From positions 248,001 through 312,000 of the forward strand of contig OZ025707.1 of assembly GCA_964019335.1 (NCBI GenBank): a stretch of 64,000 nt of DNA, read 5' to 3'. The stretch is from Diplonema japonicum. Lineage: Eukaryota; Protista; Euglenozoa: Diplonemea. Within the stretch, counting starts at the first letter, position 1, and the number at the start of each line of letters is the position of its first letter. Position numbers and translations under genes: made by a program. The notes under the pieces were generated by a model, which saw nothing but the letters and a program-made list of their open reading frames with translations, did no database searches and was not told the DNA's origin. This document shows positions 1 through 64,000 of this stretch, piece after piece.

Positions 1-2
1 CA

Positions 3-3000
3 TCGGCATCTTCATACTACTGCAGATTCTTCCAGGACAAGAACTTCCGTCACCACGGAGCTGCTCTTGTGGGTGGTGTTTGGAAGGGCAAGGGCAAGCT
101 GGCAAGCAACGTGGCAACTGCGATGGGCACCACGACAAACCAGTACCTTCCCCTGCAGCTTCTTGGAACGAACCAACCAGGCTCGCGCATGTTCGAGTTC
201 CCCGCCACCGATGCCATTGTCGGGCGCAAGTGGCTCCATTCCACGCTGCAGGACGGTGGCAAGACAGGTGGCGCCTTTGCGAGATACCCCCCTGCGGACA
301 TGCCGTACATCATTCTGTCCACAAACCCTGTCTACACACCTTCTGCTGAGTGGGTTATGCTAAAACTGTCCGATCTTAAGGCCGCTCTGAGCACTGTGAT
401 TGGCAAGAAATCGGAGTCTGCATCGGTGGTGATTAAAACTGTGGTGGGTAACGGAGAGGAAACCAACACACAGAGTGTGTGCGTCTATGCCAGTACGCCG
501 TGTGCAACATGCGAACCGAAGTTTGTAGGAATCTTCTCGAAGTGTGAAAAGGGCGATGTGAAAAACTGGAGATTGTGGTTCGGCGAAGGGACCACCGACG
601 AGGGGCAGAGGCTCGTGGCACAGTCCGTCCGTGTGTTCGTCAGCGAAGCGGCAGACGGGATGGAGTTCCCGACATCACAGCAGGACTGGTCGATGGCAAC
701 GGTGGGGAACATCCCGATTCAGATCAGCACAAGAGCACCCTCTGGCTTCGTAACGGCAACCGCCGGAAGCCTCATTTCCAAGAAGCTTTTGTGGCAGGAC
801 TGGAATGGGATCCCTGTGACTGTAGCAGACATGTCTACTACTGGGCCTGGGCTGGTTGACGTGACGTTCAACACCGAGAGCACATTTGAGGCACTCCCGT
901 CATCTCTTGTCGAACTGCGTTGGGTGCGTGTTGTGTTCTACACCCTGAACGCCGGCAACACAGATGTTACTTACGAAGTCACCCTCACCACGAAGAGCGG
1001 CCGTACGATCATGGCAACTGCCGACCAGCGCGGAACCCTCTCAGGGTCTTCATCGTCTGTCGAGAGCACCGCGCAGTGGAGCATCGAGACCACCAACATC
1101 GACGTGATGGATCTTATTGGCCTCACGGCAAGGATGCACTTCAGCAACACCGCCTTTTCAGGTGATTTCCAGTTTAACGGTGCTTTGTTGCAGGTGGGCT
1201 ACGAGCGCATCTCACCTCTTGATGACTTCGGCTTCTCAGCTTTCTTGAAGATCAGCAGAGTCGATGAAGCCATGCCGATGACGCTATTCCGTGCGACGCA
1301 CTCCACCGGTGGCACCGTTCAGGTCGATCTCAACACCGCGGCCAACGGCAACGTTTTGCCCGGCTCCGCCAGGGTGATGGTCGTCGACTCCACTGGCAAC
1401 CAGCTGGTGGGGGTCGCCAAGGGTTTATTCAACCTGTTCTCCAACAACTGGGTGCGCCTGTCCGTGAATGCCAGCCTCACAGAGAGCACCGTCCAAGTGT
1501 TCCTCGGTAAATCCAAACTCGAGAACAGCAAGCCAGCCCTCCTCGAACAGTCAGTGAACATGGCAGCGACTGACAGTGTCATGCTAAGGTCCTTCTCCTG
1601 GATGGACCAGCCCATGTCCTTTGGGTACGACAAGTCACGTTTTACTGGCTTCATTCGTGACATTAAGGTGACCCTCGGATCTGGTGAGGAGATGGTGGAC
1701 GTTCTGTCTCTGCCGTTGGTGAACGGGGTGTGGGGTTCGCAACTGAGCCGCACCGCAGGGAAATGGCTGAATAGCACCTTGCCTGCGAGCGGCACGAGCT
1801 ACGATGGTGTTACTGATGTGGATGTCCCCTTGAACCTTGGATTCTGGGCGGGTAAGCTATGCGGTTCATGCAGGTCAGGGTACCATGGCGGGTCATGCAT
1901 GGACAAGGACTGTACAAGCGACGCCCAGTGCGGACAGGGCTACTGCTCTATCACTAACACATCCCTTTTCTTTGGCCAGTGTGTCTGCAACGAGTACTAC
2001 ACGGGTGAGCATTGCGATTCGTGTGAACCTCTTCCCGTGCAGTCGTACAGGAACGATGCAGGGGAGGTGCGCTGCAAAATCGACGGCAACCTCTGCCCTA
2101 CCAGTGCCCTGAGCGGAAGCACACAAAACGGTACCCTAAACGGTGCTTGGTGCGCCCCTGGCGGCAGATGGGGAGCAAAGGAATACTTCGACCCCTCAGC
2201 AGCCCCGCCTACGGTGAACTGCATCCGCAACGGGAAAGACCTGTGCATCCCACAGCAGACTGTGACATTTGACAAGTGCGGGTGTCCCACAAGCATGGCA
2301 CCTGTCTGCAGTGGTGGTGAGAACGCCGGTTGCTGCGTGGAGGAGACTGTCACGTTTAACACGCCTCCGCAGTACAACTGCAAGCAATACTCCAACCTCT
2401 TCATCGCCTGTCCGAGCGGGACATGTAATGGAAATGATCCGGCATTGAGAGCGGCCCCTGTGCCCACATGCTTGCCAGGTACGGAGGGGGCCAGGCAGTA
2501 CTCGAAGTTCTGCTTGCGCAAATCCATCGACGCATGTGTCGGCACTCGTGTGAAGAACATGACGGAGCTAATTAAACTGGACACCTTCTCTTCTGAAAAC
2601 GTCGTCATGCGCTTCTACGGAGAATGCCCGGGGGTCTGTTCCGCAACACTCGGAGGCACCCAGCAACCTAAACAGGGCGGCAATTGCGACTCTTGTCCAA
2701 CAGTAACACCGCGCGAGGGTCAAGCTGGGATGGTGAACTGCACGAATTCTGTTCTGGCTCTTCACGCGCCCGTTCAGCAGATCAAAGAGGATTTCTGCGG
2801 GTGTTCTTCGCCTGTCATGCCGGTGTGCGATCCCGACACGGTGGTCGACTGGACGGCCGCACAGGGCACTGTGCAGTGCTTGGACAGCTGCCCTGACTGG
2901 GCTGCAATCTACAGTGCCGCCGGCTACACAATCGAGAATGGTCTTATTCTGATGAACTGTGGGAACTGGCCTGCCCCTTCGTGGGTGCAGCTGCAGTGTT

Positions 3001-6000
3001 CCGAGACTGGCAGCGACCCTTGCGGGTGCGCATTGCCGGCGTTTAAATGCGAAGCAGGGACAGAGGGAGTGTGTCAAGGGGGTGTGTGCCCCACTTGGGA
3101 TGCTCTTCCTGAAATCGATTGCAGGGGGTCACTGCCGCCTGTTGTGAACCGAGCAGCCCCGCATGTGTGCGGCTGTGAATGGCCTCCAGAACCGGTGTGC
3201 AAGCTGGGCACAGGTGCTGTCGAGAATAGCGCCTGTCCACTGGATGGCGTGCAGGAAGTCGCTGAGATCATCGACTGCGAGGGAAGCCCTTTGCTGGATC
3301 CCGTAATTTGGACACCCGGAACTGACAGGTGGGTCTTGACAAGGGGTTGCAAAACCTGCGCTACTGACGCCCGTCTCAAGAAGCAATGCAGGGAGGGCAC
3401 ACAGTGTCCCCTAGTCCAACCGTGCCCAGCAGGCTCCGACAGGGCGAAGGGAGTCAAGTGCCCTGTGGTGACTTATGTAGATGTTCAGTGCAACGGACGT
3501 GACCTCCCTCCCACGCAGAAGGTGGAAAGAGAGGAATGTTGGTGCGAACCTGCCTCGCAGCCACGCTGCTCCGACTGCATAAGCTGTTGCTTCGGTGAGC
3601 CGGGACGTTGCCACCCGTATGCATGCGGCGAAGGCAGATTGGTGTCCCCGCAGCCCTCTGACGAATGTAGGATATCATGCTCTATGGACTTACACTGTGT
3701 AGAGGGGTACATCTGTGTGGAAAAGGCGTGCAAGCCAGAGGGATCTTCGCAGCCTGCGTTGGGCAACTGCAGGTCTGACCCGTCTACGTGCGAGCCGTAC
3801 AGCTGTGACATGACTACCGGTATGTGTAGTGTGAGCTGCTGGACGGACAAACACTGCTTCGGTGGAGACGTTGGCGATAAGACCTCTGGCTACAGGTGCT
3901 CGTTCGCAACGCAGGCCGAATTGGTGCAAGTTCCGAAGTACCAAGTCATCGGTGGCACAGAGACTGCAGTGGAGCCCACCAACTTGTGCACGTCGGCAAC
4001 TGGATCAACCTCGGCGACTGCAAAGCCCGGCACGTGTGTTTGGGTGGAGTACGACCCGTCTCAGTGCTACGACCAGGAGCAGTGTTACCCATATGCGTGT
4101 GGGAAGAATAACGCACAAGCCGTATTCTCTCATGCAGCGTGCCGCACGTCATGTGCTAACGACGCACACTGCAGCACCAGAGCGCACTGTGAGGAAGGTG
4201 TGTGCGCACTAGGTGCACCGGCCACGCCCCTGTCATGCAGCACAAAGGACTACGATCACTGCTCTCCGTACGTGTGCGGGAAGCACATCGCATTGCAGCC
4301 GCTTCCAACCGCAACTTGCCGAAAGGACTGTGAGAGCGACGGCCACTGCCAGCTATTCCACCAGTGCACTAACCGCACATGCGTACCGGGTCCTGTCGTC
4401 ACAGAAGCATTCCAGTCCGTAACGGCCATTCCAGACGAATGCTACGATGCTGGCCAGGAGCACTTTGGGGCTCCCTATAAGTGCCTGCGGGTGCCTCTCA
4501 CGTTGAATAGGGACCCGCAAGGGCAGGTGGCGTATGCTTTGCCTCCGCGTGCTCCTGCTGCGAGCATCCCGTCCCCGAAGGCGTGCACAACACACCAGGA
4601 GTGCAGTCCTTATAGGTGTGGCGTGAAGCGCGGGCTCCCTGCACGAGAATTGCCTCCTCGCAGCAACTGCCAGATCAGCTGTGAAGTGTTCGAAGATTGC
4701 TCTGAGGGCTTTTCATGCTACCGCAAGCTCTGCGTCAAGTCCCTCGCCATAGGTGCACAGTGCACCATTGACAAACAGTGCGCCTCGGGTAACTGTGTGG
4801 ACGGTATCTGCTGCAACACCGCCTGTGACATGCCGTGCCAGAAGTGCTCCGACATGGGGGTGTGCGGCTGGGTAGGTGTGGGCACGGACTACAGGAACGA
4901 TTGCGGGAGCTGCCGCACGTGTGTTGCCAACAACAACGTGGAGGTGCCCCGTGAGTGCGGCCCTGTGCCAGATGGGCAAGACACAAAGAACAACTGTGGG
5001 GAGCATGGAACGTGCAATGGGGCTGAGGTGTGCCGGTGCCACGCTTCAAAGGAGGCAGGGTACTGGTCAGGGAGCACCTGCGATCGCTGCGCAAAAGGGT
5101 TCAGCGGAAACGCCTGCGCTTCCCCACAGCTGCGCTACGTCCCTCCAGCACCACTCCCTCCCGGCGCGGGGCCTGTGGCGGTATCGCCGGTCTTTGAACT
5201 CGAATACAGACCTATTCAATGGGCCTCGAAGGTTCTTGACTTCACAACGCAAGCCGCACCAGGGAACGTGCATGGGATCCTCGGCAAGCCTGACGCCACA
5301 GAGACATACTTCAAGGCGGCGGCTCCGAACAGGGCAAAGGCTTGGGAACCTCACCAGGTACGGGATAAAAAAGAAAAAAAAAAAGAAAACACCACACATC
5401 ATACAGTACTACTGCAACCGTCGAGTGCACCAGTCAACGTGCCCAGCAAAGCTGAAGGCGAACACAGAATGGGAACAGGAGCTGCAGTATATAGTACTGG
5501 AGTTCCCTGAGGCCATCTATTTGTCGCAGGTAGGTTGACTTCATAATAAAACAACAAACAAAAAAGGTGCACATCTACGAGAACAGCAACCCGGGGTCTG
5601 TTGTGAGGATATACGCGCAGCCTGCACCTACGGGAGCGGCCGCGTCGTCCGGTGGTGGTGCGCCGATAACAGTTCTCAATGCGAACGGGCAGGTGGTGGA
5701 GCAACCGAAGGTGCAAAAACCCACCTTCGTCAAAGACCAGGCAAAACTCAACGTCAACGCAACGGACTCAACCGCACTGTCCACAAGCAACTCCTCCCAA
5801 GGAACCCCCGTGAACATCAACACCAACACCGAGACCTTTTCTGAAATATGGTCGCGCAACGACCCGGTACACACAAAAAAAAAAAAAAAAAAAAAGGAAA
5901 AAAACACAATGTTCAACACAGCTATTCTTCACAAAGCCCACATCGTGGGTGTACGCACCGGCAACGGAGAACGACAACTTCGCCCACCCGACCAAGAGCG

Positions 6001-6098
6001 TCGCGCTGCAAAGCGGGGGGATCGACGTGCGCAGCGTGGAGTGGAAGACAAAGGTTATCAAGATCGTTGTCGAGCCCAGCAACGACCGAATCTCACAG

Positions 6099-6143
<45 letters not shown>

Positions 6144-7044
6144 AAAATTCAACAGATCGACGCGGTGGGCATCCTGGGCTTCTCTGTGAGCAGCCTCAAC
6201 GTCACAGGAACGTGTCCGGGCATGGTCAACATCTCTGCGGACCCCGACGGTTCAACTGTTCAAACAACCGCGGTACGGGAGGTGGCATGCTCTGGAAACG
6301 GTGAGTGCGGCCCGAAAGGATGCGTGTGCAACGGGAACTGGGACGGCGCTGAATGTGGAAACTGCAAATGGGGTTTCTCGGGTGAAAACTGCGAGGAACA
6401 GAGCGTTGCGGAGGTGGAGTCGCTGGACCTGTGCGGGATCACCATGTTCGAGGACCTGATGGACTACGACGGCGGGGAGCTCGAGCTGCGCTGGAGTGTA
6501 CAGGACTACACCTTCGCCACAACACGGGTATTCCAAGCCCGCCACTTCGGGACGAAGTTTGTTTCACCTCTCATCACGCTGGGTCCACATACTCACGTTC
6601 GTGTACAAGCAGGATTCTTCATCATGGACATGCCCAACTTTGACGATACTGGATTGGTAGCACGGGCTGCTAGGGTGCGCGCTGCAAACCCTTCTGTGAA
6701 GCGAACCGCTGCGGAGCGGACCTCCGACGGCGAACGGGTAATCTTCATCAAACACGTCCCCTACCTAACAGGGGTCAATGTAATGGGAACAGGGAAGGGC
6801 GACACCTCGGAACAGATGGACACGACGATGGCCTGGGCGTCTGATAAGGTATAAAAAAAATTTTTTTTTGAAAAAAAAAAATTTTTTTTTTTAGATTTCT
6901 ATTGAGTTTGAGATTTGGTCGCCCGACACCATCTCCAAGGCCAACAAGGGGTACCATCGGATGACCTTAACTTACTTTGTGGTGCACTCTTGTGTGTACC
7001 CGTCTCAAGCTGGGACCGACAACCCCGACACTGGAATAAATTAA
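3..7044 (+). CDS. Very large Cys-rich EGF-like repeat extracellular protein (LamG-like region, many Cys-rich repeats, C-terminal FBXL4/pappalysin-like jelly-roll); 5' partial; exons <3-5357, 5407-5529, 5567-5866, 5922-6098, 6156-6848, 6895-7044
   Basis: The frame is open from base 3. Five phase-0 GT-AG introns (5358-5406, 5530-5566, 5867-5921, 6099-6155, 6849-6894) join the ORF-track pieces into a continuous WASKVLDFTTQ..YIVLEFPEAIYLSQ|VHIYENSNPGSVVRI..|IDAVGILG. EGF motifs include CSGNGECGPKGCVCNGNWDGAEC. Stop TAA at 7042-7044. Confidence 0.8.
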
Positions 7045-8117
7045 GGGGAAGATGGAGAAGGGGGAATTTGAAAGATTTTACTAATAGTGATAGTGCTTCC
7101 CTTTCTCTCTACCCCCCCCCCCCCCCCACCTATACGTCCCTATATAATTTTTTGTACCCCTTTTTTTTTAATTCTCCGCTTGGGTAAAGGGAGGGGGGAT
7201 TTTCTTTTTTTATTTCTTTTTTTTTTATTTTCACAAACTGTAGATTTTGAAAAAATATTCCCCCATTTTTTTTTTTTTATTTGTCATTTTTTTTTCTCCC
7301 CTTCCCCCCAACTCCCATTTACATTTATATGAGCGAAAAAAAAAAAGGGAAAAAAATAAAAGGAAAGATGGAAAGAAAAAAAAAAAACATATCATGTAAA
7401 AAAAAAAAAAAAAGATTCTGTGGGAGAAAACGGAAGATCAGCAGGGGTTTCTAAAAAGAGAAAGGATACAACGATTTAAAAAGGAAAAAAAGGATGTGTG
7501 TGTGTAAAAAAGAAGAAGAAATGAGGAAAAAAAACTCCTTTGCTCTGCTACTGCTGATGTCTTTTTTATATCTTTTCTCCCTCCCCCCCCCTCCCCACCC
7601 CTTTTTTGGCAAAATTACATTCTACTTATTCTGTACCTTTCCACCATCCACCTCCCCTGCCATGAAATTAGTTTCTTTCTTTTTTTTTTTTTATTCTCCC
7701 TCCCTTCGTTCATTCCTTCACTGTCCGCTGTCTTGCGTGATTGGGCGCCTTATGAAGGAAATAAAACAAAACAAAACCCAAGCAGAAAAAACGAAGAAAA
7801 AAAAAACAAAACAAAATGACCAAAATGCCAGCTCCTTCAGTAGTCATATAAGGCGCAACAACAACCCCCCCCAAAAAAAAGAAAACCACACAAGAGAGGA
7901 AGGAATACCGATATCGAGTTTTTTTTTTTTTTTCCATATTTTTTGCGAAAATTTTCATTCTCGCGGGGGGGGGACTTTTCTACCCCCCTCTCCCCTCCCA
8001 TCCTTTTTTTTTTTTTTTTCCACCCAAAATCCCAAACTTTTCATTATTTTTTTTCCCCCTCTTAACTTTAAAAAAAAAAAAAACAGGGAGGTATACATTA
8101 AAAAAAAAAAAAAAAAA

Positions 8118-11100
8118 ATGCCCACACACTACAAATGCGTAGCGGCAACTCTGCACAGGATAAGGTGTGAACCGTCATATTCTTCCACGCTTGTGAGATA
8201 TATCAACCCAGGGGAGTCCGTCGAGGTGTCGGAAGTAAAGGAAGTTGCAGGAAACAAATGGGCACGGGTACAACGAGAAGGCTGGTCTGTAATAAGCGAC
8301 CAACTGAACAGCCTTGTGTTCCTCAAGGAGGACAAAAAGCCGCGGGGAACGGTCGCGGTTCTGACCGATTTCTGTAAAACCTTCCAAAGCAACTCGACCC
8401 CTGTCCAGGAGGATACCATGAAGGAAATGCTTCAAACCGCTGCGAAAATCGCAGCGTCTCTCACCCCTACCTCTATTGCTCAATGCGAATCGATAACACG
8501 TTTTTTCTCAACCGTCCCTGTTCAACCCGCGCAGACCTCCATTCTTATCAGCTTATTATCCGCGACATCGTACTCGGAGGCCCCACGTCAAATTGCAACG
8601 TGTATATCTTCCATCTTCCGCAACATCGCTACGAAGGAAGACCTAGACGACCTCCTGGAAGTTTTAACACCGAAGATTTTAAAGTCCGACGCTGTTAAAA
8701 AAGCGTCATTTGCATGGTTTCTCATAGGCGTGGCGGGGGCTGCGTTCATACCTGATCCTGGAATGCCCGCCAGGGAATATTTTTCAGTTCACTATGATGG
8801 GATGTACACCACGTTTGCGGTGGAGATTTTAATGCGGGTTGCAGTCGACGCGGAGGCGAGGACGCTTGTGAAGATAGTGTCGGAGCTGCTTAGCTTGTTA
8901 ACCACTCCGTCTCAAGCCATTGCCGATCTGATCCTTACACAGTTTGTCTGTGCGTTGCTCGCCATGAAAACAGGGTTGTCCGCCGAGCTTCTCGGGAAGA
9001 TCGCGCAGTTCACAAAACTGCAATCTGCGCACTTAAAAACTCTCGGAAATGATTCTCCTCCCCCCGTCGACACGCAGAACGCGTACTCTTACCCAACCCG
9101 TATGATGACACCGGAAGAAACCCGAAAAACCGTGTCGTTAAACGGGGATTTGAACACCCAGAATAAGCGGCAGCTCGCAAACACCGCCCGAGCATTGTGT
9201 TTAGACACAACAACAACAACAACTGTCGACGACCTCAGAGCACTTATCGAAAAGCATCTCGGTGGGGATGAACCAGATATTGACAGATTGAACAAACCCG
9301 AGCTTGTTAACATTGCGAACAACATGGGACTCCGGTTCAACAAGAACACCAAGAAAGACGAGTTGAAAGCGTTGATCCTATCATGTAGGGACATGCCTCC
9401 TGGTGATGAGGACAACCCCATCGAAGGCTTAGAGGACCATGCCGTTAACAACACGTATGAAATGGTGTTGCCCGGATGCCACGGGATCGACCGGAACAGC
9501 ATGGTAACCAGTTGGGTTCGAAACCTTGAGACAAGGTACGAGAATGAAGGGCTTGCCTCTGCCTTCAGCGGGTACTGCAAACGGCACCGAGTGACATGGC
9601 TGAACGAGAGGCTCGTGAGAACCACCGAAGGTGACGTGGAAGAGGACTCAACAACAGACTGCAAGGATTTCTTTCTCCGTATTCTGTTCTCGAAGACGCA
9701 TTCTGTGGTTGCTTACTATACAAACATCACACGTCACCTCGTTGCCTTGTTCACATCTGTCGCGACACCCGCTGCTACAAAAAAAAGAGTTTCCACGTCT
9801 CTGTGCAGCCTGCTCGACGTCGATCCCTCTCTCATTGAGTTTCTCTGGCCCGCCATCGCATCTGGGCTCAAGGACGGGAATGGGAACACCGGTAAAGAGA
9901 CGCTACTCGATGTTCTCGCTGTCGTTCTGAACCGATTGGACAGGTTCGACGTTTACATGGAAGCTGCTGAGAGCCAGGAGGCGAACCCTCCAGGGACTGT
10001 CGAGTCGATGCACAAAAAGATGTTAAACATGATGCTTCACGTTGTGGCGACAACCACAACCATCGGAATCGCAAAAAAAGCGTGTAGATCGATTGGGACA
10101 ATCGCTGCCTCTTCGTCTGCAATGCTTCACATGCATCAACGGCTTCTCTCGCAGGTTCGGCACATTCATTACAAAGCCGCGGAGAATGTAAAAGATGAGA
10201 TCTCGCATCTCATCCTGTCGCTGTTGTGCGCGAAGAAGTCGCCCGGCGCGAACTTCGCGACGCTTGTCACCACCGAACTGTCAGAGACACCATTGCTCGA
10301 CTTCCCCATTGGGCACTCTTACGCACCGTCGGAATTCTTGCAGGACTTCAAAAAGATCTTCGGGGTGTCGAAGAACCACAACGAAGCGAAGGAGATCATC
10401 CGTACCTTGCAGACACAAACGGAACATCCGAAGAGCGTTGTTTTATGCTGTCTGCACCTCCTTGCGAGAATAGTTCCAAACAAGCTATTCGAGAAGGAAG
10501 AGGGGCTCCTTGCTGACGTGACAACAACGGTCAAAAGCTTCCTTGCAACACCGGATAAGCCCGATGAAAGCATTGCTGTGTTCATCCATGGATGCCACCT
10601 CCTCGTTCTCCTTGGGTATGCAAACACTGCTGATGGTGTCGCTACGGCCCTCGCCGATGTTGTGTCCAACTACTCCATTAAGCACTCCCAACGGGTTCTT
10701 TCCATGGCCACCTCTTGTCTCGCCTCCATATCCACCCGGGGCGACGGGAAAAAACCGGTCCCGGGAAACATCGAGATCCTGTTCACAGGCTTCCTTCGCA
10801 CTTACAAATCGGTTCGGTATTTGTACCTTGAAGCCCTCCGCCAGCGGGGCAAAGAGATGCACCCGCAAATCCTCCCCCACGTCATGCGGGGTATGTATTT
10901 GCTGTCGCTCTTTGTGGTGAACGTGAACTGGACGAAGAGGGCGATCGTGGACCATGTTGCGCAGGTTAAGTTGGATGGGAAGAACGAGCTCTGCCAGGGC
11001 AAGGGTATCTTGAACAATGTGTACGGCGTGCTGAGCGACCTGGCAAGGATCCCGATGGAGGATGACATCCGCGGGAAGGTGATGATCATGCAGCTTAAAC

Positions 11101-12473
11101 TGCTCTCCGCGCTCTGCACAAGATGCGCGAGTATATACTTCACGGCAAGCCAGAACCTGATCAAAACTTCATTGTCGAAGGAACGACCGGAGCTCCGTGC
11201 CGCCGGCCTGGGGCTCATCAAGGACTTCCTCACCGAGGAGGAGCAACGCGTTGAGACCGCGGGAAAAATCAGAGCGGGTTCTCAAATATCATCTGCTCAG
11301 TCCTCACAGTCATCGCCCGGCGGAAGGCAAGAGGACTCAGGTATGGGGTCCAGCCTCATGCAGCAGTACCTCGCGACTATTTTAGATTGTCTTATGTCGG
11401 AAGACTCGAAAGTCCGGAATATTTCCATGGAGGTGGTTAAAATCTGTTACCATCAAGGCCTCTCTGTGCCGCTTCTTGCGATTGAGAACCTCATCTGCAC
11501 CTCTGCGGACCCGACGCAGCCTGGTCTCGCCCGGTCCTCCTTAGACCTTCTCAAATCGTTTTGCCCGAAGTTCGCGTCGACCATCGTTTCGAAAGCCGCT
11601 GGCGGGGTGCTGTCCTCATACATCTTCCACACCACCACACTGGGTTTACCGGCCAAGTCTGTGAAAGGACACTTTCACATGGAGTCGATTCATCAACAGA
11701 CCTTCGGCTTAACAGAGAAGGTTCCTAAGGGAATGGCAACGTACGCATTACAGGTTCTAAGGTTGATCGGGGTGGACGAGAAAGTCGAGGCTTTGCAAGG
11801 TAAGATCCCAACCCAGTATGAGGTACTGCATTTCCCGAGATTTGTGGTTGAAGTGCTTGCGTTGTTGAGGTACAAAAAGGAGTCGCAAGTACATGGGGTA
11901 ATCGACGCTGCTGTGCAATCTGCGTCCTTGAATGTTGAGGAGGTCAAAGGAAGGTTGCAGGAGAGGTTGCAAAACAAGAAAGCAATGCCCGACAAGCGGA
12001 ACGATTTTGAATTGGTGTTGAAAGGGCTGTGCGTAATGGCCTTGAACGAGCTGGCAAAATTTCTGAAAACCGACTACGGTCTCAGCAAGCGAAAGAAGAA
12101 AGACGACACTGCAAAGAGCCGACTTAGGGAGGTAGCAGGCCCACCGTTACCCCACTTCATCACTTTCTGCGACAATGTAGATGTTATTGAAGCAGTCTGC
12201 ACACCCCCAAGCGCACTGGACGCTCCTGTGGCAATTTCCCACTCCAATTTGAACGATTTGCTTGACACATTGGACTCCATGGACCTCGCGGAGCAGTGTT
12301 GCGGGGAGGAGCCCGACGCGAAAAAAATGAAAAAACCCGCAAAAAAACCCGGCCCGAAAAGGGGTAAAAAAAAGAGGCAGGCTACAGAGGATTCCTCCGA
12401 CAGCGATTCTTCTTCCTCTTCTTCTTCAGATTCATCGTCCGCTCCAAAGAAACGGAGACGAGTTAGGAGGTAA
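8118..12473 (+). CDS. SCC2: Cohesin loader Scc2/Nipped-B-like HEAT-repeat protein with an N-terminal SH3b-like segment and two internal HeH/Rho_N-like repeats
   Basis: DSGMGSSLMQQYLATILDCLMSEDSKVRNISMEVVKICYHQGLSVPLLAIENLICTSADP matches the Nipped-B C-terminal region; basic/acidic tail. ATG 8118 follows an A-tract, and the ORF extension upstream of it is low-complexity intergenic sequence. Confidence 0.8.
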   Translation: MPTHYKCVAATLHRIRCEPSYSSTLVRYINPGESVEVSEVKEVAGNKWARVQREGWSVISDQLNSLVFLKEDKKPRGTVAVLTDFCKTFQSNSTPVQEDTMKEMLQTAAKIAASLTPTSIAQCESITRFFSTVPVQPAQTSILISLLSATSYSEAPRQIATCISSIFRNIATKEDLDDLLEVLTPKILKSDAVKKASFAWFLIGVAGAAFIPDPGMPAREYFSVHYDGMYTTFAVEILMRVAVDAEARTLVKIVSELLSLLTTPSQAIADLILTQFVCALLAMKTGLSAELLGKIAQFTKLQSAHLKTLGNDSPPPVDTQNAYSYPTRMMTPEETRKTVSLNGDLNTQNKRQLANTARALCLDTTTTTTVDDLRALIEKHLGGDEPDIDRLNKPELVNIANNMGLRFNKNTKKDELKALILSCRDMPPGDEDNPIEGLEDHAVNNTYEMVLPGCHGIDRNSMVTSWVRNLETRYENEGLASAFSGYCKRHRVTWLNERLVRTTEGDVEEDSTTDCKDFFLRILFSKTHSVVAYYTNITRHLVALFTSVATPAATKKRVSTSLCSLLDVDPSLIEFLWPAIASGLKDGNGNTGKETLLDVLAVVLNRLDRFDVYMEAAESQEANPPGTVESMHKKMLNMMLHVVATTTTIGIAKKACRSIGTIAASSSAMLHMHQRLLSQVRHIHYKAAENVKDEISHLILSLLCAKKSPGANFATLVTTELSETPLLDFPIGHSYAPSEFLQDFKKIFGVSKNHNEAKEIIRTLQTQTEHPKSVVLCCLHLLARIVPNKLFEKEEGLLADVTTTVKSFLATPDKPDESIAVFIHGCHLLVLLGYANTADGVATALADVVSNYSIKHSQRVLSMATSCLASISTRGDGKKPVPGNIEILFTGFLRTYKSVRYLYLEALRQRGKEMHPQILPHVMRGMYLLSLFVVNVNWTKRAIVDHVAQVKLDGKNELCQGKGILNNVYGVLSDLARIPMEDDIRGKVMIMQLKLLSALCTRCASIYFTASQNLIKTSLSKERPELRAAGLGLIKDFLTEEEQRVETAGKIRAGSQISSAQSSQSSPGGRQEDSGMGSSLMQQYLATILDCLMSEDSKVRNISMEVVKICYHQGLSVPLLAIENLICTSADPTQPGLARSSLDLLKSFCPKFASTIVSKAAGGVLSSYIFHTTTLGLPAKSVKGHFHMESIHQQTFGLTEKVPKGMATYALQVLRLIGVDEKVEALQGKIPTQYEVLHFPRFVVEVLALLRYKKESQVHGVIDAAVQSASLNVEEVKGRLQERLQNKKAMPDKRNDFELVLKGLCVMALNELAKFLKTDYGLSKRKKKDDTAKSRLREVAGPPLPHFITFCDNVDVIEAVCTPPSALDAPVAISHSNLNDLLDTLDSMDLAEQCCGEEPDAKKMKKPAKKPGPKRGKKKRQATEDSSDSDSSSSSSSDSSSAPKKRRRVRR

Positions 12474-13120
12474 AAAAAGGTGTTTTTTTTTTTTTTTTTT
12501 CTTTCTAGAGTACTTTCTTCTTCTTCTTCTTTTTCTTTTACTTATCCCATAGATTATTACTTATTATTGTTTTTTTTTTTCTCATTTCCTTCCCTATATA
12601 TATATATTTTTTTTTTTTTTATATTTTTGTGTTTTCTTTCAGAGTCCGCGGTTATTTCCGCGTGTTGGTATTTTCTTTTTTTTTCTTTTTTTTTTTGATA
12701 TGTTTTTCTTTTTTTGTAGCTTTCCCCCCCTTTTTCTCCCCCTTCTCTCCAATGACCAAAGCGCTATTTAGTTCTTGTTCTGAAAAAAAAAGAGAGATGG
12801 GAGGGGAAGCGGGTTATTTTTTTAAAAAAAAAGAAACCCCCCCCCCCCCTGTTTTCGTAAAGTCATGAGAAGGGAAAAAAAAGGGGGGGATGAAAAAATG
12901 TTATATGTGTCGTATCCAAAAGATTTGTCCTAGATTTTAAAAAAAAAAGAAATGAAAACAAAATGTAGGGGGGGTCAAACCAAAACCCCCCCCACACACA
13001 CACACACACACACACCTATTACCCCCCTTTTATTTTCATTGAACATAATGCTTGGGGTTCACGCAAAAATAAATTTTTTGTTCTCCAGGGAAAACATATC
13101 CCCACCCCACCCCCTGGTTG

Positions 13121-16100
13121 ATGGGGAATGGAAGCAGCATCAAAGATGGCCTCCGAGAGAACAACACCTGGAATGAAGACGTTGAAGAAGGCCTCAAGGA
13201 GTGGAGACGGAAAAAAGAAGCCAACCCCTTCACAGAAGAAGCCATCACCGTGAAAGGAGAAGACAACATACACGTGTGGGGGGTCCACAGAAAATATCAA
13301 ATAGAAGACGAAGATGTTCAAAAGGTGAATAACGCCTACATAGAAGCCGGCAACCGGTGGAACAGCAGCGGGAAGCAATGGGCGGCTTTGTTCACATCGT
13401 TACTATCTGAACCTATCTCGCAGGGTGCCTCAGGAAACTGGGTTGCGAAGATGGCGTCATTGGAGACAGATTTCTTCAGTGCAGCTTACACAGAACTACC
13501 GGAACTGCAGTGGACAGAGGTGTCGCGGAACATATCGTCGGCGGCTGAGAACAACATTGTGTACTTCTCCGCCCCGCCCAGCCACCACAGTATGTTAAAA
13601 CACATACGAACTGCTTTGAGATGCTTTGTGAAGTCCGTCCGCCGCATCCCTCTCCACCCGCTCCGCGGGGTTACCATTCCTTACACAGTCGCCTTTCGGT
13701 ATTCAAGCCGATACATCCTGTGCATGCCCGCACCCGACGTTCCTTTGAAACGCATTGAAGAAAATTTGTCGGATGTGGTCTCGTCAACGCTGAACCACAT
13801 GGTGAAGGGGCAGACACAGATATCCACCGCCATCGAACCAAACGGGGTGTGCCATGTCCTTCCGGGGAATATCATATCGCAGAGCTTGCGCACATCGGAT
13901 GGGACCAACGCGGGACCTGTATTGGGATGTGTCACCAGCTTGACTGACGGCGACAGTTGTGCAGAGATAGTCGCAAAACTGCACGGGTTCGGGCTCAGCG
14001 TTGGACACCTCGGTTGTCTGTACACCTTGGCCGTGTCGTTGACAACAAAACAAAACCTCTTTGTGGAGATGGTCAGTAGATCAGGGCGGAGGATCTGGTC
14101 GTCAGAGATCCTCAACGAGTCGGAACACAAGGCGTTGCAAGTAACCGGCGAGTTGCTACGCTGCGACGGATCCACATGGCTCGATAAAGTAAGCAAAGAC
14201 ATCAACGACTCCTACAATGTCGATGTCAGCACTGTGAAAGTCCCGAAAGAGCTCATTCAAAAGATCTGGATGCGCATGTGTGAGCTCTGCGGGATATCCA
14301 TTAAAGGAGGCACGCCCGACCAGATCTTGCCGGTTCACTTGTCGCCGTTCGACAAGAAGCTGTTCTCCTCCGACCACACCATCCCCCACCTCCGGTCTTT
14401 GAGGGACAGCGAAGCCTCGGAAGCAACACCGACCTTCGTAGCCGCCGCCACATTGCTCGCATTGGTCGAGCTCGGTGACGCTGGTTCCATGGACCCCGCG
14501 AAACAACACCTTGAACAACTCTCAAAAACCCCCGACACACCAGGAGCGGTTCCCATCGGCTGCCTGTTTTCCTACGCCGGTCGAATTCTACAAGACCCTG
14601 AATTGTCCAAACAAGGCTGGATACTTCAGCAACGCCCCCCAGAAGCGTTGTGGAGCCTTCTCGACGTCTACATACAAGCAGGCCAATACACGGAAGCACT
14701 GGATTGTTACAAACAAGGCTGCGTGGGTTTGAAGGAGAGCAGATTCGCGAAGCACGTCGGGAACCAGCTTGGAGAGATCGGGTCGATTCTGGTGGGGGAG
14801 GGTGATTTGGACAACGGGGAACGCGGCCTGCAGGAAGCGGCAGGGCTGCTGAGAAACCTCGGCGGGGTCGAGACAGTCCAACTGGAGGCGGTTCTGAACA
14901 ATCTCGGAGCGTGCCTTCACAAACAAGGCTCGCACCGGTTGGACGAAGCGATTGAAATTTACAGAGAACTGGCAAAGAGCTGTGATGCTTCAAACCAAAT
15001 GTCTACTCTGAACAACCTTGCGACCCTGCTGTTCCACAAGCGGACCGGAATGTCGTGGAGGGAGGCCGAACAATTTTACCAAATCGCGTTGGAGATCGCG
15101 GAAAACCTCCCAATCTCCGACAAAATCGAGGTCGAAAAGGCGCAAATGAACAAGAATCTGACGATCCTTCGCAACGTCCGGCGAAAGTGGGCCATCCTCA
15201 AGATACAATGCTGCGTGCGCTGCTACCTCTCCCGAACAAGGTGCGCGAGAATGAAAGCAAGACACGAGCTCCCAATGATCTTACAGGTCCTTACCAAGGA
15301 CGACTGTCACGGTCTGTATTACCTACTGGACCATCACTTCTGGAAGGCGGGACACCCCACCTGGAAGCATTGCATCTCCACCAACAACGAGACGACCTTC
15401 AACCACATACACAGGATCTCCGGGTTGTGGAACGTGTCCCTGATCGACGAAGCCACGCTTCGTGTTGAGTCCTTGCGGCATTCTCCGGATGCTCACGCCT
15501 TGACCCCCGACTTGTGTTCCGAGTGGTCGCGGCCTACCGTTATTGTGAACCCGCTTTTGCACCTTTGTAACTTAGAAGCCGTTGTGAGGGAGATGATAGC
15601 GAGTTTTGAAGGCGTTGCCCTCGAAGGTGTTCTGAGCGTGTCTGCAGTGTCGTGTGAAATGGCCGAGGTGTTGCGGGGTTGTGCTGTGGCGATGGAGGAG
15701 GAACGCGTGCGGGGAACGGTTTGTGAGAAAATAAAGTAAAAATAAAAATAAAATAAAACGCTCTCCCCCCCCCCCAGATCGAAACCGAATGTGAATTGAA
15801 ATATAAATCCATCGATGAGATGTTGTCCTTGATGATGGTACATTGGGGGAAAAGAAAAAAAAAAAAAAAAGGATGAAGCGAACCTCCGTTCAGGAACGGA
15901 ACAGGAAGAAACCTCGGAACGGAAAACCCTTGCCGAAGGCCTGGGGGACCTGAGCCACGCGACCCTGGCGAACGAGAGGCGCGGGCTCGAACAAAAAGAA
16001 GAGGAAGCGAGAAACTACTGCGAGGAAGGGATTGAAAGAGAAGTTCTAAAGGAGCGCTGGGAGAGAATAAAGGTGGAAGACGAAGAGCAGGAGGCCACAA

Positions 16101-16392
16101 GGAGTCTCGGCGTTGCAAGGAAGCTCAGTAGCGAGGAGCAAGAAGAGAGGGAGGCTTTGAAGGCAGAACACGAAACCGGTTCAAAAAAATTGCTCCTCGC
16201 TCAGCTCAAAGAGGCACAGCAGATAGCCGCCGCACGAGGAGAGCGTCACTGCGCCGAGGCACAAGAAGTCCTGAAAACAAGATTCCTACAGGTGGCCCAG
16301 GACACACAACACACCGAGCGCGCAGAATTCATGAAGATTCTAGTCAACGAGGAAGAGTCCATCAGGAACCTGGTATGTTCTTTTCCAAGCAC

Positions 16393-16434
<42 letters not shown>

Positions 16435-16546
16435 CAAAAAGATCGCTTCAGGATCCCACTTCGACGTCAACAATCTACAAGCTTTGAGGGTACAACAACT
16501 ATGCGATGCTGAGACGGAGATGCGTAACCAGGTAAAAAGAGAATGG

Positions 16547-16578
<32 letters not shown>

Positions 16579-17932
16579 AACCCTTCCCCTCTCCCACCTC
16601 CCTCCCTAGATCACGCGTATAGAGCAGATGGCATACACGGAGCACCGGCAAAGAGCCCAGTTTGAGACAGAGGAGCAAACCGCACGGGAGTGCATCGAAG
16701 CGGAAAGAGCAGAGGAAACGGCAAAGCAGCTCGAAAACTCCTCCTTGGCTACCGCACAGTTGCAAATAGTTCAAGACAACGAGACGACCTCCCGAGCGTG
16801 CCTCGAGGCGATGGAGCTGATGGAGAGGGAGACCCAAGGGCGCACCGTGTTGAAAGGCTGCGAGGACCAACAATTCACCACAACAGTTGCAGCTCACACC
16901 GGATCGGTCGTGAGGGAAGCAATGATTCAGAACGAGGAACAGTCCAGAGATGCAATCGCACGAGAGGAGTCGGAAGCCGCAAACAGAACGGATGAAGAGA
17001 AAACAATCCTGGAAAAGGAGGCTTGTCGCAGGGAGGAAATCGAAAAGGAGGACTCCGTTGCTATTGTGGACATGCTCAACGAAGCTGCTGTGAACCGGAA
17101 AGCAGCGGCGCACAAAGCATCCGTCAGACAGGAGCTGCAAGCTGTCATCGAGTGCAGCCTGAAAATCGTTTCCGACACAGCTTCCAAGCAGCGAATCGAG
17201 ATGGAGGCGGAGGAACAACTCGACTTCGAAAGAATCCACCGCAGGATCGCGTCGTCTCTGCAGGACCTCACAGAAGACCTTGCCCGTACAGAATCCTCAC
17301 ACCGTGCTGTGCTACTCATTGAAGAGAGCCGCAGATACCTGTCGCTGAGCGAAGGCATGGCAACGGAGCTCCTATCGGTACTGAACACAAAGGTCGCCGG
17401 TTCCTTGCAAAGGGAAGAGCAAATACTTCTCTTCAGAATTGCTTACATGAAAGAGCAACGTGCCATCGCCAAGGAAGAGTGCGAGGAGTGGGTGGAGCTG
17501 CTGTGCAGGTTTAAAAAGAAACGCGTCAACGGGAAGGTACCCTTGCAGGCGGTTAAGGAAGCCAAGCCTCCTATCCGGGAGCTAAACCTGCGTGGGGTCG
17601 ACGCTCTTGTGCAGCATGAAAAGAACGAGCGCTTCACCATCAAAGGCGAAGCGGCGTGTGCATTGGACACGCTCTTCTCGCAACAGAAAGCCGACTTCTT
17701 CCTCATCCAAGCGCGTGCCCGGCATATGAGCATGCTGCACTCACGCCCTCTCCTCGCCAAGAAGCAAGACGCGGTTGAGCGGCTCAAGGAGTCCGAGCCC
17801 GTCTACCGGCACTCCATCCTAACAGCGTACGCCCTTGGCATCAGACGCCTCCTGTGGTCCGCCGAGCAACAGCACACCTCCATCATCATGAATGAGGTTA
17901 GATTGATGAGGCCTCTGTCACCGAGCTTCTGA
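13121..17932 (+). CDS. Clu-like domain + TPR + IQ motif + long coiled-coil protein; exons 13121-15718, 15778-15837, 15872-16372, 16442-16531, 16610-17932
   Basis: MGNGSS start (possible myristoylation); LHGFGLSVGHLG..LFVEMVSRS is Clu-like; NNLG/NNLA TPRs; IQCCVRCYLSR is an IQ motif. Four phase-0 GT-AG introns (15719-15777, 15838-15871, 16373-16441, 16532-16609) link three ORF-track ORFs in frame. Confidence 0.7.
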
Positions 17933-17938
17933 AAAACA

Positions 17939-17977
<39 letters not shown>

Positions 17978-18146
17978 ACACACCCGATATGTTGTATAAA
18001 TTTATTTTTATTTCTTGTTGTTGTTGTTGTTAAAAATGGATCAAAACACAAACGCTTTCCAGCGTTTGGGGAGAACGGGGGGAAGGGGGGGGGGGGGGGG
18101 TGAAACACAGTTTTTTTTTTTCCCTCCGCTTCCCATTTAAAAACCA

Positions 18147-18529
18147 CAACACCACCAGGCAGTCTCCCACAGACCTAGCATATGTGAACTGTGAGGGGTT
18201 GGGGAAGAACGGATGAGAGGGAGGCCTTCAAAGGTCTGTTCCTGACACCGATGGGGATGGGCGCCGTGCACTATTTCAAGGAGGTGTCGATGGGCGACGA
18301 TGCTGTGAAGGTGCTGGCCGTCACAAGAGAGAGCATAATGCTGTTCACCAAGGAGTGCGGGCTGCAAGGCGTTGTGGCAATCGGTTCGGTGGTAGCGTGC
18401 GTGTGCGGGTTGGAAGGCTGGATCGCCGTGCACACCGAAGACAGGTGCCTGGCGTTCCAGTGCAAAGACCAACAACAATTTTATCTGGCTCGTTTTCAAC
18501 CTCTTCAGGCAGCTTCCTTTGAACAACTC
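18147..18529 (+). pseudogene. 5' fragment of a duplicate of the response-regulator gene at 47831 (ATG deleted, indels)
   Basis: Near-identical to about 47804-48221 (REAFKGLFLTPMGMG..CKDQQQF). The ATG-containing segment is missing and the copy is truncated at its 3' end. Confidence 0.85.
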
Positions 18530-19359
18530 AAAAGACTCCTCAGAGAACGAAACTTCTGTTATCGTTGTCCCCTCCCATCCTTTTTTAACCCATAAAGGAC
18601 CGGAGCTGATTCATCAGTCAGTAAGTAAAGAAATTTAAAATTCTGGCTCTAAGGCATTTGTAATGCTCCTACAGCCCTTCTTTAAAGATTTTCTTTTTAT
18701 ACTGAACGTTGTCTTGCCCGTAAATCTTTGCATCAAAACTGCAAGGGGAGAGAGAAAAAAAAAAAAAAAAGAAATAGTGGCAAAATTTAACATGCCAAAT
18801 CGTGCCAAGATTTTTAACACGCCAAAACCTTGCAGACCGGGAGGAAGGCTGTGATATTTTCAAGGCAAAATTTAACATTCGCAATGAAATGAAGAAAAAA
18901 CGGATGCTATTCGGGGCGTCACAGCCAGGAATGGTACTGGACGGGGTGGAGAGCAAAATGATAGGGAAGAGGGGAAGAGGGGTGGACAGGTTACGATAGC
19001 GAGAGAACCGAGACAGGCGTCACGACACATCGACGGCCTCGGGATCGGACAAGATGACAGAGTACAGCACCTCAAAATCGCAATAGGCGCAACCCGCTGG
19101 TTGCACACTTTCAACATGTATGCGAAGTAAGGAAGAACTCGAGCAGAAGAAATCAAGATCACAGGTCGACCCCAAATAACATCGGGGGGGGAGTCGATCC
19201 CGGGCCTCAGGATTGGTAGCCGGCCTGACCAGAAATTAACGTCCCGAAGGAACTTACTTCCTGGCATTAAATAGCTATTATTATACAAATTTTCGTTTTT
19301 AGAGTAACATCCAATCCCCAACACAGTCCACTCTACCTAAACAACAACAACAACAAAAT

Positions 19360-21153
19360 ATGGATCCGTCGGTACTTCAGAAGTACGAGCAAGGGGAGTA
19401 CCTCGGGTCCGGCGGACAGGGGTCGGTGTACAAGGCAGTGAGGAGGGTGGATGGAGATATCTTTGCGATGAAGGTGTTGAAGGCACACACTGAAGAGGAG
19501 CACAGGAAGAACATGGAGGAGGTGCGGCACATGCTGATGCTGCAACACAAGAACCTGGTTCCCTGCCTTGACTTCTTCGAGACGACAAAGCAGCTGGCAA
19601 AGGAATCCCTGGCCAAGGTGTGGCAGCTTCACATCGTGATGCCCCTGTACGGAAAAGGGGACCTCTACTCATACGTCAAAAAGGGGGGACCCCTCTCTCT
19701 GGAGAGAGCGTACACGCTCTTGCGGGAGATGGGAGGGGTCCTTCAGTACATTCACGACAAGGGCTTCATCCACAGGGACGTGAAACCCCAAAACATCATG
19801 GTGTCAGGGAAAGGACCTCTTTCTGCGGCCAGTGTTGTTGGTGGCGGCGGGGGGGAGGCAGAGTTCATACTTGCTGACCTGGGACTGTCGAAGGAGGTGT
19901 CCCCCGGTGAGGAAGCGGACTCCTTGTCAGGCACAAAAATTTACATGGCACCTGACTACTTTAACGACTGCTACACCAACAAAGTAGACATGTGGGCCCT
20001 CGGGGTGACTGTGTGTCACATGTTTCTCCAAGCAGACCTGAGGGATCTCTTTCTGAAGTACCTGCATCTTGACCGTGGGCTTGTGATGAAGAAGCTTCAA
20101 ACCCACCTCCCCCCTGCCCTTCGGAAGGTTGTGTTCCGCCTCCTCTCCACCGACCCTTTGGAACGCCCCAGTGCACTGGAGATGCTGCAGATAGTACCAA
20201 TACCAATGGTTCCTCAGACGCCAAGTATAGTTCTTCTTGCTGTTGGGAGTGTTGGTGGAGAAGAATGGAAAATGAGGCTCCGCGTGGCTGTGGGAGCAGG
20301 AGCGGAGGAGGTTCGTGTGGCGGCAGCAAAGGCCTTCTCTTCTGGTGGGCAGGAACTCCTCAGGGTTCGCAGGTTGGAGGTCTTCGACAAGGACTTCGAG
20401 GAGTTCGTGGTGCAGAAGGACGACGGGGACATCGTGTTCGAGGACAAAGGACGGGTCCGTGTCGTGTTTGAAGCACCGCTCCCAAGCACCACCTCTTCAA
20501 CCACCAGTGTCGGCAGCGACATTCACCCACCTGCTGCGAACAGCACCACCCTCACAACAGAGGAGGGGAGGCTTGCCTTGGTCGGCGCTGTTTCAAAAGG
20601 GGACCTTGAGGAGATGGAACTTGTTCTAAAACGGGGTGTTGACCCTGGTGCAACGGACAGCGATGGTTTCACAGCCCTTCACTATGCAGCTCGCGAAAAC
20701 AACTGTATCGGGGCTGTGGCTGCTCTCGTTTGTTCTTACCACCAGGACCCTGGTGTCAGAAGCAACAACGGTTGGACACCAGTTCATCTAGCAGCATTGA
20801 ACGGCCACTTCGAGACAGTTAAATATCTTGTTGAAACTCTCGGTCAAGACGCAGGTGTGAAAAGCAACGATGGTTGGACACCGCTTCATGCTGCAGCACA
20901 GAACGGCCACTTCGAGACAGTTAAATATCTCGTCGAATCTCTCGGTCAAGACGCAGGTGTCAAAAACAACGACGGTCGCACACCGGTTCATATTGCAGCT
21001 GATAACTGCCACCTCGAGACAATAGAATATCTTGTTGAAACTCTCGGTCAGAACGTAGGTGTGAAAAGCATCGACAGTCGGACACCAGCGATGAAGCAGC
21101 GAAGCAACAAGAAGACATGGTCGTCGTGGCGTGGCACAACATACACGCGCTGA
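19360..21153 (+). CDS. Ser/Thr kinase - ubiquitin-like linker - ankyrin repeat protein, copy 1 (about 5 ANK)
   Basis: GSGGQGSV, AMK, HRDVKPQN, DLG, YMAPD, KVDMWALG; then LEVFDKDFEEFV linker; then GWTPVHLAALNGH repeats. Confidence 0.85.
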   Translation: MDPSVLQKYEQGEYLGSGGQGSVYKAVRRVDGDIFAMKVLKAHTEEEHRKNMEEVRHMLMLQHKNLVPCLDFFETTKQLAKESLAKVWQLHIVMPLYGKGDLYSYVKKGGPLSLERAYTLLREMGGVLQYIHDKGFIHRDVKPQNIMVSGKGPLSAASVVGGGGGEAEFILADLGLSKEVSPGEEADSLSGTKIYMAPDYFNDCYTNKVDMWALGVTVCHMFLQADLRDLFLKYLHLDRGLVMKKLQTHLPPALRKVVFRLLSTDPLERPSALEMLQIVPIPMVPQTPSIVLLAVGSVGGEEWKMRLRVAVGAGAEEVRVAAAKAFSSGGQELLRVRRLEVFDKDFEEFVVQKDDGDIVFEDKGRVRVVFEAPLPSTTSSTTSVGSDIHPPAANSTTLTTEEGRLALVGAVSKGDLEEMELVLKRGVDPGATDSDGFTALHYAARENNCIGAVAALVCSYHQDPGVRSNNGWTPVHLAALNGHFETVKYLVETLGQDAGVKSNDGWTPLHAAAQNGHFETVKYLVESLGQDAGVKNNDGRTPVHIAADNCHLETIEYLVETLGQNVGVKSIDSRTPAMKQRSNKKTWSSWRGTTYTR

Positions 21154-21360
21154 TAACGAGACACATCTTTGTTGAAAAGCAAGTCAATATTTCGAAGACA
21201 CCGGGGGACCTGCCCCTCCGCAACAACTGCTCGATCGGAAGGCGGCTGAGACACTTATGATTTTATCAAGTGTTAATAAATGGGGTTGGGGGGAGGGGGA
21301 CAATTTCTGAGATTATTTTATACCCAGGGTGGTGGGGATAACACAGAAATATAGAATAAA

Positions 21361-21630
21361 GAAGTACATCAGATGTGTTGTTCGCTGTTGACCTCGTCGG
21401 TCATCACCGGTAGCGCCCGAGTGGAAGAACGTATCGCAGATGCTCAGGGTGACGAACAGGCAGCAAACTGCACGGGCTCAGAATCTTGGTTACCAGGGGG
21501 TACCATGGCTGGGGTTGAGTTGCACACCGCACGCATTAAGGACACGACACGGAACGCAGAAGAAGCTACAACTAGGCCGAGGCGCGCCCCCTGTAATCAA
21601 GTAGACGATACTTGTGCAGGGCGCCCTGCC
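21361..21630. repeat. Dispersed non-coding repeat X (other copies at 28694-28912, 36527-36621, 37648-37790)
   Basis: Shared blocks catcagatgtgttgttcgctgttgacctcgtcggtcatcaccggtagcgcccgagt and taaggacacgac..gccccctgtaatcaagtagac. Confidence 0.8.
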
Positions 21631-21756
21631 ACATACTGCAGGCACCCTTAAATAGTCTCTTTTTTGAACGGTGAGCACCCACCCGCACACCGAAATTTAT
21701 CAATTTTTTTTTTTAATTTTTTTGGGGGTTCTTGAATTTGGGTTAAAAGAAATAAA

Positions 21757-24036
21757 ATGACAACATCAACAACATCATCGACGTCCAGTGCGGTGGGAGC
21801 GACCTCCTCGAGGTTGAACCCCGGGCAACGGTGCCACATGGTGGGGGGTGGCAACGGCGAAGGCTTCGGCCGCGGGACGAACGGGGAGGTGGGCAAGGCG
21901 AAGGCCGAGCTCCTGACGAAGCTAGGAAGTGGAGTCTCGATCAGAGACTACTCCAAAACCGAAGGTGAGTGCCTCTACGAGGCGACCTCGGTAGCGATCC
22001 ACCAGGGCACCTCCGCTGGAGGGGCACTGAGGGAGCTGGTGGCCAGCCATCTGGCAGCCACCGACAACAGTGCGCTGTTGTACGCCCCAGAGCGCTACGG
22101 GGAGTACGTGCAAGCGGTGAGGGACGGGGCATGGGGAGACATCTTGCAGCTCCTCGCGGTCAGCCAGGTATGTCGGCGCCACCTGGCCTGCTACCAGGTG
22201 AAGGAAGGGAAGCTGCTGTGCACGTCTTTTGCTGCGCGCAACCCCGTAGTGAGCACCCCCATATACCTGGGGTTCGTAGCCGCTCACTACGTGACGCTGG
22301 AGGTGCGCGAGGGCACGGAGCTCCCGGCGGCGGGGACCTACAACAACCCGAAGGTCCCTATGCCCTACCTGAGCGAGGGGGCGAAGAAGAAGGCGGCTGC
22401 GACCGCAGCTGCAGCCGCGCGGAAGGCCAAGGACGGAGACGGCGAGACGAAGCCGAAGGAAGACGCGGTGCTGGTGGCGAACGGCTGGGAGGCGTTCTCT
22501 GGTGACTGGACGCCGCAGGTGGGCAGGAACAGGTCAGTCCTGCTCGTGCCGGCAGGGATGGAGAAGGAAGCGTCGCTGTGGCTGATGGACGCCGGCGACA
22601 AGGATGGTCCCACCCTGGTGTCCAGAAGCAAGCTCCCCACGATGCAGGGAGAGCAAGAGCAGGTGGTTCTTGCAACCGACGGCGGCAAAGGGAGGTGTGT
22701 CCGCAGGCTATGGGTGACCGCGAAGGGCGGCCCTCCGCTGAAGCAGGTCAAGCAAGCGACGACGGTCCCCGCGGTGGTAAGCTGTACCGCCGAGGTCTAC
22801 CTGGTAGAGAAGACCAAAAAGGACTTCCACAGCGCCAGGAGGGACCTCGTCCGCTGGGCTGCGAGCAAATGCGCAGGACGGGTCGAGCCAAGGTCAGGGT
22901 CAAAGAGGGACGGCTGCGCCGAGCTATGCCTGGTGGTGGCCCGGGCAGACCTGGACACCCTGTACCGACACAGCGGGACCGGTGGGGTCTTTGTGCGCCC
23001 TCCACACCAGTCGACAGGAAAGTTTCCGGTGCTGTGGATCGTAGGAGCCTCGGCTACTGACGTCGCACTCCTCGCGAAGCAAGCGGACGGGCTGGGTGTG
23101 GCCTGGAGCAAGAGCACGGGGGAGTTCGGAATCCGAGTGAAGGCGGAGAAGCTGGAAGAGATGACGGCCTTCCTGCAGAACAGGACGGCGAAGAAGGTGA
23201 AGGACACCCGGCCTACACCGATCAGAGGGACCCCCTACACCGTCAAGGGAATGGGAACGCTGGTCCCGGGGCTGGAGGTGGAGCAGAGGCTGCTCTCGAT
23301 CGGGTGGGCGGCACAAGCGGTACGCGTGCTAGCAAGTGGCAGGAAGACGTGCACGTGGCTGGTTGCGTCGGAGGCTGAACCGCCTGGCCTTCTGTTCGGG
23401 AGCGGCGACGAGCAGTGGGTGATCCGGCCGCATAACGGGGAGGGTGACCTGCTGAAGCACTCCACATGGGGGAGCAGAGGTGGGCCGAGGAAACCGACGC
23501 CAGCCTCTCCACCTGCTGCCAAGAAGAGCACGAAGTCGAATGACTTCCCCCCCCTACGAACCGCCGCGCAGCCTCGACCTGCCAAGCAACCGAAGCAACC
23601 GAAGCGGGACGGCGAAGCTGAGCAGTCGTTCCACTCGTGGTGGCAGGCCAAGGAGGCCGAGTTCGCGGAGAAGGATCGCCGACACGAGGAGACGATGGCG
23701 AAGCTCCATCACGAACAGCAGAGGAGGCAGGCTGACCAGGAGGCCATGTCGAAGGCGCTACGGGACGCACTGAACAAGATTGTCCGGATGCAAGAGGAGC
23801 AGGAGCGAACGCAAGCCCGGCTGATGGAGGTGGAGCAGCAGCTTACCGAGTTGGCGGCGGTTGCGCTGACAAGCAGTGGCAGCAGGAAGAGAACGGCAGG
23901 CGGTGAAGAAAAAGGCGGGAAGGTGTCGAAGTCCGGCGCGAGGTCCACAGCGAGCACCCCCACGCAGATGGCGGTCGACCCGCAGCACCCAACCACCCCG
24001 CTGCTGCTGCCCCAAGGGCCGGCGCAACAACAATAG
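21757..24036 (+). CDS. LINE ORF1 with N-terminal OTU-like cysteine protease and C-terminal coiled coil
   Basis: EGECLY (Cys codon 21970), LRELVASHL, GAWGDILQL, IYLGFVAAHY (His codon 22285); coiled coil EKDRRHEETMAKL..EQQLTEL. Confidence 0.8.
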   Translation: MTTSTTSSTSSAVGATSSRLNPGQRCHMVGGGNGEGFGRGTNGEVGKAKAELLTKLGSGVSIRDYSKTEGECLYEATSVAIHQGTSAGGALRELVASHLAATDNSALLYAPERYGEYVQAVRDGAWGDILQLLAVSQVCRRHLACYQVKEGKLLCTSFAARNPVVSTPIYLGFVAAHYVTLEVREGTELPAAGTYNNPKVPMPYLSEGAKKKAAATAAAAARKAKDGDGETKPKEDAVLVANGWEAFSGDWTPQVGRNRSVLLVPAGMEKEASLWLMDAGDKDGPTLVSRSKLPTMQGEQEQVVLATDGGKGRCVRRLWVTAKGGPPLKQVKQATTVPAVVSCTAEVYLVEKTKKDFHSARRDLVRWAASKCAGRVEPRSGSKRDGCAELCLVVARADLDTLYRHSGTGGVFVRPPHQSTGKFPVLWIVGASATDVALLAKQADGLGVAWSKSTGEFGIRVKAEKLEEMTAFLQNRTAKKVKDTRPTPIRGTPYTVKGMGTLVPGLEVEQRLLSIGWAAQAVRVLASGRKTCTWLVASEAEPPGLLFGSGDEQWVIRPHNGEGDLLKHSTWGSRGGPRKPTPASPPAAKKSTKSNDFPPLRTAAQPRPAKQPKQPKRDGEAEQSFHSWWQAKEAEFAEKDRRHEETMAKLHHEQQRRQADQEAMSKALRDALNKIVRMQEEQERTQARLMEVEQQLTELAAVALTSSGSRKRTAGGEEKGGKVSKSGARSTASTPTQMAVDPQHPTTPLLLPQGPAQQQ

Positions 24037-24045
24037 CAATTACAG
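24031..24045 (+). promoter_or_regulatory. Putative programmed stop-codon readthrough signal CAA-TAG-CAA-TTA-CAG (TMV-type UAG-CARYYA)
   Basis: This is the only stop between the same-frame ORF1 and ORF2, and its context is identical to the tobamovirus leaky stop. Confidence 0.75.
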
Positions 24046-27000
24046 TTGTCGGCAGGGATGAGTGGAGGAAGCGCTAGTGGCCCACCTCTGCTCGATGACG
24101 TGCTCCGGATCACATCGATCAACGTCGGGTCGCTGCACAACAAGCTCCCGCAGGTCCTCGCAACACAAGATGAAATCGTATGCCTGCAGGAGACCAAGCT
24201 CACTGAACACGGTCAGCACCAGCTATCGCAGGCGATCGATGAGGGCGGGTATCACCCCCTATGGGGCCGCGCTCAGGAAGGCATGCCAGACAGAGCAGGG
24301 GTACTCAATCCGAATCTTGGGCAAAGGGGAGGCGTCGCGGTGCTGACAAAGAAAGGCAGACCTGCCATCGTAGCTCCTGCGTCGGGGATCACTGTGCAAC
24401 CGAACAGGTGGCTGCACACCATGATAAACGTGGATGGCCGCGATCTATGGGTCCACGTCATCACGGTGTATTGCAGTGCCGGTTACTACGGGAAGGATGA
24501 CAGGGAGCGACTCCTGCACGCGCTGCTCGTTGACCTGAGGGCTAGGCTTGGGGAGGTGCCGATCCTGATCTTGGGGGATTTGAACACGGACGTTTCCGGG
24601 TCGGCGACGCTGAGGCACGCAGTGGAAAACGACTGGGTCGATGTCGGAGCACTTCAGGCCGAGAAGGACGGAAGGAGACCTGACCACACCTTTGAGCGAC
24701 CCGGGACGGAGACTAAGACGCGGATAGACTTTGTCCTAGCCAACGCAGTGGCTGCCGGGGCGCTGAAACGCTTCTGGACGCACAAGAGGGTAAGGACTGG
24801 GGAGCATCTGTGCCTTTCTGTTGAGCTCTTCACACCGACGCTCAAGAAACGGACAAAGCGGTTTTTCCTCCCGAGGGAACTACCGGTGGGAGCGGTAACG
24901 CCTGACACTGAGCTTGACCAAGAGCTTGCTGACGACGACGTGCTCCGTCATGCTGCCGACAACAGGGACGTGGGAGGCCTCTACACCGTGCTGAGCTGCG
25001 CAACCGAGCGGTACATGCTGTCCGCCGCCGGGGTGACGAATGTGAAGCCGTTCGTAGGCAGGGGGGAACCACGGGAGCTGTCGGAGAAGATGGTGGCGGC
25101 GAAGTCGACTGGGACGTCAGGAGGGGCGGCCGCGCGGGACCAGACGATGCACGGCAACCTGAAGAGGAAGATTCAGGCTCTCAGGATCGGGCTGAACGAG
25201 GCGCTGCTGCGGGGTGGACCAGGAACGCTGCCGGCGATGCTGCATGGGACGTGGAAGAACATCGTGAAGCTGGCCGGGAAGATGCGCCTCGGGGTCGTGC
25301 TGGACGAAGATCTCCTACGGGGACCCAGCCTGGAAGCCGCGCTGGTGGGACTGCAGGAGCTGGAGGCTGCAGCGGACCAGGGTGACATGGAAACGGTGAA
25401 GCAGCAGCGTCTGGAGAACGAGGCAAGATACAGGAAGCGGGTGGCGGCTGATTTCCGTGACGACAGACGGCGTATCGTGGCGTACGTCAAGGGGAACAAG
25501 GAAGCCCACACACTGGCAGTTGCGAAAGAGGACAGTAGGTTGACGGTAGATCTGGAGGAGATCGACGCACTGATGAGGGGGGCGTGGGCCTCTGTCTTCC
25601 ACCTGTACCCGAACAAGAGCGACCGGCCCTCCTACGCTGCCTTCAAGGAGAGGTATGGCAAGTATGTCGACGGGCACCCCATGGAACTGGAACCGATCAC
25701 GGGTGGCGACCTCAGGGAGGTGCTGAACAGTAGGCCGGCGAGAGGAACCCCGGGTGTGGACGGCTGGAGGATCGCGGAGCTGAAGGCTATACCTGACGCG
25801 CTGCTGGAGAGGTGGGCGCAGCTCTTCAACATCATCGAGGAGACCGGCGAATGGCCGGAGGCGCTACTGACGGCACTCGTCTCCCTGATACCCAAGGGTG
25901 AGGACAGATCCCCGCTGAACCATCGGCCGATCACGGTCACCAGCGCTGTGTACAGGCTGTGGGCGACGACGAGGATGAGGCGCATCTTGGTCTGGCAGGA
26001 GTCGTGGGCGCACACGTCACAGCACGGTTTCAGGTCGAGGAGAGGGACGGACACGCTGCTGCTGGAGCTGACGACGCAACTCGAGGAAGCCCTGCTGTCG
26101 GGCACACCGATGCACGGTCTCGCACTGGACTTTGTCAAGTGCTTCGACCGCATCCCGCGGGAGGTGGCACTTGGACTGATGGGGGACCTGGGGCTACATC
26201 AGAACATACTGCGGCCGCTGACGACGATGTACGAGTCCCTCAGGCGGAGGTTCAAGTACCCGACAGGGGTGGGTGACGAGTTCGCCACATCGAACGGCAT
26301 CTTGCAGGGGTGCCCGATCTCGGTGGTGATGGTGAACGCGCTGGTGGGGGTGATGGTGAGGGCGATCATGGCGGAGGTGCCCGGGGCAGATTCCCTGTCG
26401 TACGCAGATGACGTGTACCTGATTGCAGCTCTGCTCAGCGCACTGGAGAAGGCGGCAGCGGGGGTAGGTGAATTCTCTCTGCTAACGGGGATGAGTCTCA
26501 ACCTCAAGAAGACGGACATGTTCTCCACAGAAGGGTCCGGGTCGGTGAAGTGTGGGCGGGAAGTGCTTGCAGCCAAGACGGAGATCAGCGCCCTGGGCAT
26601 CAAGGTTTGCATGGACGGCGAGCACAGGGCCAAGCCCCTTGTGGGAATGGAGCGGGCGTGCGGAAGGCTGGCTGCCATGCCGTTGGGATTCTCACAGAAG
26701 GCAAGGATCATCTCCAGCTCCATCCTCCCCTCTTGCCTCTACGGTGTTGCGTATGCCCCCCCCTCGAAAGTGGATGCAGGCACAATCCGGTCGAGAGTAG
26801 CGACATGCCTCTGGGGACCGAAGTTCAAGATGCGCTCACCGTGTGCTGTAGCGAACATCTTGCTGCCGGGGCACACGACGGACCCGCTGGTGGTGACGCT
26901 TTATCGACTGTTGTGCACGGTGGTGAAGGTTGGTAGGTCGGATGCAGAGCTGTGGGACCGGATGGGAAGGTGTGCCGCCCTGTACCTGCAGAGCGACGTG

Positions 27001-28170
27001 GAGGCCCAGGGACCAGTGGGAACCCTAGTGAGACGATGGCTGCCGGCGGTCGGGAAGAGCTGGAGTTTTGTGGAAGGGCTGCGTACCACGACCGAGCGGG
27101 AACGCAAACACGAGATCCGCCGAGTGGCACGGGCCATGACAGCAGCGGAACAAGCAGAAGGGAGGACCTCCTACAGCGGCATGCCAGAGGGGGCCGACCC
27201 GGTCACGAACGGGTGGTGGAGGGCGCTCGCGAACAACCCGATGGCGGCGTACAGGTTGAGGAGGCTGATTGCTGGGGCGGTGTTTGCGGTGTACCCTGCG
27301 GTGCGGGGAGTGGCGGAGGGGCCGGACAACCCGCTGCAGCACCTCTGTGACGTGTGTGGGGAGCGTTACGGCAGCTACACCGAGGTGCTGGAGCACGCCC
27401 TCTGGCGATGCGAACTCGGAGATGCGGTGCGGGGCAAGGCAGAGTATGCGAGTCTCGACCCAGCGACCATGCCGAACGCGACGACGCTCCACGGGATAGT
27501 GCCCAGGGGATGCCAGGACAAGCCGAGGGCCCTGTTGGTGCAAAGGTACCTGCTGGAGGTGGTCACACTGAGGGATACGGCGGTGGAAGCGAACCGCGCA
27601 TTGCAGACGCAGACATACCCGTGGCGGGTGGTCGTGACGGGAAGGGCACACCCGACGCCGACGGTGGCCGAATTACGTGGGCTGGGAGCATCGGGGAAGG
27701 TGATGGACAGGCTGCTGGGGCCGGTGCTGAGGTGGCTGAGTGGCTTGCTGTGGGATGACGCCCCTGGACGGCACACGACGGTTACGACGCTGGAGCTTGC
27801 CCTCGACTTCGAGCGGGAGACGGAGCTGCCGCTAGACGACGGCGGGGAAGTGGGCAAGGTGGAGGACCTGGGCGTCAAGGCAAGGAGGCTGAGGTATGTG
27901 CTGAGACGTGTCCAGGACCTGTACCACGCTGATGGCAGAAGGACGGCGTTCCCAGCAGCGCGAGTGGATCGCGTCAACTCCCTGCGCTGTATAGGAGGAC
28001 CGACCACACACGGGTATGACAGGAGGCCAGTACTCCCGGAGCGAACCATGAGCAGCATCGAAGGCTTGCGTGACACGTACCTGTCGCAGACCCCGACAAG
28101 GCTGCCCCGCAGTTTTACCACCGCAGTAGGAACCCGCCAGAGCCCCCAGAACGGGGACAACGGGGACTAA
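24037..28170 (+). CDS. LINE ORF2: AP-like endonuclease + reverse transcriptase + C-terminal Zn knuckle (first ATG at 24058)
   Basis: SINVGS, CLQETK, LGDLN, TRIDFV, GEH (APE); PGVDG, RPIT, QHGFR, LDFVKCFD, GILQGCPIS, YADD (RT); CDVC..HALWRC. Confidence 0.92.
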   Translation, partial: QLQLSAGMSGGSASGPPLLDDVLRITSINVGSLHNKLPQVLATQDEIVCLQETKLTEHGQHQLSQAIDEGGYHPLWGRAQEGMPDRAGVLNPNLGQRGGVAVLTKKGRPAIVAPASGITVQPNRWLHTMINVDGRDLWVHVITVYCSAGYYGKDDRERLLHALLVDLRARLGEVPILILGDLNTDVSGSATLRHAVENDWVDVGALQAEKDGRRPDHTFERPGTETKTRIDFVLANAVAAGALKRFWTHKRVRTGEHLCLSVELFTPTLKKRTKRFFLPRELPVGAVTPDTELDQELADDDVLRHAADNRDVGGLYTVLSCATERYMLSAAGVTNVKPFVGRGEPRELSEKMVAAKSTGTSGGAAARDQTMHGNLKRKIQALRIGLNEALLRGGPGTLPAMLHGTWKNIVKLAGKMRLGVVLDEDLLRGPSLEAALVGLQELEAAADQGDMETVKQQRLENEARYRKRVAADFRDDRRRIVAYVKGNKEAHTLAVAKEDSRLTVDLEEIDALMRGAWASVFHLYPNKSDRPSYAAFKERYGKYVDGHPMELEPITGGDLREVLNSRPARGTPGVDGWRIAELKAIPDALLERWAQLFNIIEETGEWPEALLTALVSLIPKGEDRSPLNHRPITVTSAVYRLWATTRMRRILVWQESWAHTSQHGFRSRRGTDTLLLELTTQLEEALLSGTPMHGLALDFVKCFDRIPREVALGLMGDLGLHQNILRPLTTMYESLRRRFKYPTGVGDEFATSNGILQGCPISVVMVNALVGVMVRAIMAEVPGADSLSYADDVYLIAALLSALEKAAAGVGEFSLLTGMSLNLKKTDMFSTEGSGSVKCGREVLAAKTEISALGIKVCMDGEHRAKPLVGMERACGRLAAMPLGFSQKARIISSSILPSCLYGVAYAPPSKVDAGTIRSRVATCLWGPKFKMRSPCAVANILLPGHTTDPLVVTLYRLLCTVVKVGRSDAELWDRMGRCAALYLQSDVEAQGPVGTLVRRWLPAVGKSWSFVEGLRTTTERERKHEIRRVARAMTAAEQAEGRTSYSGMPEGADPVTNGWWRALANNPMAAYRLRRLIAGAVFAVYPAVRGVAEGPDNPLQHLCDVCGERYGSYTEVLEHALWRCELGDAVRGKAEYASLDPATMPNATTLHGIVPRGCQDKPRALLVQRYLLEVVTLRDTAVEANRALQTQTYPWRVVVTGRAHPTPTVAELRGLGASGKVMDRLLGPVLRWLSGLLWDDAPGRHTTVTTLELALDFERETELPLDDGGEVGKVEDLGVKARRLRYVLRRVQDLYHADGRRTAFPAARVDRVNSLRCIGGPTTHGYDRRPVLPERTMSSIEGLRDTYLSQTPTRLPRSFTTAVGTRQSPQNGDNGD

Positions 28171-28255
28171 GAACAGCGCGGCCGGTGAGCGCAAAAACGC
28201 ATACCTTAAAAGAATAGTTTTTTATCTGATAGTTCAGAAATTTCTTCACTCCTAA

Positions 28256-28375
28256 CCCCCCCTATAATCTGATTACCCCCCTCTCATAATTTGATAATCC
28301 GGGCTATAATTTGATAGCTCAATTATGGGCAGGACTTTGGTGTTTATGGCCCGTGACTGCCAAATTATAGGGGGG
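28256..28375. repeat. Short inverted-repeat (MITE-like) element
   Basis: ccccctataatctg at the left pairs with caaattataggggg at the right; internal ataatttgata repeats. Confidence 0.35.
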
Positions 28376-28423
28376 AATGTGACATTATTGGGGGCAGAGT
28401 GAAATTCTTGGGCTCAAGATCAT

Positions 28424-28457
<34 letters not shown>

Positions 28458-29025
28458 ATCAAATGCCGAAAACGAAGAAGGAAGAGAGTCTTCTACACAT
28501 TACCTGAAAACATGGGCTGACTTTCAGCTGCTTTGCACCAAAAAGCAGAAACTGGCCATGGACAAGTTGCTGTCTCCAGTAAAAAAAAAAAAAAACTTTC
28601 TCATAGTTATCGATGTCGTTTCCTCCCTTCCCGACCGGGGAGCCAGATGGTGGGGATAATATGAACTTAAGAATTGCATTAACTTAAGAAAAACATCAGA
28701 TGTGTTGTTCGCTGTTGACCTCGTCGGTCATCACCGGTAGCGCCCGAGTAAACATCGTGACGAACACGCGCCGAATCTTGGTTACCCGGGACGCCCCGGC
28801 TGGGGTTAAGCTGTACCGCACGCATTAAGGACACGACGCGGAACGCAGAAGAAGCTACAACTCGGCCGCGGTGCGCCCCCTGTAATCAAGTAGACAATTC
28901 TTGTGCAGGGCGTCGCCAACACCCTTTTAACTTTTATAAAAATATTTTTCTATAATACATAATCTCGTTTTCCGAGTTCCAATCCCCAACACAGTCTACC
29001 TAAACAACAACAACAACAACAAAAT

Positions 29026-32000
29026 ATGGATCCGTCGGTACTTCAGAAGTACGAGCAAGGGGAGTACCTCGGGTCCGGCGGACAGGGGTCGGTGTACAAG
29101 GCAGTGAGGAGGGTGGATGGAGATATCTTTGCGATGAAGGTGTTGAAGGCACACACTGAAGAGGAGCACAGGAAGAACATGGAGGAGGTGCTGCACATGC
29201 TGATGCTGCAACACAAGAACCTGGTCCCCTGCCTTGACTTCTTCGAGACGACAAAGCAGCTGGCAAAGGAATCCCTGGCCAAGGTGTGGCAGCTTCACAT
29301 CGTGATGCCCCTGTACGGAAAAGGGGACCTCTACTCATTCGTCAAAAAGGGGGGACCCCTCCCTCCGGAGTGGGCATACAGGCTCTTAAGCGAGATGGGA
29401 GGGGTCCTTCAGTACATTCACGACAAGGGCTTCATCCACAGGGACGTGAAACCCCAACACATCATGGTGTCGGGGAGGGGACCTCTTTCTGCGGCCAGTG
29501 TTGTTGGTGGCGGTGGGGGGGAGGCAGAGTTCATACTTGCTGACCTGGGACTGTCGAAGGAGGTGTCCCCCGGTGGGGTAGCGAATTCCATAGCAGGCAC
29601 ACCCGCTTACATGGCACCTGACTACTTTAACGACTGCTCACCCGGCTACACCAACAAAGTAGACATGTGGGCCCTCGGGGTGACTGTGTGTCACGTGGTG
29701 CTCCAAGCAGACCTGAGGGATCTCTTTCTGAAGTACCTGCAACATAACCGGGAGCTTGTAATGGAAAACTTTCAAACCCACCTCCCCCCTGCCCTCTGGG
29801 AAATTGTGTTCCGCCTCTTCTCCACCGACCCTTTGAAACGCCCCAGTGCACTGGAGATGCTGCAGATGGTTCCTCAGAATCCGACTGGTATAGTGGGGGG
29901 AATTGTTCTTCTTGCTGTTGGGAGTGTTGGTGGAGAAGAACGGAAAATGAAGCTCTGCGTGGCTGTGGGAGCAGGAGCGGAGGAGGTTCGTGTGGCGGCA
30001 GCAAAGGCCTTCTCTTCTGGTGGGCAGGAACTCCTCAGGGTTCGCAGGTTGGAGGTCTTCGACAAGGACTTCGAGGAGTTCGTGGAGCAGGACGACGGGG
30101 ACATCGTGTTCGAGGACAAAGGACGGGTCCGTGTCGTGTTTGAAGTACCGCTCCCAAGCACCACCTCTTCAACCACCAGTGTCGGCAGCGACATTTACCC
30201 ACCTGCTGCGAACAACACCACCCTCACAAAAGAGGAGGGGAGGCTTGCCTTCGTCAGCGCTGTTTCAAAAGGGGACCTTGAGGAGATGAGGGAACTTGTT
30301 CTAAAACGGGGTGTTGACCCTGGTGCAACGGACAGCGATGGTTTCACAGCCCTTCACTATGCAGCTCGCGAAAAAATCCGTATCGAGGCTGAGGTTCTCG
30401 TCTGTTCTTACAACCTGAACCCTGGTGTCAGAAGCAACGATGGTTGGACACCGGTTCATTCTGCAGCTTTCAACGGACGGCTCGAGACAGTTAAATATTT
30501 TGTTGAAACCCTCGGTCAAGACGCAGGTGTGAAAAGCAACGATGGTTGGACACCGGTTCATCAAGCAGCAGAGAACGGCCATCTCGAGACTGTTACATAT
30601 CTTGTCGAAACTCGCGGTCAAGACGCAGGTGTCAAAAACAACGACGGTAGGACACCGCTTGATCTAGCAGTACAGAACGGCCACCTCGCGATAGTTAAAT
30701 ATATTGTTGAAACTCTCGGTCAGGACGCAGGTGTCAGATGCAACGACGGTTTTACACCGATTCATGCTGCAGCAGAGTACGGCCAGCTCGAGACACTTAA
30801 ATATCTTGTTGAAACTCTCGGTCACAACGCGGGTGTGAAAAGCAACGACGATTGGACACCGGTTCATGCTGCTGCACAGAACGGACACCTCGTGACAATT
30901 ATGTATCTTGTCGAAACTCGTGGTCACGACGCAGGTGTCAAAAACAACGACGGTAGGACACCAATTCATCAGGCTTCATTAAACGGCCACCTCGAGACTG
31001 TTAAGTATCTTGCTGAAACTCGTGGTCACGATATAAGTGTCAAAAGCAACAATGGTTGGACACCGGTTCATGCTGCAGCAGAGAACGGCCACCTTGAGAC
31101 ATTTAAATATCTTGTTGAAACTCGCAGCCACGACGCAGGTGTCAAATGCAACGACGGTTTGACACCGATTCATGCTGCAGCAGAGTACGGCCACTTGGCG
31201 ACAGTTAAATATCTTGTCGAAACTCTCAGTCAGGACGCAGGTATTAGAAGCAACGACGGTTGGACACCGATTCATGCTGCAGCAGAGAACGGCCACCTCG
31301 AGACAGTTAAATATCTTGTAGAAACTCTCGGTCAGGACGCAAGTGTGAAATGTAACGACGGTTGGACACCGGTTCATGCTGCAGCAGAGAACGGCCACCT
31401 CGAGACAATTATGTATCTTGCAACTTGCGGTCAGGACGCAAGTGTCAAATGCAGTAACGGTTTGACAACGGTTCATGCTGCAGTACAGAACGGCCACCTC
31501 GAAACAGTTAAATATCTTGTTGAAACTCTCGGTCAGGACGCAGGTGTGAAATGTAACGACGGTTGGACACCTATTCATCAGGCTGCATTAAACGACGATC
31601 TCGAGGTAGTTAAGTATCTTGCTGAAACTCTCGGTCAAAACGCAGGTGTCAAAAGCAACGACGGTTGGACACCGATACATCAGGCCGCATTCAACGGCCA
31701 CCTCGAGACAGTTAAATATCTCGTTGAAACCAGCGGTCAAGCCCCAGGTGTCAAAAGCTGCTGCGGTCAGACACCGGTTCGCATAGCAGCCGAGAATGGC
31801 CACCTCGAGACGGTTAAATACCTTGTTGAATCTCGCGGTCAAGCTGCAGGCGTGAAATGCGACCACGGTTTTACACCGATACATCAAGCTGCATTGAACG
31901 GCCACCTTGAGACAGTTAAATATCTCGCTGAAACTCGCGGTCAAGATGCAGGTGTGAAAAGCTGCACCGGTCGGACACCGGTTCATCAAGCAGCAGAGAA

Positions 32001-32337
32001 CGGCCACCTCGAGACACTTAAATATCTTGTTGAAACTCTCAGTCAGGAAGCAGGTGTCAAATGCCCCGACGGTTGGACACCGGTTCATGCTGCTGCACAG
32101 AACGGCCACCTGGAGACAGTTAAGTATCTTGTTGAAACTCGCGGACAAGCTCCAGGCGCGAAAAGCAGCGACGGTCGCACACCGGTTCATGTTGCAGCCG
32201 ATAATTGCCAGCTCGAGACTGTTAAATATCTAATTGAAACTCTCGGTCACGACGCAGTCAAATACAACGACGGTCGGACACCAGCGACGGACAGAAAAAA
32301 GGAAAGCCTCCAAACGAACTTTCCCCCATCCCGATAA
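29026..32337 (+). CDS. Kinase - ubiquitin-like - ankyrin protein, copy 2 (about 20 ANK; catalytic loop Asn->His)
   Basis: Paralogue of 19360 with the same 5' leader; HRDVKPQH; long array of 34-aa ankyrin units. Confidence 0.85.
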   Translation: MDPSVLQKYEQGEYLGSGGQGSVYKAVRRVDGDIFAMKVLKAHTEEEHRKNMEEVLHMLMLQHKNLVPCLDFFETTKQLAKESLAKVWQLHIVMPLYGKGDLYSFVKKGGPLPPEWAYRLLSEMGGVLQYIHDKGFIHRDVKPQHIMVSGRGPLSAASVVGGGGGEAEFILADLGLSKEVSPGGVANSIAGTPAYMAPDYFNDCSPGYTNKVDMWALGVTVCHVVLQADLRDLFLKYLQHNRELVMENFQTHLPPALWEIVFRLFSTDPLKRPSALEMLQMVPQNPTGIVGGIVLLAVGSVGGEERKMKLCVAVGAGAEEVRVAAAKAFSSGGQELLRVRRLEVFDKDFEEFVEQDDGDIVFEDKGRVRVVFEVPLPSTTSSTTSVGSDIYPPAANNTTLTKEEGRLAFVSAVSKGDLEEMRELVLKRGVDPGATDSDGFTALHYAAREKIRIEAEVLVCSYNLNPGVRSNDGWTPVHSAAFNGRLETVKYFVETLGQDAGVKSNDGWTPVHQAAENGHLETVTYLVETRGQDAGVKNNDGRTPLDLAVQNGHLAIVKYIVETLGQDAGVRCNDGFTPIHAAAEYGQLETLKYLVETLGHNAGVKSNDDWTPVHAAAQNGHLVTIMYLVETRGHDAGVKNNDGRTPIHQASLNGHLETVKYLAETRGHDISVKSNNGWTPVHAAAENGHLETFKYLVETRSHDAGVKCNDGLTPIHAAAEYGHLATVKYLVETLSQDAGIRSNDGWTPIHAAAENGHLETVKYLVETLGQDASVKCNDGWTPVHAAAENGHLETIMYLATCGQDASVKCSNGLTTVHAAVQNGHLETVKYLVETLGQDAGVKCNDGWTPIHQAALNDDLEVVKYLAETLGQNAGVKSNDGWTPIHQAAFNGHLETVKYLVETSGQAPGVKSCCGQTPVRIAAENGHLETVKYLVESRGQAAGVKCDHGFTPIHQAALNGHLETVKYLAETRGQDAGVKSCTGRTPVHQAAENGHLETLKYLVETLSQEAGVKCPDGWTPVHAAAQNGHLETVKYLVETRGQAPGAKSSDGRTPVHVAADNCQLETVKYLIETLGHDAVKYNDGRTPATDRKKESLQTNFPPSR
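30420..32290 (+). repeat. Tandem ~102-bp ankyrin-coding repeat array
   Basis: Recurring unit ggttggacaccggttcatgctgcagcagagaacggccacctcgagacagttaaatatcttgttgaaactctcggtcaagacgcaggtgt. Confidence 0.9.
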
Positions 32338-32669
32338 TAATTTGAAAAAAAAGTGTTAAGTGCCAAAAGTTCAGCAAAGCTACCAGCAATACCTCGAAGA
32401 CGCCGACAACTCAACAACAACCATCTAACCTGCCGAAGTAGCATGCAGATGAGAAGGCGGCTGAGGCACTTGTGATTTAGTCAGAATCCCCGAGACGCCA
32501 TCCCTGATCCCCAAATAGAGAGCGTACAATCCTGTTTCTCGCGGTAACAGAGAACCTACCTACCCCCCCTCCCCCCCCCCCCCACCACAGCAGCTGACCA
32601 ATCTGACGCAGCAGTGAAAAGAAAGCCCCCCCCCCCCCCCCCAAACAAACTTTCCCCCACCCCGACAAC

Positions 32670-32930
32670 GTGATTAAAAGTACACTACAACACCTCCTCC
32701 TAGAGTGCCCGGCGACCAAAGCACTACGACATCCACACGCTGGAGCACATCCTCATCAAAGACCCGCAATCAGGTTCCTCGAGGACACCGAAGAGACTAC
32801 CTACAAGCCCACCGGCAACCCCCCGACGAGCCCACCGACTAACCCCCACCGACGAGCCGTCTACCTAGCAAGCTAATCAAAAGGCAGCAGGAAGAAAACA
32901 AATCAAGTGTAAACAAATAGAAAGGAAAAA
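32670..32930 (+). mobile_element. 3'-terminal relic of a LINE (C-terminal zinc-knuckle fragment followed by an A-tail)
   Basis: STLQHLLLECPATKALR..IRFLE resembles the HxxxxC end of a LINE ORF2, followed by an A-tract. Confidence 0.45.
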
Positions 32931-33171
32931 AAAAAAAAAAGGAAAGAAAGAAAAAAATAACATAAACCCCAACAACCCTCTTCCCCCATGTGCACCAATA
33001 AAAAAAAAAAAAAAAAAAATAATTCTTCATGACTATATGTCTTTGTTGTTCGCACGAGCAAAAAAGATTTTTAAAAAGCTGCGAAAGTTTTTTTGCTCGG
33101 CACAAGTTGCATATAGTTATAAAATCATTTTTTGAAAGATAAATATTTGTATCAAAAATAATTCTTTATGA

Positions 33172-34201
33172 CTATATGTCTTTGTTGTTCGCTTCAGGAC
33201 CCTCTGGGACCGCGGAACGCGGTGCCGTAACGGCGGGGCCGTGGAGGCGTCTCTCACTACAGGAAGTGGCCTGATCTTGCCCCCGGGTGCGTAAGCCCCG
33301 CGTGAATGGGTCTGCCTTCTGCTCGTGTGTGGAAACCCACTGGACGTGGAGATTTGCCTGACGCTCCTCTACGAGAGTGTATATGTCAGCAATTATCTTA
33401 TTTCCCATGAAGCTAGATGACAGCCCCTTCCGAATCGCGTACACAGCAGGCAGGTTGTCGACCATCAGCGATACCTTGCAGCGGGACCCCCCACGGAGGG
33501 CCATGAAAGCTCCTTCCCGGGCTGCCGCTAGTTCCTTCAGGAAGATGTGACGTGCTTCCCACCGTCCGCAGAACTCTCCCTGCGTCACGACTCCCTCGGG
33601 GTACACCTGCTGTCGCCGACAACCTTCGTCGTTTCTTCAGCCTGCAGAACCTTCTCTACCCACTTCGGAGCCATCCTGTACCGCGCGGACCCAAGATCAA
33701 AAGCAAGCCCCAAAGCCTCGAACTCCTGGTTTGGCACGCCCGCACCAGCCTCGTCGAAGTGCAGGTCCACCCCGACCTTCTCGCACCTCTGCAAAAAGCA
33801 ACCGAATTCGGGTGGTCGATCTTCACTTTCCTCAGGACTCCGTAATCTCTGAGCGTCGGGAGGTGGCGAAGCATGCCCCGCGATGTGCCCCTCAAGCACC
33901 TCGGAGCCTCCATCTCTGTCAACGCCCCTTCCTTCAGCGCACCCCGGAAAGCATGTTCACAGCAGATGACATGGACGACACCGTCAAGGATCCCACGCTC
34001 GTCCAACTCTTTGAGGGCAGGGACACTGATCCTGCTTCTCGATATCGCCGCAATGTCGCCGTCTGAACCCCGCTGGGCAGGAGGCGAGACCCCGCTGGGC
34101 AGGAGGCGAGACGCCAAACAAACGCGGTTCTGCGTCATATCCAATGAAGGGGTCAGCCGACGGGAAAGTCTCGAAACCGTCCAAAGGGTCGTAGTCAGCA
34201 C
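33172..34201 (-). pseudogene. RT/RNase H with the RT core deleted
   Basis: DIRS-type RNase H: HIFLKEL, MVDN, QWVSTHEQKADPFTRG. Only the RT flanks remain (LRDYGVLRKV; EALGLAFDL) and no YxDD motif is visible. Confidence 0.7.
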
Positions 34202-34246
34202 CCTGGCTGACCTTGGCGGAACTGCGGAAAAAAGAAAAAGGGAATT

Positions 34247-34884
34247 TCACCTGAGCAAAGAAGAGGTCTTTGCAGTCGCCCTCACTGTGTGTACCTCGGC
34301 CTGGGGGAGGTACCGCATCAATGCCGTCGTCGATGAGTGACGGGAGACAGCCCGCAATTCTTCCAGCGCAGCCCCCCTGCGCATTAGCGTGTGGAGCGCG
34401 CCCCTGCGAATGGAGTGGGCCGTGAGGCCTTTCGAAGCTTTGCCCATTGCTCTGTTCACGTGGGGGTATTTCACACCTTCGAACAGGAGGTCGTCCGGCC
34501 CAGCCTCCAGCAGCGTGCGTCCGATGTAAAGTCTGGCCCTCTCCGAGACGGCCACCCCCGTCGTGATGCCCAGTCGAAAAGGGTCCGACTTGGTGTTGGA
34601 CCAGTTCACGGCGATGTGTCCCGGCAGACCGTCACGTCCTTGCACTTCAGGCGGATGACATCCGAGCACCTGGCCGCCCCATACCAGGCGAGTTCGAGGA
34701 CGGTTCGAACCTTCTCGCTCGATGTCTTGCGCATTGCCCTCCGAAGCTGTATGGGAGTAGCAGGAATCGCCTGCTTCTGTGGCCGCAAAGCCCCTTGGCG
34801 CCGGAGGCTGCGTTCGAAATCTCGGAGCGCTCTGCTCTGAACGGGGCCCTGTCCATACCTGGCTTCGGCTGCCCTGATGTTCAC
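34247..34884 (-). pseudogene. Tyrosine recombinase (frameshift near 34625)
   Basis: WYGAARCSDV (R), TKSDPF (K), TAHSIRRG (HxxR), SRH, MRYL (Y), split over two frames. Confidence 0.85.
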
Positions 34885-34933
34885 GCAGTACTGTAGCGCC
34901 GAGTGAGCGGGAGTTCGGTGACTTTCGGCCTTC

Positions 34934-35896
34934 CTAGCGAGGGAGCATTGTTTGTTTGTCGAGAGGGAGAGAGAGGAAGAAAATGTGAGTTTGGATAAGG
35001 GGCGTGGGTACGTGGGGTGCAGGGGGAGAGGCTGTCAACGCTGTCATTTCCTGCGCCAATCCCTCGATCCAGACCTTCTGCGGGATCTGTCCTCGTTCTC
35101 CCCGGACGCCCTGCCTTCCCTGCGGCTTTTGCCTCCCCTTATTGTAGCGCTGGTCCGTGAGCTTTCGCTTCCTGCGTCGACGGGTGAGCTCTTCGGCCAG
35201 GCGTTCTCCCTTTCTCAAAAAAGTAGGGACCGACTGCCCGTCGAACGCCTGCTGGATCGCGTCGGCGGCCTCCCAGTTGTCCCTGCTGCCCGAGGCGGAC
35301 AAGCGTTGAGTTTAGCTCCACCGGGTCTTGACAGCCAATGGCCATTACGATCTCCTGCAGGTTCTTGACCCGCATGCCTGCCTCCCAAGCGTGGGGCCCG
35401 ACGGTCAGCTGCCTGTACTGCATGGCGATGTTGGCCACCACCATGGGCCCGGCTCTAACCACGCCCACTTCGACGGCTCTAAGGCTTGCAGACCCCATAG
35501 CGGTGGGGGAGCCTGAGTGTCGGGGTTGTCCTGTGGTGAGTCGTCGGCGCTTGGCTCGTCGCGAAAACCCTCCGAGTCCGCGGAAGACTGAGAGGCTAGG
35601 CGTCTGCGCCTTCCGTCGCGGATTCCGGGGAGGTTGACCCCAGTCGTACCCTCGGCGCTTGGCCCTCGATTTACCAAGAGTTCCAGCCGATGTCCCGACC
35701 CAAGGTGCGAACTCTCCACCCGGTCCCTAACCGTGGGGAGCAGCTCGGAGATGGCCCTTTGAACGGCCTGCTCGACGAGCCGGTCGACCCTGGTTCTCTT
35801 AGGGGTCGCCTCACTCCGGCCTGGCGTCTGGCACGGAGGCGGGGAGGTGGGTGATCCAACCCTCTCTCCACCCGCTTTGGCAGTCTTCGGCGGCAT
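34934..35896 (-). pseudogene. gag-like ORF of the YR retroelement (frameshifted)
   Basis: MPPKTAK start at 35896 just inside repeat A, followed by overlapping ORF pieces 35405-35926, 35139-35498 and 34934-35302. Confidence 0.5.
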
Positions 35897-36026
35897 TTTA
35901 CTTTTTTTTGTTGTTCGCACGAGCAAAAAAGATTTTTAAAAAGCTGCGAAAGTTTTTTGCTCGGCACAAGTTGCATATAGTTATAAAATCATTTTTTGAA
36001 AGATAAATATTTGTAACAAAAAAAAA

Positions 36027-36167
36027 GCCATTAGCCAACTGAAGAGAATACCCATGTCACAAAAGGTGCTAGAACAATAACACAGGTCGACACGAAAGCA
36101 CGAACGTCTCAACACACTTCCGTTGGCTCCACACAGCCCAGCTGGGTGGGGTCGGTCTGGCTAGACC
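36027..36167. repeat. Repeat module A (second copy 37994-38138)
   Basis: Near-identical gccattagccaactg..ggtcggtctggctagacc; self-complementary arms agccaac/gttggct. Confidence 0.85.
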
Positions 36168-36207
36168 AAGAGGAGGTGGAATTTAAAAAAAAATAAAAAA
36201 GTAACAA

Positions 36208-36323
36208 AAAGAGGAACTGGCCGTTGTTTGTACGTGCCGGGTAAAACCTGGAGAAGTTTGTCAACCCGAAACACGTTGCCAACGTTCCCCTTTTGTTTAG
36301 ACAAGTCAAAGACTCGTTCTTGC
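36208..36323. repeat. Repeat module D (second copy 58899-59013, outside the island)
   Basis: gaggaactggccgt..cgggtaaaacctggag..gacaagtcaaaga.tcgttcttgc followed by an A-run in both copies. Confidence 0.85.
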
Positions 36324-36347
36324 AAAAAAAGAAGAAAAAGAAAAAAA

Positions 36348-36514
36348 GGATACTGTGGTCCGACACCCACAGTAACCAGGGGGGGGGAAAAAAAAAGTGC
36401 CAAACAACCAGCAAAGCTTGTGGAAAGGGAACACCAGTACGGTCATGAGTACCCGGGCAACCGGGTGAGCGTCTCGACACTTCCAACCCACCTAGGGTGC
36501 GGCCTTAGCAAGTC
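36348..36514. repeat. Repeat module C (second copy 38962-39134)
   Basis: ggatactg.ggtccg.cacc..aagtgccaaacaaccagcaaagcttgtgg..cccgggcaaccgggtgagcgtctcga..gggtgcggccttagcaagtc. Confidence 0.8.
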
Positions 36515-38399
36515 CCGCAGCCCGTCCTGGCTAGGGTTAAGCTGCACACTTTAAGGACACGACGCGGAACGCGGAAGAAGCTACAGCTCGGCCGCGGTGC
36601 GCCCCCTGTAATCAAGTAGACAGCTCATGCTTCGCTGCACACTTAACGCCACTTGGTGTTGCAATCAAAGCCCCGTATTTTTCTCTTTTTTTTTTTTTTT
36701 CTTCTTCTCCTTTCTCGTTCCTCCCTGTGTTTTTTCTTTAATCAGAATGGTGCGACTGCTCAGATAACGTGCACGGGACCTCAAGCTAGTTTTATGGTAA
36801 AATGAATATGTTGAGACGGTTCGTACGAACCCCTACAGACCCTGTTGAGTGTTTGTACGCATGCCGCACTGAATATACGTACCTACCTTACCAATGAATA
36901 TACGTAAAAATATCATAAATACAAGTTATAGAACCTCTTTGCACGCCCCAGCACACATTCTTTAAGCAACGTTTTATCTTCCCTGCCCTCCCCCCTTTTT
37001 TTTTGGACACTTCTTAACACACTTCCATTGGCTCCACTCAGCCACCCCCCCCCCTCTTTTTGTCTTTTCTGTTTATCCCCCCCCTTTTTTTCAAAATGTC
37101 AACATAAACACACAGGACGGGGGGTGAATGGGTGGGTGACAGCGCGGCTGTGACACGGTTGTTCGAGTCGGGGTATTCCCGTAACTGGACTACGAGCGGC
37201 ATTCTCTCAAAAACTTCTGTTTGGTATGATTCCTTTTCCGTGGCAGGTGGCGCTTTAGGTGGCCGAAAAGAAAGCACGATCCCCTCCTATCCCGGGGAAA
37301 CCCTTCTTGACATCCTCCCTCCGATCCATTGGTGCAAACAAACGGGTCCGAGGAGGGTATTCCTGCAGACCTACATTCGCATCGTACGACAAGGTGCGCT
37401 TCATCCTTGAACAGCGACTCGCAACCGGCTCACTGGGGAGGGACGACTGGGACAACAAGTTCGTGCCGACTATTTTGAATCTACCCGAAGAATCCCCACC
37501 CCATCTGCCGATAAAGATGCAGCGACGCAGAAGTAACAACACAAGATAGACCCTCCACCATGCTGCACACTTAACGCCAAATAGTGTTGCAGCCAAAGCC
37601 CCATTTTTCTTTCCTTTTCTTGAGGTGGTGGATAACATGGAAATATAAGAAGTACATCAGATGTGTTGTTCGCTGTTGACCTCCTCGTCGGTCATCACCG
37701 GTAGCGCCCGAGTGGAAGAACGTATTGCAGATGCTCAGGGTGACGAACAGGCAGCAAACTGCACGAGCGCAGAATCTTGGTTACCCAGGACGCCCTGGAG
37801 TCGGGGTATTCCCGTAACTCACGGCTGATCCGATCAAGAGCCCCGCATCTGTCCAGGTCCCCGTTATGGGGACCCGGTCCATGCAGTTGGACTCTCTTAT
37901 TTAACTAGTTAAATTATGGCCGTTTCGCGTTAAATTATGAGGCCCCTAGTGAGTGAAGAAAATGACGAAGAGTGAAATAAAAAAAAAAAAAAGGCCATTA
38001 GCCAACTGTGGAAAGAGAATACCCATGTCACAAAAGGTGCTAGAACAATAACACAGGCCGACACGAAAGCACGAACGTCTCAACACACTTCCGTTGGCTC
38101 CACACAGCCCAGCTGGGTGGGGTCGGTCTGGCTAGACCGAATTAAAAAAAAAAAAAAAAAAAAGAGTGCCCTGCAACCGAAGCGGCGAGGGCGAAGCACT
38201 CTTCGACACCCTGTCACTGAAGCACGTCCTAGTGGAAGAACCCCGAAAGACGATCCTGTTTCTCGCCGAAACAGAGATGCAACCCCCCACCACGGCAGCC
38301 GACCGAACAGACGCAGCAGTGTGAAGAAAATAGAAAACCCCCCAACGAACTTTTCCCCACCCCATAACGTGATCAAAAAAAAAAAAAAAAATAACTATT

Positions 38400-38551
38400 T
38401 ATTAAATGAAAATAAGATTGCATTATTTCACGCGTGGTGGCAGGGGGTTTAACGAGAGAGGATCTTACTTCACGAGCGAAGCGAGTGTAGTAATAATTTC
38501 GAGTTAAACCCGCCACCACAAGTGAAATAATGCACTTATTTTCATTTAATA
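38400..38551. mobile_element. Palindromic MITE-like hairpin element
   Basis: About 50-bp inverted arms attaaatgaaaataag..tgcattatttcac.cgtggtggc..gggtttaac / gttaaacccgccaccacaagtgaaataatgcacttattttcatttaat around a central cacgagcgaagcgagtg. Confidence 0.65.
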
Positions 38552-38933
38552 TGTTGTTTTATTTAATAAGAGCCAGGTTTGAAAGGGTGGGAGGTTACAG
38601 GTGCAGGCACAGGTTACAAGAAGAAATCAAAACTGAGAGGCAGCAAAAAAGGTTGGGTATTATAAGCTACAAGGGATTTCAAGTTACCAGTTCTCGTTAG
38701 TTCATTAATGTTGATGTCGAGGCTTATCCTATGCATCGCTACCGCTGGAACCCCATCCCAAAAAGATTTTTCAAGGGGTTGGGTGCATTTTTTTCCACGG
38801 TGAGACCCATTTTTTCACTCTGAAGGGCCATTATTTAACTGCAAAATCTCATTATTTAACTAGTTAAATAATGGCCATTTCGCGTTAAATAATGAGGCCC
38901 CTAGTGAGTGAAGAAAATGACGAAGAGTGAAAT

Positions 38934-38964
<31 letters not shown>

Positions 38965-39236
38965 TACTGAGGTCCGGCACCCGCAGTAGCCAAAAAAAAA
39001 AAAAAAAAAAAAAAAGTGTAAAGTGCCAAACAACCAGCAAAGCTTGTGGGATGAGAACACCAGTACGGTCATGAGTTGCCCGGGCAACCGGGTGAGCGTC
39101 TCGAGACACTTCCAGGGTGCGGCCTTAGCAAGTCGAAAAAGAAGTGGAATTTAAAAAAAAAGAAAAATAGAATAGCGGAAATATGTGGACGTTCCAAAGG
39201 TAGCTGATCCGACGTTATTGGGATTTAATCTATTGT

Positions 39237-39490
39237 TTAACCCTTAAACGCCCAACTGCTTCTGTAGAAGCAGTTAATAGGTGTAATTGTTCTGTGGTCA
39301 TCTAGACCAAAGCCTCGGATCGGTTTTCATAAAAAAAAGATGGAAGGGAAAGATATTGAAAATCTGTGTTAAATGCGCTATTTGTATCCATCTGAAACCT
39401 CATAACTTCATCCCGGAACGGGTGCCGAGACACTGGGTGACACCAAAAATGGGCATTTTCCGGATTTTCATGATTTTTCCGTGATTTTTT

Positions 39491-39524
<34 letters not shown>

Positions 39525-39734
39525 AACTTGAACAAGTAAACAAATTTTTGAAAAGAATTGTTATTGCAAAAAAGAGTAGAGGCAGCTTGTCCGTTTATCC
39601 CTACTGTAGGTGAAAACGGCTTGCACAAACAATCAGCCGACTCTTTTTTCCGAGTCACTAGGCCTTATCAAAATCAACATGCCAGCACACAACGGGAGCA
39701 GTTCCCGTCGACCTGCAATGTTCATATGGGTTAA
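39237..39734. mobile_element. Possible piggyBac-like non-autonomous element
   Basis: TTAA-CCC at 39237 and GGG-TTAA at 39728-39734; palindrome aactgcttct-gt-agaagcagtt. The TIR match beyond CCC is poor. Confidence 0.25.
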
Positions 39735-40180
39735 ATCCACCTCTCTCGTTTCTTTTTTATTTATTAGGACCGCGATGACGATGTAGTTGTGGGTCCGGTT
39801 GGGATCCTACGAAACAGGTGCCCACCTTTCTGGAGAACGGATGGTTTTTTTGATGCACTCGTTCTTCGTCGCGTCCCAGTGGCCTCCCGCAGTCCGGCGG
39901 TTCAGAGGCTGGCAACGGTCCTGCGAGCAGACGCTGCTGTAGCGTTCCACGAGCAGCAATCGCAAGCCTTGCAGTCTGCCTGACGGTACGCGAGCAGCAA
40001 CAGCAGCGACACCAACACCAGGGGCGCTCGAATGCCAAACAGGACCCCAGCAGCAACACTACTACGTCCCCTTCGAACCCCAACAACACCCCCACCAGAT
40101 CTACTGCTCCCTCGATACGGCTGAACGACGACGGGGAGCTGTCGATCCAGGCTACTGGGTCCAACTACAAGTCCCTGTGT

Positions 40181-43100
40181 ATGAAGATCACCGCGATGTG
40201 TGCACACCCCGATGTGCTGAACTACGACTTCACTACCTGGGCCCCCAAGACCGTCTTCAGGTACCTGAACTTCCTGAGACGTTACTTCGTCGGGAACTTC
40301 TTCACCGCCAAGATCGCGGCTATCGAACGAGGCCTCACCAACCGCCTCAGCCCTGCCCTCTTGAAAAAGGTGGTCCGCCGAGACGAAGGCTTCGTGTGGT
40401 TCAAAACGAGTTTTGACCACAAGGCCAAGGAGATGATCCTCTGGCGTAAGGTCTTCGAGGACAAGGAGGTAATTGCGGCATGCCCCAAGCCAGCCCTCCT
40501 TCGCAGAGTACACATGTGCAACAAGCTTGGTCAAACCCTCAAGGCCACAGTGTGCAATGTGACGAAGCTCAGCATCGAGACCCCGCGTCCAGAAGCGGCC
40601 GAGCCTACAACAAACTGCCCTTGCTCGAAGCGCAAGACCTCACACACACATGAGGGACACGCCTGCGGACTAGCAGCAGAGGTCATCGATGACGACGAAG
40701 TGAAGGAGGTTCTGAACAGAAGCATGAAGTTCCGCCTCTCAACACACGCCCTCCTCTCTTCCCAAAGTCTCGAGGAGGACATCAACGGGTTCATCACTCA
40801 GAACTTTCGGAGATCCCCTGCAGTGAAAAAGGATTCCTTCCGGAAGGTCCTCCTCGCCAAGGCACAGAACCTTCTCCACCCCCACACTCAGTCTCCGGTC
40901 TTCGACCCCTCAGTCCCGGAGTTCATCAAGACAAAGCTCCGGAAACTTCAGGAGGTCTACGTTTTCCTCCCCATAGACAAAAGCACCCACGACATTGGCG
41001 TCTGTTGCAAGGATCGCCCCTTTTTATCTATTTCTTCGCTTCTTCATCCTAACTTAAAACCATTTCAGCTACCTCAGGATCCTGCACCAACAGCTTGATA
41101 GCCAAGCTTTCGAGCCGGTCTCGAAGCCCTTGGACTCGATCTTCTCCGAAATAGCTGATCAAGCCAAGACCTTCAACCTCGATTCCACACGTCGCATGCC
41201 ATACCTGTACGGTACCCTGAAGCTACACAAAGACAAAGTGGGCGTCAGGTGGATCTCTGGTGTCTCCTCCACTGATGCACCCCCTGTGGACCAACCAGCA
41301 GCGGTCAGCACGCAGGAAATTATGGAGAACTTGGTCGCAGCAGGCGGCGATACAACGGGCAATAAAGCTAAGAAACCCACAGCTGCCACCACGGCCCTCC
41401 ATCTAGAACTGTCTTCCCTCCTGAAGGCTGTCCAACGCGCGCTGCTGGACAAGGATCTGGAGGGCAGGTCCAAGACCCACGGTCCCGACGGTATCCGACT
41501 AAAGCGGTACTGGATCGTCGACTCGGCCGAGAACGTAGCTGCGGATATCAAGCAGCAGTACACGGCTTACAAAAGCCTGTCCCCTGCCACGTACGACTTC
41601 CGGGACATGTACACCAACCTCGACCAAGAGCGTCTGAAAGAGGGGGTTCGTAAAGCAGTCCAAGAAGCGTTCGACTTCACCGGCAAGAACCTCACCCGTG
41701 GCAAGGACGGGAGCTCCTTCACAGATGCCGACGAGGACGATGTCTACACCCCGGAACGGATCCATAAGCTCCTGGACCTCGTCGTTGACAACACCTATGT
41801 TGTGCAGGGTGGCCGCGCCGTTCGTCAAGTAAAGGGTATCCCCATGGGTGGGAACGCCTCCCCCGACCTGGCGAACCTGTTCTGCTACGCCGTGGAGGCC
41901 GCATACATCGACAAGCTCCTCGCCGAAGAGGACTGGGAGACCTTGAAACGCTACTGCAACGCGTGTCGCTACATCGACGACTTCCTGTTGTGGAGCACTG
42001 CGCCACCCCCGGAGGAGCTTTATGGCATGGCTTATGTAAAGACCTCTTCAGACCCATGCGACGTCCCCTTTATCGGGATTCGCATCCGGATAGAGCGCCA
42101 CGAACAAGCTAAGCACAACTATATTAGACTTAGCATTAACGATAAGGCGCAGAACTGGCGCTTCCGGCCTACGCGGTTCACCCACGGGCACACCGCGGCG
42201 CCCACCACCCAGGGACCAGGCATCTTCAAGGGCATGGTCATCCGTGCCTGCGCCCTGACCAACAACATCGCGGACCTCAAACGGGAGATCGCTTCAGTGA
42301 TCTACCTGCTCCTAGATCGCGGTCACGACAAGGGCGGCCTGCGGAAAGCGTACAACGCCTTCCTTATCGAACGCGTGGATCGACGCTTCGCCATGGAGAA
42401 AAGCAACCTGCTGGCCTTCTTCACGCAAGTCCTCCACCGATACGACGCCAAAGCCCCGGTAGATTCTTGGTTGCCGGAAAAAACGTACATAGGCCCCAAG
42501 AAACCCCGTGCGCTTCCCACGGACGACTCCTCGGACGACTCCTCAGCTGACTCCTCAGTCGTCTCCTCAGTCGCCTTCTCGGGGGGCCCCTCAGACGAGC
42601 CCTCGGACAGTTCCTCGGACAGCTCTTCAGGTCTTGTCGAACCGTCACAACCCCGAGCAGCCTCCGTGGTCTCACCATCTGGTGTCACGGACCAGGTTTT
42701 TTCGCCCCCCATCAACCTGCACACCAACAGCGGGGAAGGTCGCCTGGGCCTGGAATGCGGCTGGGCCGTCATAAACTGGTTGGCGGACTATGCTGGTGTG
42801 GACCGCATCCCCTTCTCTACAATGCAGGAGATCCAGGAGATGTACCACGGCTTCTCACGACTCATCTCCCCTTCCAGCACTGATGAAGCGCCCGATCCTC
42901 TTGGCAACTTTTCCCGCTCGACCTTGTCACGTGCTTGCCTCATGGTCGTTGGTGCAAACTTGGAGGTCTTCCGTGCGGGCATGAAAGAAAGCCCCTGCTT
43001 GATCGTTGGTCCCTTGAAACGAAGTCTCAGCGGCCACTGGTTCATCGCTCTCAGGAAGAAGGGAAGGTACATGGTCAAAGACACCGACGTACGGCTAAGG

Positions 43101-45350
43101 CTCCAGAGCTTCAAACACATCTGCGCGACATACTCCGAACACAACATCCTCTGCATCCCAGACGATGTGTGGGCCAGGACAACCCCAGGCAGGAAACACA
43201 ACACACGTGTTCTAGACCCTGAGGCTGAGTTTCGCCAGTTTGGGCCGGTCATCACCCCGGCGGCACCCCAGGTAAGCGACTCGAGCGCGCGAAAGACTGA
43301 GACCGCTCTCAACACCCCGGAAGATCGCACCCTCCTAACTTATGTCACCCTAGCTGCAGCTATAGCTACATATGCCGCACGCACCCGACGGCTCGACACA
43401 GGAGTCGCCGCATCAGGTGTGGATGCGCACACCGCTCACTTCGGGCGGCCCGTCGCCACCGCCATCGTAGCCCTAGCTGCCGCCGTGGCCGCGCGAGCCG
43501 TGCACACCGGATGCTCTGTCACCACCACGTCTACGGCAAGCCAGACTAACGTGTTCGGAACTGTCCCGCTCTTCCTGAAGGTCTCGAGTCTGCACAAGTC
43601 TACACCACAGACAGCAGTCGCAACCTGTCAGACGGACCGTGTCACAGCACCTGTACTGTTCTCGATATCATCGACGCTCCAGACGGATCCTCCCAGCAGT
43701 AGACTGCCCCCGATGGACGCCGGACTGGGGTCGCCCTCGGCCGCGGCGGTCAGACTTACGAAGTCTGTCGAAATTCCGACGCCCCGCGCGACCCTGTCGA
43801 GGCGGCTGGTTACTGAGCCTCGGTTGACACCATGCCTTCCACCGCCAACGGACGTGTCATCCACCCAGCTCGCGGCCTGCACTCAGTCCACCCGTCGGGA
43901 CACCGGACACGGGAGTGACACACCGATGCCGTCGTCTACCATGGGACACGCGACACTCCAACCAGTGGTCGGCTCCCAGATTGTGACAACGTCGGCTGTG
44001 GAGTCATCGCTCGCCCGAGCCGTGACAACGCCCGTTCTGGCAGACGCCCCCCTCGGCGCCCGCCAAGTACAGCTCACTCCTTGCATCCAGTCCGTCCATG
44101 AGAACATCGGACTCGGGATGGATACGCCGATGGCTCCCGCCATGGGACACACAACGCTTCAACCGGTGGTCAACGCCCAGAGAGACACGACGCTGACCCT
44201 GGAGCCGCCCGTGGCCCGAGCCGAGGCAGACGCTCCCCTAGACCCTCACCAGGCGGATGGTGGTTTAGAAATGATCGACCTCACGCAGGACTCCCCGGAC
44301 AGACCCTCGCGCAAGAAGAAGCACGACGGCACTGCTTACGAGCACGAAAGCCGTCGTGGTAAGAGTTCCTCCACAGGCGATGGGGATCTTCTCATCCTGC
44401 GCGAGCAGTCACAGGGTTTTGATCAGAAAGCCCTCAACCGAAGGGCCCTCCAGAGACGGATGGATCGATACCTCAGTCTCTTGGTCTACTTCCGGCGACA
44501 CCCGGAGCTCTTGGACGAACACCAGCGTCAGCTCCTGTCGGTCGGTCCCCTCCCGATGCACCTGGACACCTCTCCACATCAACTGCTGCTCGAGGCCCGT
44601 GACACGGATAGAACTGCCGACCAACAGGCAACCGTCGCCAACCAGGAACAGCTTCTTCTGATTGCGCACAAGGCGTTGCCTACCACCGAACGTCTTCGGT
44701 TGTCTCACGAATGGCACTCGGGGCTGAACACCGCGGTACAGCAACAGTGGTGGTCGGAGTTCTTCGCCCAAGGCGGCTGGAAACACCCACTCTTCGGTTC
44801 CGAGGCCCCAAGAGGTGACGAGACTAGGACTCCAGGGAGGACCCCTCTCCTGCTCACCTACAACGGGCAGAGGAACAAACGCCCGGAACCCGAAGACGGC
44901 CCCGCCCTTCCCGCGGCCAAACGGGATCTCGCCGCGACGAGGCCGAACACCAGAGTCACTGGACTTGTCGCCCTTAAGAGGCTCACCAGGGAAGCAGACG
45001 TCGACGGCCCTGAGGACCTGGATGAGCTTCGACACCTGGGCTTCCTTTCCCAGGGCGAGGCCGTCTTTGACCTCAGCTGCATGTCCGGGGCTTGCACACA
45101 CTTCCTGGGTGAGACCCCCATGGTCACGGTCCCCCTCGACACACGCGTCGCGATCCCGTGTCTGCTGGTCTGTTATGACTCGACGTGGCTCTACGCTTCC
45201 CGCCAGGAACAGGGCTTTCGGTTGCAGACCCAAGGGTTCAAGGACAAGTCGTATCCGACTGTGGCAGCCCTACTCGCTGACTTCGTGGGGGCAGGGACCC
45301 TCTACTACAGCGAGTCACAGTGGTCGACTGTGCTGAACTCCTACAACTAG
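40181..45350 (+). CDS. PLE polyprotein (N-terminal domain - RT - Josephin-like protease - low-complexity linker - degenerate second Josephin-like unit), interrupted by a 52-bp insert at 41017-41068
   Basis: Removing 41017-41068 gives in-frame ..DIGVCCKDRYLRILHQQL.. The frame stays open upstream to about 39853 without an ATG, so the true start is uncertain. Confidence 0.75.
41017..41068 (+). repeat. 52-bp exact copy of the PLE 3' terminus (45785-45836), splice-acceptor-like
   Basis: cccctttttatctatttcttcgcttcttcatcctaacttaaaaccatttcag is identical at both sites. Confidence 0.9.
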
Positions 45351-45836
45351 GAACTACTGGAGACGACCCTACGCAATGTAGGAGTGCCGGCCCGGCGTGC
45401 TACGAGGGCGATAGGCTATGCAGGGTCTCACAGACCTCGCACCCTATGATTTTAGTTTCCACCTTTTCCTTTTCCACTTCTTGTCTTTTAACTTCCCTTC
45501 TGCTTTCCCAACATGGTTTCCGTCCCGGGTATGACGTTAAACTGCGTCCGCCGACGCATTTGGGTCAACATTCTCTGATGACCAAGCCGTCTTTTTCCGT
45601 TTCTTCTCCCCTTCTCTTTGTTATGTTATTTTCATTATTCTTTCTGGCGATAGACTGATACGGGCCATGGAAGCAACCTCTGCTTAATTCCTGGTACGTG
45701 GGAGGCTCCTCTTGAGGATGTCAGTCACCTTTTCCCTTTTTTACTCGACTCTCTGTTTTCGTATGCAGTATTTATTCTTTCCCACCCCTTTTTATCTATT
45801 TCTTCGCTTCTTCATCCTAACTTAAAACCATTTCAG

Positions 45837-46480
45837 GTACCTTACTGAAACTCTCGATCAAGACGCAAGTGTCAAAAACTGCTGCGGTGAGACACCGATT
45901 CATCTAGCAGCGGAGAGCGGCCACCTCGAGACAGTTACATATCTTTCTGAGACTCGCGGTCACGACGCAGGTGTGAAAAGCAACGATGGTTGGACACCGA
46001 TACATGCAGCAGCACAGAATGGCCAGTTCGAGACTGTTAAATATCTTGTTGAAAATCGAGGTCAGGACGCAGGTGTGATATGCAGCGATGGTCGGACACC
46101 TGTTCATGTTGCAGCAGATAATCGCCACCTGGAGACAGTAAGATATCTTGTTGAAACGGTCGGACACCAGCGACGGGGCAGCGAAGTAACTGACAATGAG
46201 AGGAAACAATTGCAAGGCTGAACAAGGAAATAAAATGCTATACAGCGAGCAGGTGGAAGGGAAGTACCCGTCACCAATCAGCCAGAGACATGACACGTTC
46301 TTGTGGAAAACCACAAACGCCATCATGCAATATAAAAAAGAATATATATATCTCGGTGAATCCGGGGACCTGCCCACCTCCTCAACAACTCAACAACAAC
46401 CATCTAACCTGCCGAAGTAGCATGCTGATCAGAAGGCGGCTGAGGCACTTATGATTTAGTCAGAATCCCCGAGACTCCAT
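45837..46480 (+). pseudogene. 3' portion of a third kinase-ankyrin family copy (about 3 ANK plus 3' region), truncated by the PLE
   Basis: YLTETLDQDAS..GWTPIHAAAQNGQ.., stop at 46221; the 3' flank matches 21200-21262 and 32405-32500. Confidence 0.75.
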
Positions 46481-46545
46481 CGTTTGAATCTTAAAAGAAG
46501 AAAGAAAAAGGAGGGGAAAAAAAAGGGGATCAAGGGTCCGACACT

Positions 46546-46875
46546 TTTGCTTTTTATTCCCACTTGCAATATCATTTCAGACACCCCCTGTGGAACTGAC
46601 CTGACCAGCCCACCTCCCGTAGTTTCAGCCATTTTCCTCCCACCACTTCATGGTTTTTATATAAAAACTTTATTTTATTCGACTTTCTGTTTTCGTATGC
46701 AGTATTTATCCCTCTTCACCTGTTTTTTTATTGTTTTCGCTTTTTATTCCCACTTGCAATATCATTTTTAGGTGCCCCTTTTGTCGATGTCAGACGAGGG
46801 TGAGCCACTTACATTACCTTTTCCTTTAAGCAACTTCTGGTACGTGGGAGGGTCTTCTTGAGGATGTCAGTCACT
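46546..46875 (+). mobile_element. Relics of related PLE 3' ends
   Basis: 46676-46771 resembles 45744-45836; 46546-46580 repeats its end; 46836-46874 matches 45692-45729. Confidence 0.6.
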
Positions 46876-47040
46876 TCTTTTTTTGAGAACAAGGGGGCGT
46901 CTCACAAAAACTTCCTTTAACTCATATATTTCTTATTCGACTTAAAGTCCCCCCCCCCCCCCCCCCCCCTTGTACTGCTTTTTTGTTATTATTTTCCTTC
47001 TTTCCCTCTTAAAACACACATTCAGAAAACCAGCTACTTG

Positions 47041-47120
47041 CACAACAACAACAAACATGCACCCACCTGCTGCGAACAACACCACCCTCACAAAAGAGGA
47101 GGGGAGGGTTGCCTGGTCAG
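47041..47120 (+). pseudogene. 5' stub of a stand-alone ankyrin-module gene (MHPPAANNTTLTKEEGR)
   Basis: (CAA)n leader and ATG at 47057, followed by sequence near-identical to 30197-30250. Confidence 0.6.
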
Positions 47121-47147
47121 TCCATCGGATACGAATTTATTATAGTG

Positions 47148-47250
47148 CGACATGATCAGACTGGAACGGCCGCCCCGGGGCATCCTCTGCTCAACCCGGC
47201 GGACGTGGGAGGCCCTTCTTCGGAAGGTGCCAGTCGCTTGATCAGTGTCG
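47148..47250. other. GC-rich multi-stem structured segment
   Basis: Outer stem cgacatgatca-gactgg / ccagtc-gct-tgatcagtgtcg; inner stems ccgccccggg..cccggcgg and ccttc-ttcg-gaagg. Confidence 0.35.
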
Positions 47251-47524
47251 TCGAATGCGCGCTATATTTTATAATTATGTTTACATCAATCGATCGAAAA
47301 CAGAAGAACGCACACCAAGAGCTCATAGTTTCTTCCACGAACGGTCGTTTCGATGCTCTCCGGGGCCTTAGGAAAAAAAAGATTTTTTTCTGACAGGTTT
47401 TGGCATGTTAGAATTCTTCCTTAGGATAAGACCGGCTTTTTTTGAAATTTCCCTTAGAGATGGACAGGCAGGACGGCAAGATAGCACAGTAGCGGAGATG
47501 GGGAGGAACTGAGACGCCGTTATG

Positions 47525-47596
47525 AGTGAAGATTCTCGTTGTGGACAACATCCCATCAATGTCGCTGTGGTGGAGAAACGGTTGGCGGCGATGGGG
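47525..47596 (+). pseudogene. REC-domain fragment of the duplicated response-regulator gene
   Basis: Matches 48613-48685 (VKILVVD..VVEKRLAAMG) with a 1-nt deletion. Confidence 0.8.
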
Positions 47597-47830
47597 AACT
47601 CTACATTTCTTTTTTTTAAGCCGAGGTTTCGTGGGATAATGGCGTAGACCTCGTTTCTTGGAACTACAACACCACCCGTCTTCCGTTGGGCAACTTCGTA
47701 AGTGCTGGCGCTTTTTCGCTTGAGTTATATAAAATGTTTTTTTTTTTCTTTCCCCTCCCCTTTCTTCTTTTAATGCTTCAACAACTAAAAAAAAACTACA
47801 CCTCCAGGCAGTCTCCCACCCCTCCCCCTC

Positions 47831-48988
47831 ATGGATGGGCGCGACGAGGAGACAGACCTAGCATATGTGAACTGGGAGGGGTTGGAAGAATGGATGAGGG
47901 AGGCCTTCAAAGGTCTGTTCCTGACACCGATGGGGATGGGCGCCGTGCACTATTTCAAGGAGGTGTCGATGGGCGACGATGCTGTGAAGGTGCTGGCCGT
48001 CACAAGAGAGAGCATAATGCTGTTCACCAAGGAGTGCGGGCTGCAAGGCGTTGTGGCAATCGGTTCGGTGGTAGCGTGCGTGTGCGGGTTGGAAGGCTGG
48101 GTCGCCGTGCACACCGAAGACAGGTGCCTGGCGTTCCAGTGCAAAGACCAACAACAATTTATCCGGCCCGTCTTCAACCTCTTCAGGCATCTGACGAAAA
48201 AACAGCTTCCTTTGAGCAACTCTGCTACTGTGTACCCTGCAATCTGCGAGGGCGTCTCTGAATGCAGCCCCCCTCGATCGAAACGCCCTGTTGTACAGGT
48301 TAGCCATCTCCGTGCCATACCCCTCGTCAACGACGTTCCCTTGGAAGGGAAGGACTGTGGAAGCTACTACCAGGTGACGGAGCAGCCACCGCACGATGGC
48401 GAACGGGAGAAGGAGATTGTTGTGAGAAATCGTAACGCGGCAGTTCCTGTAGAGGTGTATGAGAGGTTGGACAAACAGGACAGTAAGATTGCACAGTTGG
48501 AGGAAATCATCAAGAATATGCAAGCGGAGATGGAGGAACTGAGAGGGAAGGTGACATCGGCCCCGAAGCATGATTTGCAAACAGAACCGCTTATGCCAGG
48601 CCCCACGCGTCAAGTGAAGATTCTCGTTGTGGACGACATCCCCATCAATGTCACTGTGGTGGAGAAACGGTTGGCAGCGATGGGGTTCGATTGCATCACA
48701 TCATGCCACGCTTCACAACAGGCAACTACGTTGCTCAACACCTCATGTTTCGACCTCATCTTCCTCGACACTGATATGCCTTACCTTTCAGGGTACCACC
48801 TCTTGTCGTACATCCGCGCGAACCCCACGCATATTAACCACTCGTCACTTTTCATTTCGCTTATCTTGGACCCGTCGCCGATCGACAGGGACAAGTCCCG
48901 TGCAGCGGGGTTCGATGGCTGTGTTCCGAAACCAGTGGAGACCCCTGTGTTGAAAAAGCTGGTGATGAGCTTAGTGAAACGTATTTAG
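47831..48988 (+). CDS. PH-like domain + coiled coil + response-regulator receiver domain protein
   Basis: ILVVDD, DLIFLDTDMP (phospho-acceptor Asp), GFDGCVPKP; N-terminal KVLAVTRESIMLF is PH-like. Confidence 0.8.
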   Translation: MDGRDEETDLAYVNWEGLEEWMREAFKGLFLTPMGMGAVHYFKEVSMGDDAVKVLAVTRESIMLFTKECGLQGVVAIGSVVACVCGLEGWVAVHTEDRCLAFQCKDQQQFIRPVFNLFRHLTKKQLPLSNSATVYPAICEGVSECSPPRSKRPVVQVSHLRAIPLVNDVPLEGKDCGSYYQVTEQPPHDGEREKEIVVRNRNAAVPVEVYERLDKQDSKIAQLEEIIKNMQAEMEELRGKVTSAPKHDLQTEPLMPGPTRQVKILVVDDIPINVTVVEKRLAAMGFDCITSCHASQQATTLLNTSCFDLIFLDTDMPYLSGYHLLSYIRANPTHINHSSLFISLILDPSPIDRDKSRAAGFDGCVPKPVETPVLKKLVMSLVKRI

Positions 48989-49387
48989 AGTCTTTTTTTT
49001 TTGTAGGCGATCCTGTCACATACTGCAGGTTCCCTTCAAAGACATCTTTTTTTTTTCTTTCTCCCCCCTTCCCCCCCACTTTTGTTATTATTTTTGTTGG
49101 CTGAGGCTTCTCGACTTCTAGCTTTGTCAGCAGCCTGATCACCCGCTCTTCCATCTCCTGTTGACGTAGCTGCTGTGTTTTCATTTGTTCGTTCTGCTGG
49201 TTCCATTGCTCCTTTTGTAGTCTTTGCCAGTTTTGTTGAATTCCCTCCTGTTGTTCTTGCGGACTTTTGCATTCGGCATCATCCTCTTTGCATTCGGCAT
49301 CATCCTCTTTGTGTGCAGCCTTCCCATAAGATTTTTGGTTCGTTTTGTCGTTGATTTTCTTAGGGCGAAATCCGGGTTGATCCGCTG

Positions 49388-49438
<51 letters not shown>

Positions 49439-49485
49439 AAAAAAGGAAAAAAGAAGGCGGAGAAAAAAAAAAGAAAAAAAAGGAA

Positions 49486-50352
49486 ATGGAGGTGGTATCC
49501 GAAGCAATCAGCGGACTGTACGCCTACGCAGATCCTTTGAACGAGAGGTGGGTGTTGTTTTGGCAAACAGCCGTTGTGGACAACACCACGGAGTGGTTTC
49601 GCACCTGCATGCTATCGACGGCAACGTTTCTCGTGATATTCTGGATGCTCGCGGTCCCGGCTGTTTTCGTGAACTTTTTCCCGCAGCTCAACCCCATCGA
49701 GAGGTGGAAGATACAGAAGGGAGGGTACTTGACCCTCGAAAAAACTGCATCAATGATTTCACTGGTCCTCTTCAACCAAGCCATGACAGTGGGCATCCAA
49801 TACCTTTTATACGACACCGTGAAGGACCAGGTTATTACAGAGACAGACGGTCTGCCGCATGTTGTAACAATGGGTTTTTACATGTTTTTGAGTATGATTG
49901 GTTACGACGTGTTTTTCTTCATTGTTCATTGTTTAATGCACACAAAATGGCTTTATTATAATTGCCACCAGACGCACCACACTGTGAAGCATACTACTGT
50001 TTTGACTGCTGCGTACTTTCATCCTGTTGACTACATTCTGACGACGTTGTCGGCATTTATCACGCCGGCGCTGCTGTCCCCGCACGTTGCCGTGCAGTGG
50101 TGCTTTGGTATTATCTTGGTACTCGAATCGTCAAACGCCCACTGTGGGTTTCGCATCCCGTTCACCCCCGACTCCAGGGACCATGACTTCCACCACTCTC
50201 ATTCTAGTTACGCCAATGTGAAGTATCGATTTGTGAACATGGGGGCATTCTTTTTAATCTGCGACAGACTGTTCGGAACCCGCGAGCCATGCTTGAAATG
50301 GTGGAGGGAAACCGAGGCAGAGCTGGCGGAAACGAACAAAAAAGCTAACTGA
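49486..50352 (+). CDS. Fatty acid hydroxylase/sterol desaturase family (methylsterol oxidase-like)
   Basis: His boxes HCLMH, HQTHH, HDFHH; YFHPVD; DRLFGT; TM segments. Confidence 0.88.
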   Translation: MEVVSEAISGLYAYADPLNERWVLFWQTAVVDNTTEWFRTCMLSTATFLVIFWMLAVPAVFVNFFPQLNPIERWKIQKGGYLTLEKTASMISLVLFNQAMTVGIQYLLYDTVKDQVITETDGLPHVVTMGFYMFLSMIGYDVFFFIVHCLMHTKWLYYNCHQTHHTVKHTTVLTAAYFHPVDYILTTLSAFITPALLSPHVAVQWCFGIILVLESSNAHCGFRIPFTPDSRDHDFHHSHSSYANVKYRFVNMGAFFLICDRLFGTREPCLKWWRETEAELAETNKKAN

Positions 50353-50632
50353 AAAAAAAAAAAAAAAAAAAAAAGAAAAAAAAAGATTGACAGTGTTGAG
50401 GGGGGGGGGGGGGGGGGGGGGGTGCTTATACCCCGAAAGCACCATTTTCTCGTCAAAAAAAATAATGGTTTTTTTTTTTTTTTTATGGAAACCCGCCGGG
50501 AAGCCACCTTGAACCAACATGTTTTTTTTTGTAGAGATTTCTTTTTTTTTATTAGTATTTATTTCACCCTTTCCCCTCCCAACGCACCTTTCTTTTCTGA
50601 TGATAAACAACCAGGCGTGTGTAGTACTTGTG

Positions 50633-50663
<31 letters not shown>

Positions 50664-51514
50664 TCGTTCCACTCTCTCTCGCCCCCCCCTCCCAAAAAAA
50701 AGAAAGAAAAGTTCCCAAAGCCACCGTAGTCATCCCTGCATCGCCGTTGTAGCCTGAAACATGGACTTTGCATACAAGCAAAACCAGACTCGCGGCTCGT
50801 GTGGGGCATGGAAAAATGGAGTGTTGATGGAAACGTTCCTTGTTTGTCACTTTGTGTCCAACAGGGCGGAAAAGGGGGGATTCTTTCTTCTTCTTTTTTT
50901 TTTTTTTTTTTTTTAACGAGAAAAAAAAAAAAAACAAAATAAAACGATGTTGAGCCAAATTGTGATGGACAGCTTTTTTGACCTTCCCCCCTCCAAGAAA
51001 GTAGAAAAAAGGTTTTTTCTAGCATTGTGCTCACTAGTGTGTTATGCAAAAAAAAAAAAAAAGCAGCTCGGGGGGGGAGGAAAAAAAAAAGGGAAAAAAA
51101 ATAATTTTTTTTTGTCATTCAATGGGAACCAACAAAAAAAAAATTGCGGCTACGTTTCTTCTTCTTCTTCTTTTTTTTTTTTTTTTTTTTTTTTTTTGAA
51201 TCTCATGTTGGGATACCTCTGTATACCATCGGCGGTTACAGTGACAAGAAGGGGAGGGGGGGGGTCTCACAAGGACCTCCTTTTAACATATTTTCTTTTT
51301 CTGAAGTTTCGTGAAAAAAAAACCCCAGAACAGGCTAGACCGCCATCAACCGTCTACATAAGACGCTGATACCCAGAACCGAAAGAGGCGCTCCCAGAAA
51401 AGGAGCATCAAAATTACCTTCTTTTTCTTTTCTCCCCCCCCCCCCCATTGTCCGGCTGAGAAACCACCAAAAAAAAAAGGAAAACCAAAAAAAAAAAAAA
51501 ATGTCCACAAGAAA

Positions 51515-54500
51515 ATGACGGCAATCACTTCAATACGTGTATTACTATGTCTAACCATCGTGACGGGGATAGTGGCTCCCGCTACTAACGCGGAGAAAAA
51601 TGCTCTCGAGGACCTGTACAGGTCGACCTTCAACAAAAACATAGGCGGCCAGAAGAGGACGTGGAACAGGTACAACAATTGGATGAAAAACGATCCGTGC
51701 GACGGGAAGTGGCAAGGGGTCACGTGTACGTTCTGCCCGTCATGCAGAGTCACTAAAATATCGCTGTATAACAACCAGTTAAGAGGTTCCCTCCCAGCTT
51801 CTCTAAAGGTCTTAACTAAACTCCGTCACCTCGACCTCGGTGTCAACTCATATGGCGACCCACCAGATGACATGCTATCTGGTATGACGGAGTTGGAATT
51901 TCTAAGATTGGGGAACTCCCTCTCAGGTATTCTACAGGACTGGACGTCCAGTAGGAAAACGCTTACATTCATTGAGATCAACGGAGCGATGTCCGGGACA
52001 CTGCCGTTGGCGTACCTCGACCTTCCCAACATTAACGATTTTCGTTTGTACAGTACAAAGCTGACTGGGGGCATACCTTCTTTTGACCCCTTGCGAAACG
52101 CAGAACATATTCGCTTGGCGTACAACAGGAATCTGTACGGTACTGTCCCCTCGTTGGACAAGCTGACGAATTTGAAAACTCTGCGTATTACAAACTGCCG
52201 TGTGTCTGGAACGCTTCCCCCGTTCACGTCTCTGACAAAAATCGTCGACGTAAATTTGTGGAGAAACAGCTTATCCGGTACCGTTCCTGACTTTCCGGTG
52301 AAAGCGCTGGACACATTGGAGCATTTCGACGCGGAGGAAAACGTGTTTCAGGAGTTCAGTATGTACGAGAATCGCCCCGCCCCCGGCGTGTTCAAAAAGT
52401 TGAAATACCTCAACATGGAGGAGAACATCCTCACGGGGACCGTTCCGTGTCATAGAACCGCGTTTCCCGCACTTGCGGAATGGATTTCCGACAGGAATTT
52501 CTTGACGGGGACGATCCCGTGTCTCGACGACTTCGCCGGGCTTTCAAAACTACAGTTATCTGCAAACAGTTTCACCGGTACATTGCCCGATACAAAACCC
52601 GCTGGTATCTCCTCTCTCAGCCTGAATCGAAACAAGCTGAGCGGGACCATACCTTTCAACTTCGTCAATAATCTTATCGCAGCGAACACCATTGCATTGG
52701 GCGCGAATTGTTTCAGCGGTACCGTTCCGAATATGCCTAATCTTCCTTCGTTGGAGAATCTCTACCTCCACAGGAATTCCGAGTGGAAGCCGATGAAGCC
52801 CGTGCGGATCGAACCGCAGGAGTTCGAAGACCTCGCGATGGACGGTGATCAGAACACGGAGTACACCTGCACGCCCCCGAAATGTTCCATTCTCATCGAC
52901 TTCGGTGAAGACGTATGTGTCGAGGCGATGGTGTCAACATTTCCTGTGGACATTGACACGTCCCTTCCCATCTCCCGTCGGACGGCAGGCGTCGTCACGG
53001 ATATAAGGTTTTACCAAGGAAGGAAGAGCTTCGATTCTGCAGAAACGATACAGCCGATGACGTACCACTCGCATCCTGATGATTATATATGGAACGTTAA
53101 TGCGCCAGGGGCGGAGCACGTGATGTCCCGGCACGTGGTGCATGATGATAAGCTGGACGCGTGGCCGCCTTACTGTCAGGTCAAAACGAGGTACTATCGG
53201 TTGGACCTTACCAGTTGCCACGGGAAACCCTGTCGAATTCCTGAATGGACGTTCTATTCTGGGCAGCGGTTGTCCGGCAGCATCCCGTCGTTCGCTGGGC
53301 TTCCAAAACTTGATACGTTTCACATTTACGGGAACAACATGTCGGGGGTCCTTCCGGATGTGTCCGGGAACGATTGGGAAGGGTCCCTTCGCGTCGAGGA
53401 CAACCAGCTGACTGGCATCAACAACACGGATTTCTGCCCGCACTTCCGGGTGTTGAACGAGCTGCGCTTCGACCACAATTTGATCACAGGCACGATCCCT
53501 CCATGGGAATGCATGAAGGAGATTCAGAAAATCTCCGTCGGAGCGAACCCCCTCACCGGAACGCTGCCGCCAGTAACAAGCAGTGCGTTGAAGGACCTGT
53601 ATGCAGAGGAGACCGCTTGCTGTGTTGGGTGGGAACATGAGAGGTTGCAGTCGAAAACAAAAATATACCCGTGGAACCTTGCCACGGACTGCCCGAGGTG
53701 TGACACGGGACTTGAAGGACACCTGCTACCGTGGACGGGCATTCCAAACCTCGAAAGAATAGTTGTTGACGACAATGAGCTGTCGGGCACGGTGGGCAAC
53801 GTGGGCGTTCTGACTAAACTGGAAACGTTTTCCATCATATCGAACAAGCTGGCGGGGACGCTTCCGTACACAGAAATGATAGTGGCGGGAAATGGTACCA
53901 CTTCATGCGTGACCACGGCATGGCACATGGGGGACAACAGCTTTTGGGGCCCTGTTCCAAACATCAAGCAACCCTTGACAACACGGTCCTGCAACATGGG
54001 GAGGTACGAATGCAGGTGCGGGCGCTACACGCACAGCAACGACGGGCGGAAGATCTACCACCTTCAGTTCGACAACAACTACCTGTGGGGCCCCGCACCG
54101 ACCAACGTAGAGCGAACCATCAGCCACGTCATCTACAACGAAAACTGCTGGAACTGCCCCTTGCTGCCGAAGGCAATATGGAACGCCTCATGCTTGCTCA
54201 ACGAACCAGGGCCCTGCTTCACGGACGAGAAGAAGAAGACACGAACATCTCCTGAGCCAACATGGACGGGAGGCTATGGATCCGTAAAAGGCCTCACCCG
54301 CCCTCCAGTGTGCACAGAACCACCTGCTGAGAGATATTCACAGGAAGGTCCATCATGCATACCGGAACCGAAAGACTCACTTTATGAACATGTCACACGT
54401 TGCCAGACAATGCTGTACCTGAACAGGACATTGCGAGAGGACGAGGTGAGGTCTGGGAAGATAACACCGCCGATCACGATAACATTCAATGACGGGGCTG

Positions 54501-55891
54501 TTCTGCCATACTTCGCGCCGTCGATGTGGGACTGCACCCTCCCGGAGGCCGCGACCCCGTTGGGACCGAGAGGGATCGACTTCACACAACCCATGCGAAA
54601 CACCCTTTTCGACGACACCGTCTCCGGCTCACCAGAGACCACGGAACCGTTTGGCTGGAACTTCTTTAAAAACGCGTTGATCTCACCAGCAGCGTATTCC
54701 CTGCAGGAAACACACCCGTACATAAAACTACCCACGGAACTTGTAATGGAGATAACGTCGGGAACTAATTACGACATTGCGAACGAAGAGGTGGTTACGG
54801 TGAAGGTGGATCGGAAGATGTTCTTAACACCGTTCGGCCCGGAGGACTACGAGGTCACATTCAACATCATACCAGTTAACGGGACAGTGGTGAGGGACAA
54901 CATCGTGGTTAATGAAAGCGCGGTGAAGGATGACGGTGTTGAGATTATCGTGAAACTTGAAATCGGCGAGACGTGGATGTGCGACGACTGCACAACAACA
55001 ACACCCCTTGGTATCACTGAGGACTGGACGAACGCCACAGATCAAACAAAATGGGCTGTGGAACACACCAGAACATGTTCGTGGAACTGTGCCGTTCCAC
55101 AGAATGCGGGGAAAACCCCATTCCAAGATGTAAAATGCATCGACAACCAGACACTCTCGCTCTTCCTAAAGCTGACCGAGTACAACATAAACGAGGTACA
55201 GTCCGAGACAATCTCCGTCGTTTTTCCTGACACCTGTTTCAAATCAAACCTACAAGCGAAAAACGCGGTTTTTAACATCACAATTGTACCCATAATCGAG
55301 CCCACTTTGACAATCACACCGACTTATTACAAAACTGGTACGGCAACGGAAACGGAAACATCTTCTGTAACTGTGACTCAATCGGTGTCGGTTTCCGTGA
55401 CGATGTCGCGAACTGCGATCCCGCTGCCATTTTGTTACGTGTTTGAAAGCTCTGTGTTATGCTCCGAGAGGTCTTTAGTGGTGGGGAACATGGAGGTGTT
55501 TGGTGCGCTGTTGTTGTTGGGGTTACTTACGGCTGTTTTTTTCTGGCTGTTTTGCACACGAAAACCTCCTCCTATTGACGTAACCGTCGACCGGGTTCAG
55601 GTTACCGTTGAAGAACCAAAACCGCCTCTTCCCTGTGTTATGATAAATGTCAATACCATCCCTCAAGAAGGGGTCAACATTACGGTTCGTAAGAAGGATG
55701 CCGACCCGCCTGGAGGGATTACTGTAACCGCGCGGAAGCAGTTTGATCTCGGGGTTACGATTACAGCGCGGAGCGTTGCACCGGTTGTGGCACCGCCGTC
55801 CAGTACTTCTTCGACACATCCTTTGTTGAACAACACATTTTCTTCATCGGGTTCCGGTGACCGGCCTACATTCAACTCAAAGTTGTTGTGA
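51515..55891 (+). CDS. LRR receptor-like type I membrane protein
   Basis: Signal peptide; LRRNT (EKNALEDLY..W..NDPCDGKWQGVTC); NxLSGTIP repeats with an island domain; TM FGALLLLGLLTAVFFWLF; cytoplasmic tail without a kinase. Confidence 0.88.
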   Translation: MTAITSIRVLLCLTIVTGIVAPATNAEKNALEDLYRSTFNKNIGGQKRTWNRYNNWMKNDPCDGKWQGVTCTFCPSCRVTKISLYNNQLRGSLPASLKVLTKLRHLDLGVNSYGDPPDDMLSGMTELEFLRLGNSLSGILQDWTSSRKTLTFIEINGAMSGTLPLAYLDLPNINDFRLYSTKLTGGIPSFDPLRNAEHIRLAYNRNLYGTVPSLDKLTNLKTLRITNCRVSGTLPPFTSLTKIVDVNLWRNSLSGTVPDFPVKALDTLEHFDAEENVFQEFSMYENRPAPGVFKKLKYLNMEENILTGTVPCHRTAFPALAEWISDRNFLTGTIPCLDDFAGLSKLQLSANSFTGTLPDTKPAGISSLSLNRNKLSGTIPFNFVNNLIAANTIALGANCFSGTVPNMPNLPSLENLYLHRNSEWKPMKPVRIEPQEFEDLAMDGDQNTEYTCTPPKCSILIDFGEDVCVEAMVSTFPVDIDTSLPISRRTAGVVTDIRFYQGRKSFDSAETIQPMTYHSHPDDYIWNVNAPGAEHVMSRHVVHDDKLDAWPPYCQVKTRYYRLDLTSCHGKPCRIPEWTFYSGQRLSGSIPSFAGLPKLDTFHIYGNNMSGVLPDVSGNDWEGSLRVEDNQLTGINNTDFCPHFRVLNELRFDHNLITGTIPPWECMKEIQKISVGANPLTGTLPPVTSSALKDLYAEETACCVGWEHERLQSKTKIYPWNLATDCPRCDTGLEGHLLPWTGIPNLERIVVDDNELSGTVGNVGVLTKLETFSIISNKLAGTLPYTEMIVAGNGTTSCVTTAWHMGDNSFWGPVPNIKQPLTTRSCNMGRYECRCGRYTHSNDGRKIYHLQFDNNYLWGPAPTNVERTISHVIYNENCWNCPLLPKAIWNASCLLNEPGPCFTDEKKKTRTSPEPTWTGGYGSVKGLTRPPVCTEPPAERYSQEGPSCIPEPKDSLYEHVTRCQTMLYLNRTLREDEVRSGKITPPITITFNDGAVLPYFAPSMWDCTLPEAATPLGPRGIDFTQPMRNTLFDDTVSGSPETTEPFGWNFFKNALISPAAYSLQETHPYIKLPTELVMEITSGTNYDIANEEVVTVKVDRKMFLTPFGPEDYEVTFNIIPVNGTVVRDNIVVNESAVKDDGVEIIVKLEIGETWMCDDCTTTTPLGITEDWTNATDQTKWAVEHTRTCSWNCAVPQNAGKTPFQDVKCIDNQTLSLFLKLTEYNINEVQSETISVVFPDTCFKSNLQAKNAVFNITIVPIIEPTLTITPTYYKTGTATETETSSVTVTQSVSVSVTMSRTAIPLPFCYVFESSVLCSERSLVVGNMEVFGALLLLGLLTAVFFWLFCTRKPPPIDVTVDRVQVTVEEPKPPLPCVMINVNTIPQEGVNITVRKKDADPPGGITVTARKQFDLGVTITARSVAPVVAPPSSTSSTHPLLNNTFSSSGSGDRPTFNSKLL

Positions 55892-56695
55892 TGGACGGAC
55901 AAGGAGACAAGAAGAAATGAAATAAAAAAATTTTAAAAAAAAAAAAAAAAAAAAAAAAATCCCTCCCCCTTTACTGGGCCATGTGAGTCAGATTGTGGCA
56001 TGTGGTTGTTTTAAGTTTGTGTTATGAATTTGAAAAATAAAAATACGGGGGGGGGGGGTGGAACACTGGATATTTCTATTAAACGACCACCTAACGAAAC
56101 CCTCTCTTGGCAATATTTTTTGCAAGGAATTGAAAACTGGAAGGGGGAGGGGAGAAGGGGGTTTTGCTGAAAAATTCTTGGGAAAAAAAAAATAAAAGAA
56201 AAAAAAATGAGTTCTATAAGAATACGAATGTGAAATGTAAAAAAAAAAAAAAAAAAAAAATGTTATAAAAGAAAATACAATTGTCTTTCCTTTTTCTTTT
56301 TAAAAAAAAAAAAAATGCTAGGGAAATAATTTTACTTTACAAAAACCCGAGGAAAAAAAAAAAGAGAAAAAAAAAATATTCTCAATCAAAAAAGATTTTC
56401 TTTTTCTGTCATCTTTCCTTGGTTCCGTCTCTGGTACGATGCAATAAAAATGTACTTGAAAAAAAAGAGAAACCCCCCCCTCCCCCCATTTCCCCCTTCT
56501 CTTTCTGTTTCCCAAATTCATTTCATTTTGCATCTCCCTCCCTTCCTGTTTCGTTACTTCAACCTTGTGTTCGAAACCCCCCCAAAAAAAACATCGATTT
56601 TTTTTTAATCCAGAAAAAAGAAAAAAAAAAACCCAGCGCACAGCAATACACAAGACACAGGGGCGAGAAAAAAAAAAAAAAAAGCAACAATAAAG

Positions 56696-57793
56696 ATGAA
56701 CCCAGCACGAAAAAATACACTCGCGGTGTTGTGCATGTTGGTGGTATGGAAGAAAAAAAAAAAAAAAAAAAAAAGGTTGCATACTTATCTGTCTTTGGGA
56801 TCTGGCGGGCGGACGACGAGACGACCCGGCATCACATAGCCCACGGCGGCACAGTCGGTGGGTTGGAACCAAGAGAGGCAAAAGACGAAAAAGAATGGAA
56901 AGCTGCGAAATCCGAAAGAACAGGCGGGGTCCTACAGCTCGGAAGCGTCCCGTTTCTAGACCCTCCTTTCGGATATAACAAGTATGGGGGGGAGAAAAAA
57001 AAAAGAAAAAAAAAAAAAAAAAAAAAGGAAACGCAACGTGGAAAGGTGGAAGATGATCTACACCTCTATGCTAGACGACACAAACATAGTATCTGACGAT
57101 TTCAGCCTAGTCGATTATGGGGCGGATGAGGGTTATTTCAGCATTTCTGCAGCGCAAGCGTTTCCCAAGGCGAAGGTCATGGCAGTTGACATGGGTGGTA
57201 AAGGGGGTTCAATCTGGAAGAAAGACCACGATGTTCTTAAAGTTCAGGAGCAAAAAATCAAGCAATACAGAGTCGGCGAGCGTGTGATAATGTGCCAGAC
57301 CGCTGTCACACCCGAACATTTTTTTAAACTAAGCGATGCGTCAACAGGTCATGACTACCAATATGTTTTGTCGGTATTCCACTGGTTTACAATGGAGACG
57401 CGAGCCGATTTCGAAAAAGTTTTGGTGAAACTCTTCAAAAACGCGCGAACAACCTTCATAGAACTCCCGATCGCCGGGGACTTCGGCCCCCGTTTCATGA
57501 AACAAGTCGGATCGAAGCATTTCGTAAAATGGTACGACGGTCGGTCCAACATCGAGCAGATCATCATCGACTCCCTAACTGCGCATGACGTTTCACACAA
57601 AGTAACCATGATCGGGTCTGTAAAGTGGTTTCCCGGTGACAAAGCGAAAGGTGAAAAGGACTGGAACAGAGACGTGTTCAGGGTTGACCTGACCGACTCT
57701 CCACATCCATTCGAGTGTCAAAAACACTTCGATATTTACGGATGCGCCCCTACAACCAACCCCGAACCTGTTGAGTTCAGTAAATGCTCCTAG
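56696..57793 (+). CDS. Type II membrane class I SAM-dependent methyltransferase; exons 56696-56743, 56776-56981, 57028-57793
   Basis: Spliced MNPARKNTLAVLCMLV|VAYLSVFGIW signal anchor; motif I LVDYGADEGYFS, then VMAVD; A-rich introns at 56744-56775 and 56982-57027. Confidence 0.72.
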
Positions 57794-57801
57794 AGAAGGG
57801 G

Positions 57802-57835
<34 letters not shown>

Positions 57836-57921
57836 AAATTCTTTTTTTATTTTATTTTTTATAATAGTAATTTTTTTTATTTGTTAATTTTTTTTTTTCA
57901 TTATACAACGGAAAACACGAG

Positions 57922-57953
<32 letters not shown>

Positions 57954-57972
57954 CAAAGGGTTGGGGTATGAA

Positions 57973-58278
57973 ATGCGTGAGATAGATGAAGACTCCGATG
58001 AAGACTTCCTCTCGAGGCAGGAGTTGCAGACGTTGTACGAGGCAGAGAGGTGGCCCAACTTCACCTCTGCAACGAGGTCGAATGAAAGGAGGGTGAAGCT
58101 CCCGCAGATCCGCGGCTTGAAACTCGCCTCACGGTCGAGAAAGCCGATGAAGACGTGGAATATCACCCAGCCGAGCGTGGACCTGATGGTGGAGAAAAAC
58201 CAAATGGCCAGAGACAGATTGATGCTGACAAAGAGAGTCTCTATACTGCCCCCTTTGAAGAGAAATTTACATGTCTAG
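57973..58278 (+). CDS. Hypothetical small protein
   Basis: Coding-like composition between A/T tracts (MREIDEDSDEDF..LPPLKR); no recognised domain. Confidence 0.55.
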   Translation: MREIDEDSDEDFLSRQELQTLYEAERWPNFTSATRSNERRVKLPQIRGLKLASRSRKPMKTWNITQPSVDLMVEKNQMARDRLMLTKRVSILPPLKRNLHV

Positions 58279-58428
58279 AAAAGAAAAAAGAAAAGAAAAA
58301 AAACGGCATTTACATGTCTAGAAAAGAGAGAAAAAAAAAAGATTTTTTCTTTGTTCCACCATAATTGTTGGCAAGTACTTCCGTTGGGGGAGGGGGAAAA
58401 AAAAAAAAAAGAGAGAAGGTGAGGGCAA

Positions 58429-58812
58429 ATGTTGACCATGCGCGATTTTGAAGCAATGCCTTTTGAAGCTGCTCAGCAGCGGGTCTCAGCTCCCATGATT
58501 GTGCAGTTCTCGCTGGGTGGGGCAATGAGGCCGGAAACGCCACTCGGAAGCTATGAGGACCTCCTGCGGCTTGATGAGAACAACGTTAAACGTGGAGTCA
58601 AGCCCCAAGAGTGGCCGAAGGCTGTCAGGGAAATCAAAGCCAAGCGAAAGCACGTTGGCGACGCTGATCCCATTACACAGGAGGACTTTGTAAAAGGAGA
58701 AATCCTTGTCGAACTGCGCAAGTGTGGCCACGTGTTCAAACCGGTGGGTTTGAAAAAATGGTTCAAGAAGGAACACCTGTGTCCTGTGTGCCGGGCTGAC
58801 GTACTTGAGTGA
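58429..58812 (+). CDS. Variant RING-H2-like protein (putative E3 ligase)
   Basis: SYEDLLRLDE..KRGV precedes DPITQEDF..CGHVF..W..CPVCR. Confidence 0.75.
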   Translation: MLTMRDFEAMPFEAAQQRVSAPMIVQFSLGGAMRPETPLGSYEDLLRLDENNVKRGVKPQEWPKAVREIKAKRKHVGDADPITQEDFVKGEILVELRKCGHVFKPVGLKKWFKKEHLCPVCRADVLE

Positions 58813-59394
58813 GATGGAGGGGAAGGAAAAAAAAAAAAAGAAGAAAAAAAGCGTTACCTTTTTTACAATAGCGACGCTGGGAAAGAAGAAAGGATTTAAA
58901 AAGAGGAACTGGCCGTTTGTCCGTGCCGGGTAAAACCTGGAGAAAGTTTGTCAACCCGAAACACGTTGCCAACGTTCCCCTTTTGTTTAGACAAGTCAAA
59001 GATTCGTTCTTGCAAAAAAAAAGAAAATGGTTTTTTATTTTTTTTGTAGCACCCCCCCCTTTTTTTCCCCTTAAAAATAAAAATAAATGGGGCCTTTCTA
59101 AACAGATTTAAAAAAAATAAGAAAATAAAAAAATTAAAAAAACCTTCTCCGGTTGGAAAGGCCAGAGGGTTGTTTGTATTACCCGCCCCCCCTTTTTTTT
59201 TTCACCCTTTAAAAAAAACTGGATTTTTCATCTTACTTTTCTTCTGGTTTCTTTTTTTTTTTTTTTTTGCTTTTCTTTCTTTCCCCCACACCGCTTAAAT
59301 GTCACCCCACCCCCCCAAAAAAAAAGTGGGGGGAGGTTTCCCCATCCCACCCCACTATATAAAAAAAAAAAAAATTAAAAAAAATTAAAAAAAA

Positions 59395-60279
59395 ATGAGA
59401 TTCTACCCGGAATGGGACGGCTATGTGTCGTGGCCGGTTCTTCTGCTGTCGGCCCCGTGCTACCTTGCAATTATTTTTTCGACGAAGGCGGTGATGCAAA
59501 ACAAGAAGGCGATGGATCTAAACTGGGCGTTACAGGCCTTCAACGCCTTACAAGTAGCACTGGGCACCGCAATGGCATGGCAGCTAAGCGGCAGCTTGAG
59601 CTTTTCAAACCCGTTTATGCTTAATACTGACTTTGTAGCCCACACAGAAAAATGGCTTTTTGTTCACTATATCGCAAAGTTCTTAGATCTCATTGAGACG
59701 CTCATCATCGTCCTCCGGAAACGCAATTCGCAGCTAACCAAGCTTCATCTGTTCCACCACTCATCTGTTCTCTTCGTGTGGGGCTGGCTACTGAACATGG
59801 GCCTTGCAAATGGTACCGCGGCCTATGGTGCCTTCATCAACAGCCTTGTACACGCACTTATGTACGGACATTTGTATAGTCACGGCGATGCAAAGTGTAT
59901 GGTAATTGTGATAAACAAAACTTCGGTGGTGCTTTGCCAGGTGATCCAGTTCCTTTCTTGTATCATGCATGCTGTTATAGCCTTGTTTGTCGAAAAGAAT
60001 ATACCAACCTTCGTGTGCTTAGTTCAGCTTGGATACAGCCTCCTTTTGGTCGGTTGCTTTATCTCCGCTGCCAAGGCTGCTAAGAGAAGGCAACGGGAAG
60101 AACAGACCGAGCTGCGTGCAAGGCAGCCACCAGCATCCCCTGTCAGGTCTCAAATGACAATCGATCAGCTCCGGCAACAGATGAAGGAAGCGGCTGCGAG
60201 AAACCTCCGCGTGCAGCGAGAGCGGGAACAGAAGGGTTCTGTGGAGGAGGAGCTTTGTGAACCCTCCTTTTTTGACTGA
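59395..60279 (+). CDS. GNS1/SUR4 (ELO) fatty acid elongase with a C-terminal coiled-coil extension
   Basis: KFLDLIET..LRK, LHLFHH, NSLVHALMY motifs; TM segments. Confidence 0.88.
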   Translation: MRFYPEWDGYVSWPVLLLSAPCYLAIIFSTKAVMQNKKAMDLNWALQAFNALQVALGTAMAWQLSGSLSFSNPFMLNTDFVAHTEKWLFVHYIAKFLDLIETLIIVLRKRNSQLTKLHLFHHSSVLFVWGWLLNMGLANGTAAYGAFINSLVHALMYGHLYSHGDAKCMVIVINKTSVVLCQVIQFLSCIMHAVIALFVEKNIPTFVCLVQLGYSLLLVGCFISAAKAAKRRQREEQTELRARQPPASPVRSQMTIDQLRQQMKEAAARNLRVQREREQKGSVEEELCEPSFFD

Positions 60280-60290
60280 TGGGGTGGAAA

Positions 60291-60321
<31 letters not shown>

Positions 60322-60544
60322 CATTGCTCCTTCGGTAGTGTTTCATAATTTCCTATTAAAAAAAAAAAAAAAGAAAAAAAAAAGAACGGAAAAAAAAAAA
60401 AAGGGTGGGATGTGGGGATAGGATGATGCAGCAAGACCAAAGGGTTCTTTGGGTTCAGGTACTCATGTGTGACAATATCCTCCCCATTTAAAAAAAAAAA
60501 AAAAAAGAAATGAGGGCTTCCTGTTGTTAGGGGAGGGGGAGGGG

Positions 60545-60577
<33 letters not shown>

Positions 60578-60581
60578 ACTG

Positions 60582-60790
60582 ATGGCTCAAATTTCAGCAT
60601 TTCTTTTGTGAATTTCTTTTTTTTTATAGGCTTCTCCAGGAGGCCCATTTTTGCTACCCAGCCCACGCACGACAAGCTGATGGATTTGAAGGCCGCCTAC
60701 AAGCGGGATCGCATCACACGACTCCGCAAGACGCTCACAGCCACAATCGGGATGAAAGCAATGCTCCAGAAGGGGAGTATTAACAGATAG
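60582..60790 (+). CDS. Possible small gene (structure unresolved)
   Basis: GC-richer segment after an AG at 60629 with an open frame; start and reading frame are ambiguous. Confidence 0.25.
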
Positions 60791-61228
60791 ACCCCCTCCT
60801 CCCATAGGGCGGCCCTCTAGCGGGGGGCTTGTCCTGTACTTTGAGTTTTTTTTTGATTCTCTCTCCTAGTTTGGATGGGCATCGTTCCCACAGCTCTTCA
60901 AAAAAAAAAGAAATGAAAAAAGAAAAGAAAGGGGGGGGAAACAAGAAGGAATAAACGGCACGTTATGCGGCAGCACACGCTCAAAAACAGCATATTAAAA
61001 AAAAAAATGACCCCGTTTTTTTTTTTTACCCCCTCCCCCTTTTTTTTTCCCCCTTTTTTCCGACAACCCGCTATCTTAATGACCGTGGTCTGGGGGAAAA
61101 AAAAAAAAAAAAAAAAAATAGAAACGGGATTTTTTTTTTTTTGTTGCACAACAAAAACGCGCGTTTAAAAAAAAAAAAAAAAAAAAAGGAGGGGTGAAAA
61201 AAAAACACCCCCCTCCCCCCAAAAAAAA

Positions 61229-63841
61229 ATGAAACGCCTCTTTTCGTCTAACACAATCTCCCAAAAACTACGGGAGAGCAAGTACATCAACACAGCGGAA
61301 TCGGATGACATAGAGATGACCCATTCGAGCCTCGGCCGCACCAGGCGGGTCCTAACCCAGGTTCTAAACAAGACAAAGGGTGGGATCGACGAGGAAGAGG
61401 TGGGCATCATGCATCTCATAAACTACCTTGTAGTGGATATGGAAAAGCGAATGCACCTTCGACAGATGATCCCTTACATGGTATTTCTATGCGTTCTGAC
61501 AGCTTTAGTGGTCACCGAAATTTCCTTCAGCGAATATTCAGACCCGTTGCAACAAACTGAAGAAGTTACGAATATATTATTAAGAAAGCAATTGTCACAA
61601 GTTGGCAGCAAAGACCAAATGTGGAATTGGATTCGCGACGCCACCAAATCCACGTATGAATCAGGTCCTTCCAGAATATGCTCCGACACCGCTCAATGCT
61701 CCTCTGATTCCGTTGGATCGCAAACGTTTCCAATATCCGTTTTAATGCTCAGACAATGGAGGGTACCGGTATACATATGCGGTAATGTGAACGGCATCAC
61801 AGCGAAGGCGATCACCCCATGTGATATTTCAATTCTACCGTGTAACTGCACGCACAAATATAGTGCTTCGGAATCATCCACTGAAACTTACGGAATAGGT
61901 GACATGACATTTGTGTCGGATTCCGCGTTGAAGCTTCCCTTCCATCCTTTGGATTTAACAACGCAGCACATCACGTACCGCACGGAGAATCAATTTTCAC
62001 TGATTTTTCCGTTGTCCGACTCGCTCGATTCGATTATTTCGAATTTGACGGTACACGAGGAGCAGTACTGGGTGGACGAGCAAACGCGTGTTGTATCGCT
62101 TGAGACGCTTTTTTACAATCCAGATTCGGAGCAGTTTGTCCGGACATCTTGTTTCGCAGAGTTCTTCCAAACCGGGCTTGGAATGAGCAATTGTTTCTAC
62201 CAGCCTCCATACAAACTCGAAGTTTTCGACGGCTCCACCACCAGAACCGCTCTGTCGCTGATCGTTATGTTTTACATCATCCCGTTTCTGTACTGGTTGG
62301 GGCAGTCCGTATACTTCCGAGCGGTTTTGAAAAAAGATTTCATCGTCGTTGGGGAAATCTACCAGATCATCCACGTTGTCGTTTTATCAATCTTCACGTA
62401 CTACCAAGGCCTTATGTGGGACCTCAGCTCCGTTATGAGCAGCGGGCGTTTTTACGAGGAATATCTCACCGATGACTTCAAACGTGTTGGGGATGATGAA
62501 ACGGCGGAGGGGCTTCTCATGTTCCACTACTCGTCGAGGTACGCGTTTTACGGAAGAAGGTACCACGAGTTGCTTGGGATTTTGCTGGTTGTATCGTGGC
62601 TTCGGATATTCAAATTTTTGCAGCATTTTCACCAACTGAACATGCTGTCGGAAACAACGAGAATTGCTGCGATCGACGTGTTTCGGTTGGCGACGATCTT
62701 CATGTACTGTGTGCTCGCGTTTTCAATGGCAGGATCGCTGGTCTTCTCGTCTCAATTAAGGGAATTCGAAACGCCTTCTCACGCCGGTTCAACACTTCTC
62801 AGAATGTTTTTCATGGAACACGAGCCCGATTACATACGAATGAGGGACATGCAGCCGTTCTGGGCACCCGTATATGTGGTCAGCTTCTTTCTCTTATGCT
62901 ACTTCATGTTGTTAAACATGGTTTTGGCGGTTATTGTGTCGTCCTTCACGCAGGTTCAGTCCGCACAAGAAACAGCGAAACGACAGCTTGCCGTCAGGGA
63001 GGATCAGATTCTCGATGAGGAGATTTTAATCCTGCGGAACCGTTCTAACTCGGTTGCGTTGGCCGGGGCGTCGCGGCCGTCTCGTTTTTCCCGCACGCAG
63101 AAGAAGTTCGTCAAGATGTTCGCTAGTATAAAAGACACGGCATTGCACTGGTTGACAGCAGATAATTCACAACGAGAGAAAGCTGTTCAGCTTGCAAAAG
63201 AACATTGCGCAAGAGATCTTCGAATACCCCGTTACGTCTTGAAAGAACACCCTGAGTACTACAACCGAGTCAGCATCACAAAAGAAGAGTTGAAACGGGT
63301 ATTTGCTAAACTTCTGTCTGATGCAGACTTAGAGAACATTTTCATGGGTGTGCAGAAAAAGGTGTTTACACAAGAGAACACCCACGTTCTCATTGTCCAG
63401 GCGATGTCTGAGCTAGCCGCAGATATTCAACGAAAGTTTGAAGAACAGGACATGGTCAACAAAACAGCCTTCGACGATATGTTAAAAAAGATGAACGGGA
63501 TGCAGAATGCAAGCGGGGGTGGGGAATATGACATCATGGTTACAGGTCCTTCAGGGAATACCAAGCCCGCCGCCACCATTTTACAGCTTCGGCAGCAGCT
63601 TAAAGAAGCCCTTGCGGAGAATAAGCGGCTTACGAAGTCGCAGGCTAAAGCTCAGCAGGCTCTCGCGCAAGCAACAGTCCAGCAGCAACTTGCTGACCTT
63701 AACTCAGAAAGGGAATTTTTGGTCGACCAGCTCGCTGTGTCTGAGAAAGCGTCCATAGCCAGCATGGAAAGACGGGCTTCGACAGACGGGGTGGAGACAC
63801 CTCTTCAGGCAGCAAGGAACATTTTGCGTATTCCTGTGTAG
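61229..63841 (+). CDS. Polycystin-2 (PKD2/TRPP)-like cation channel
   Basis: LRQWRV, WVDEQTRVVSLE, WLRIFKFL, pore region TLLRMFF, LLNMVLAVI; C-terminal coiled coil. Confidence 0.85.
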   Translation: MKRLFSSNTISQKLRESKYINTAESDDIEMTHSSLGRTRRVLTQVLNKTKGGIDEEEVGIMHLINYLVVDMEKRMHLRQMIPYMVFLCVLTALVVTEISFSEYSDPLQQTEEVTNILLRKQLSQVGSKDQMWNWIRDATKSTYESGPSRICSDTAQCSSDSVGSQTFPISVLMLRQWRVPVYICGNVNGITAKAITPCDISILPCNCTHKYSASESSTETYGIGDMTFVSDSALKLPFHPLDLTTQHITYRTENQFSLIFPLSDSLDSIISNLTVHEEQYWVDEQTRVVSLETLFYNPDSEQFVRTSCFAEFFQTGLGMSNCFYQPPYKLEVFDGSTTRTALSLIVMFYIIPFLYWLGQSVYFRAVLKKDFIVVGEIYQIIHVVVLSIFTYYQGLMWDLSSVMSSGRFYEEYLTDDFKRVGDDETAEGLLMFHYSSRYAFYGRRYHELLGILLVVSWLRIFKFLQHFHQLNMLSETTRIAAIDVFRLATIFMYCVLAFSMAGSLVFSSQLREFETPSHAGSTLLRMFFMEHEPDYIRMRDMQPFWAPVYVVSFFLLCYFMLLNMVLAVIVSSFTQVQSAQETAKRQLAVREDQILDEEILILRNRSNSVALAGASRPSRFSRTQKKFVKMFASIKDTALHWLTADNSQREKAVQLAKEHCARDLRIPRYVLKEHPEYYNRVSITKEELKRVFAKLLSDADLENIFMGVQKKVFTQENTHVLIVQAMSELAADIQRKFEEQDMVNKTAFDDMLKKMNGMQNASGGGEYDIMVTGPSGNTKPAATILQLRQQLKEALAENKRLTKSQAKAQQALAQATVQQQLADLNSEREFLVDQLAVSEKASIASMERRASTDGVETPLQAARNILRIPV

Positions 63842-64000
63842 ATAAAAAAAAAAAAAAAAAAAAAAAGAAAATTAAACGCTCCATATTCGCTAAGTGACCC
63901 GCCCTATGTCCCAAAGGGGTTATAGGGGGGCTATAGGGGGAAAAAAAAATGTCAAAAATGCCCAAAGGTTCATTGAATTTTTTTTTTTTTTTTCAAAAAA

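Follow-up and report, generated by a model that had tools for sequence, protein, structure and literature searches.

The LINE retrotransposon described here probably makes its ORF2 endonuclease–reverse transcriptase (RT) as a minor ORF1–ORF2 fusion, by readthrough of the UAG codon that ends ORF1, and we put the probability of this reading at about 0.65. The element lies on the forward strand of a 64,000-nt stretch of the Diplonema japonicum genome (contig OZ025707.1, positions 248,001 to 312,000; hereafter the window) and, judged from its sequence, it is an intact two-ORF LINE of the APE type. Readthrough is preferred because the stop is common to other copies and to a second subfamily of the element.

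A type I readthrough context between ORF1 and ORF2

The window sequence reads CAA TAG CAA TTA CAG at 24031-24045 (+), an in-frame stop followed directly by CAR YYA, which is the type I (TMV) readthrough context. ORF1 (21757-24036) and ORF2 (24037-28170) share one frame and are separated by this single stop; 1377 codons are open 3′ of it, and an ORF1–ORF2 fusion would comprise 2137 aa. The identity with the TMV readthrough site extends over 16 nt, from −4 to +12 relative to the U of the stop (TMV site as given in PMC13517186). The first-pass annotation, made from the letters of the window, had claimed both the single stop in one frame and the match to the TMV signal CAA-UAG-CAA-UUA-CAG, and the coordinates, the open codons and the 16-nt identity bear these claims out. 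It was also right that an ATG at 24058 could permit re-initiation: this ATG is in frame and opens the sequence MSGG (24058-24069, +), with which the ORF2 of the sister family P0004 (46% identical) starts as well. Between the stop and this first ORF2 ATG lie seven open codons encoding QLQLSAG (24037-24057, +), whose frame and Leu are kept in one diverged contig. No stable RNA fold was predicted 3′ of the stop (z 0.66). The ORF2 ATG overlaps a TGA of the +1 frame (ATGA, 24058-24061), an overlap of stop and start as found at re-initiation sites, but ORF1 is read in another frame.

Taken by itself, the 9-mer TAGCARYYA shows no enrichment over the window (1 seen vs 1.65 expected). CARYYA would follow the stop directly with a probability of about 1/780 on base composition, 1/1450 on the codon use of the element, and 1/51 once the first codon is credited to the local CAA repeat, all of these being single-element figures uncorrected for the many LINE junctions that a scan meets. 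The improbability falls to this last value because the CAA run at the junction looks like the CAA-rich leaders of the host genes at 19360 and 29026. GC3 of the element is near 0.77; TTA makes up 2 of its 227 Leu codons, one of the two sitting in the motif, CAATTA occurs a single time in its 6414 nt, and CARYYA is found in frame at 2 of the 2137 codons. The excess over chance is the placement of CARYYA at the ORF1 stop, not the frequency of the 9-mer. Some such cases are expected in a scan of many LINEs, and conservation therefore weighs more. The junction feature is real, and it is likely to be selected.

Architecture and genomic setting of the element

ORF1 (21757-24036, +) encodes a 759-aa protein with an OTU-like protease domain, a middle domain, a coiled coil and a Gln run at its end, and it is 99% and 83% identical to ORFs from Diplonema japonicum transcripts (EukProt). 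The OTU-like domain (aa 68-160; Pfam OTU, E 1.2e-6) is accompanied by the retained residues Cys72 and His177, and the Cys and His are invariant in all six aligned sequences; by this catalytic pair, ORF1 is predicted to carry an OTU cysteine protease. The middle domain is common to the relative P0043 (26% over 320 aa, E 9e-20), and the coiled coil (aa 621-707), modelled as a helix, is the only confident part of an ORF1 structure model with an overall pLDDT of 37.5, for which the ESM Atlas matches were all below 0.85 and served as leads only.

Upstream of ORF1, a U-rich tract with an AG (21704-21749, +; 18 T in 20 nt, AG at 21748) is the likely acceptor of spliced-leader (SL) trans-splicing, and essentially all D. 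papillatum mRNAs are SL trans-spliced (PMC10161547). An HDV-like ribozyme fold is predicted at 21328-21464 (+; P1 7/7 pairs, P3 3/3, P4 hairpin −10.8 kcal/mol) by a descriptor written after the sequence was seen; it is possibly the 5′ hallmark of the LINE, a link that we infer. In L1Tc/ingi, an HDV-like fold likewise lies upstream (PMC4035085). The pairings at 21328-21464 fit such a fold, but the L3 loop is 3 nt shorter than in the copy at 37624, no Rfam family matched, and this ribozyme-like copy may be inactive.

The predicted fold (P1 7 bp, P3 3 bp, P4, bulged P2) opens a dispersed repeat, found at 21328-21623, 28646-28912, 37624-37785 and 36523-36622. The copy at 37624 has the full 8-nt loop, those at 21328 and 28646 lack 3 nt, and that at 36523 consists of the 3′ part only. 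The repeat resembles the Pr77 hallmark and the short elements SIDER/RIME of trypanosomatids (PMC4035085); the loose, after-the-fact HDV descriptor matched one site in the window, and 3 of 20 shuffles gave one match.

In ORF2, Pfam identified an APE endonuclease domain (Exo_endo_phos, E 1.7e-11) at 24118-24747 (+), followed in the same ORF by an RT domain (RVT_1, E 2e-18) at 25891-26604 (+). Further on, before the ORF2 end at 28170, comes a C-x2-C ... H-x4-C motif (27346-27411, +), which we take to be zinc-knuckle-like and whose four residues are common to P0004. The 3′ UTR and a 32-nt poly(A) (28425-28456), together at 28171-28456 (+), likely form the 3′ end of the element; A-runs are common in this genome. 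No target-site duplication, sought as a match of at least 7 nt, was found between the post-poly(A) sequence and 21101-21760, the 5′ end being uncertain. There was no long terminal repeat among the listed repeats, no Pfam match to RNase H in the element and no 2A motif.

The Pfam-identified long ORFs of the window are all on the + strand, as expected of polycistronic, trans-spliced diplonemid genes (PMC10161547). On either side of the LINE lies one of two paralogous kinase-ankyrin genes (19360-21153 and 29026-32337, +); a 300-nt stretch at their 5′ ends, which lie 9666 nt apart, is 99% identical, and both have CAA-repeat leaders. A third ankyrin-repeat piece was seen at 45743-46270. A second RT element (39854-45350, +), presumably Penelope-like by its motifs, has two overlapping ORFs, of 414 and 1430 codons, together with a weak RVT_1 match (E 1.8e-4) and a long low-complexity tail; near 41010-41080 a pyrimidine tract plus AG, repeated at 45780-45840, breaks into it. 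At 47789-48988 (+), this eukaryote carries a gene with a response-regulator receiver domain (Pfam E 1.9e-13).

The junction in other copies and in relatives

Three of the four D. japonicum transcript-derived ORF1 proteins terminate at the Gln run; P0011, which is 83% identical to ORF1, also ends there, two Gln longer. The fourth protein is frameshifted upstream and its tail is the +1 frame of the window across the junction, which excludes a G at 24034 but not a C. Among 18 listed runs none was an RNA run carrying the sequence, which says nothing about expression. Contigs of four sequencing runs were compared over 23400-24700, with cover in three of the runs. At least three contigs bridge the stop, and among those listed two of three keep T24034 and one reads GAG. 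The first T24034 contig shows 55 differences in 498 letters with a net in-frame gap. The second has two extra CAA codons before the stop and CTT GTG in place of TTG TCG after the motif, with frame and Leu preserved; a 5-nt deletion at 24109 makes it possible that this copy is dead. Both were assigned to the second subfamily because their loose ends translate like P0011. The GAG contig carries 22 differences; of the 15 listed, six lie at the stop or beyond it, and five of these six are transversions that change an amino acid, one of them turning Ile into Asn in SINVG, the first endonuclease motif. By contrast, the ORF2 differences listed elsewhere are mostly synonymous. This contig looks like a decayed copy, but as a single case it could also mean that sense alleles exist.

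Supportively, 13 of the 15 ORF2 differences between runs were synonymous among the rows listed, which argues that ORF2 is under selection behind the junction stop, and so were seven of nine differences among the rows listed for the ORF1 set. As in a LINE, several diverged copies are thus under purifying selection, and two subfamilies occur in transcripts. No difference was seen at 24035-24045 among the contig differences listed (there are 152 further rows), and the hexamer is likely to be intact in the diverged subfamily. The compared sequences indicate that the stop is not copy-specific, being common to other copies and to a subfamily 17% diverged in protein. On the sharing of frame and TAG-CARYYA by the copies, which the first-pass annotation had named as a check, the stop position was kept in three of four proteins and two of three listed contigs, and the one GAG contig departs from it. 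Among the 757-2410-aa proteins searched, neither a fused ORF1–ORF2 form nor an ORF2 belonging to the 99%-identical transcript family was found, and 3287 candidates yielded no short protein around the junction. In viral contigs, 35 pattern matches were obtained, none of them related. Forty metagenome loci considered as distant relatives were rejected, the matches being weak (E 3e-6 or worse), confined to the endonuclease part and likely due to bacterial exonuclease III genes.

A phmmer search with ORF1 and the endonuclease returned 255 matches, the best 150 of which were listed; among 149 listed relatives tested, 148 match the endonuclease. Scoring for 2A was done on the 85 relatives that have the endonuclease start and at least 15 residues upstream of it, and upstream of APE a strict 2A-like motif was found in nine, an RxGEAxxPG variant in 23 and neither in 53. 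OTU and APE are joined in one ORF in six of the 22 proteins scanned, and in P0043, a one-member cluster that ends inside APE, the ORF1-like region runs in frame into APE without a stop. The RT tree comprised 31 rows, that is, the 30 of 42 RT matches that were long enough and the window, with no named reference clades. In it P0004 is the sister family (support 100/99), and the next-nearest rows are three 2A-bearing elements and one OTU-APE element, on a backbone that the tree did not resolve. N-terminal cargo and recoding at the junction position are, as predicted from these proteins, usual in the lineage.

The 2A-like GD(V/I)xxNPGP or the RxGEAxxPG sequence, a putative variant, stands just before the endonuclease in P0018, P0019, P0021, P0023-P0026, P0033, P0035 and others, and the carriers include LINE families of D. 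japonicum and D. ambulator. OTU-like domains with Cys and His kept recur N-terminally in ORF1 or ORF2 (P0015, P0017, P0020, P0032, P0050, P0086, P0100).

A wider reading, which we regard as speculative and rather doubtful, is that the lineage has one virus-like polyprotein frame that swaps recoding modules before the endonuclease (2A StopGo, no break, leaky UAG), that the fusion would be the sole route to the RT, and that the element's own OTU may cut near LSAG-MSGG. The OTU-APE, 2A and RT-tree results support the swapping of modules; for OTU cleavage there is little beyond the conservation of MSGG, and no GG motif was shared by the six OTU-APE linkers. OTU-like proteases of tymoviruses process the polyprotein (PMC3744425).

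Probable readthrough, its alternatives and known systems

For readthrough, the proposed course is that one capped mRNA, to which the SL is added at the AG near 21748, would be translated from the ATG at 21757. Most ribosomes would terminate at the UAG and release ORF1p, and a few per cent would insert a near-cognate residue there (if TMV is a guide, Tyr or Gln) and go on to the 2137-aa OTU-ORF1-APE-RT protein, the outcome being a high ORF1p:RT ratio and an RT bound up with its own RNP. AUG 24058 may in addition serve for some re-initiation. To our knowledge, no readthrough assay exists in Euglenozoa. The type I signal requires no downstream structure and is active in plants, mammals and yeast (PMC13517186, PMC2754532). 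An in-frame stop alone need not leak, as the Tca2 junction, which is without the type I context, did not leak in yeast (PMC2194720). That the endonuclease of relatives appears to tolerate N-terminal cargo counts for a readthrough fusion. The first-pass claim that a leaky UAG yields ORF1p and a small fusion fraction is thus backed by the anatomy, the TMV match and the shared stop, and the MSGG of the sister family, which favours re-initiation, tells against it.

Ribosomes could instead terminate, cross the 21-nt spacer, which is CAA-rich and unstructured, and start again at AUG 24058, giving a free 1370-aa ORF2p, with any leak incidental. We judge this route unlikely, though far from negligible. 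It is kept alive by the MSGG start, which recurs in the 46%-identical sister family; this suggests that the start codon is in use and counts against readthrough; CAA-rich leaders in host genes and the +1-frame TGA overlapping ATG 24058 point the same way, and re-initiation is the tested route for SART1 and has been proposed for mammalian L1 (PMC5972666). It leaves unexplained, however, why the type I hexamer is exact and includes the Leu codon that the element uses least, and why frame and Leu are kept in the spacer of one contig; ATG 24058 is preceded by GGG, whereas most other scored starts in the window, themselves guessed, are preceded by A-rich sequence. We consider it very unlikely that the stop is a nonsense mutation in what was once a single ORF, or that a CAA microsatellite has produced the TMV-like context by accident. 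One contig does read GAG, relatives with a single ORF exist and the 9-mer is not enriched in the window, but the stop occurs in transcripts and in a subfamily whose protein differs by 17%, the 13 of 15 listed synonymous ORF2 differences bespeak selection behind it, and the GAG contig looks decayed.

ORF2 might also be carried on an mRNA of its own, produced as in host genes by SL trans-splicing, here at an AG lying after the stop and before the ATG. Diplonemids transcribe their genes polycistronically and trans-splice them (PMC10161547), and AGs are available at 24035, 24044 and 24054; however, the 40 nt before the junction AGs hold 4-6 T vs 23 before the ORF1 AG. The best count of T per 20 nt within 200 nt upstream is 6 for ORF2, the same as the median for the interior of the element, against 18 for ORF1 and 9-19 for host starts (nine of nine). 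As no U-tract precedes ORF2, a separate trans-spliced mRNA is disfavoured; we consider it very unlikely, and readthrough or re-initiation therefore remain. The flanking Gln codons could suggest a reassigned code, with UAG translated everywhere in the host, but TAG is an ordinary stop in the window: three other long ORFs end in TAG, and the frame stays open for just 5, 27 and 32 codons beyond it, and in one of the three a Pfam domain ends just before the TAG. Reassignment was rejected as effectively excluded. The tRNA search of the window found none.

Readthrough would give the element a likeness to the TMV replicase of tobamoviruses, with the same signal UAG CAR YYA, an abundant upstream protein, an in-frame downstream polymerase and no downstream structure; it differs in being a non-LTR retrotransposon of a protist with an in-frame AUG 21 nt on, known here from sequence alone. 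Group 3 LINEs of Paramecium tetraurelia are, like this element, APE-type LINEs whose ORF1 and ORF2 are joined by an in-frame stop. In Paramecium, UAG codes for Gln, and the stop there therefore cannot be the type I UAG signal. It lies between ORF1 and ORF2 in 12 of 12 families (PMC5405496, Table S3), and readthrough was proposed from consensus sequences (PMC5405496); these elements differ in their ciliate clade and short zinc-finger ORF1s, and neither an OTU nor an assay is noted in the accessible text.

That LINEs recode by 2A immediately before the endonuclease is established, and in the APE LINEs L1Tc, Ingi, CR1, L2 and Rex1 it has been argued to limit ORF2p (PMC3708506, PMC3894237). The present element would share with them virus-like recoding just upstream of APE, and its near relatives carry 2A-like motifs; in contrast, 2A separates the products, mostly with loss of ORF1, whereas this element retains a full ORF1, and its product by readthrough would be a fusion. 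Trypanosomatid INGI is an APE-RT-RNase H element with a 77-nt hallmark (PMC12278014). The description of Ingi/L1Tc as a single ORF with 2A before APE and with RNase H does not fit our element, in which ORF1 is separate and neither a 2A motif nor an RNase H match was found.

SIRE1, Tca2 and MuLV likewise have two ORFs separated by a stop alone, and the stop context of SIRE1 is CARYYA. SIRE1 uses stop suppression (PMC2829016). All three differ as LTR elements with the stop at pol-env or gag-pol junctions, and MuLV needs a pseudoknot (PMC2194720, PMC2829016). SART1 and mammalian L1 also combine a bicistronic LINE RNA with low ORF2p output (PMC5972666, PMC5009743), and differ in relying on an overlapping stop-start or a 63-nt spacer with re-initiation rather than on an open frame with a leaky-stop context.

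Within a literature search that left most subscription papers, Repbase and nearly all supplements outside its scope, no LINE with a type I UAG-CAA-UUA signal and no paper combining CARYYA, readthrough and a retrotransposon was found; the work found on CAR YYA variants used plant reporters, and no title listed concerned readthrough in a diplonemid retrotransposon. The earlier suggestion that virus-like stoichiometry control is new to non-LTR elements was overstated, since the Paramecium readthrough proposal and LINE 2A precede it. What appears new is the type I signal at a LINE junction, no such signal being shown in the accessible parts of the Paramecium and 2A papers.

The route to ORF2p from bicistronic LINE RNAs is still debated, the tested cases being re-initiation and 2A skipping, and in the literature covered LINE readthrough has only been proposed, from the Paramecium consensus sequences (PMC5405496). 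The signal at this junction is the best-characterised portable readthrough signal. If the readthrough reading is true, the element would be a LINE whose RT acts as, or is cut from, an ORF1 fusion, and the type I signal would work in Euglenozoa. It would also be a further convergence between retrotransposons and RNA viruses, in a lineage whose neighbours place 2A at the same spot.

Follow-up and report, generated by a model that had tools for sequence, protein, structure and literature searches.

What stands at the N-terminus of a LINE ORF1 in the diplonemid Diplonema japonicum, and what might it do for the element that carries it? The question is raised by a stretch of 64,000 nucleotides (contig OZ025707.1, positions 248,001 to 312,000; hereafter the window, whose first letter is position 1), in which a sequence-only reading had proposed an OTU deubiquitinase-like domain at 21930-22305, approximately residues 59-183 of ORF1. 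This proposal is borne out. The motifs that it had listed (EGECLY, LRELVA, WGDILQL and HY, with Cys and His intact) are present, and on the two points that it had named as able to overturn it the results are favourable: an OTU fold is predicted by a structure model and Foldseek, and Cys and His are kept among copies. The feature can be delimited as an OTU cysteine-protease domain of 135 aa (residues ~51-185, 21907..22311), which lies on the plus strand, as do all the features of the element given below.

Judging by its ORFs, domains and candidate ends, the carrier of this domain is an intact two-ORF LINE, that is, an APE-type non-LTR retrotransposon (21752..28205) with endonuclease and reverse transcriptase, in which both frames are open. 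ORF1 (21757..24036, 759 aa) consists of the OTU domain, a linker, three predicted RRM-like units and a helical C-terminal region, and ORF2 (24037..28170, 1377 codons) follows in the same frame with one TAG between them. In ORF2 there are an AP endonuclease (24118-24747; Pfam Exo_endo_phos, E 1.7e-11), a reverse transcriptase (25891-26604; RVT_1, E 2e-18) and a Cys/His finger near 27340-27430. Its top match among solved structures is human L1 ORF2p (E 6e-20), and no RNase H was matched in it by a profile search.

The ends of the element are marked by a candidate 5′ target-site duplication of 9 bp (21743..21751), with a second copy at 28206. This is the longest exact repeat shared by 21620-21830 and 28165-28520, and it is taken as a candidate duplication only. 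When two narrower stretches, picked post hoc, were shuffled 500 times, 9 nt were reached in four cases. GC content shifts close to both candidate ends. There is no poly(A) inside 21752..28205, an A-run at ~28426-28456 falling outside. Within these ends the 5′ leader would measure approximately 5 nt, and it may be speculated that the element is expressed via spliced-leader trans-splicing by the host. A search of Rfam with 21200-21760 gave no matches.

By profile, modelled fold and Cys/His positions alike, the N-terminal domain of ORF1 is an OTU. The Pfam search that had been suggested for it returned PF02338 with an E of 1.2e-6 and a score of 29.4 bits, for which the cut-off is 23.3 bits, and human OTUD1 (4BOP) was matched by phmmer (E 2.2e-4). 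When a profile was built from three cellular OTUs, it gave the ORF1 domain 52.7 bits, whereas none of 1000 shuffled versions exceeded 7.7 and the reversed sequence reached −2.4; this control is favourable in that the three cellular OTUs were themselves matches of the query. Similarly, the search of the PDB with alignment A5 is circular because this alignment contains cellular OTUs. A fairer test is the profile built from three LINE-type OTUs alone, which matched OTUD1 with an E of 5.8e-9 and OTUD5 with an E of 5.4e-7. When language-model features were compared, 26 of the 30 matches listed were OTU domains and the remaining four were OTU plus C65. No second OTU was found in the six frames of the window, and a viral scan with the OTU profile confirmed none of its 55 candidates.

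The AlphaFold model of residues 51-190 reached a mean pLDDT of 91 and a pTM of 0.86, and its top Foldseek match was the complex of OTUD5 with ubiquitin aldehyde (E 8.9e-9, TM 0.74, probability 1.0). The TM of the model was 0.73-0.74 against OTUD5 and OTUD1, and OTUD3, yeast Otu1 and nairovirus OTUs were also matched. Every match listed was an OTU domain, the cellular enzymes ranking first. As the alignment supplied to the model contained cellular OTUs, an OTU-like outcome was favoured, and the model is thus not fully independent of the profile results. The ranking also bears on the remark in the earlier reading that RNA viruses use this motif pattern: the assignment of the motifs to OTUs stands, but the cellular OTUD structures are closer than the viral OTUs, and the link to RNA viruses is consequently an analogy.

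In alignments, Cys72 falls in the Cys box, Trp126-Gly127 on the WG and His177 in the His box, the Cys and the His being at the OTUD1 positions. Cys72 (21970..21972), the predicted nucleophile, stands opposite the Cys in the Cys box of OTUD1, and no change in its codon is listed in any of the five contigs that cover it. His177 (22285..22287), the predicted general base, is invariant in alignments A2, A5 and A7 and is kept in four of four transcript isoforms, including the one with a second-subfamily C-terminal part. Both residues are retained in all the LINE-type relatives seen, and Cys72, like His177, is invariant in A5 and A7. By contrast, the position of the OTUD1 Asp and the OTUD5 Asn, His+2, is occupied by a Val (Val179, 22291..22293), which is shared by all three LINE-type OTUs of alignment A7 (the window copy, P0007 and P0013). 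The canonical third residue, Asp or Asn, is therefore absent and the active site looks like a Cys-His dyad. In the nairovirus OTU the His+2 Asp belongs to a triad, while TYMV PRO, which is described as being without the third residue, has an exposed dyad and acts only poorly as a DUB (PMC3744425). PMC10318531 likewise mentions OTU-like enzymes with a dyad.

Trp126 of the WG motif (22132..22134) is the predicted oxyanion-hole residue, a role that is taken from the Trp of vOTU (PMC3744425), and its codon has no change listed in six of six covering contigs. In the four transcript isoforms, however, residues 124-126 (Gly124-Trp126) are deleted, and the two transcript proteins without these residues that were scanned score 16.7 and 17.9 bits with Pfam OTU, below the cut-off. 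The transcribed copy may consequently be impaired. As the four isoforms represent one assembled gene, the deletion may belong to one copy or one assembly path, and it is listed in none of the public contigs. Neither the Val at His+2 nor the loss of Trp126 in transcripts had been remarked on in the sequence-only reading. Among the transcript proteins, P0004 is apparently an assembly chimera (first subfamily to ~residue 149, second beyond) and P0006 has a frameshifted C-terminus.

Copies of the element were taken from contigs and transcripts in public data. ORF1 is 99% and 83% identical to transcript proteins that carry the label Diplonema japonicum, so the element family is transcribed; the sequencing runs listed for the element sequence include no RNA run. 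The public contigs hold the sequence of the window and a second subfamily that is ~13% different in DNA. Over 21935-22195, the contig of the second subfamily has 35 differences, of which 32 were readable and used: codons 67-138 show 24 synonymous and 8 non-synonymous changes, corresponding to a dN/dS of ~0.075 at a dS of ~0.68 (binomial p 4e-9). By this comparison the OTU domain is under purifying selection, which indicates that the domain matters and is no proof that it cleaves ubiquitin. The strand half of the OTU is 72% identical (26/36) between the subfamilies, compared with 85% for the ORF1 body.

More distant relatives were sought with an exhaustive HMMER search using residues 1-348 of ORF1, which gave eight matches: the LINE-type P0004, P0007 and P0013, the cellular-type OTUs P0009-P0011, and P0008 and P0012, repeat proteins that were set aside as spurious. 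P0007 carries the same species label, is ~35% identical and scores 27.4 bits with Pfam OTU. P0016, from another assembly, is 27% identical over 507 aa spanning the OTU and the ORF1 body in the same layout, and matches Pfam OTU with an E of 4e-12 and 47.1 bits. Judging from these alignments, P0007 and P0016 are probably ORF1s of LINEs and the OTU-ORF1 fusion appears to recur in P0016. Word-based protein searches found two relatives of ORF1 and one of ORF2 (E 1e-30), counts that are no measure of rarity, as each search scored ~8000 candidates within a length band. A metagenome scan with ORF2 gave 40 loci, all of them matching the endonuclease part only, with an E of 3e-6 or weaker, and sequencing run X12 had no contig over the OTU.

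The rest of ORF1 is compatible with an RNA-binding ORF1p to which an OTU was added at the N-terminus, as far as the models go. The model of the ORF1 body is of low confidence (mean pLDDT 55) and contains three beta-alpha-beta units at residues ~341-563, predicted to be RRM/ferredoxin-like (residues ~341-418, 420-486 and 488-563; 22777..23445). Their best VIA-align match was the RRM of TRMT2A (Z 8.8, rmsd 2.4 over 71 residues), and the best matches were mostly RRMs; non-RRM ferredoxin-like folds score nearly equally, and such a Z may reflect the common fold. Pfam gave no match for these units, and the RRM of PSPC1 was matched at an E of 0.11 only. A probable coiled coil, recognised by eye, follows at residues ~630-705 (23644..23871).

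On the predicted fold, the retained Cys72 and His177, the selection and the fusion to the ORF1 body, we infer that the domain, which is under purifying selection, is more likely than not a deubiquitinase that acts on the ORF1p and ORF2p of the element itself and would so spare the retrotransposition particle from degradation. In this model, the RRM-like units would let ORF1p bind the RNA of the element, so that numerous copies of the enzyme would come to lie beside ORF2p. From a Cys-His dyad that has a Trp in its oxyanion hole, modest activity would be expected, and proximity could make this activity sufficient, an argument already made for TYMV, whose OTU is likewise a dyad. The OTU would then strip ubiquitin from ORF1p and ORF2p, and the particle would escape degradation. 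It is known that mammalian L1 ORF1p and ORF2p are restricted through ubiquitin-dependent degradation (PMC5570191, PMC10716122), evidence that is mammalian and not diplonemid. Additionally, the Josephin domain of Dualen has been proposed to disrupt protein degradation (PMC8557442).

Other explanations agree with parts of the evidence. The OTU could have little or no enzymatic activity and instead bind ubiquitin or act as a scaffold, as might be suspected from the Val at His+2, from the loss of Trp126 in the transcribed isoforms and from the lower identity of the strand half (72%, against 85% for the ORF1 body). Nevertheless, Cys, WG and His are retained at 27-36% identity in P0007 and P0013/P0016, and dyad OTUs can be active (PMC3744425, PMC10318531), and we regard this explanation as improbable. 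A somewhat more doubtful idea is that the targets belong to the host, for instance ubiquitinated chromatin, DNA-repair factors where the element inserts or ribosomes that have stalled on its RNA. The OTU/Ulp1 domains of Ginger1 have been proposed to activate DNA repair (PMC2836005), and PMC13405545 cites a case in which a viral OTU alleviated the loss of protein caused by stalled ribosomes; the fusion to ORF1p, though, would put the domain on the RNA particle and not on the integration enzyme. Finally, the domain might be a recently captured host fragment without a role for the element. The nearest solved structures are indeed those of cellular OTUD enzymes, and in a tree of seven OTUs (P0013, P0014 and P0015 were left out as near-copies), in which no branch was supported, the LINE-type OTUs formed one clade in only 33% of bootstrap trees. 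However, a dN/dS of 0.075 at a dS of ~0.68 has largely refuted this explanation, the same fusion is found in an ORF1 that is 27% identical, and we consider a capture of this kind very improbable.

The junction of the two ORFs suggests a further task for the domain. The ORF1 stop lies in a readthrough context of the TMV type, UAG-CAR-YYA (24031..24042), in frame with ORF2, and it is the only match among the 297 TAG triplets of the plus strand of the window. UAG-CAR-YYA has been described as the TMV readthrough signal (PMC3542737). Seven codons past the stop, the first ATG of ORF2 begins a stretch, M-S-G-G (24058..24069, ORF2 codons 8-11), that may be a start site, a cleavage site or both. An ORF1-ORF2 readthrough fusion is plausible on these grounds, and it is graded no higher because ORF2 has its own conserved ATG. 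By analogy with the tymovirus PRO, which cuts its polyprotein, it could be imagined that the leaky UAG yields a fusion of 2137 aa and that the OTU cuts after M-S-G-G, freeing ORF2p, an activity compatible with deubiquitination. We find such self-processing rather unlikely, although it is the foremost of the alternatives to a deubiquitinase acting on the element's proteins. The exact context and the shared frame speak for it, and M-S-G-G also begins the ORF2 of a family that is 45% identical (P0017), in which it is kept while the residues that follow differ. M-S-G-G, moreover, resembles the hydrophobic-x-Gly-Gly end of ubiquitin. By contrast, the conserved Met is equally well explained as the start codon of ORF2, and the stop lies among CAA repeats, so that a CAA after it is more probable by chance. 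TYMV PRO is a precedent, a dyad OTU in which polyprotein cleavage and deubiquitination are combined (PMC3744425, PMC5695851), and reinitiation, which counts against self-processing here, is the known route in L1 and SART1 (PMC5972666). The complete scenario, in which the LINE would be expressed like a plant RNA virus, with a TMV-type leaky stop giving an ORF1-ORF2 polyprotein and its own dyad OTU both freeing the reverse transcriptase by a cut after M-S-G-G and de-ubiquitinating the particle, is distinctly less likely.

Whichever its substrate, deubiquitinase-type domains are already known in other transposons, whereas our search, which covered listings of open-access papers, turned up no report of an OTU on a LINE ORF1. 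For instance, LINE ORFs of D. papillatum are listed in PMC10161547, in the main text of which OTU refers to taxonomic units only. The closest case is the LINE ORF2p of Symbiodinium necroappetens (PMC13405545, a 2026 preprint), likewise a protist OTU N-terminal to the LINE endonuclease and reverse transcriptase functions. There it is one sequence, noted in passing, with the OTU fused to ORF2p in a 2A-peptide context, while the OTU described here stands at the front of an ORF1 that is distinct from ORF2 and is closed by a stop of the readthrough type. Dualen/RandI (PMC8557442, PMC13405545) also combine a non-LTR element with a deubiquitinase-type cysteine protease, for which the same anti-degradation role has been proposed, but are described as having Josephin instead of OTU, two endonucleases and no separate ORF1 carrier. 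Similarly, NeSL and Utopia-1_TSP (PMC4640811) are non-LTR elements with an N-terminal cysteine protease of the Ub/Ubl type, which differ in having a Ulp1 fold, a restriction-like endonuclease, one protein and site specificity. The same Pfam OTU domain is found on Ginger1 transposases and Helitron/Helentron proteins (PMC2836005, PMC6431247); these are DNA transposons, however, and their OTU is fused to the transposase or the RepHel protein.

The cellular OTUD1, OTUD3, OTUD5 and yeast Otu1 share the fold, the Cys box and the His box with the LINE domain, which has its WG as in OTUD1; they differ in the Asp/Asn at His+2 (OTUD1, OTUD5) and are 11-22% identical to it. The PRO/DUB of TYMV (PMC3744425) also comes from an RNA-based parasite and is an OTU with a Cys-His dyad in place of the triad. 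It is described as also being without the oxyanion Trp, whereas the genomic copy of the LINE keeps Trp126, and its cleavage and DUB activities have been shown, while the LINE OTU is known from its sequence and a model. For the deubiquitinase-type domains carried by several classes of transposons, the roles given in the sources cited above are proposals. The present element, which is intact and whose ORF1p has a small OTU (135 aa) with a good model, lends itself to testing whether ubiquitin-mediated restriction is countered by retrotransposons, as well as to asking whether a LINE can make ORF2p by readthrough plus self-cleavage.

Other features were observed around the element and elsewhere in the window. 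At 21700-21756, immediately upstream of the ORF1 ATG, there is a T-rich tract followed by AG. The LINE is flanked by two kinase-ankyrin genes (19279-21086 and 28951-30758), which are 90% identical over 1.8 kb and have ankyrin arrays of unequal length; a third ankyrin stretch lies near 45743-46270. A dispersed repeat of ~270 bp occurs in four places (21359-21625, 28686-28912, 36523-36622 and 37624-37798), has thousands of variant contigs in public runs and no Rfam match, and looks SINE- or MITE-like. A second retroelement ORF of 1430 codons (41058-45350) has a weak reverse transcriptase match (E 1.8e-4) and, by its motifs, is what we take to be Penelope-like. Its pattern of Cys (near 42756), His-Trp (near 43035) and Asp recalls, in our estimation, the Josephin proteases, a resemblance that was not supported by sequence searches of Pfam and the PDB. 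The frame at 3-5510 is open for at least 1835 codons and has no Pfam match at an E of 0.1. Finally, a segment of 346 bp (18169-18514) is repeated with 96.5% identity at 47852-48192, where the second copy lies inside a response-regulator ORF.

Follow-up and report, generated by a model that had tools for sequence, protein, structure and literature searches.

A 5′-Truncated Chlamys-type Penelope-like Retrotransposon of Diplonema japonicum with a Josephin-like Domain Predicted behind the Reverse Transcriptase

The 64,000-nucleotide stretch of Diplonema japonicum DNA analyzed here (contig OZ025707.1, positions 248,001 to 312,000; the window) contains what we estimate, with a probability of about 0.7, to be a Penelope-like retrotransposon (PLE) of the Chlamys type in a copy that is 5′-truncated and frameshifted. 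The domain order of the full-length product is most likely GIY-YIG endonuclease (EN), CxC motif, reverse transcriptase (RT), Josephin-like protease, and long tail; the predicted action of the protease is the removal of ubiquitin or of a ubiquitin-like tag.

Structure of the Element

The features are listed in Table I. The peptides quoted in a preliminary description of this DNA all lie downstream of the RT in a single open frame of 1430 aa (41058-45350), and the upstream frame (39854-41098) encodes the N-terminal portion of the same protein, from which it is separated by a 53-nt insert. About 1,775 aa of the element protein are left in this copy, and up to about 290 aa are missing. The insert is 98% identical to positions 45785-45842 by self-BLAST, with a pyrimidine tract and AG at its end; contigs of runs X1, X3, and X5 skip it and have 1 letter instead, so that the two frames become one. 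As a candidate intron it has a GC start and an AG end, but excising it whole does not restore the frame, and it is simply absent from other copies.

Table I. Features of the element and its surroundings (window coordinates)
Feature	Position	Strand	Basis
Separate repeat joined to the truncated copy, outside the element reading frame	39644..39982	.	Contigs of all compared runs match, then diverge beyond 39982
N-terminal protein portion: linker end, Chlamys/Naiad CxC motif, SMKF, DK motif	39983..41015	+	Motifs; alignment to D. papillatum P0154
53-nt frame-breaking insert	41016..41068	+	Self-BLAST; other copies without insert
Penelope-like RT with insertion in fingers, and thumb	41069..42452	+	Pfam RVT_1 E 1.8e-4; motifs; relatives
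Ser/Asp/Pro-rich linker	42519..42701	+	Sequence
Josephin-like cysteine protease domain (predicted): Cys 42756, Asn 42774, GNFS 42903, His 43035, aromatic gatekeeper Trp 43038, Asp 43080	42702..43165	+	Profile, alignment, fold comparison
Long low-complexity Thr/Ser/Pro/Ala region; internal duplication 43866-44031 vs 44070-44233 (69%); basic RKKKH motif 44310	43200..44990	+	Sequence, self-BLAST
C-terminal region, ~120 aa	44991..45350	+	Single-sequence model pLDDT 44, best Z 3.1
3′ untranslated tail; element 3′ end approximate, near 45557	45351..45557	+	X1 loose end beyond 45557; X11 piece 45312-45557

The low-complexity region has no Pfam family and no match among the RT relatives. A canonical hammerhead was not found, either in an Rfam scan of 38000-47500 at E ≤ 1, whose 7 matches are all far below gathering scores, or as a CTGA-N-GA...GAAA core. 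Self-BLAST of the window revealed no pseudo-LTR, and the search for target site duplications gave low-complexity 7-8-bp matches only, with one weak 8-bp candidate. Contig depth rises toward the 3′ end of the element, a pattern expected from 5′ truncation, but contig depth is not copy number and the observation is not counted as evidence.

Reverse Transcriptase and Assignment to Chlamys

Judged by its motifs and relatives, the RT is Penelope-like and the element is of the Chlamys type; the preliminary description was thus correct in placing a Penelope-like RT ahead of the quoted peptides. Motif A of the RT is at 41592, motif B (GIPMG) at 41835, and YIDD at 41970. Chlamys elements are defined in the published account (PMC8557442) by an N-terminal EN, a CxC motif between EN and RT, reduction of the DKG motif to DK, and an insertion in the fingers (IFD) of ~20-40 aa between RT3(A) and RT4(B); CxC and IFD are described there as not being Athena or Coprina features. 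In the window element, a CxC motif (NCPCS 40613, HEGH 40649; 40613-40660) lies between the expected position of the EN and the RT, followed by the GxKF-like SMKF at 40721 and by PIDKS at 40970, in which DKG is reduced to DK. The distance from the Asp of motif A to the Gly of motif B is 80 aa, as compared with 61 in PenelopeD and 94 in Chlamys-1_cBra (hand-counted from Fig. S1 of PMC8557442), so that an IFD is present, with the window at the short end.

The RT has 1793 relatives at E ≤ 0.001. It falls within a clade of 16 rows (support 97/99), which comprises 7 with a ubiquitin-specific protease (USP), 7 with a Josephin-like domain, and 2 unlabelled, and it adjoins Flectonema P0004 (87/86), which shares the ECGW..N motif. 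The Chara-like rows P0014 and P0043 are in a different well-supported RT clade, and a single clade for the Josephin carriers is rejected by the RT tree. It should be noted that the link of the trees to published Chlamys sequences is through P0186, which is similar to Chlamys-1_cBra by eye and whose cluster mate P0043 is in the tree.

The Missing Endonuclease

The preliminary description had put the protease where an endonuclease would be expected and had proposed an EN-less PLE lineage. Its observation that no GIY-YIG motif is visible holds for the window as a whole: in tblastn with the EN regions of four relatives, the best of the matches listed has an E value of 0.08 and is inside an ankyrin gene. 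The upstream frame, suggested as a place for a cryptic nuclease, is part of the same protein and has the CxC motif; in relatives, the GIY-YIG domain is located farther 5′. Neither this continuity nor the 5′ truncation had been recognized in the preliminary description. However, the GIY-YIG endonuclease of Chlamys, which is without CCHH, is N-terminal (PMC8557442), so that the protease is not standing at the position expected of the endonuclease.

The missing domain is most likely accounted for by the 5′ cut at 39982, where the domain would end. The junction of the window copy itself is spanned by 31 letters in one contig of run X6, whereas contigs of runs X1, X3, and X5 continue 5′ by 641, 882, and 105 letters. 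The 30 letters directly 5′ of 39982 are identical in these three, are in frame, and translate as a K/R-rich linker; a K/R-rich linker block sits between EN and RT in Naiads (PMC8557442). Residues 341-631 of D. papillatum P0154, whose GIY-YIG domain occupies residues 210-297, align with the product of 39983..41015 (E 1.6e-38 among the analysis protein set). The end of GIY-YIG is 556-693 aa upstream of motif B in 35 relatives, and the window copy retains 600 aa upstream of motif B. The domain is present in 33 of the 34 non-redundant relatives with at least 700 aa before motif B, including all 9 protease carriers among them, and in all 4 long members of the window's RT clade, and it is found together with Josephin in P0186, P0020, L001 (across a frameshift), and Chlamys-1_cBra. 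We infer from these comparisons that the window's own family probably possesses an endonuclease and that truncation alone is the most likely reason for the absence of the DNA-cutting domain from this copy.

That the lineage is EN-less, its Josephin domain having replaced the endonuclease, appears very improbable, although the window is without a nuclease, EN loss inside Chlamys is known from PLE-X1 of Chara and Selaginella (PMC8557442), and none of the 7 Josephin-like rows in the window's clade extends far enough 5′ to reveal an EN. The retained linker and 12 further residues also amount to 612 aa to motif B, which is longer than in 27 of the 35 relatives. A full-length N terminus of the window element was not recovered from 3408 candidates among proteins of 602-2000 aa, and none of 52 pattern matches in viral contigs was confirmed.

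The Josephin-like Domain

The Cys (TGC 42756), His (CAC 43035), and Asp (GAC 43080) of the proposed triad are where the preliminary description placed them, with 93 aa between Cys and His and 15 aa between His and Asp. Their order and spacing are as in Josephin, an aromatic residue follows the His, and the domain can be aligned to ataxin-3 through profile A2. This profile of related domains matches ataxin-3 (E 2e-6), ATXN3L (1.5e-4), and JOSD2 (0.0095). When the window domain and the three partial relatives closest to it are left out of the profile, which then holds 9 related domains, the window domain scores 16.9 bits as compared with 9.7 for the best of 5000 shuffles; with a profile of the 7 Pfam-labelled domains alone it scores 5.8 bits, and 2 of 5000 shuffles are higher. 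Adding the divergent “DCG” domains lowers the window score to 7.9 bits (best shuffle 6.8), which weakens the Josephin label of the “DCG” domains. Pfam gives no match at E ≤ 1 for 42702-43199, whereas relatives in the same alignment pass the Josephin cut-off. The domain alone found none of 235 candidates in a word-index search among longer proteins and a chance match only in a PDB sequence search, and alignment A2 matched none of 2697 proteins of 34-291 aa.

The triad aligns with the corresponding residues of related elements. The Cys and Asn are kept in 19 of 19 aligned domains, and the His and its aromatic neighbor in all 15 that are full-length, of which 14 have the Asp and one has Glu. The Cys motif is also found in the two closest relatives, P0004 and P0055 (identity 40-42%), but both of these end upstream of the His, so that His and Asp are confirmed in more distant relatives only; identity to full-length related domains is 12-18%. 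The oxyanion Gln of ataxin-3, which we take to be five residues before the Cys, where a Gln is seen in the profile A2 alignment, was already suspected to be missing and is replaced by Arg in the window. Of the 18 related PLE domains compared, 2 have a Gln there, and it is also missing from most related domains above the Pfam cut-off.

The domain model has a pLDDT of 71 with a weak β half (42-76) and, because Josephin-like relatives made up the alignment used for folding, is not independent of them. Among 48,161 chains its best structural match by VIA-align is ATXN3L (Z 8.9, rmsd 3.2, 129 aligned), then JOSD2 (7.9); C39 peptidases reach 7.2, in third place. Four Josephin entries are at the top in a further structure comparison, and over the two comparisons ATXN3L has a Z of 8.9-9.0 and ataxin-3 of 8.1. 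The fold check is thus favorable by structure comparison but not by Foldseek, which gives no match at E ≤ 0.001 and places a C39 peptidase first (E 0.087) and ataxin-3 second (0.18). As in Josephins, the Cys helix is followed by a long helix, and the G-N-F motif is present. On the evidence of sequence profiles and the model, the post-RT domain is a predicted papain-fold cysteine protease that is most like Josephin, as had been proposed from the motifs. Deubiquitinating (DUB) activity of the domain would be in keeping with this assignment; all four Pfam families found in the post-RT slot of relatives are ubiquitin or ubiquitin-like proteases, which is counted toward a ubiquitin-type specificity of the window domain.

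The standing of the C39 peptidases in both searches, the lack of Gln at the ataxin-3 oxyanion position, and the location of the domain between long disordered linkers would fit a protease of papain fold with a C39-like processing function, which frees the RT from a polyprotein of roughly 1,900-2,100 aa and has no role with ubiquitin. This reading is unlikely in view of the Josephin-like helix and G-N-F motif and of the same-slot relatives that pass the Pfam Josephin cut-off, which account for 6 of the 7 Josephin matches among 110 proteins scanned. The other occupants of the slot are USP, OTU, and Ulp1, and no aspartic or serine protease is among the domains listed behind the RT in the relatives scanned. 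The strong divergence of the domain, which is below every Pfam threshold, together with the missing Gln and the many relatives without any protease, could also reflect a Josephin-derived passenger that is decaying or inactive and at most a ubiquitin-binding module. We consider this slightly less probable still, because despite the divergence neither the three catalytic residues nor the gatekeeper aromatic has been lost, the frame is open over its 1430 aa, and P0004 and P0055 retain the Cys motif.

A second, degenerate unit had been proposed at the end of the open frame (45040-45330). This was not borne out: aligned locally to the first domain, the region scores 32, a value reached by 550 of 5000 shuffles. 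Similarity to the first domain is below the shuffle mean at the DNA level, the BLASTP E value is 1.8, and no His-Trp or triad Asp is aligned. The single-sequence model of the region (pLDDT 44), with a best Z of 3.1 in the fold search, is not counted for or against a second unit.

Protease Domains of Related Elements

Behind the RT thumb of relatives, Pfam identifies a USP, OTU, Ulp1, or Josephin domain, so that the occupant of this slot is exchangeable, and element L012 has two proteases. P0186 holds GIY-YIG, RT, and Josephin in one protein. No recognizable protease is present in 29 of 40 GIY-positive rows; many long relatives are among those without one, and the protease is thus an accessory component. 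With four protease families in one slot and Josephin carriers that do not form one clade, it seems that ubiquitin/SUMO proteases have been captured more than once, as is known for Ginger1 transposases. The broader proposition, to which we give about an even chance, is that Chlamys-type elements have a dedicated, exchangeable post-RT slot into which ubiquitin/SUMO proteases of unrelated kinds (Josephin, USP, OTU, Ulp1, sometimes two) have been placed repeatedly, beside an intact endonuclease. In protists and algae alike, hosts would then generally use ubiquitin/SUMO tagging as a barrier against these telomerase-related elements, and some diplonemid “host” USP genes would be transposon weapons.

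In the mechanism that we propose, GIY-YIG would nick DNA and target-primed reverse transcription would follow, as in other endonuclease-positive PLEs. The protease may act in cis on the protein-RNA particle of the element, clearing it of ubiquitin, or it may deubiquitinate repair and chromatin factors where the DNA is nicked; in either case the particle could persist long enough for integration.

Relationship to Known Systems

The combination of Chlamys with Josephin is already published, for Chara braunii (Craig, Yushenova, Rodriguez, and Arkhipova, 2021; PMC8557442). As described there, Chlamys-1, -4, and -6_cBra have in common with the window element the N-terminal-EN architecture (an EN being presumed for the window), CxC, DK, IFD, a post-RT Josephin-like domain, and the lack of a canonical hammerhead. 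The long ORF (about 1,800 aa in Chara) is also shared, and the DK region of Chlamys-1_cBra (PVDKT) is very similar by eye to that of the window. The elements differ in that the Chara host is a streptophyte alga and the window host a diplonemid, that the RT clade of the window, half of which is made up of USP carriers, is apart from the Chara-like rows, and that the window element is without the C/H-rich second motif that follows the protease in Chara Chlamys, whose Josephin was compared by description only.

Two Diplonema papillatum proteins, KAJ9437456.1 and KAJ9462022.1, have the top RT identity to the window among full-length relatives (43-44%) and share with it the linker, CxC, and RT, with a protease directly behind the thumb. 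They have an intact GIY-YIG domain, but the protease is a USP (C19) domain rather than Josephin, and they are annotated as a host enzyme, “Ubiquitin carboxyl-terminal hydrolase 26.” In the parts of the D. papillatum genome paper that were available (PMC10161547), the main text has no mention of Penelope or PLE and the supplements none of Penelope, GIY-YIG, Chlamys, Naiad, or Josephin.

With ataxin-3, ATXN3L, and JOSD2 (Pfam PF02099) and the bacterial Josephins (bioRxiv 10.1101/2024.07.24.604956), the window domain shares the predicted papain fold, the Cys...Asn helix, the G-x-F motif, the His-aromatic pair, and a third residue 15 aa after the His. It differs from Josephin DUBs in having no Gln at Cys−5, in an identity of 15-17%, and in being fused within a retroelement polyprotein. 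Transposon proteins with a ubiquitin or ubiquitin-like protease are also described in other transposon classes, namely Ginger1 (PMC2836005), Utopia/NeSL (PMC4640811), Helentrons (PMC6431247), and the Dualen non-LTR elements (as cited in PMC8557442). The C-terminal slot of Ginger1 DNA transposases holds OTU or Ulp1, which were suggested to act in DNA repair signalling (PMC2836005). In contrast to all of these, four protease families including USP share one slot within one PLE group.

Neither the diplonemid-associated branch of Chlamys nor relatives with USP, OTU, Ulp1, or Josephin in the same post-RT slot were found in print. Chlamys elements would thus extend to diplonemids, for which no PLE report was found, and their recurrent acquisition of the same biochemical activity suggests that hosts use ubiquitin or SUMO as a defence against them. 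D. papillatum has a copy with all of the domains (EN, RT, and USP), and “ubiquitin hydrolase” genes in its proteome are flagged as mis-annotated.

Structure of the Element

The open reading frame that encodes the reverse transcriptase (RT) comprises 1430 amino acids, which include the RT itself (RVT_1 in Pfam, E 1.8e-4), a Ser-rich linker, and the peptides quoted in the preliminary description, where the Cys, His, and Asp of the protease-like domain had been placed correctly. The degenerate second unit proposed at the end of this frame is not upheld; its alignment to the first domain scores 32, which 550 of 5000 shuffles equal or exceed; comparison at the DNA level is no better. An upstream frame carries CxC..GH, SMKF, and DK motifs, making the Penelope-like element (PLE) longer than had been recognized; these motifs are marks of Naiad and Chlamys PLEs (PMC8557442).

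The two frames are split by a 53-nt insert that is a 98% copy of a tract just 3' of the PLE. Among the four sequencing runs examined at this point, contigs of X1, X3, and X5 have a single letter in place of the insert, which joins the upstream and RT frames in frame, and X11 has no coverage there; a second, diverged PLE copy in X1 and X5 likewise has no insert, and none of the contigs shown bridges it. The insert may have arisen by template switching or through misassembly. It looks like a splice or trans-splice acceptor, the use of which could yield a transcript encoding the RT and protease without the N terminus.

Features of the window and their positions
Feature	Position	Strand	Remarks
Kinase-ankyrin paralogues	19303-21153; 28963-32337	+	90% identical over 1.8 kb
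LINE-type element	21736-28170	+	ORF1 encodes an OTU domain (Pfam E 1.3e-6); ORF2 encodes APE endonuclease and RT
Inverted-repeat stretch	38408-38543		upstream of PLE
Inverted-repeat stretch	38808-38919		upstream of PLE; relatives elsewhere in window
Repeat	39644-39982		in many contigs of every run examined; usually continues into other sequence
Upstream frame of PLE	39854-41098	+
53-nt insert	41016-41068
ORF with RT	41058-45350	+	first ATG after insert 41196
Josephin-like domain	42702-43165	+	Cys 42756, His 43035, Asp 43080
Source of insert	45785-45842		pyrimidine tract ending in AG, before ankyrin fragment
Third ankyrin fragment	45826-46221		directly behind PLE

Toward the 5' end, matches to contigs of X1, X3, and X5 start at 39982, and ahead of this point the contigs have 641, 882, and 105 other letters, respectively; the 30 letters shown upstream of this point are identical in the three runs and prolong the frame as a K/R-rich linker. 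In a further run, X6, one contig extends 31 letters across the junction found in the window. The window copy, which cannot encode the whole PLE protein, is therefore 5'-truncated, and longer copies occur in the same organism.

Location of the Nuclease

At E ≤ 0.001, phmmer with the RT and adjoining domain as query found 1793 relatives, and the analysis drew on the 150 best; scanning metagenomes yielded 286 loci, 80 of them retained. Removal of 37 of 196 RT cores as at least 85% identical left 159. Among the matches listed, the named organisms nearest by RT are Diplonema japonicum (at 58% and 67%, both across short segments), D. papillatum, Flectonema neradi, and Lacrimia lanifica, which makes a diplonemid host likely.

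No trace of a GIY-YIG endonuclease (EN) was found within the window among the matches listed. The N-terminal part of the PLE aligns to the D. papillatum protein P0154 from residue 341, and the GIY-YIG domain of that protein occupies residues 210-297. A same-frame GIY-YIG is present in 33 of the 34 cores with at least 700 residues before RT motif B, including all 9 protease carriers among them, as labeled by a local profile for which 14 of the proteins, 13 of them Pfam-positive, served as seed. In 35 rows, the GIY-YIG ends 556-693 residues before motif B, and the window copy keeps 600. The PLE with a Josephin-like protease stands, but its reading as an EN-less lineage is not supported; given the longer contigs and the GIY-YIG of long relatives, the missing nuclease is best explained by truncation, and the window's own family would be expected to encode one.

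The Protease Domain

The domain alone has no match in Pfam, in a PDB sequence search, or in a word-index search. Within the small set of RT relatives, it matches P0055, P0004, P0042, and P0108 (E 2e-18 to 1e-3), and P0042 in turn matches a profile of six Pfam-labeled PLE Josephins at E 4e-21. A leave-out profile of seven Pfam-labeled domains gives the window 5.8 bits (2 of 5000 shuffles higher), rising to 16.9 bits with two bridging domains added (best shuffle 9.7); inclusion of six divergent domains gives 7.9 bits (best shuffle 6.8), and a profile of all 18 domains gives 37.8. HH-align assigns 81% probability over 120 columns. The Cys and Asn are conserved in 19 of 19 rows, the His with its aromatic neighbor in 15 of 15 full-length rows, and the Asp in 14 of 15, whereas Gln at Cys-5 occurs in 2 of 18 relatives and is absent from the window domain.

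The first five rows of a PDB search with a 13-row alignment of related domains are ataxin-3 (E 2e-6), ATXN3L, and JOSD2. An AlphaFold model from the same alignment (pLDDT 71, pTM 0.66), compared with 48,161 chains by VIA-align, ranks ATXN3L first (Z 8.9, rmsd 3.2, 129 aligned), followed by JOSD2 (7.9), C39 ComA (7.2), and bacterial PaJOS (7.1); a second structure search likewise had Josephins in the lead, but Foldseek returned no match at E ≤ 0.001 and placed C39 first. Support for a papain fold is good, with Josephin, as originally suggested, as the best family call, although the model was built with related sequences. The window element appears to be a Chlamys-type PLE, truncated, whose Josephin-like protease is divergent. 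The preliminary observation is confirmed in part, and its interpretation is partly supported.

Exchange of Proteases

Of the 150 relatives, 110 were compared with Pfam, the 40 excluded all being shorter than 380 residues. At E ≤ 0.01, USP was recognized in 8 proteins, Josephin in 7, OTU in 4, Ulp1 in 1, and GIY-YIG in 12; four of the protease matches, in P0012, P0035, P0103, and P0124, fell below Pfam's own cut-off. Among the 80 loci, 32 supplied 33 ORFs, in which Pfam recognized Ulp1 8 times and USP once. GIY-YIG and RT share one frame with USP in P0154, P0159, and P0170, with Ulp1 in loci L006, L016, and L023, with OTU in L010 (by local profile only), with Josephin in P0186 (Pfam E 1.2e-9), and with a divergent Josephin-like domain in P0020 (local profile only). 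The 2125-residue frame of L012:189-6563 has two proteases, USP in front (Pfam E 5e-61) and, after GIY-YIG and RT, a C-terminal Ulp1-like domain.

In an RT tree of 42 rows (35 labeled, 7 unlabeled; LG+G4, no published outgroup), the window falls in a clade supported at 97/99, together with 7 USP and 7 Josephin-like rows. Protease labels require 10 changes (minimum possible 4, shuffled mean 18) and Josephin 6, 3 of these forced by starred branches; a quick tree of 83 rows gives 8 and 5 changes. A single clade for the 15 Josephin-like rows, a group named after the first tree was seen, is rejected by the AU test (p 8.7e-7). The group thus swaps ubiquitin-type proteases in an exchangeable slot behind the RT. 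Change counts do not distinguish gain from loss, so that many replacements of a single ancient Josephin fit as well as several captures.

A DCG..N motif characterizes a divergent set of Josephin-like domains (L001:1669-5229, L021, L035, P0020, P0053, and P0078), which has no Pfam match, is flanked by Cys/His-rich finger-like motifs, and may correspond to the "unknown C/H domain" of Chara elements. The post-RT region of P0034 and L004:64-4386, unrecognized by four protease profiles, contains G-x-C-G and, further on, H-F motifs and is possibly a fifth cysteine protease type. Other accessory domains on related RTs are OTU with DnaJ (P0103), OTU with PHD (P0124), and two chromodomains without GIY-YIG (L068).

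Proposed Role

In EN-positive PLEs, GIY-YIG cuts the target DNA and RT copies the RNA (PMC11167929 and PMC8557442). Since ubiquitin or SUMO is the substrate of every family recognized in the slot, the protease could strip ubiquitin from the particle of the PLE itself or from factors present where the DNA is cut; similar roles have been proposed for Ginger1 (PMC2836005) and, according to PMC8557442, for Dualen. It is an accessory, 29 of 40 GIY-positive rows having no recognized protease, some of them being cut short. Chara Chlamys-1, -4, and -6 (Craig et al. 2021, PMC8557442) combine an N-terminal EN with a C-terminal Josephin-like motif. Among the results listed by full-text searches of the open-access literature, there was no report of PLEs in diplonemids or of USP, OTU, or Ulp1 in PLEs.

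Neighboring Genes and Annotation

P0154, P0005, and P0156 (KAJ9437456.1, KAJ9462022.1, and KAJ9472448.1) of D. papillatum bear the name "Ubiquitin carboxyl-terminal hydrolase 26" but belong to Chlamys-type elements, and P0003 ("Kinesin-like protein 3"), P0164 ("V-type ATPase a3"), and P0006 (calpain domain) resemble gene models fused with such elements. The genes of the window are long, unbroken, eukaryotic in character, and all on the + strand, including a cohesin loader, ankyrin kinases, a polycystin channel, and the LINE. The latter is flanked on both sides by ankyrin-kinase paralogues and is the second retroelement with a predicted deubiquitinase within the window.

Follow-up and report, generated by a model that had tools for sequence, protein, structure and literature searches.

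A sequence-preferring Chlamys-type Penelope-like retroelement in Diplonema japonicum whose 3′ end is fixed at a candidate splice acceptor

How a Penelope-like retroelement (PLE) defines its 3′ end is only partly known, and a read-through, promoter-poor genome offers a retroelement no obvious RNA end. Both problems meet in the 64,000-nucleotide stretch of Diplonema japonicum contig OZ025707.1 analysed here (the window), in which a PLE ends on an AG preceded by a pyrimidine tract. Could spliced-leader (SL) trans-splicing at this AG set the end of the element RNA, as a sequence-only reading of the window had proposed? All 17 of the large open reading frames (ORFs) scanned for protein families lie on the plus strand; the window ORFs are long and carry host-type domains, and long A runs are frequent in the candidate introns. 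Diplonemids organize genes in one-directional clusters and place the SL on essentially all mRNAs by trans-splicing (PMC10161547), and they encode Dbr1 (PMC12621601).

The segment is a 5′-truncated Chlamys-type PLE (Table 1), a class set by comparing its motifs with the description in PMC8557442. The RVT_1 match (E = 1.8e-4) is under the curated cut-off, and the RT, in an ORF spanning approximately 39982–45350, is of the PLE type with an upstream DK motif. D375 and K376 of this motif are invariant in the alignment with relatives, and C255 and C257 of the CxC motif, together with G268 and H269, are invariant in 5/5 alignment rows. Motifs A and B of the RT, whose long spacing in Chlamys elements reflects an insertion in the fingers, are separated by 81 aa compared with 89–103 aa in seven relatives, a comparison that has no canonical PLE as control. 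The window copy, itself truncated, has no GIY-YIG endonuclease domain; contigs from runs X1 and X2 extend 641 nt upstream of 39982 with sequence absent from the window, and three of the four relatives scanned (P0001, P0003, and P0009, not P0013) carry an N-terminal GIY-YIG domain without CCHH. The Chlamys clade, as described in PMC8557442, resembles the element in its CxC and DK motifs, possibly a long RT motif A-B spacing, 5′ truncation, accessory cysteine-protease-like domains, and lack of an Rfam hammerhead match, and shares with the element's close relatives the N-terminal GIY-YIG without CCHH. No hammerhead was present among Rfam matches in 36000–52000 or 45340–47400, and nothing reached gathering level in the window stretches or 11 related loci. 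The main copy, being 5′-truncated, shows no pseudo-LTR partial tandem; related-family ends are repeated at 46545–46771, and the related locus L007 has a terminal repeat.

Several further features of the ORF and UTR were observed. A Josephin-like stretch was seen by eye at ~42750–43090, where the match is not significant and Pfam gives none. Five relatives (P0001, P0002, P0006, P0009, and P0010) have a USP-type (UCH) domain after the RT in its place, which suggests a swap of deubiquitinase-like domains. For the 3′ UTR, predicted folding is no better than for shuffled sequence (z −1.25). An 80–90-nt motif recurs in three diverged UTR pieces (Table 1); 7 of its 20 predicted pairs are changed on both sides across these three sequences, and its single folds are no better than shuffles (z −0.54 to 0.29), leaving a putative RT-binding RNA element as a possible reading. 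GAAAC lies 22–51 nt upstream of CTGANGA in the 3′ UTRs of related loci L005, L006, L015, L019, L021, and L027, and by eye in L007 and L008. These are the two halves of a hammerhead core in swapped order, with no Rfam hammerhead match, and the window has TAAAC then CTGATGA at ~45538–45581. The 3′ UTR of a distant relative (L013, 2956–3002) gave a weak twister-P5 match below gathering score.

We obtained 15 homologues from 7994 scored candidates: eight named Diplonema papillatum, six unnamed, and one EukProt ‘Rhum’ transcript, which we take to be Rhynchopus. The closest named relatives come from the diplonemids Diplonema and Rhynchopus. In four Diplonema gene models (P0003, P0005, P0007, and P0014), an RT of this type seems to be fused to genes of the host (UNC93-like, dynein intermediate chain, RRP12), and the annotation apparently does not recognise these elements as PLEs. 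Among metagenome candidates, 29/70 are relatives. The related metagenome loci L006–L008 diverge in sequence and have no common AG end, an exact search of metagenome contigs for the element end gave 0 matches, and 0/63 candidate RT relatives in viral contigs were confirmed. Unlike the host of this element, the reported hosts of the Chlamys clade are green algae, spike mosses, and slime moulds (PMC8557442), a paper in which ‘Euglenozoa’ is mentioned 0 times. We found no description of PLEs in diplonemids in a search covering mostly open-access papers; elements of this kind may be recorded in the supplements of PMC8557442 and PMC10161547.

Table 1. Positions of the element, its copies, and its targets in the window
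Positions	Strand	Feature	Basis
39982..45836	+	5′-truncated Chlamys-type PLE	RT match, relatives; 3′ end from read depth
39982..41015	+	N-terminal ORF part: linker, CxC motif (40616), DK motif (near 40973)	
41016..41068	+	Extra G and 52-nt 5′-truncated copy of the element's own 3′ end, inside its own ORF	Identity to 45785–45836; contigs
41069..41074	+	Target motif CTACCT, belonging to the ORF in its uninterrupted form	Contigs without the insert
41069..45350	+	Remaining ORF: RT with motif A 41592, GIPMG 41835, YIDD 41970; long C-terminal extension	
45351..45836	+	3′ UTR, 486 nt, rich in T and C, joined to its target without a poly(A) tail	
45651..45734	+	Motif common to related UTR pieces 46792–46880 and 47157–47246	
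45769..45836	+	AG-free pyrimidine tract, CTAAC (45817–45821), and terminal CAG (45834–45836): candidate SL acceptor, fixed end	Depth, sequence
45837..46221	+	Target: decapitated ankyrin-repeat coding fragment; 45838–45845 = TACCTTAC; no in-frame Met	
46545..46580	+	Related family, short 3′ end, terminal CAG, then ACACCCC	
46673..46771	+	Related family, longer 3′ end, terminal TAG, then GTGCCCC and another related UTR piece	

The 3′ end of the element is fixed at the AG. Read depth falls sharply at 45836 in three of four runs examined, from 1422 to 184 in X3, from 14463 to 1435 in X8, and from 77704 to 12071 in X10, so that copies end at one position and not at variable ones. The fourth run, X11, gave a single contig that stops at 45808 and is uninformative on the end. 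The depth of 1009 in X3 bin 45835–45837 is the value that results if two of its bases have the high depth and one the low depth. Among the contig pieces listed for region 45775–45862, 5/21 terminate at 45836; no longer tail class is present among the contigs listed at the junction, and no poly(A) was present at any junction seen. Very short copies have 5′ ends near 45812, 45802, 45785, and 45778, and this scatter of truncation points argues against a single stall at CTAAC. At 45778, one 5′ exit point is common to two contigs (X8 and X10), whose letters upstream of it are alike, perhaps reflecting a shared truncation point or a subfamily. The depth of the element 5′ part (39982–41015) relative to host flank (~45970–46420) was 801/370 in X8, 3420/252 in X10, 13/24 in X1, and 22/172 in X2. 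This unevenness hints at recent amplification in some samples, with depth as a rough guide.

Four ends in the window had been grouped as one set. All four, with their flanks, are located where they had been placed, and each terminates in YAG; however, they belong to two families and are not four copies of one. The 52 nt at 41017–41068 are identical to 45785–45836. Contigs from all four runs examined omit the 53 bases at 41016–41068 and have a single A in their place; the insertion shifts the reading frame and produced no target duplication. Because contigs without the insertion carry an uninterrupted ORF, the terminal G at 41068 is element-derived and the CTACCT that follows is target-derived. 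An intron at 41016–41068 was ruled out, as the segment has no GT start and the uninterrupted form is found in contigs. The related family matches the main family at 78/95 aligned bases, retains the terminal YAG, once as CAG and once as TAG, and lacks CTAAC. Since the two families are homologous, we count the AG as one event, not four. Another related UTR piece starts right after 46771, and the flank there may therefore not be host DNA. Loose ends at 46883–46884 were dropped as target junctions and are likely subfamily variants.

Independent junction contigs bore out the shared motif downstream of the AG, and with it a preferred target. The proposed consensus, NYRCCYY, was fitted post hoc and follows 19/3921 AGs in the window. 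A motif does exist, but for the main family it is sharper, TACC(T) from position +2, with five further junction contigs matching up to TACCTTAC. From +2, one junction reads TACC (X8) and another TACCT (X8 and X10); a further TACCT comes from the consensus of two X10 contigs, and the remaining junctions read TACCTTAC (X10) and TACCTTACT (X1 and X3). Because only flanks similar to that in the window are visible, the result is an enrichment and not a logo. For ~70 copies in X10 (depth 17650 versus 253, a rough guide), chance predicts 0.05 TACCT flanks, compared with at least three besides the window's own (Poisson 2e-5). By algebra on binned depth, the fraction continuing into TACC is at least 11% in X3, at least 11% in X8, and at least 20% in X10, relative to 0.25% by chance, and much of this depth could stem from one amplified junction. 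The main X3 contig has two further letters, the second a T; most copies may therefore follow a looser pattern like that first proposed. Within the window, TACCTTAC occurs in 1/23 ankyrin units, the unit with the insertion, and TAC in one of the other 22. For one X10 contig, the best reading, inferred from two loose ends, is a 25-nt copy with a ~33 bp duplication on its flanks that starts right after the AG, which points to the downstream motif being target DNA. Independent DNA junctions support both the fixed AG end and the preference for a target motif, and this sequence-preferring PLE of Chlamys type also shows signs of recent activity.

We then compared the end with a splice acceptor. At the main end, the terminal AG is the first to follow an AG-free tract of 66 nt, 75% of it pyrimidine, and 4/4 ends are the first YAG after an AG-free zone of 44–67 nt with 68–77% pyrimidine. 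A filter for the first AG after such a tract is passed by 22/3917 plus-strand AGs, 44/3658 minus-strand AGs, and 3/16 AGs in the element's own 3′ UTR. Shuffling the last 60 nt yields a terminal YAG in 0.6% of cases, and the AG frequency in the UTR is 3.3%, giving a chance of about 0.6–3% for an end on the first YAG, counted once for the homologous families. The description of the end as a textbook acceptor did not hold, nor is a role of CTAAC as branch point supported. CTAAC follows the pyrimidine tract instead of preceding it, and A makes up 39% of the 18 nt in front of the CAG, with five A among the 12 nt between CTAAC and CAG. YTRAY is found in 42% of shuffles and CTAAC in 8%, and the branch-point motif is absent at 46580 and 46771; in diplonemid introns, YTRAY is present in merely 2–16% (PMC12621601). 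For host cis acceptors, described in the sequence-only reading as mostly A-rich, 5/8 candidate introns reach 56% A or more over their last 18 nt, but the screen demanded an A run and the comparison is therefore biased towards the claim; A-rich intron acceptors are described for one diplonemid species (PMC12621601). The end fits a candidate acceptor of the SL type and not a textbook one.

On these sequence features, we consider it plausible, while holding the view tentatively, that an SL trans-splicing cut at the terminal AG sets the 3′ end of the element RNA. Read-through transcription of a one-directional gene cluster would carry the element, and trans-splicing at the terminal AG would free the upstream RNA with an AG-OH end. 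The cut template would be branched and would need debranching by Dbr1. An N-terminal GIY-YIG endonuclease, as found in relatives, would nick a degenerate N-T-R-C-C-type site, and the RT would prime from the nick for target-primed copying. The new acceptor in the host would be a by-product with no rescue function. We favour the trans-splicing cut since two families end precisely at the first YAG and their host is likely to splice such sites. The sharp single end in X3, X8, and X10 with no longer tail class among the contigs listed, the CAG/TAG stop of the related family, the element-derived G at 41068, and the one-directional, SL-using, Dbr1-encoding host setting are all consistent with it. Our search, mostly of open-access papers without supplements, found no literature on a retroelement end generated by trans-splicing.

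Other observations weigh against the cut. The homologous families provide one event. CTAAC is not conserved, comes after the tract, and is no more frequent than chance predicts, and many AGs look like acceptors, more of them on the minus strand than on the plus strand. In trypanosomes the pyrimidine tract also directs poly(A) cleavage upstream, coupling trans-splicing and polyadenylation (PMC4006747), and the same process here would strip the end from the mature RNA. Matches of 4 to 9 nt beyond +1, with visible junctions limited to window-like flanks, could mean pairing with RNA past the AG, which would exclude a cut. In a lizard PLE, reverse transcription begins at an internal position of the RNA, and a fixed end therefore does not require a cut (PMC11167929).

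This last point leads to ordinary PLE chemistry, the main rival and a somewhat less likely explanation. The RT would bind a terminal motif and start at a fixed internal site on read-through RNA, perhaps helped by primer pairing beyond the AG, and the acceptor look would reflect a T-rich UTR and a chance AG. Internal initiation by the lizard element PAc was observed in vitro (PMC11167929), relatives from other hosts (L005 and L006) also have T-rich 3′ ends, and the graded flank matches, the chance level of CTAAC, and the abundance of acceptor-like AGs all agree with it. However, it demands that the end coincide with the first YAG after the tract, a 0.6–3% event, and the CAG/TAG variation of the related family is acceptor-like. 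PAc also has two start sites 30–40 nt apart (PMC11167929), compared with a single end for the window element.

It is unlikely, again judging by sequence features, that the AG is an SL acceptor selected for the element's own mRNA, either supplying the SL to a downstream ORF as a pseudo-LTR or promoting poly(A) addition upstream, with the DNA end set by the RT and not by a splicing cut. PLEs do place a copy of the 3′ end upstream of the ORF (PMC8557442), as seen in L007, essentially every diplonemid mRNA requires an SL site (PMC10161547), and the trypanosome coupling of trans-splicing to polyadenylation through the tract would serve the second variant (PMC4006747). This explanation leaves the exact fall of the DNA end on the AG unaccounted for; because the window copy is 5′-truncated, no pseudo-LTR/ORF junction can be read from it. 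The remaining proposal, in which rescue of a downstream host gene by each insertion explains why the acceptor persists, is very improbable. All four ends are on the strand of the gene cluster, but they amount to about three independent events and the bias is not significant; SIRE of T. cruzi may offer a precedent. Against the proposal, both insertions open to testing interrupt coding sequence, so a new SL site cannot bring the protein back. The 131-codon ankyrin frame after 45837 has no Met, and the insertion before 41069 breaks the element's own ORF. Downstream of 45837, the first four ATGs are out of frame with the ankyrin, and we found no ankyrin sequence or duplication upstream of 39982. 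An SL at 41069 would give an RT without its N-terminal part, from a first ATG at 41196 that is in frame.

Known systems share parts of this arrangement. SIRE of T. cruzi, from another euglenozoan retroelement, may provide downstream sequence with an SL acceptor, like the candidate here, a role that our literature search did not confirm. SIRE is the short 3′ part of VIPER (PMC12278014), a tyrosine-recombinase element whose end is set by recombination and not by an RNA cut, with no target-primed insertion. Many Chlamys elements target (CA)n or (C)n repeats, often with a 30–40 nt tail, in contrast to the TACC(T) targets, partly in coding DNA, and the acceptor-like AG end found here (PMC8557442). 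Chlamys relatives in Selaginella 28S rDNA show that the clade can have sequence-specific targets, but they use one rDNA site, have a canonical hammerhead, and are described without an endonuclease, whereas the window element uses a degenerate, dispersed motif (PMC8557442). The Poseidon element PAc offers a further parallel: its genomic 3′ ends are fixed and lack poly(A), it inserts by target priming, and its own sequence can serve as target; it differs in its C-terminal endonuclease, hammerhead, ATT target, and two internal start sites (PMC11167929).

The window holds further repeats. A LINE at 21736–28170, with an OTU-domain ORF1, an APE-RT ORF2, and a poly(A) run near 28425–28456, lies between two ankyrin-kinase genes. 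Very high-depth repeats at 39600–39860 and 46884–47170 are joined to each other in contigs, have a homologous piece upstream of the LRR gene (51257–51297), and are possibly non-autonomous elements. A ~115 bp direct repeat (~33030–33150 and 35905–36020) flanks, by eye, a GC-rich 2.8-kb segment, and there is a long inverted repeat at 38408–38543 and an inverted pair at 37897–37939/38829–38871; these repeats at ~33030–38871 may be further mobile elements. We know of no SL trans-splicing in Anolis, the host of PAc.

The wider reading, which we advance with some hesitation, is that a telomerase-related retroelement may take the 3′ end of its RNA template from the host SL cut, with every copy, down to 25-nt fragments, leaving a putative SL acceptor at TACC(T) sites of a polycistronic genome. 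If true, trans-splicing would join poly(A) and internal initiation as a third means of ending a retroelement template, and the element would be a source of new SL sites reshaping gene clusters.
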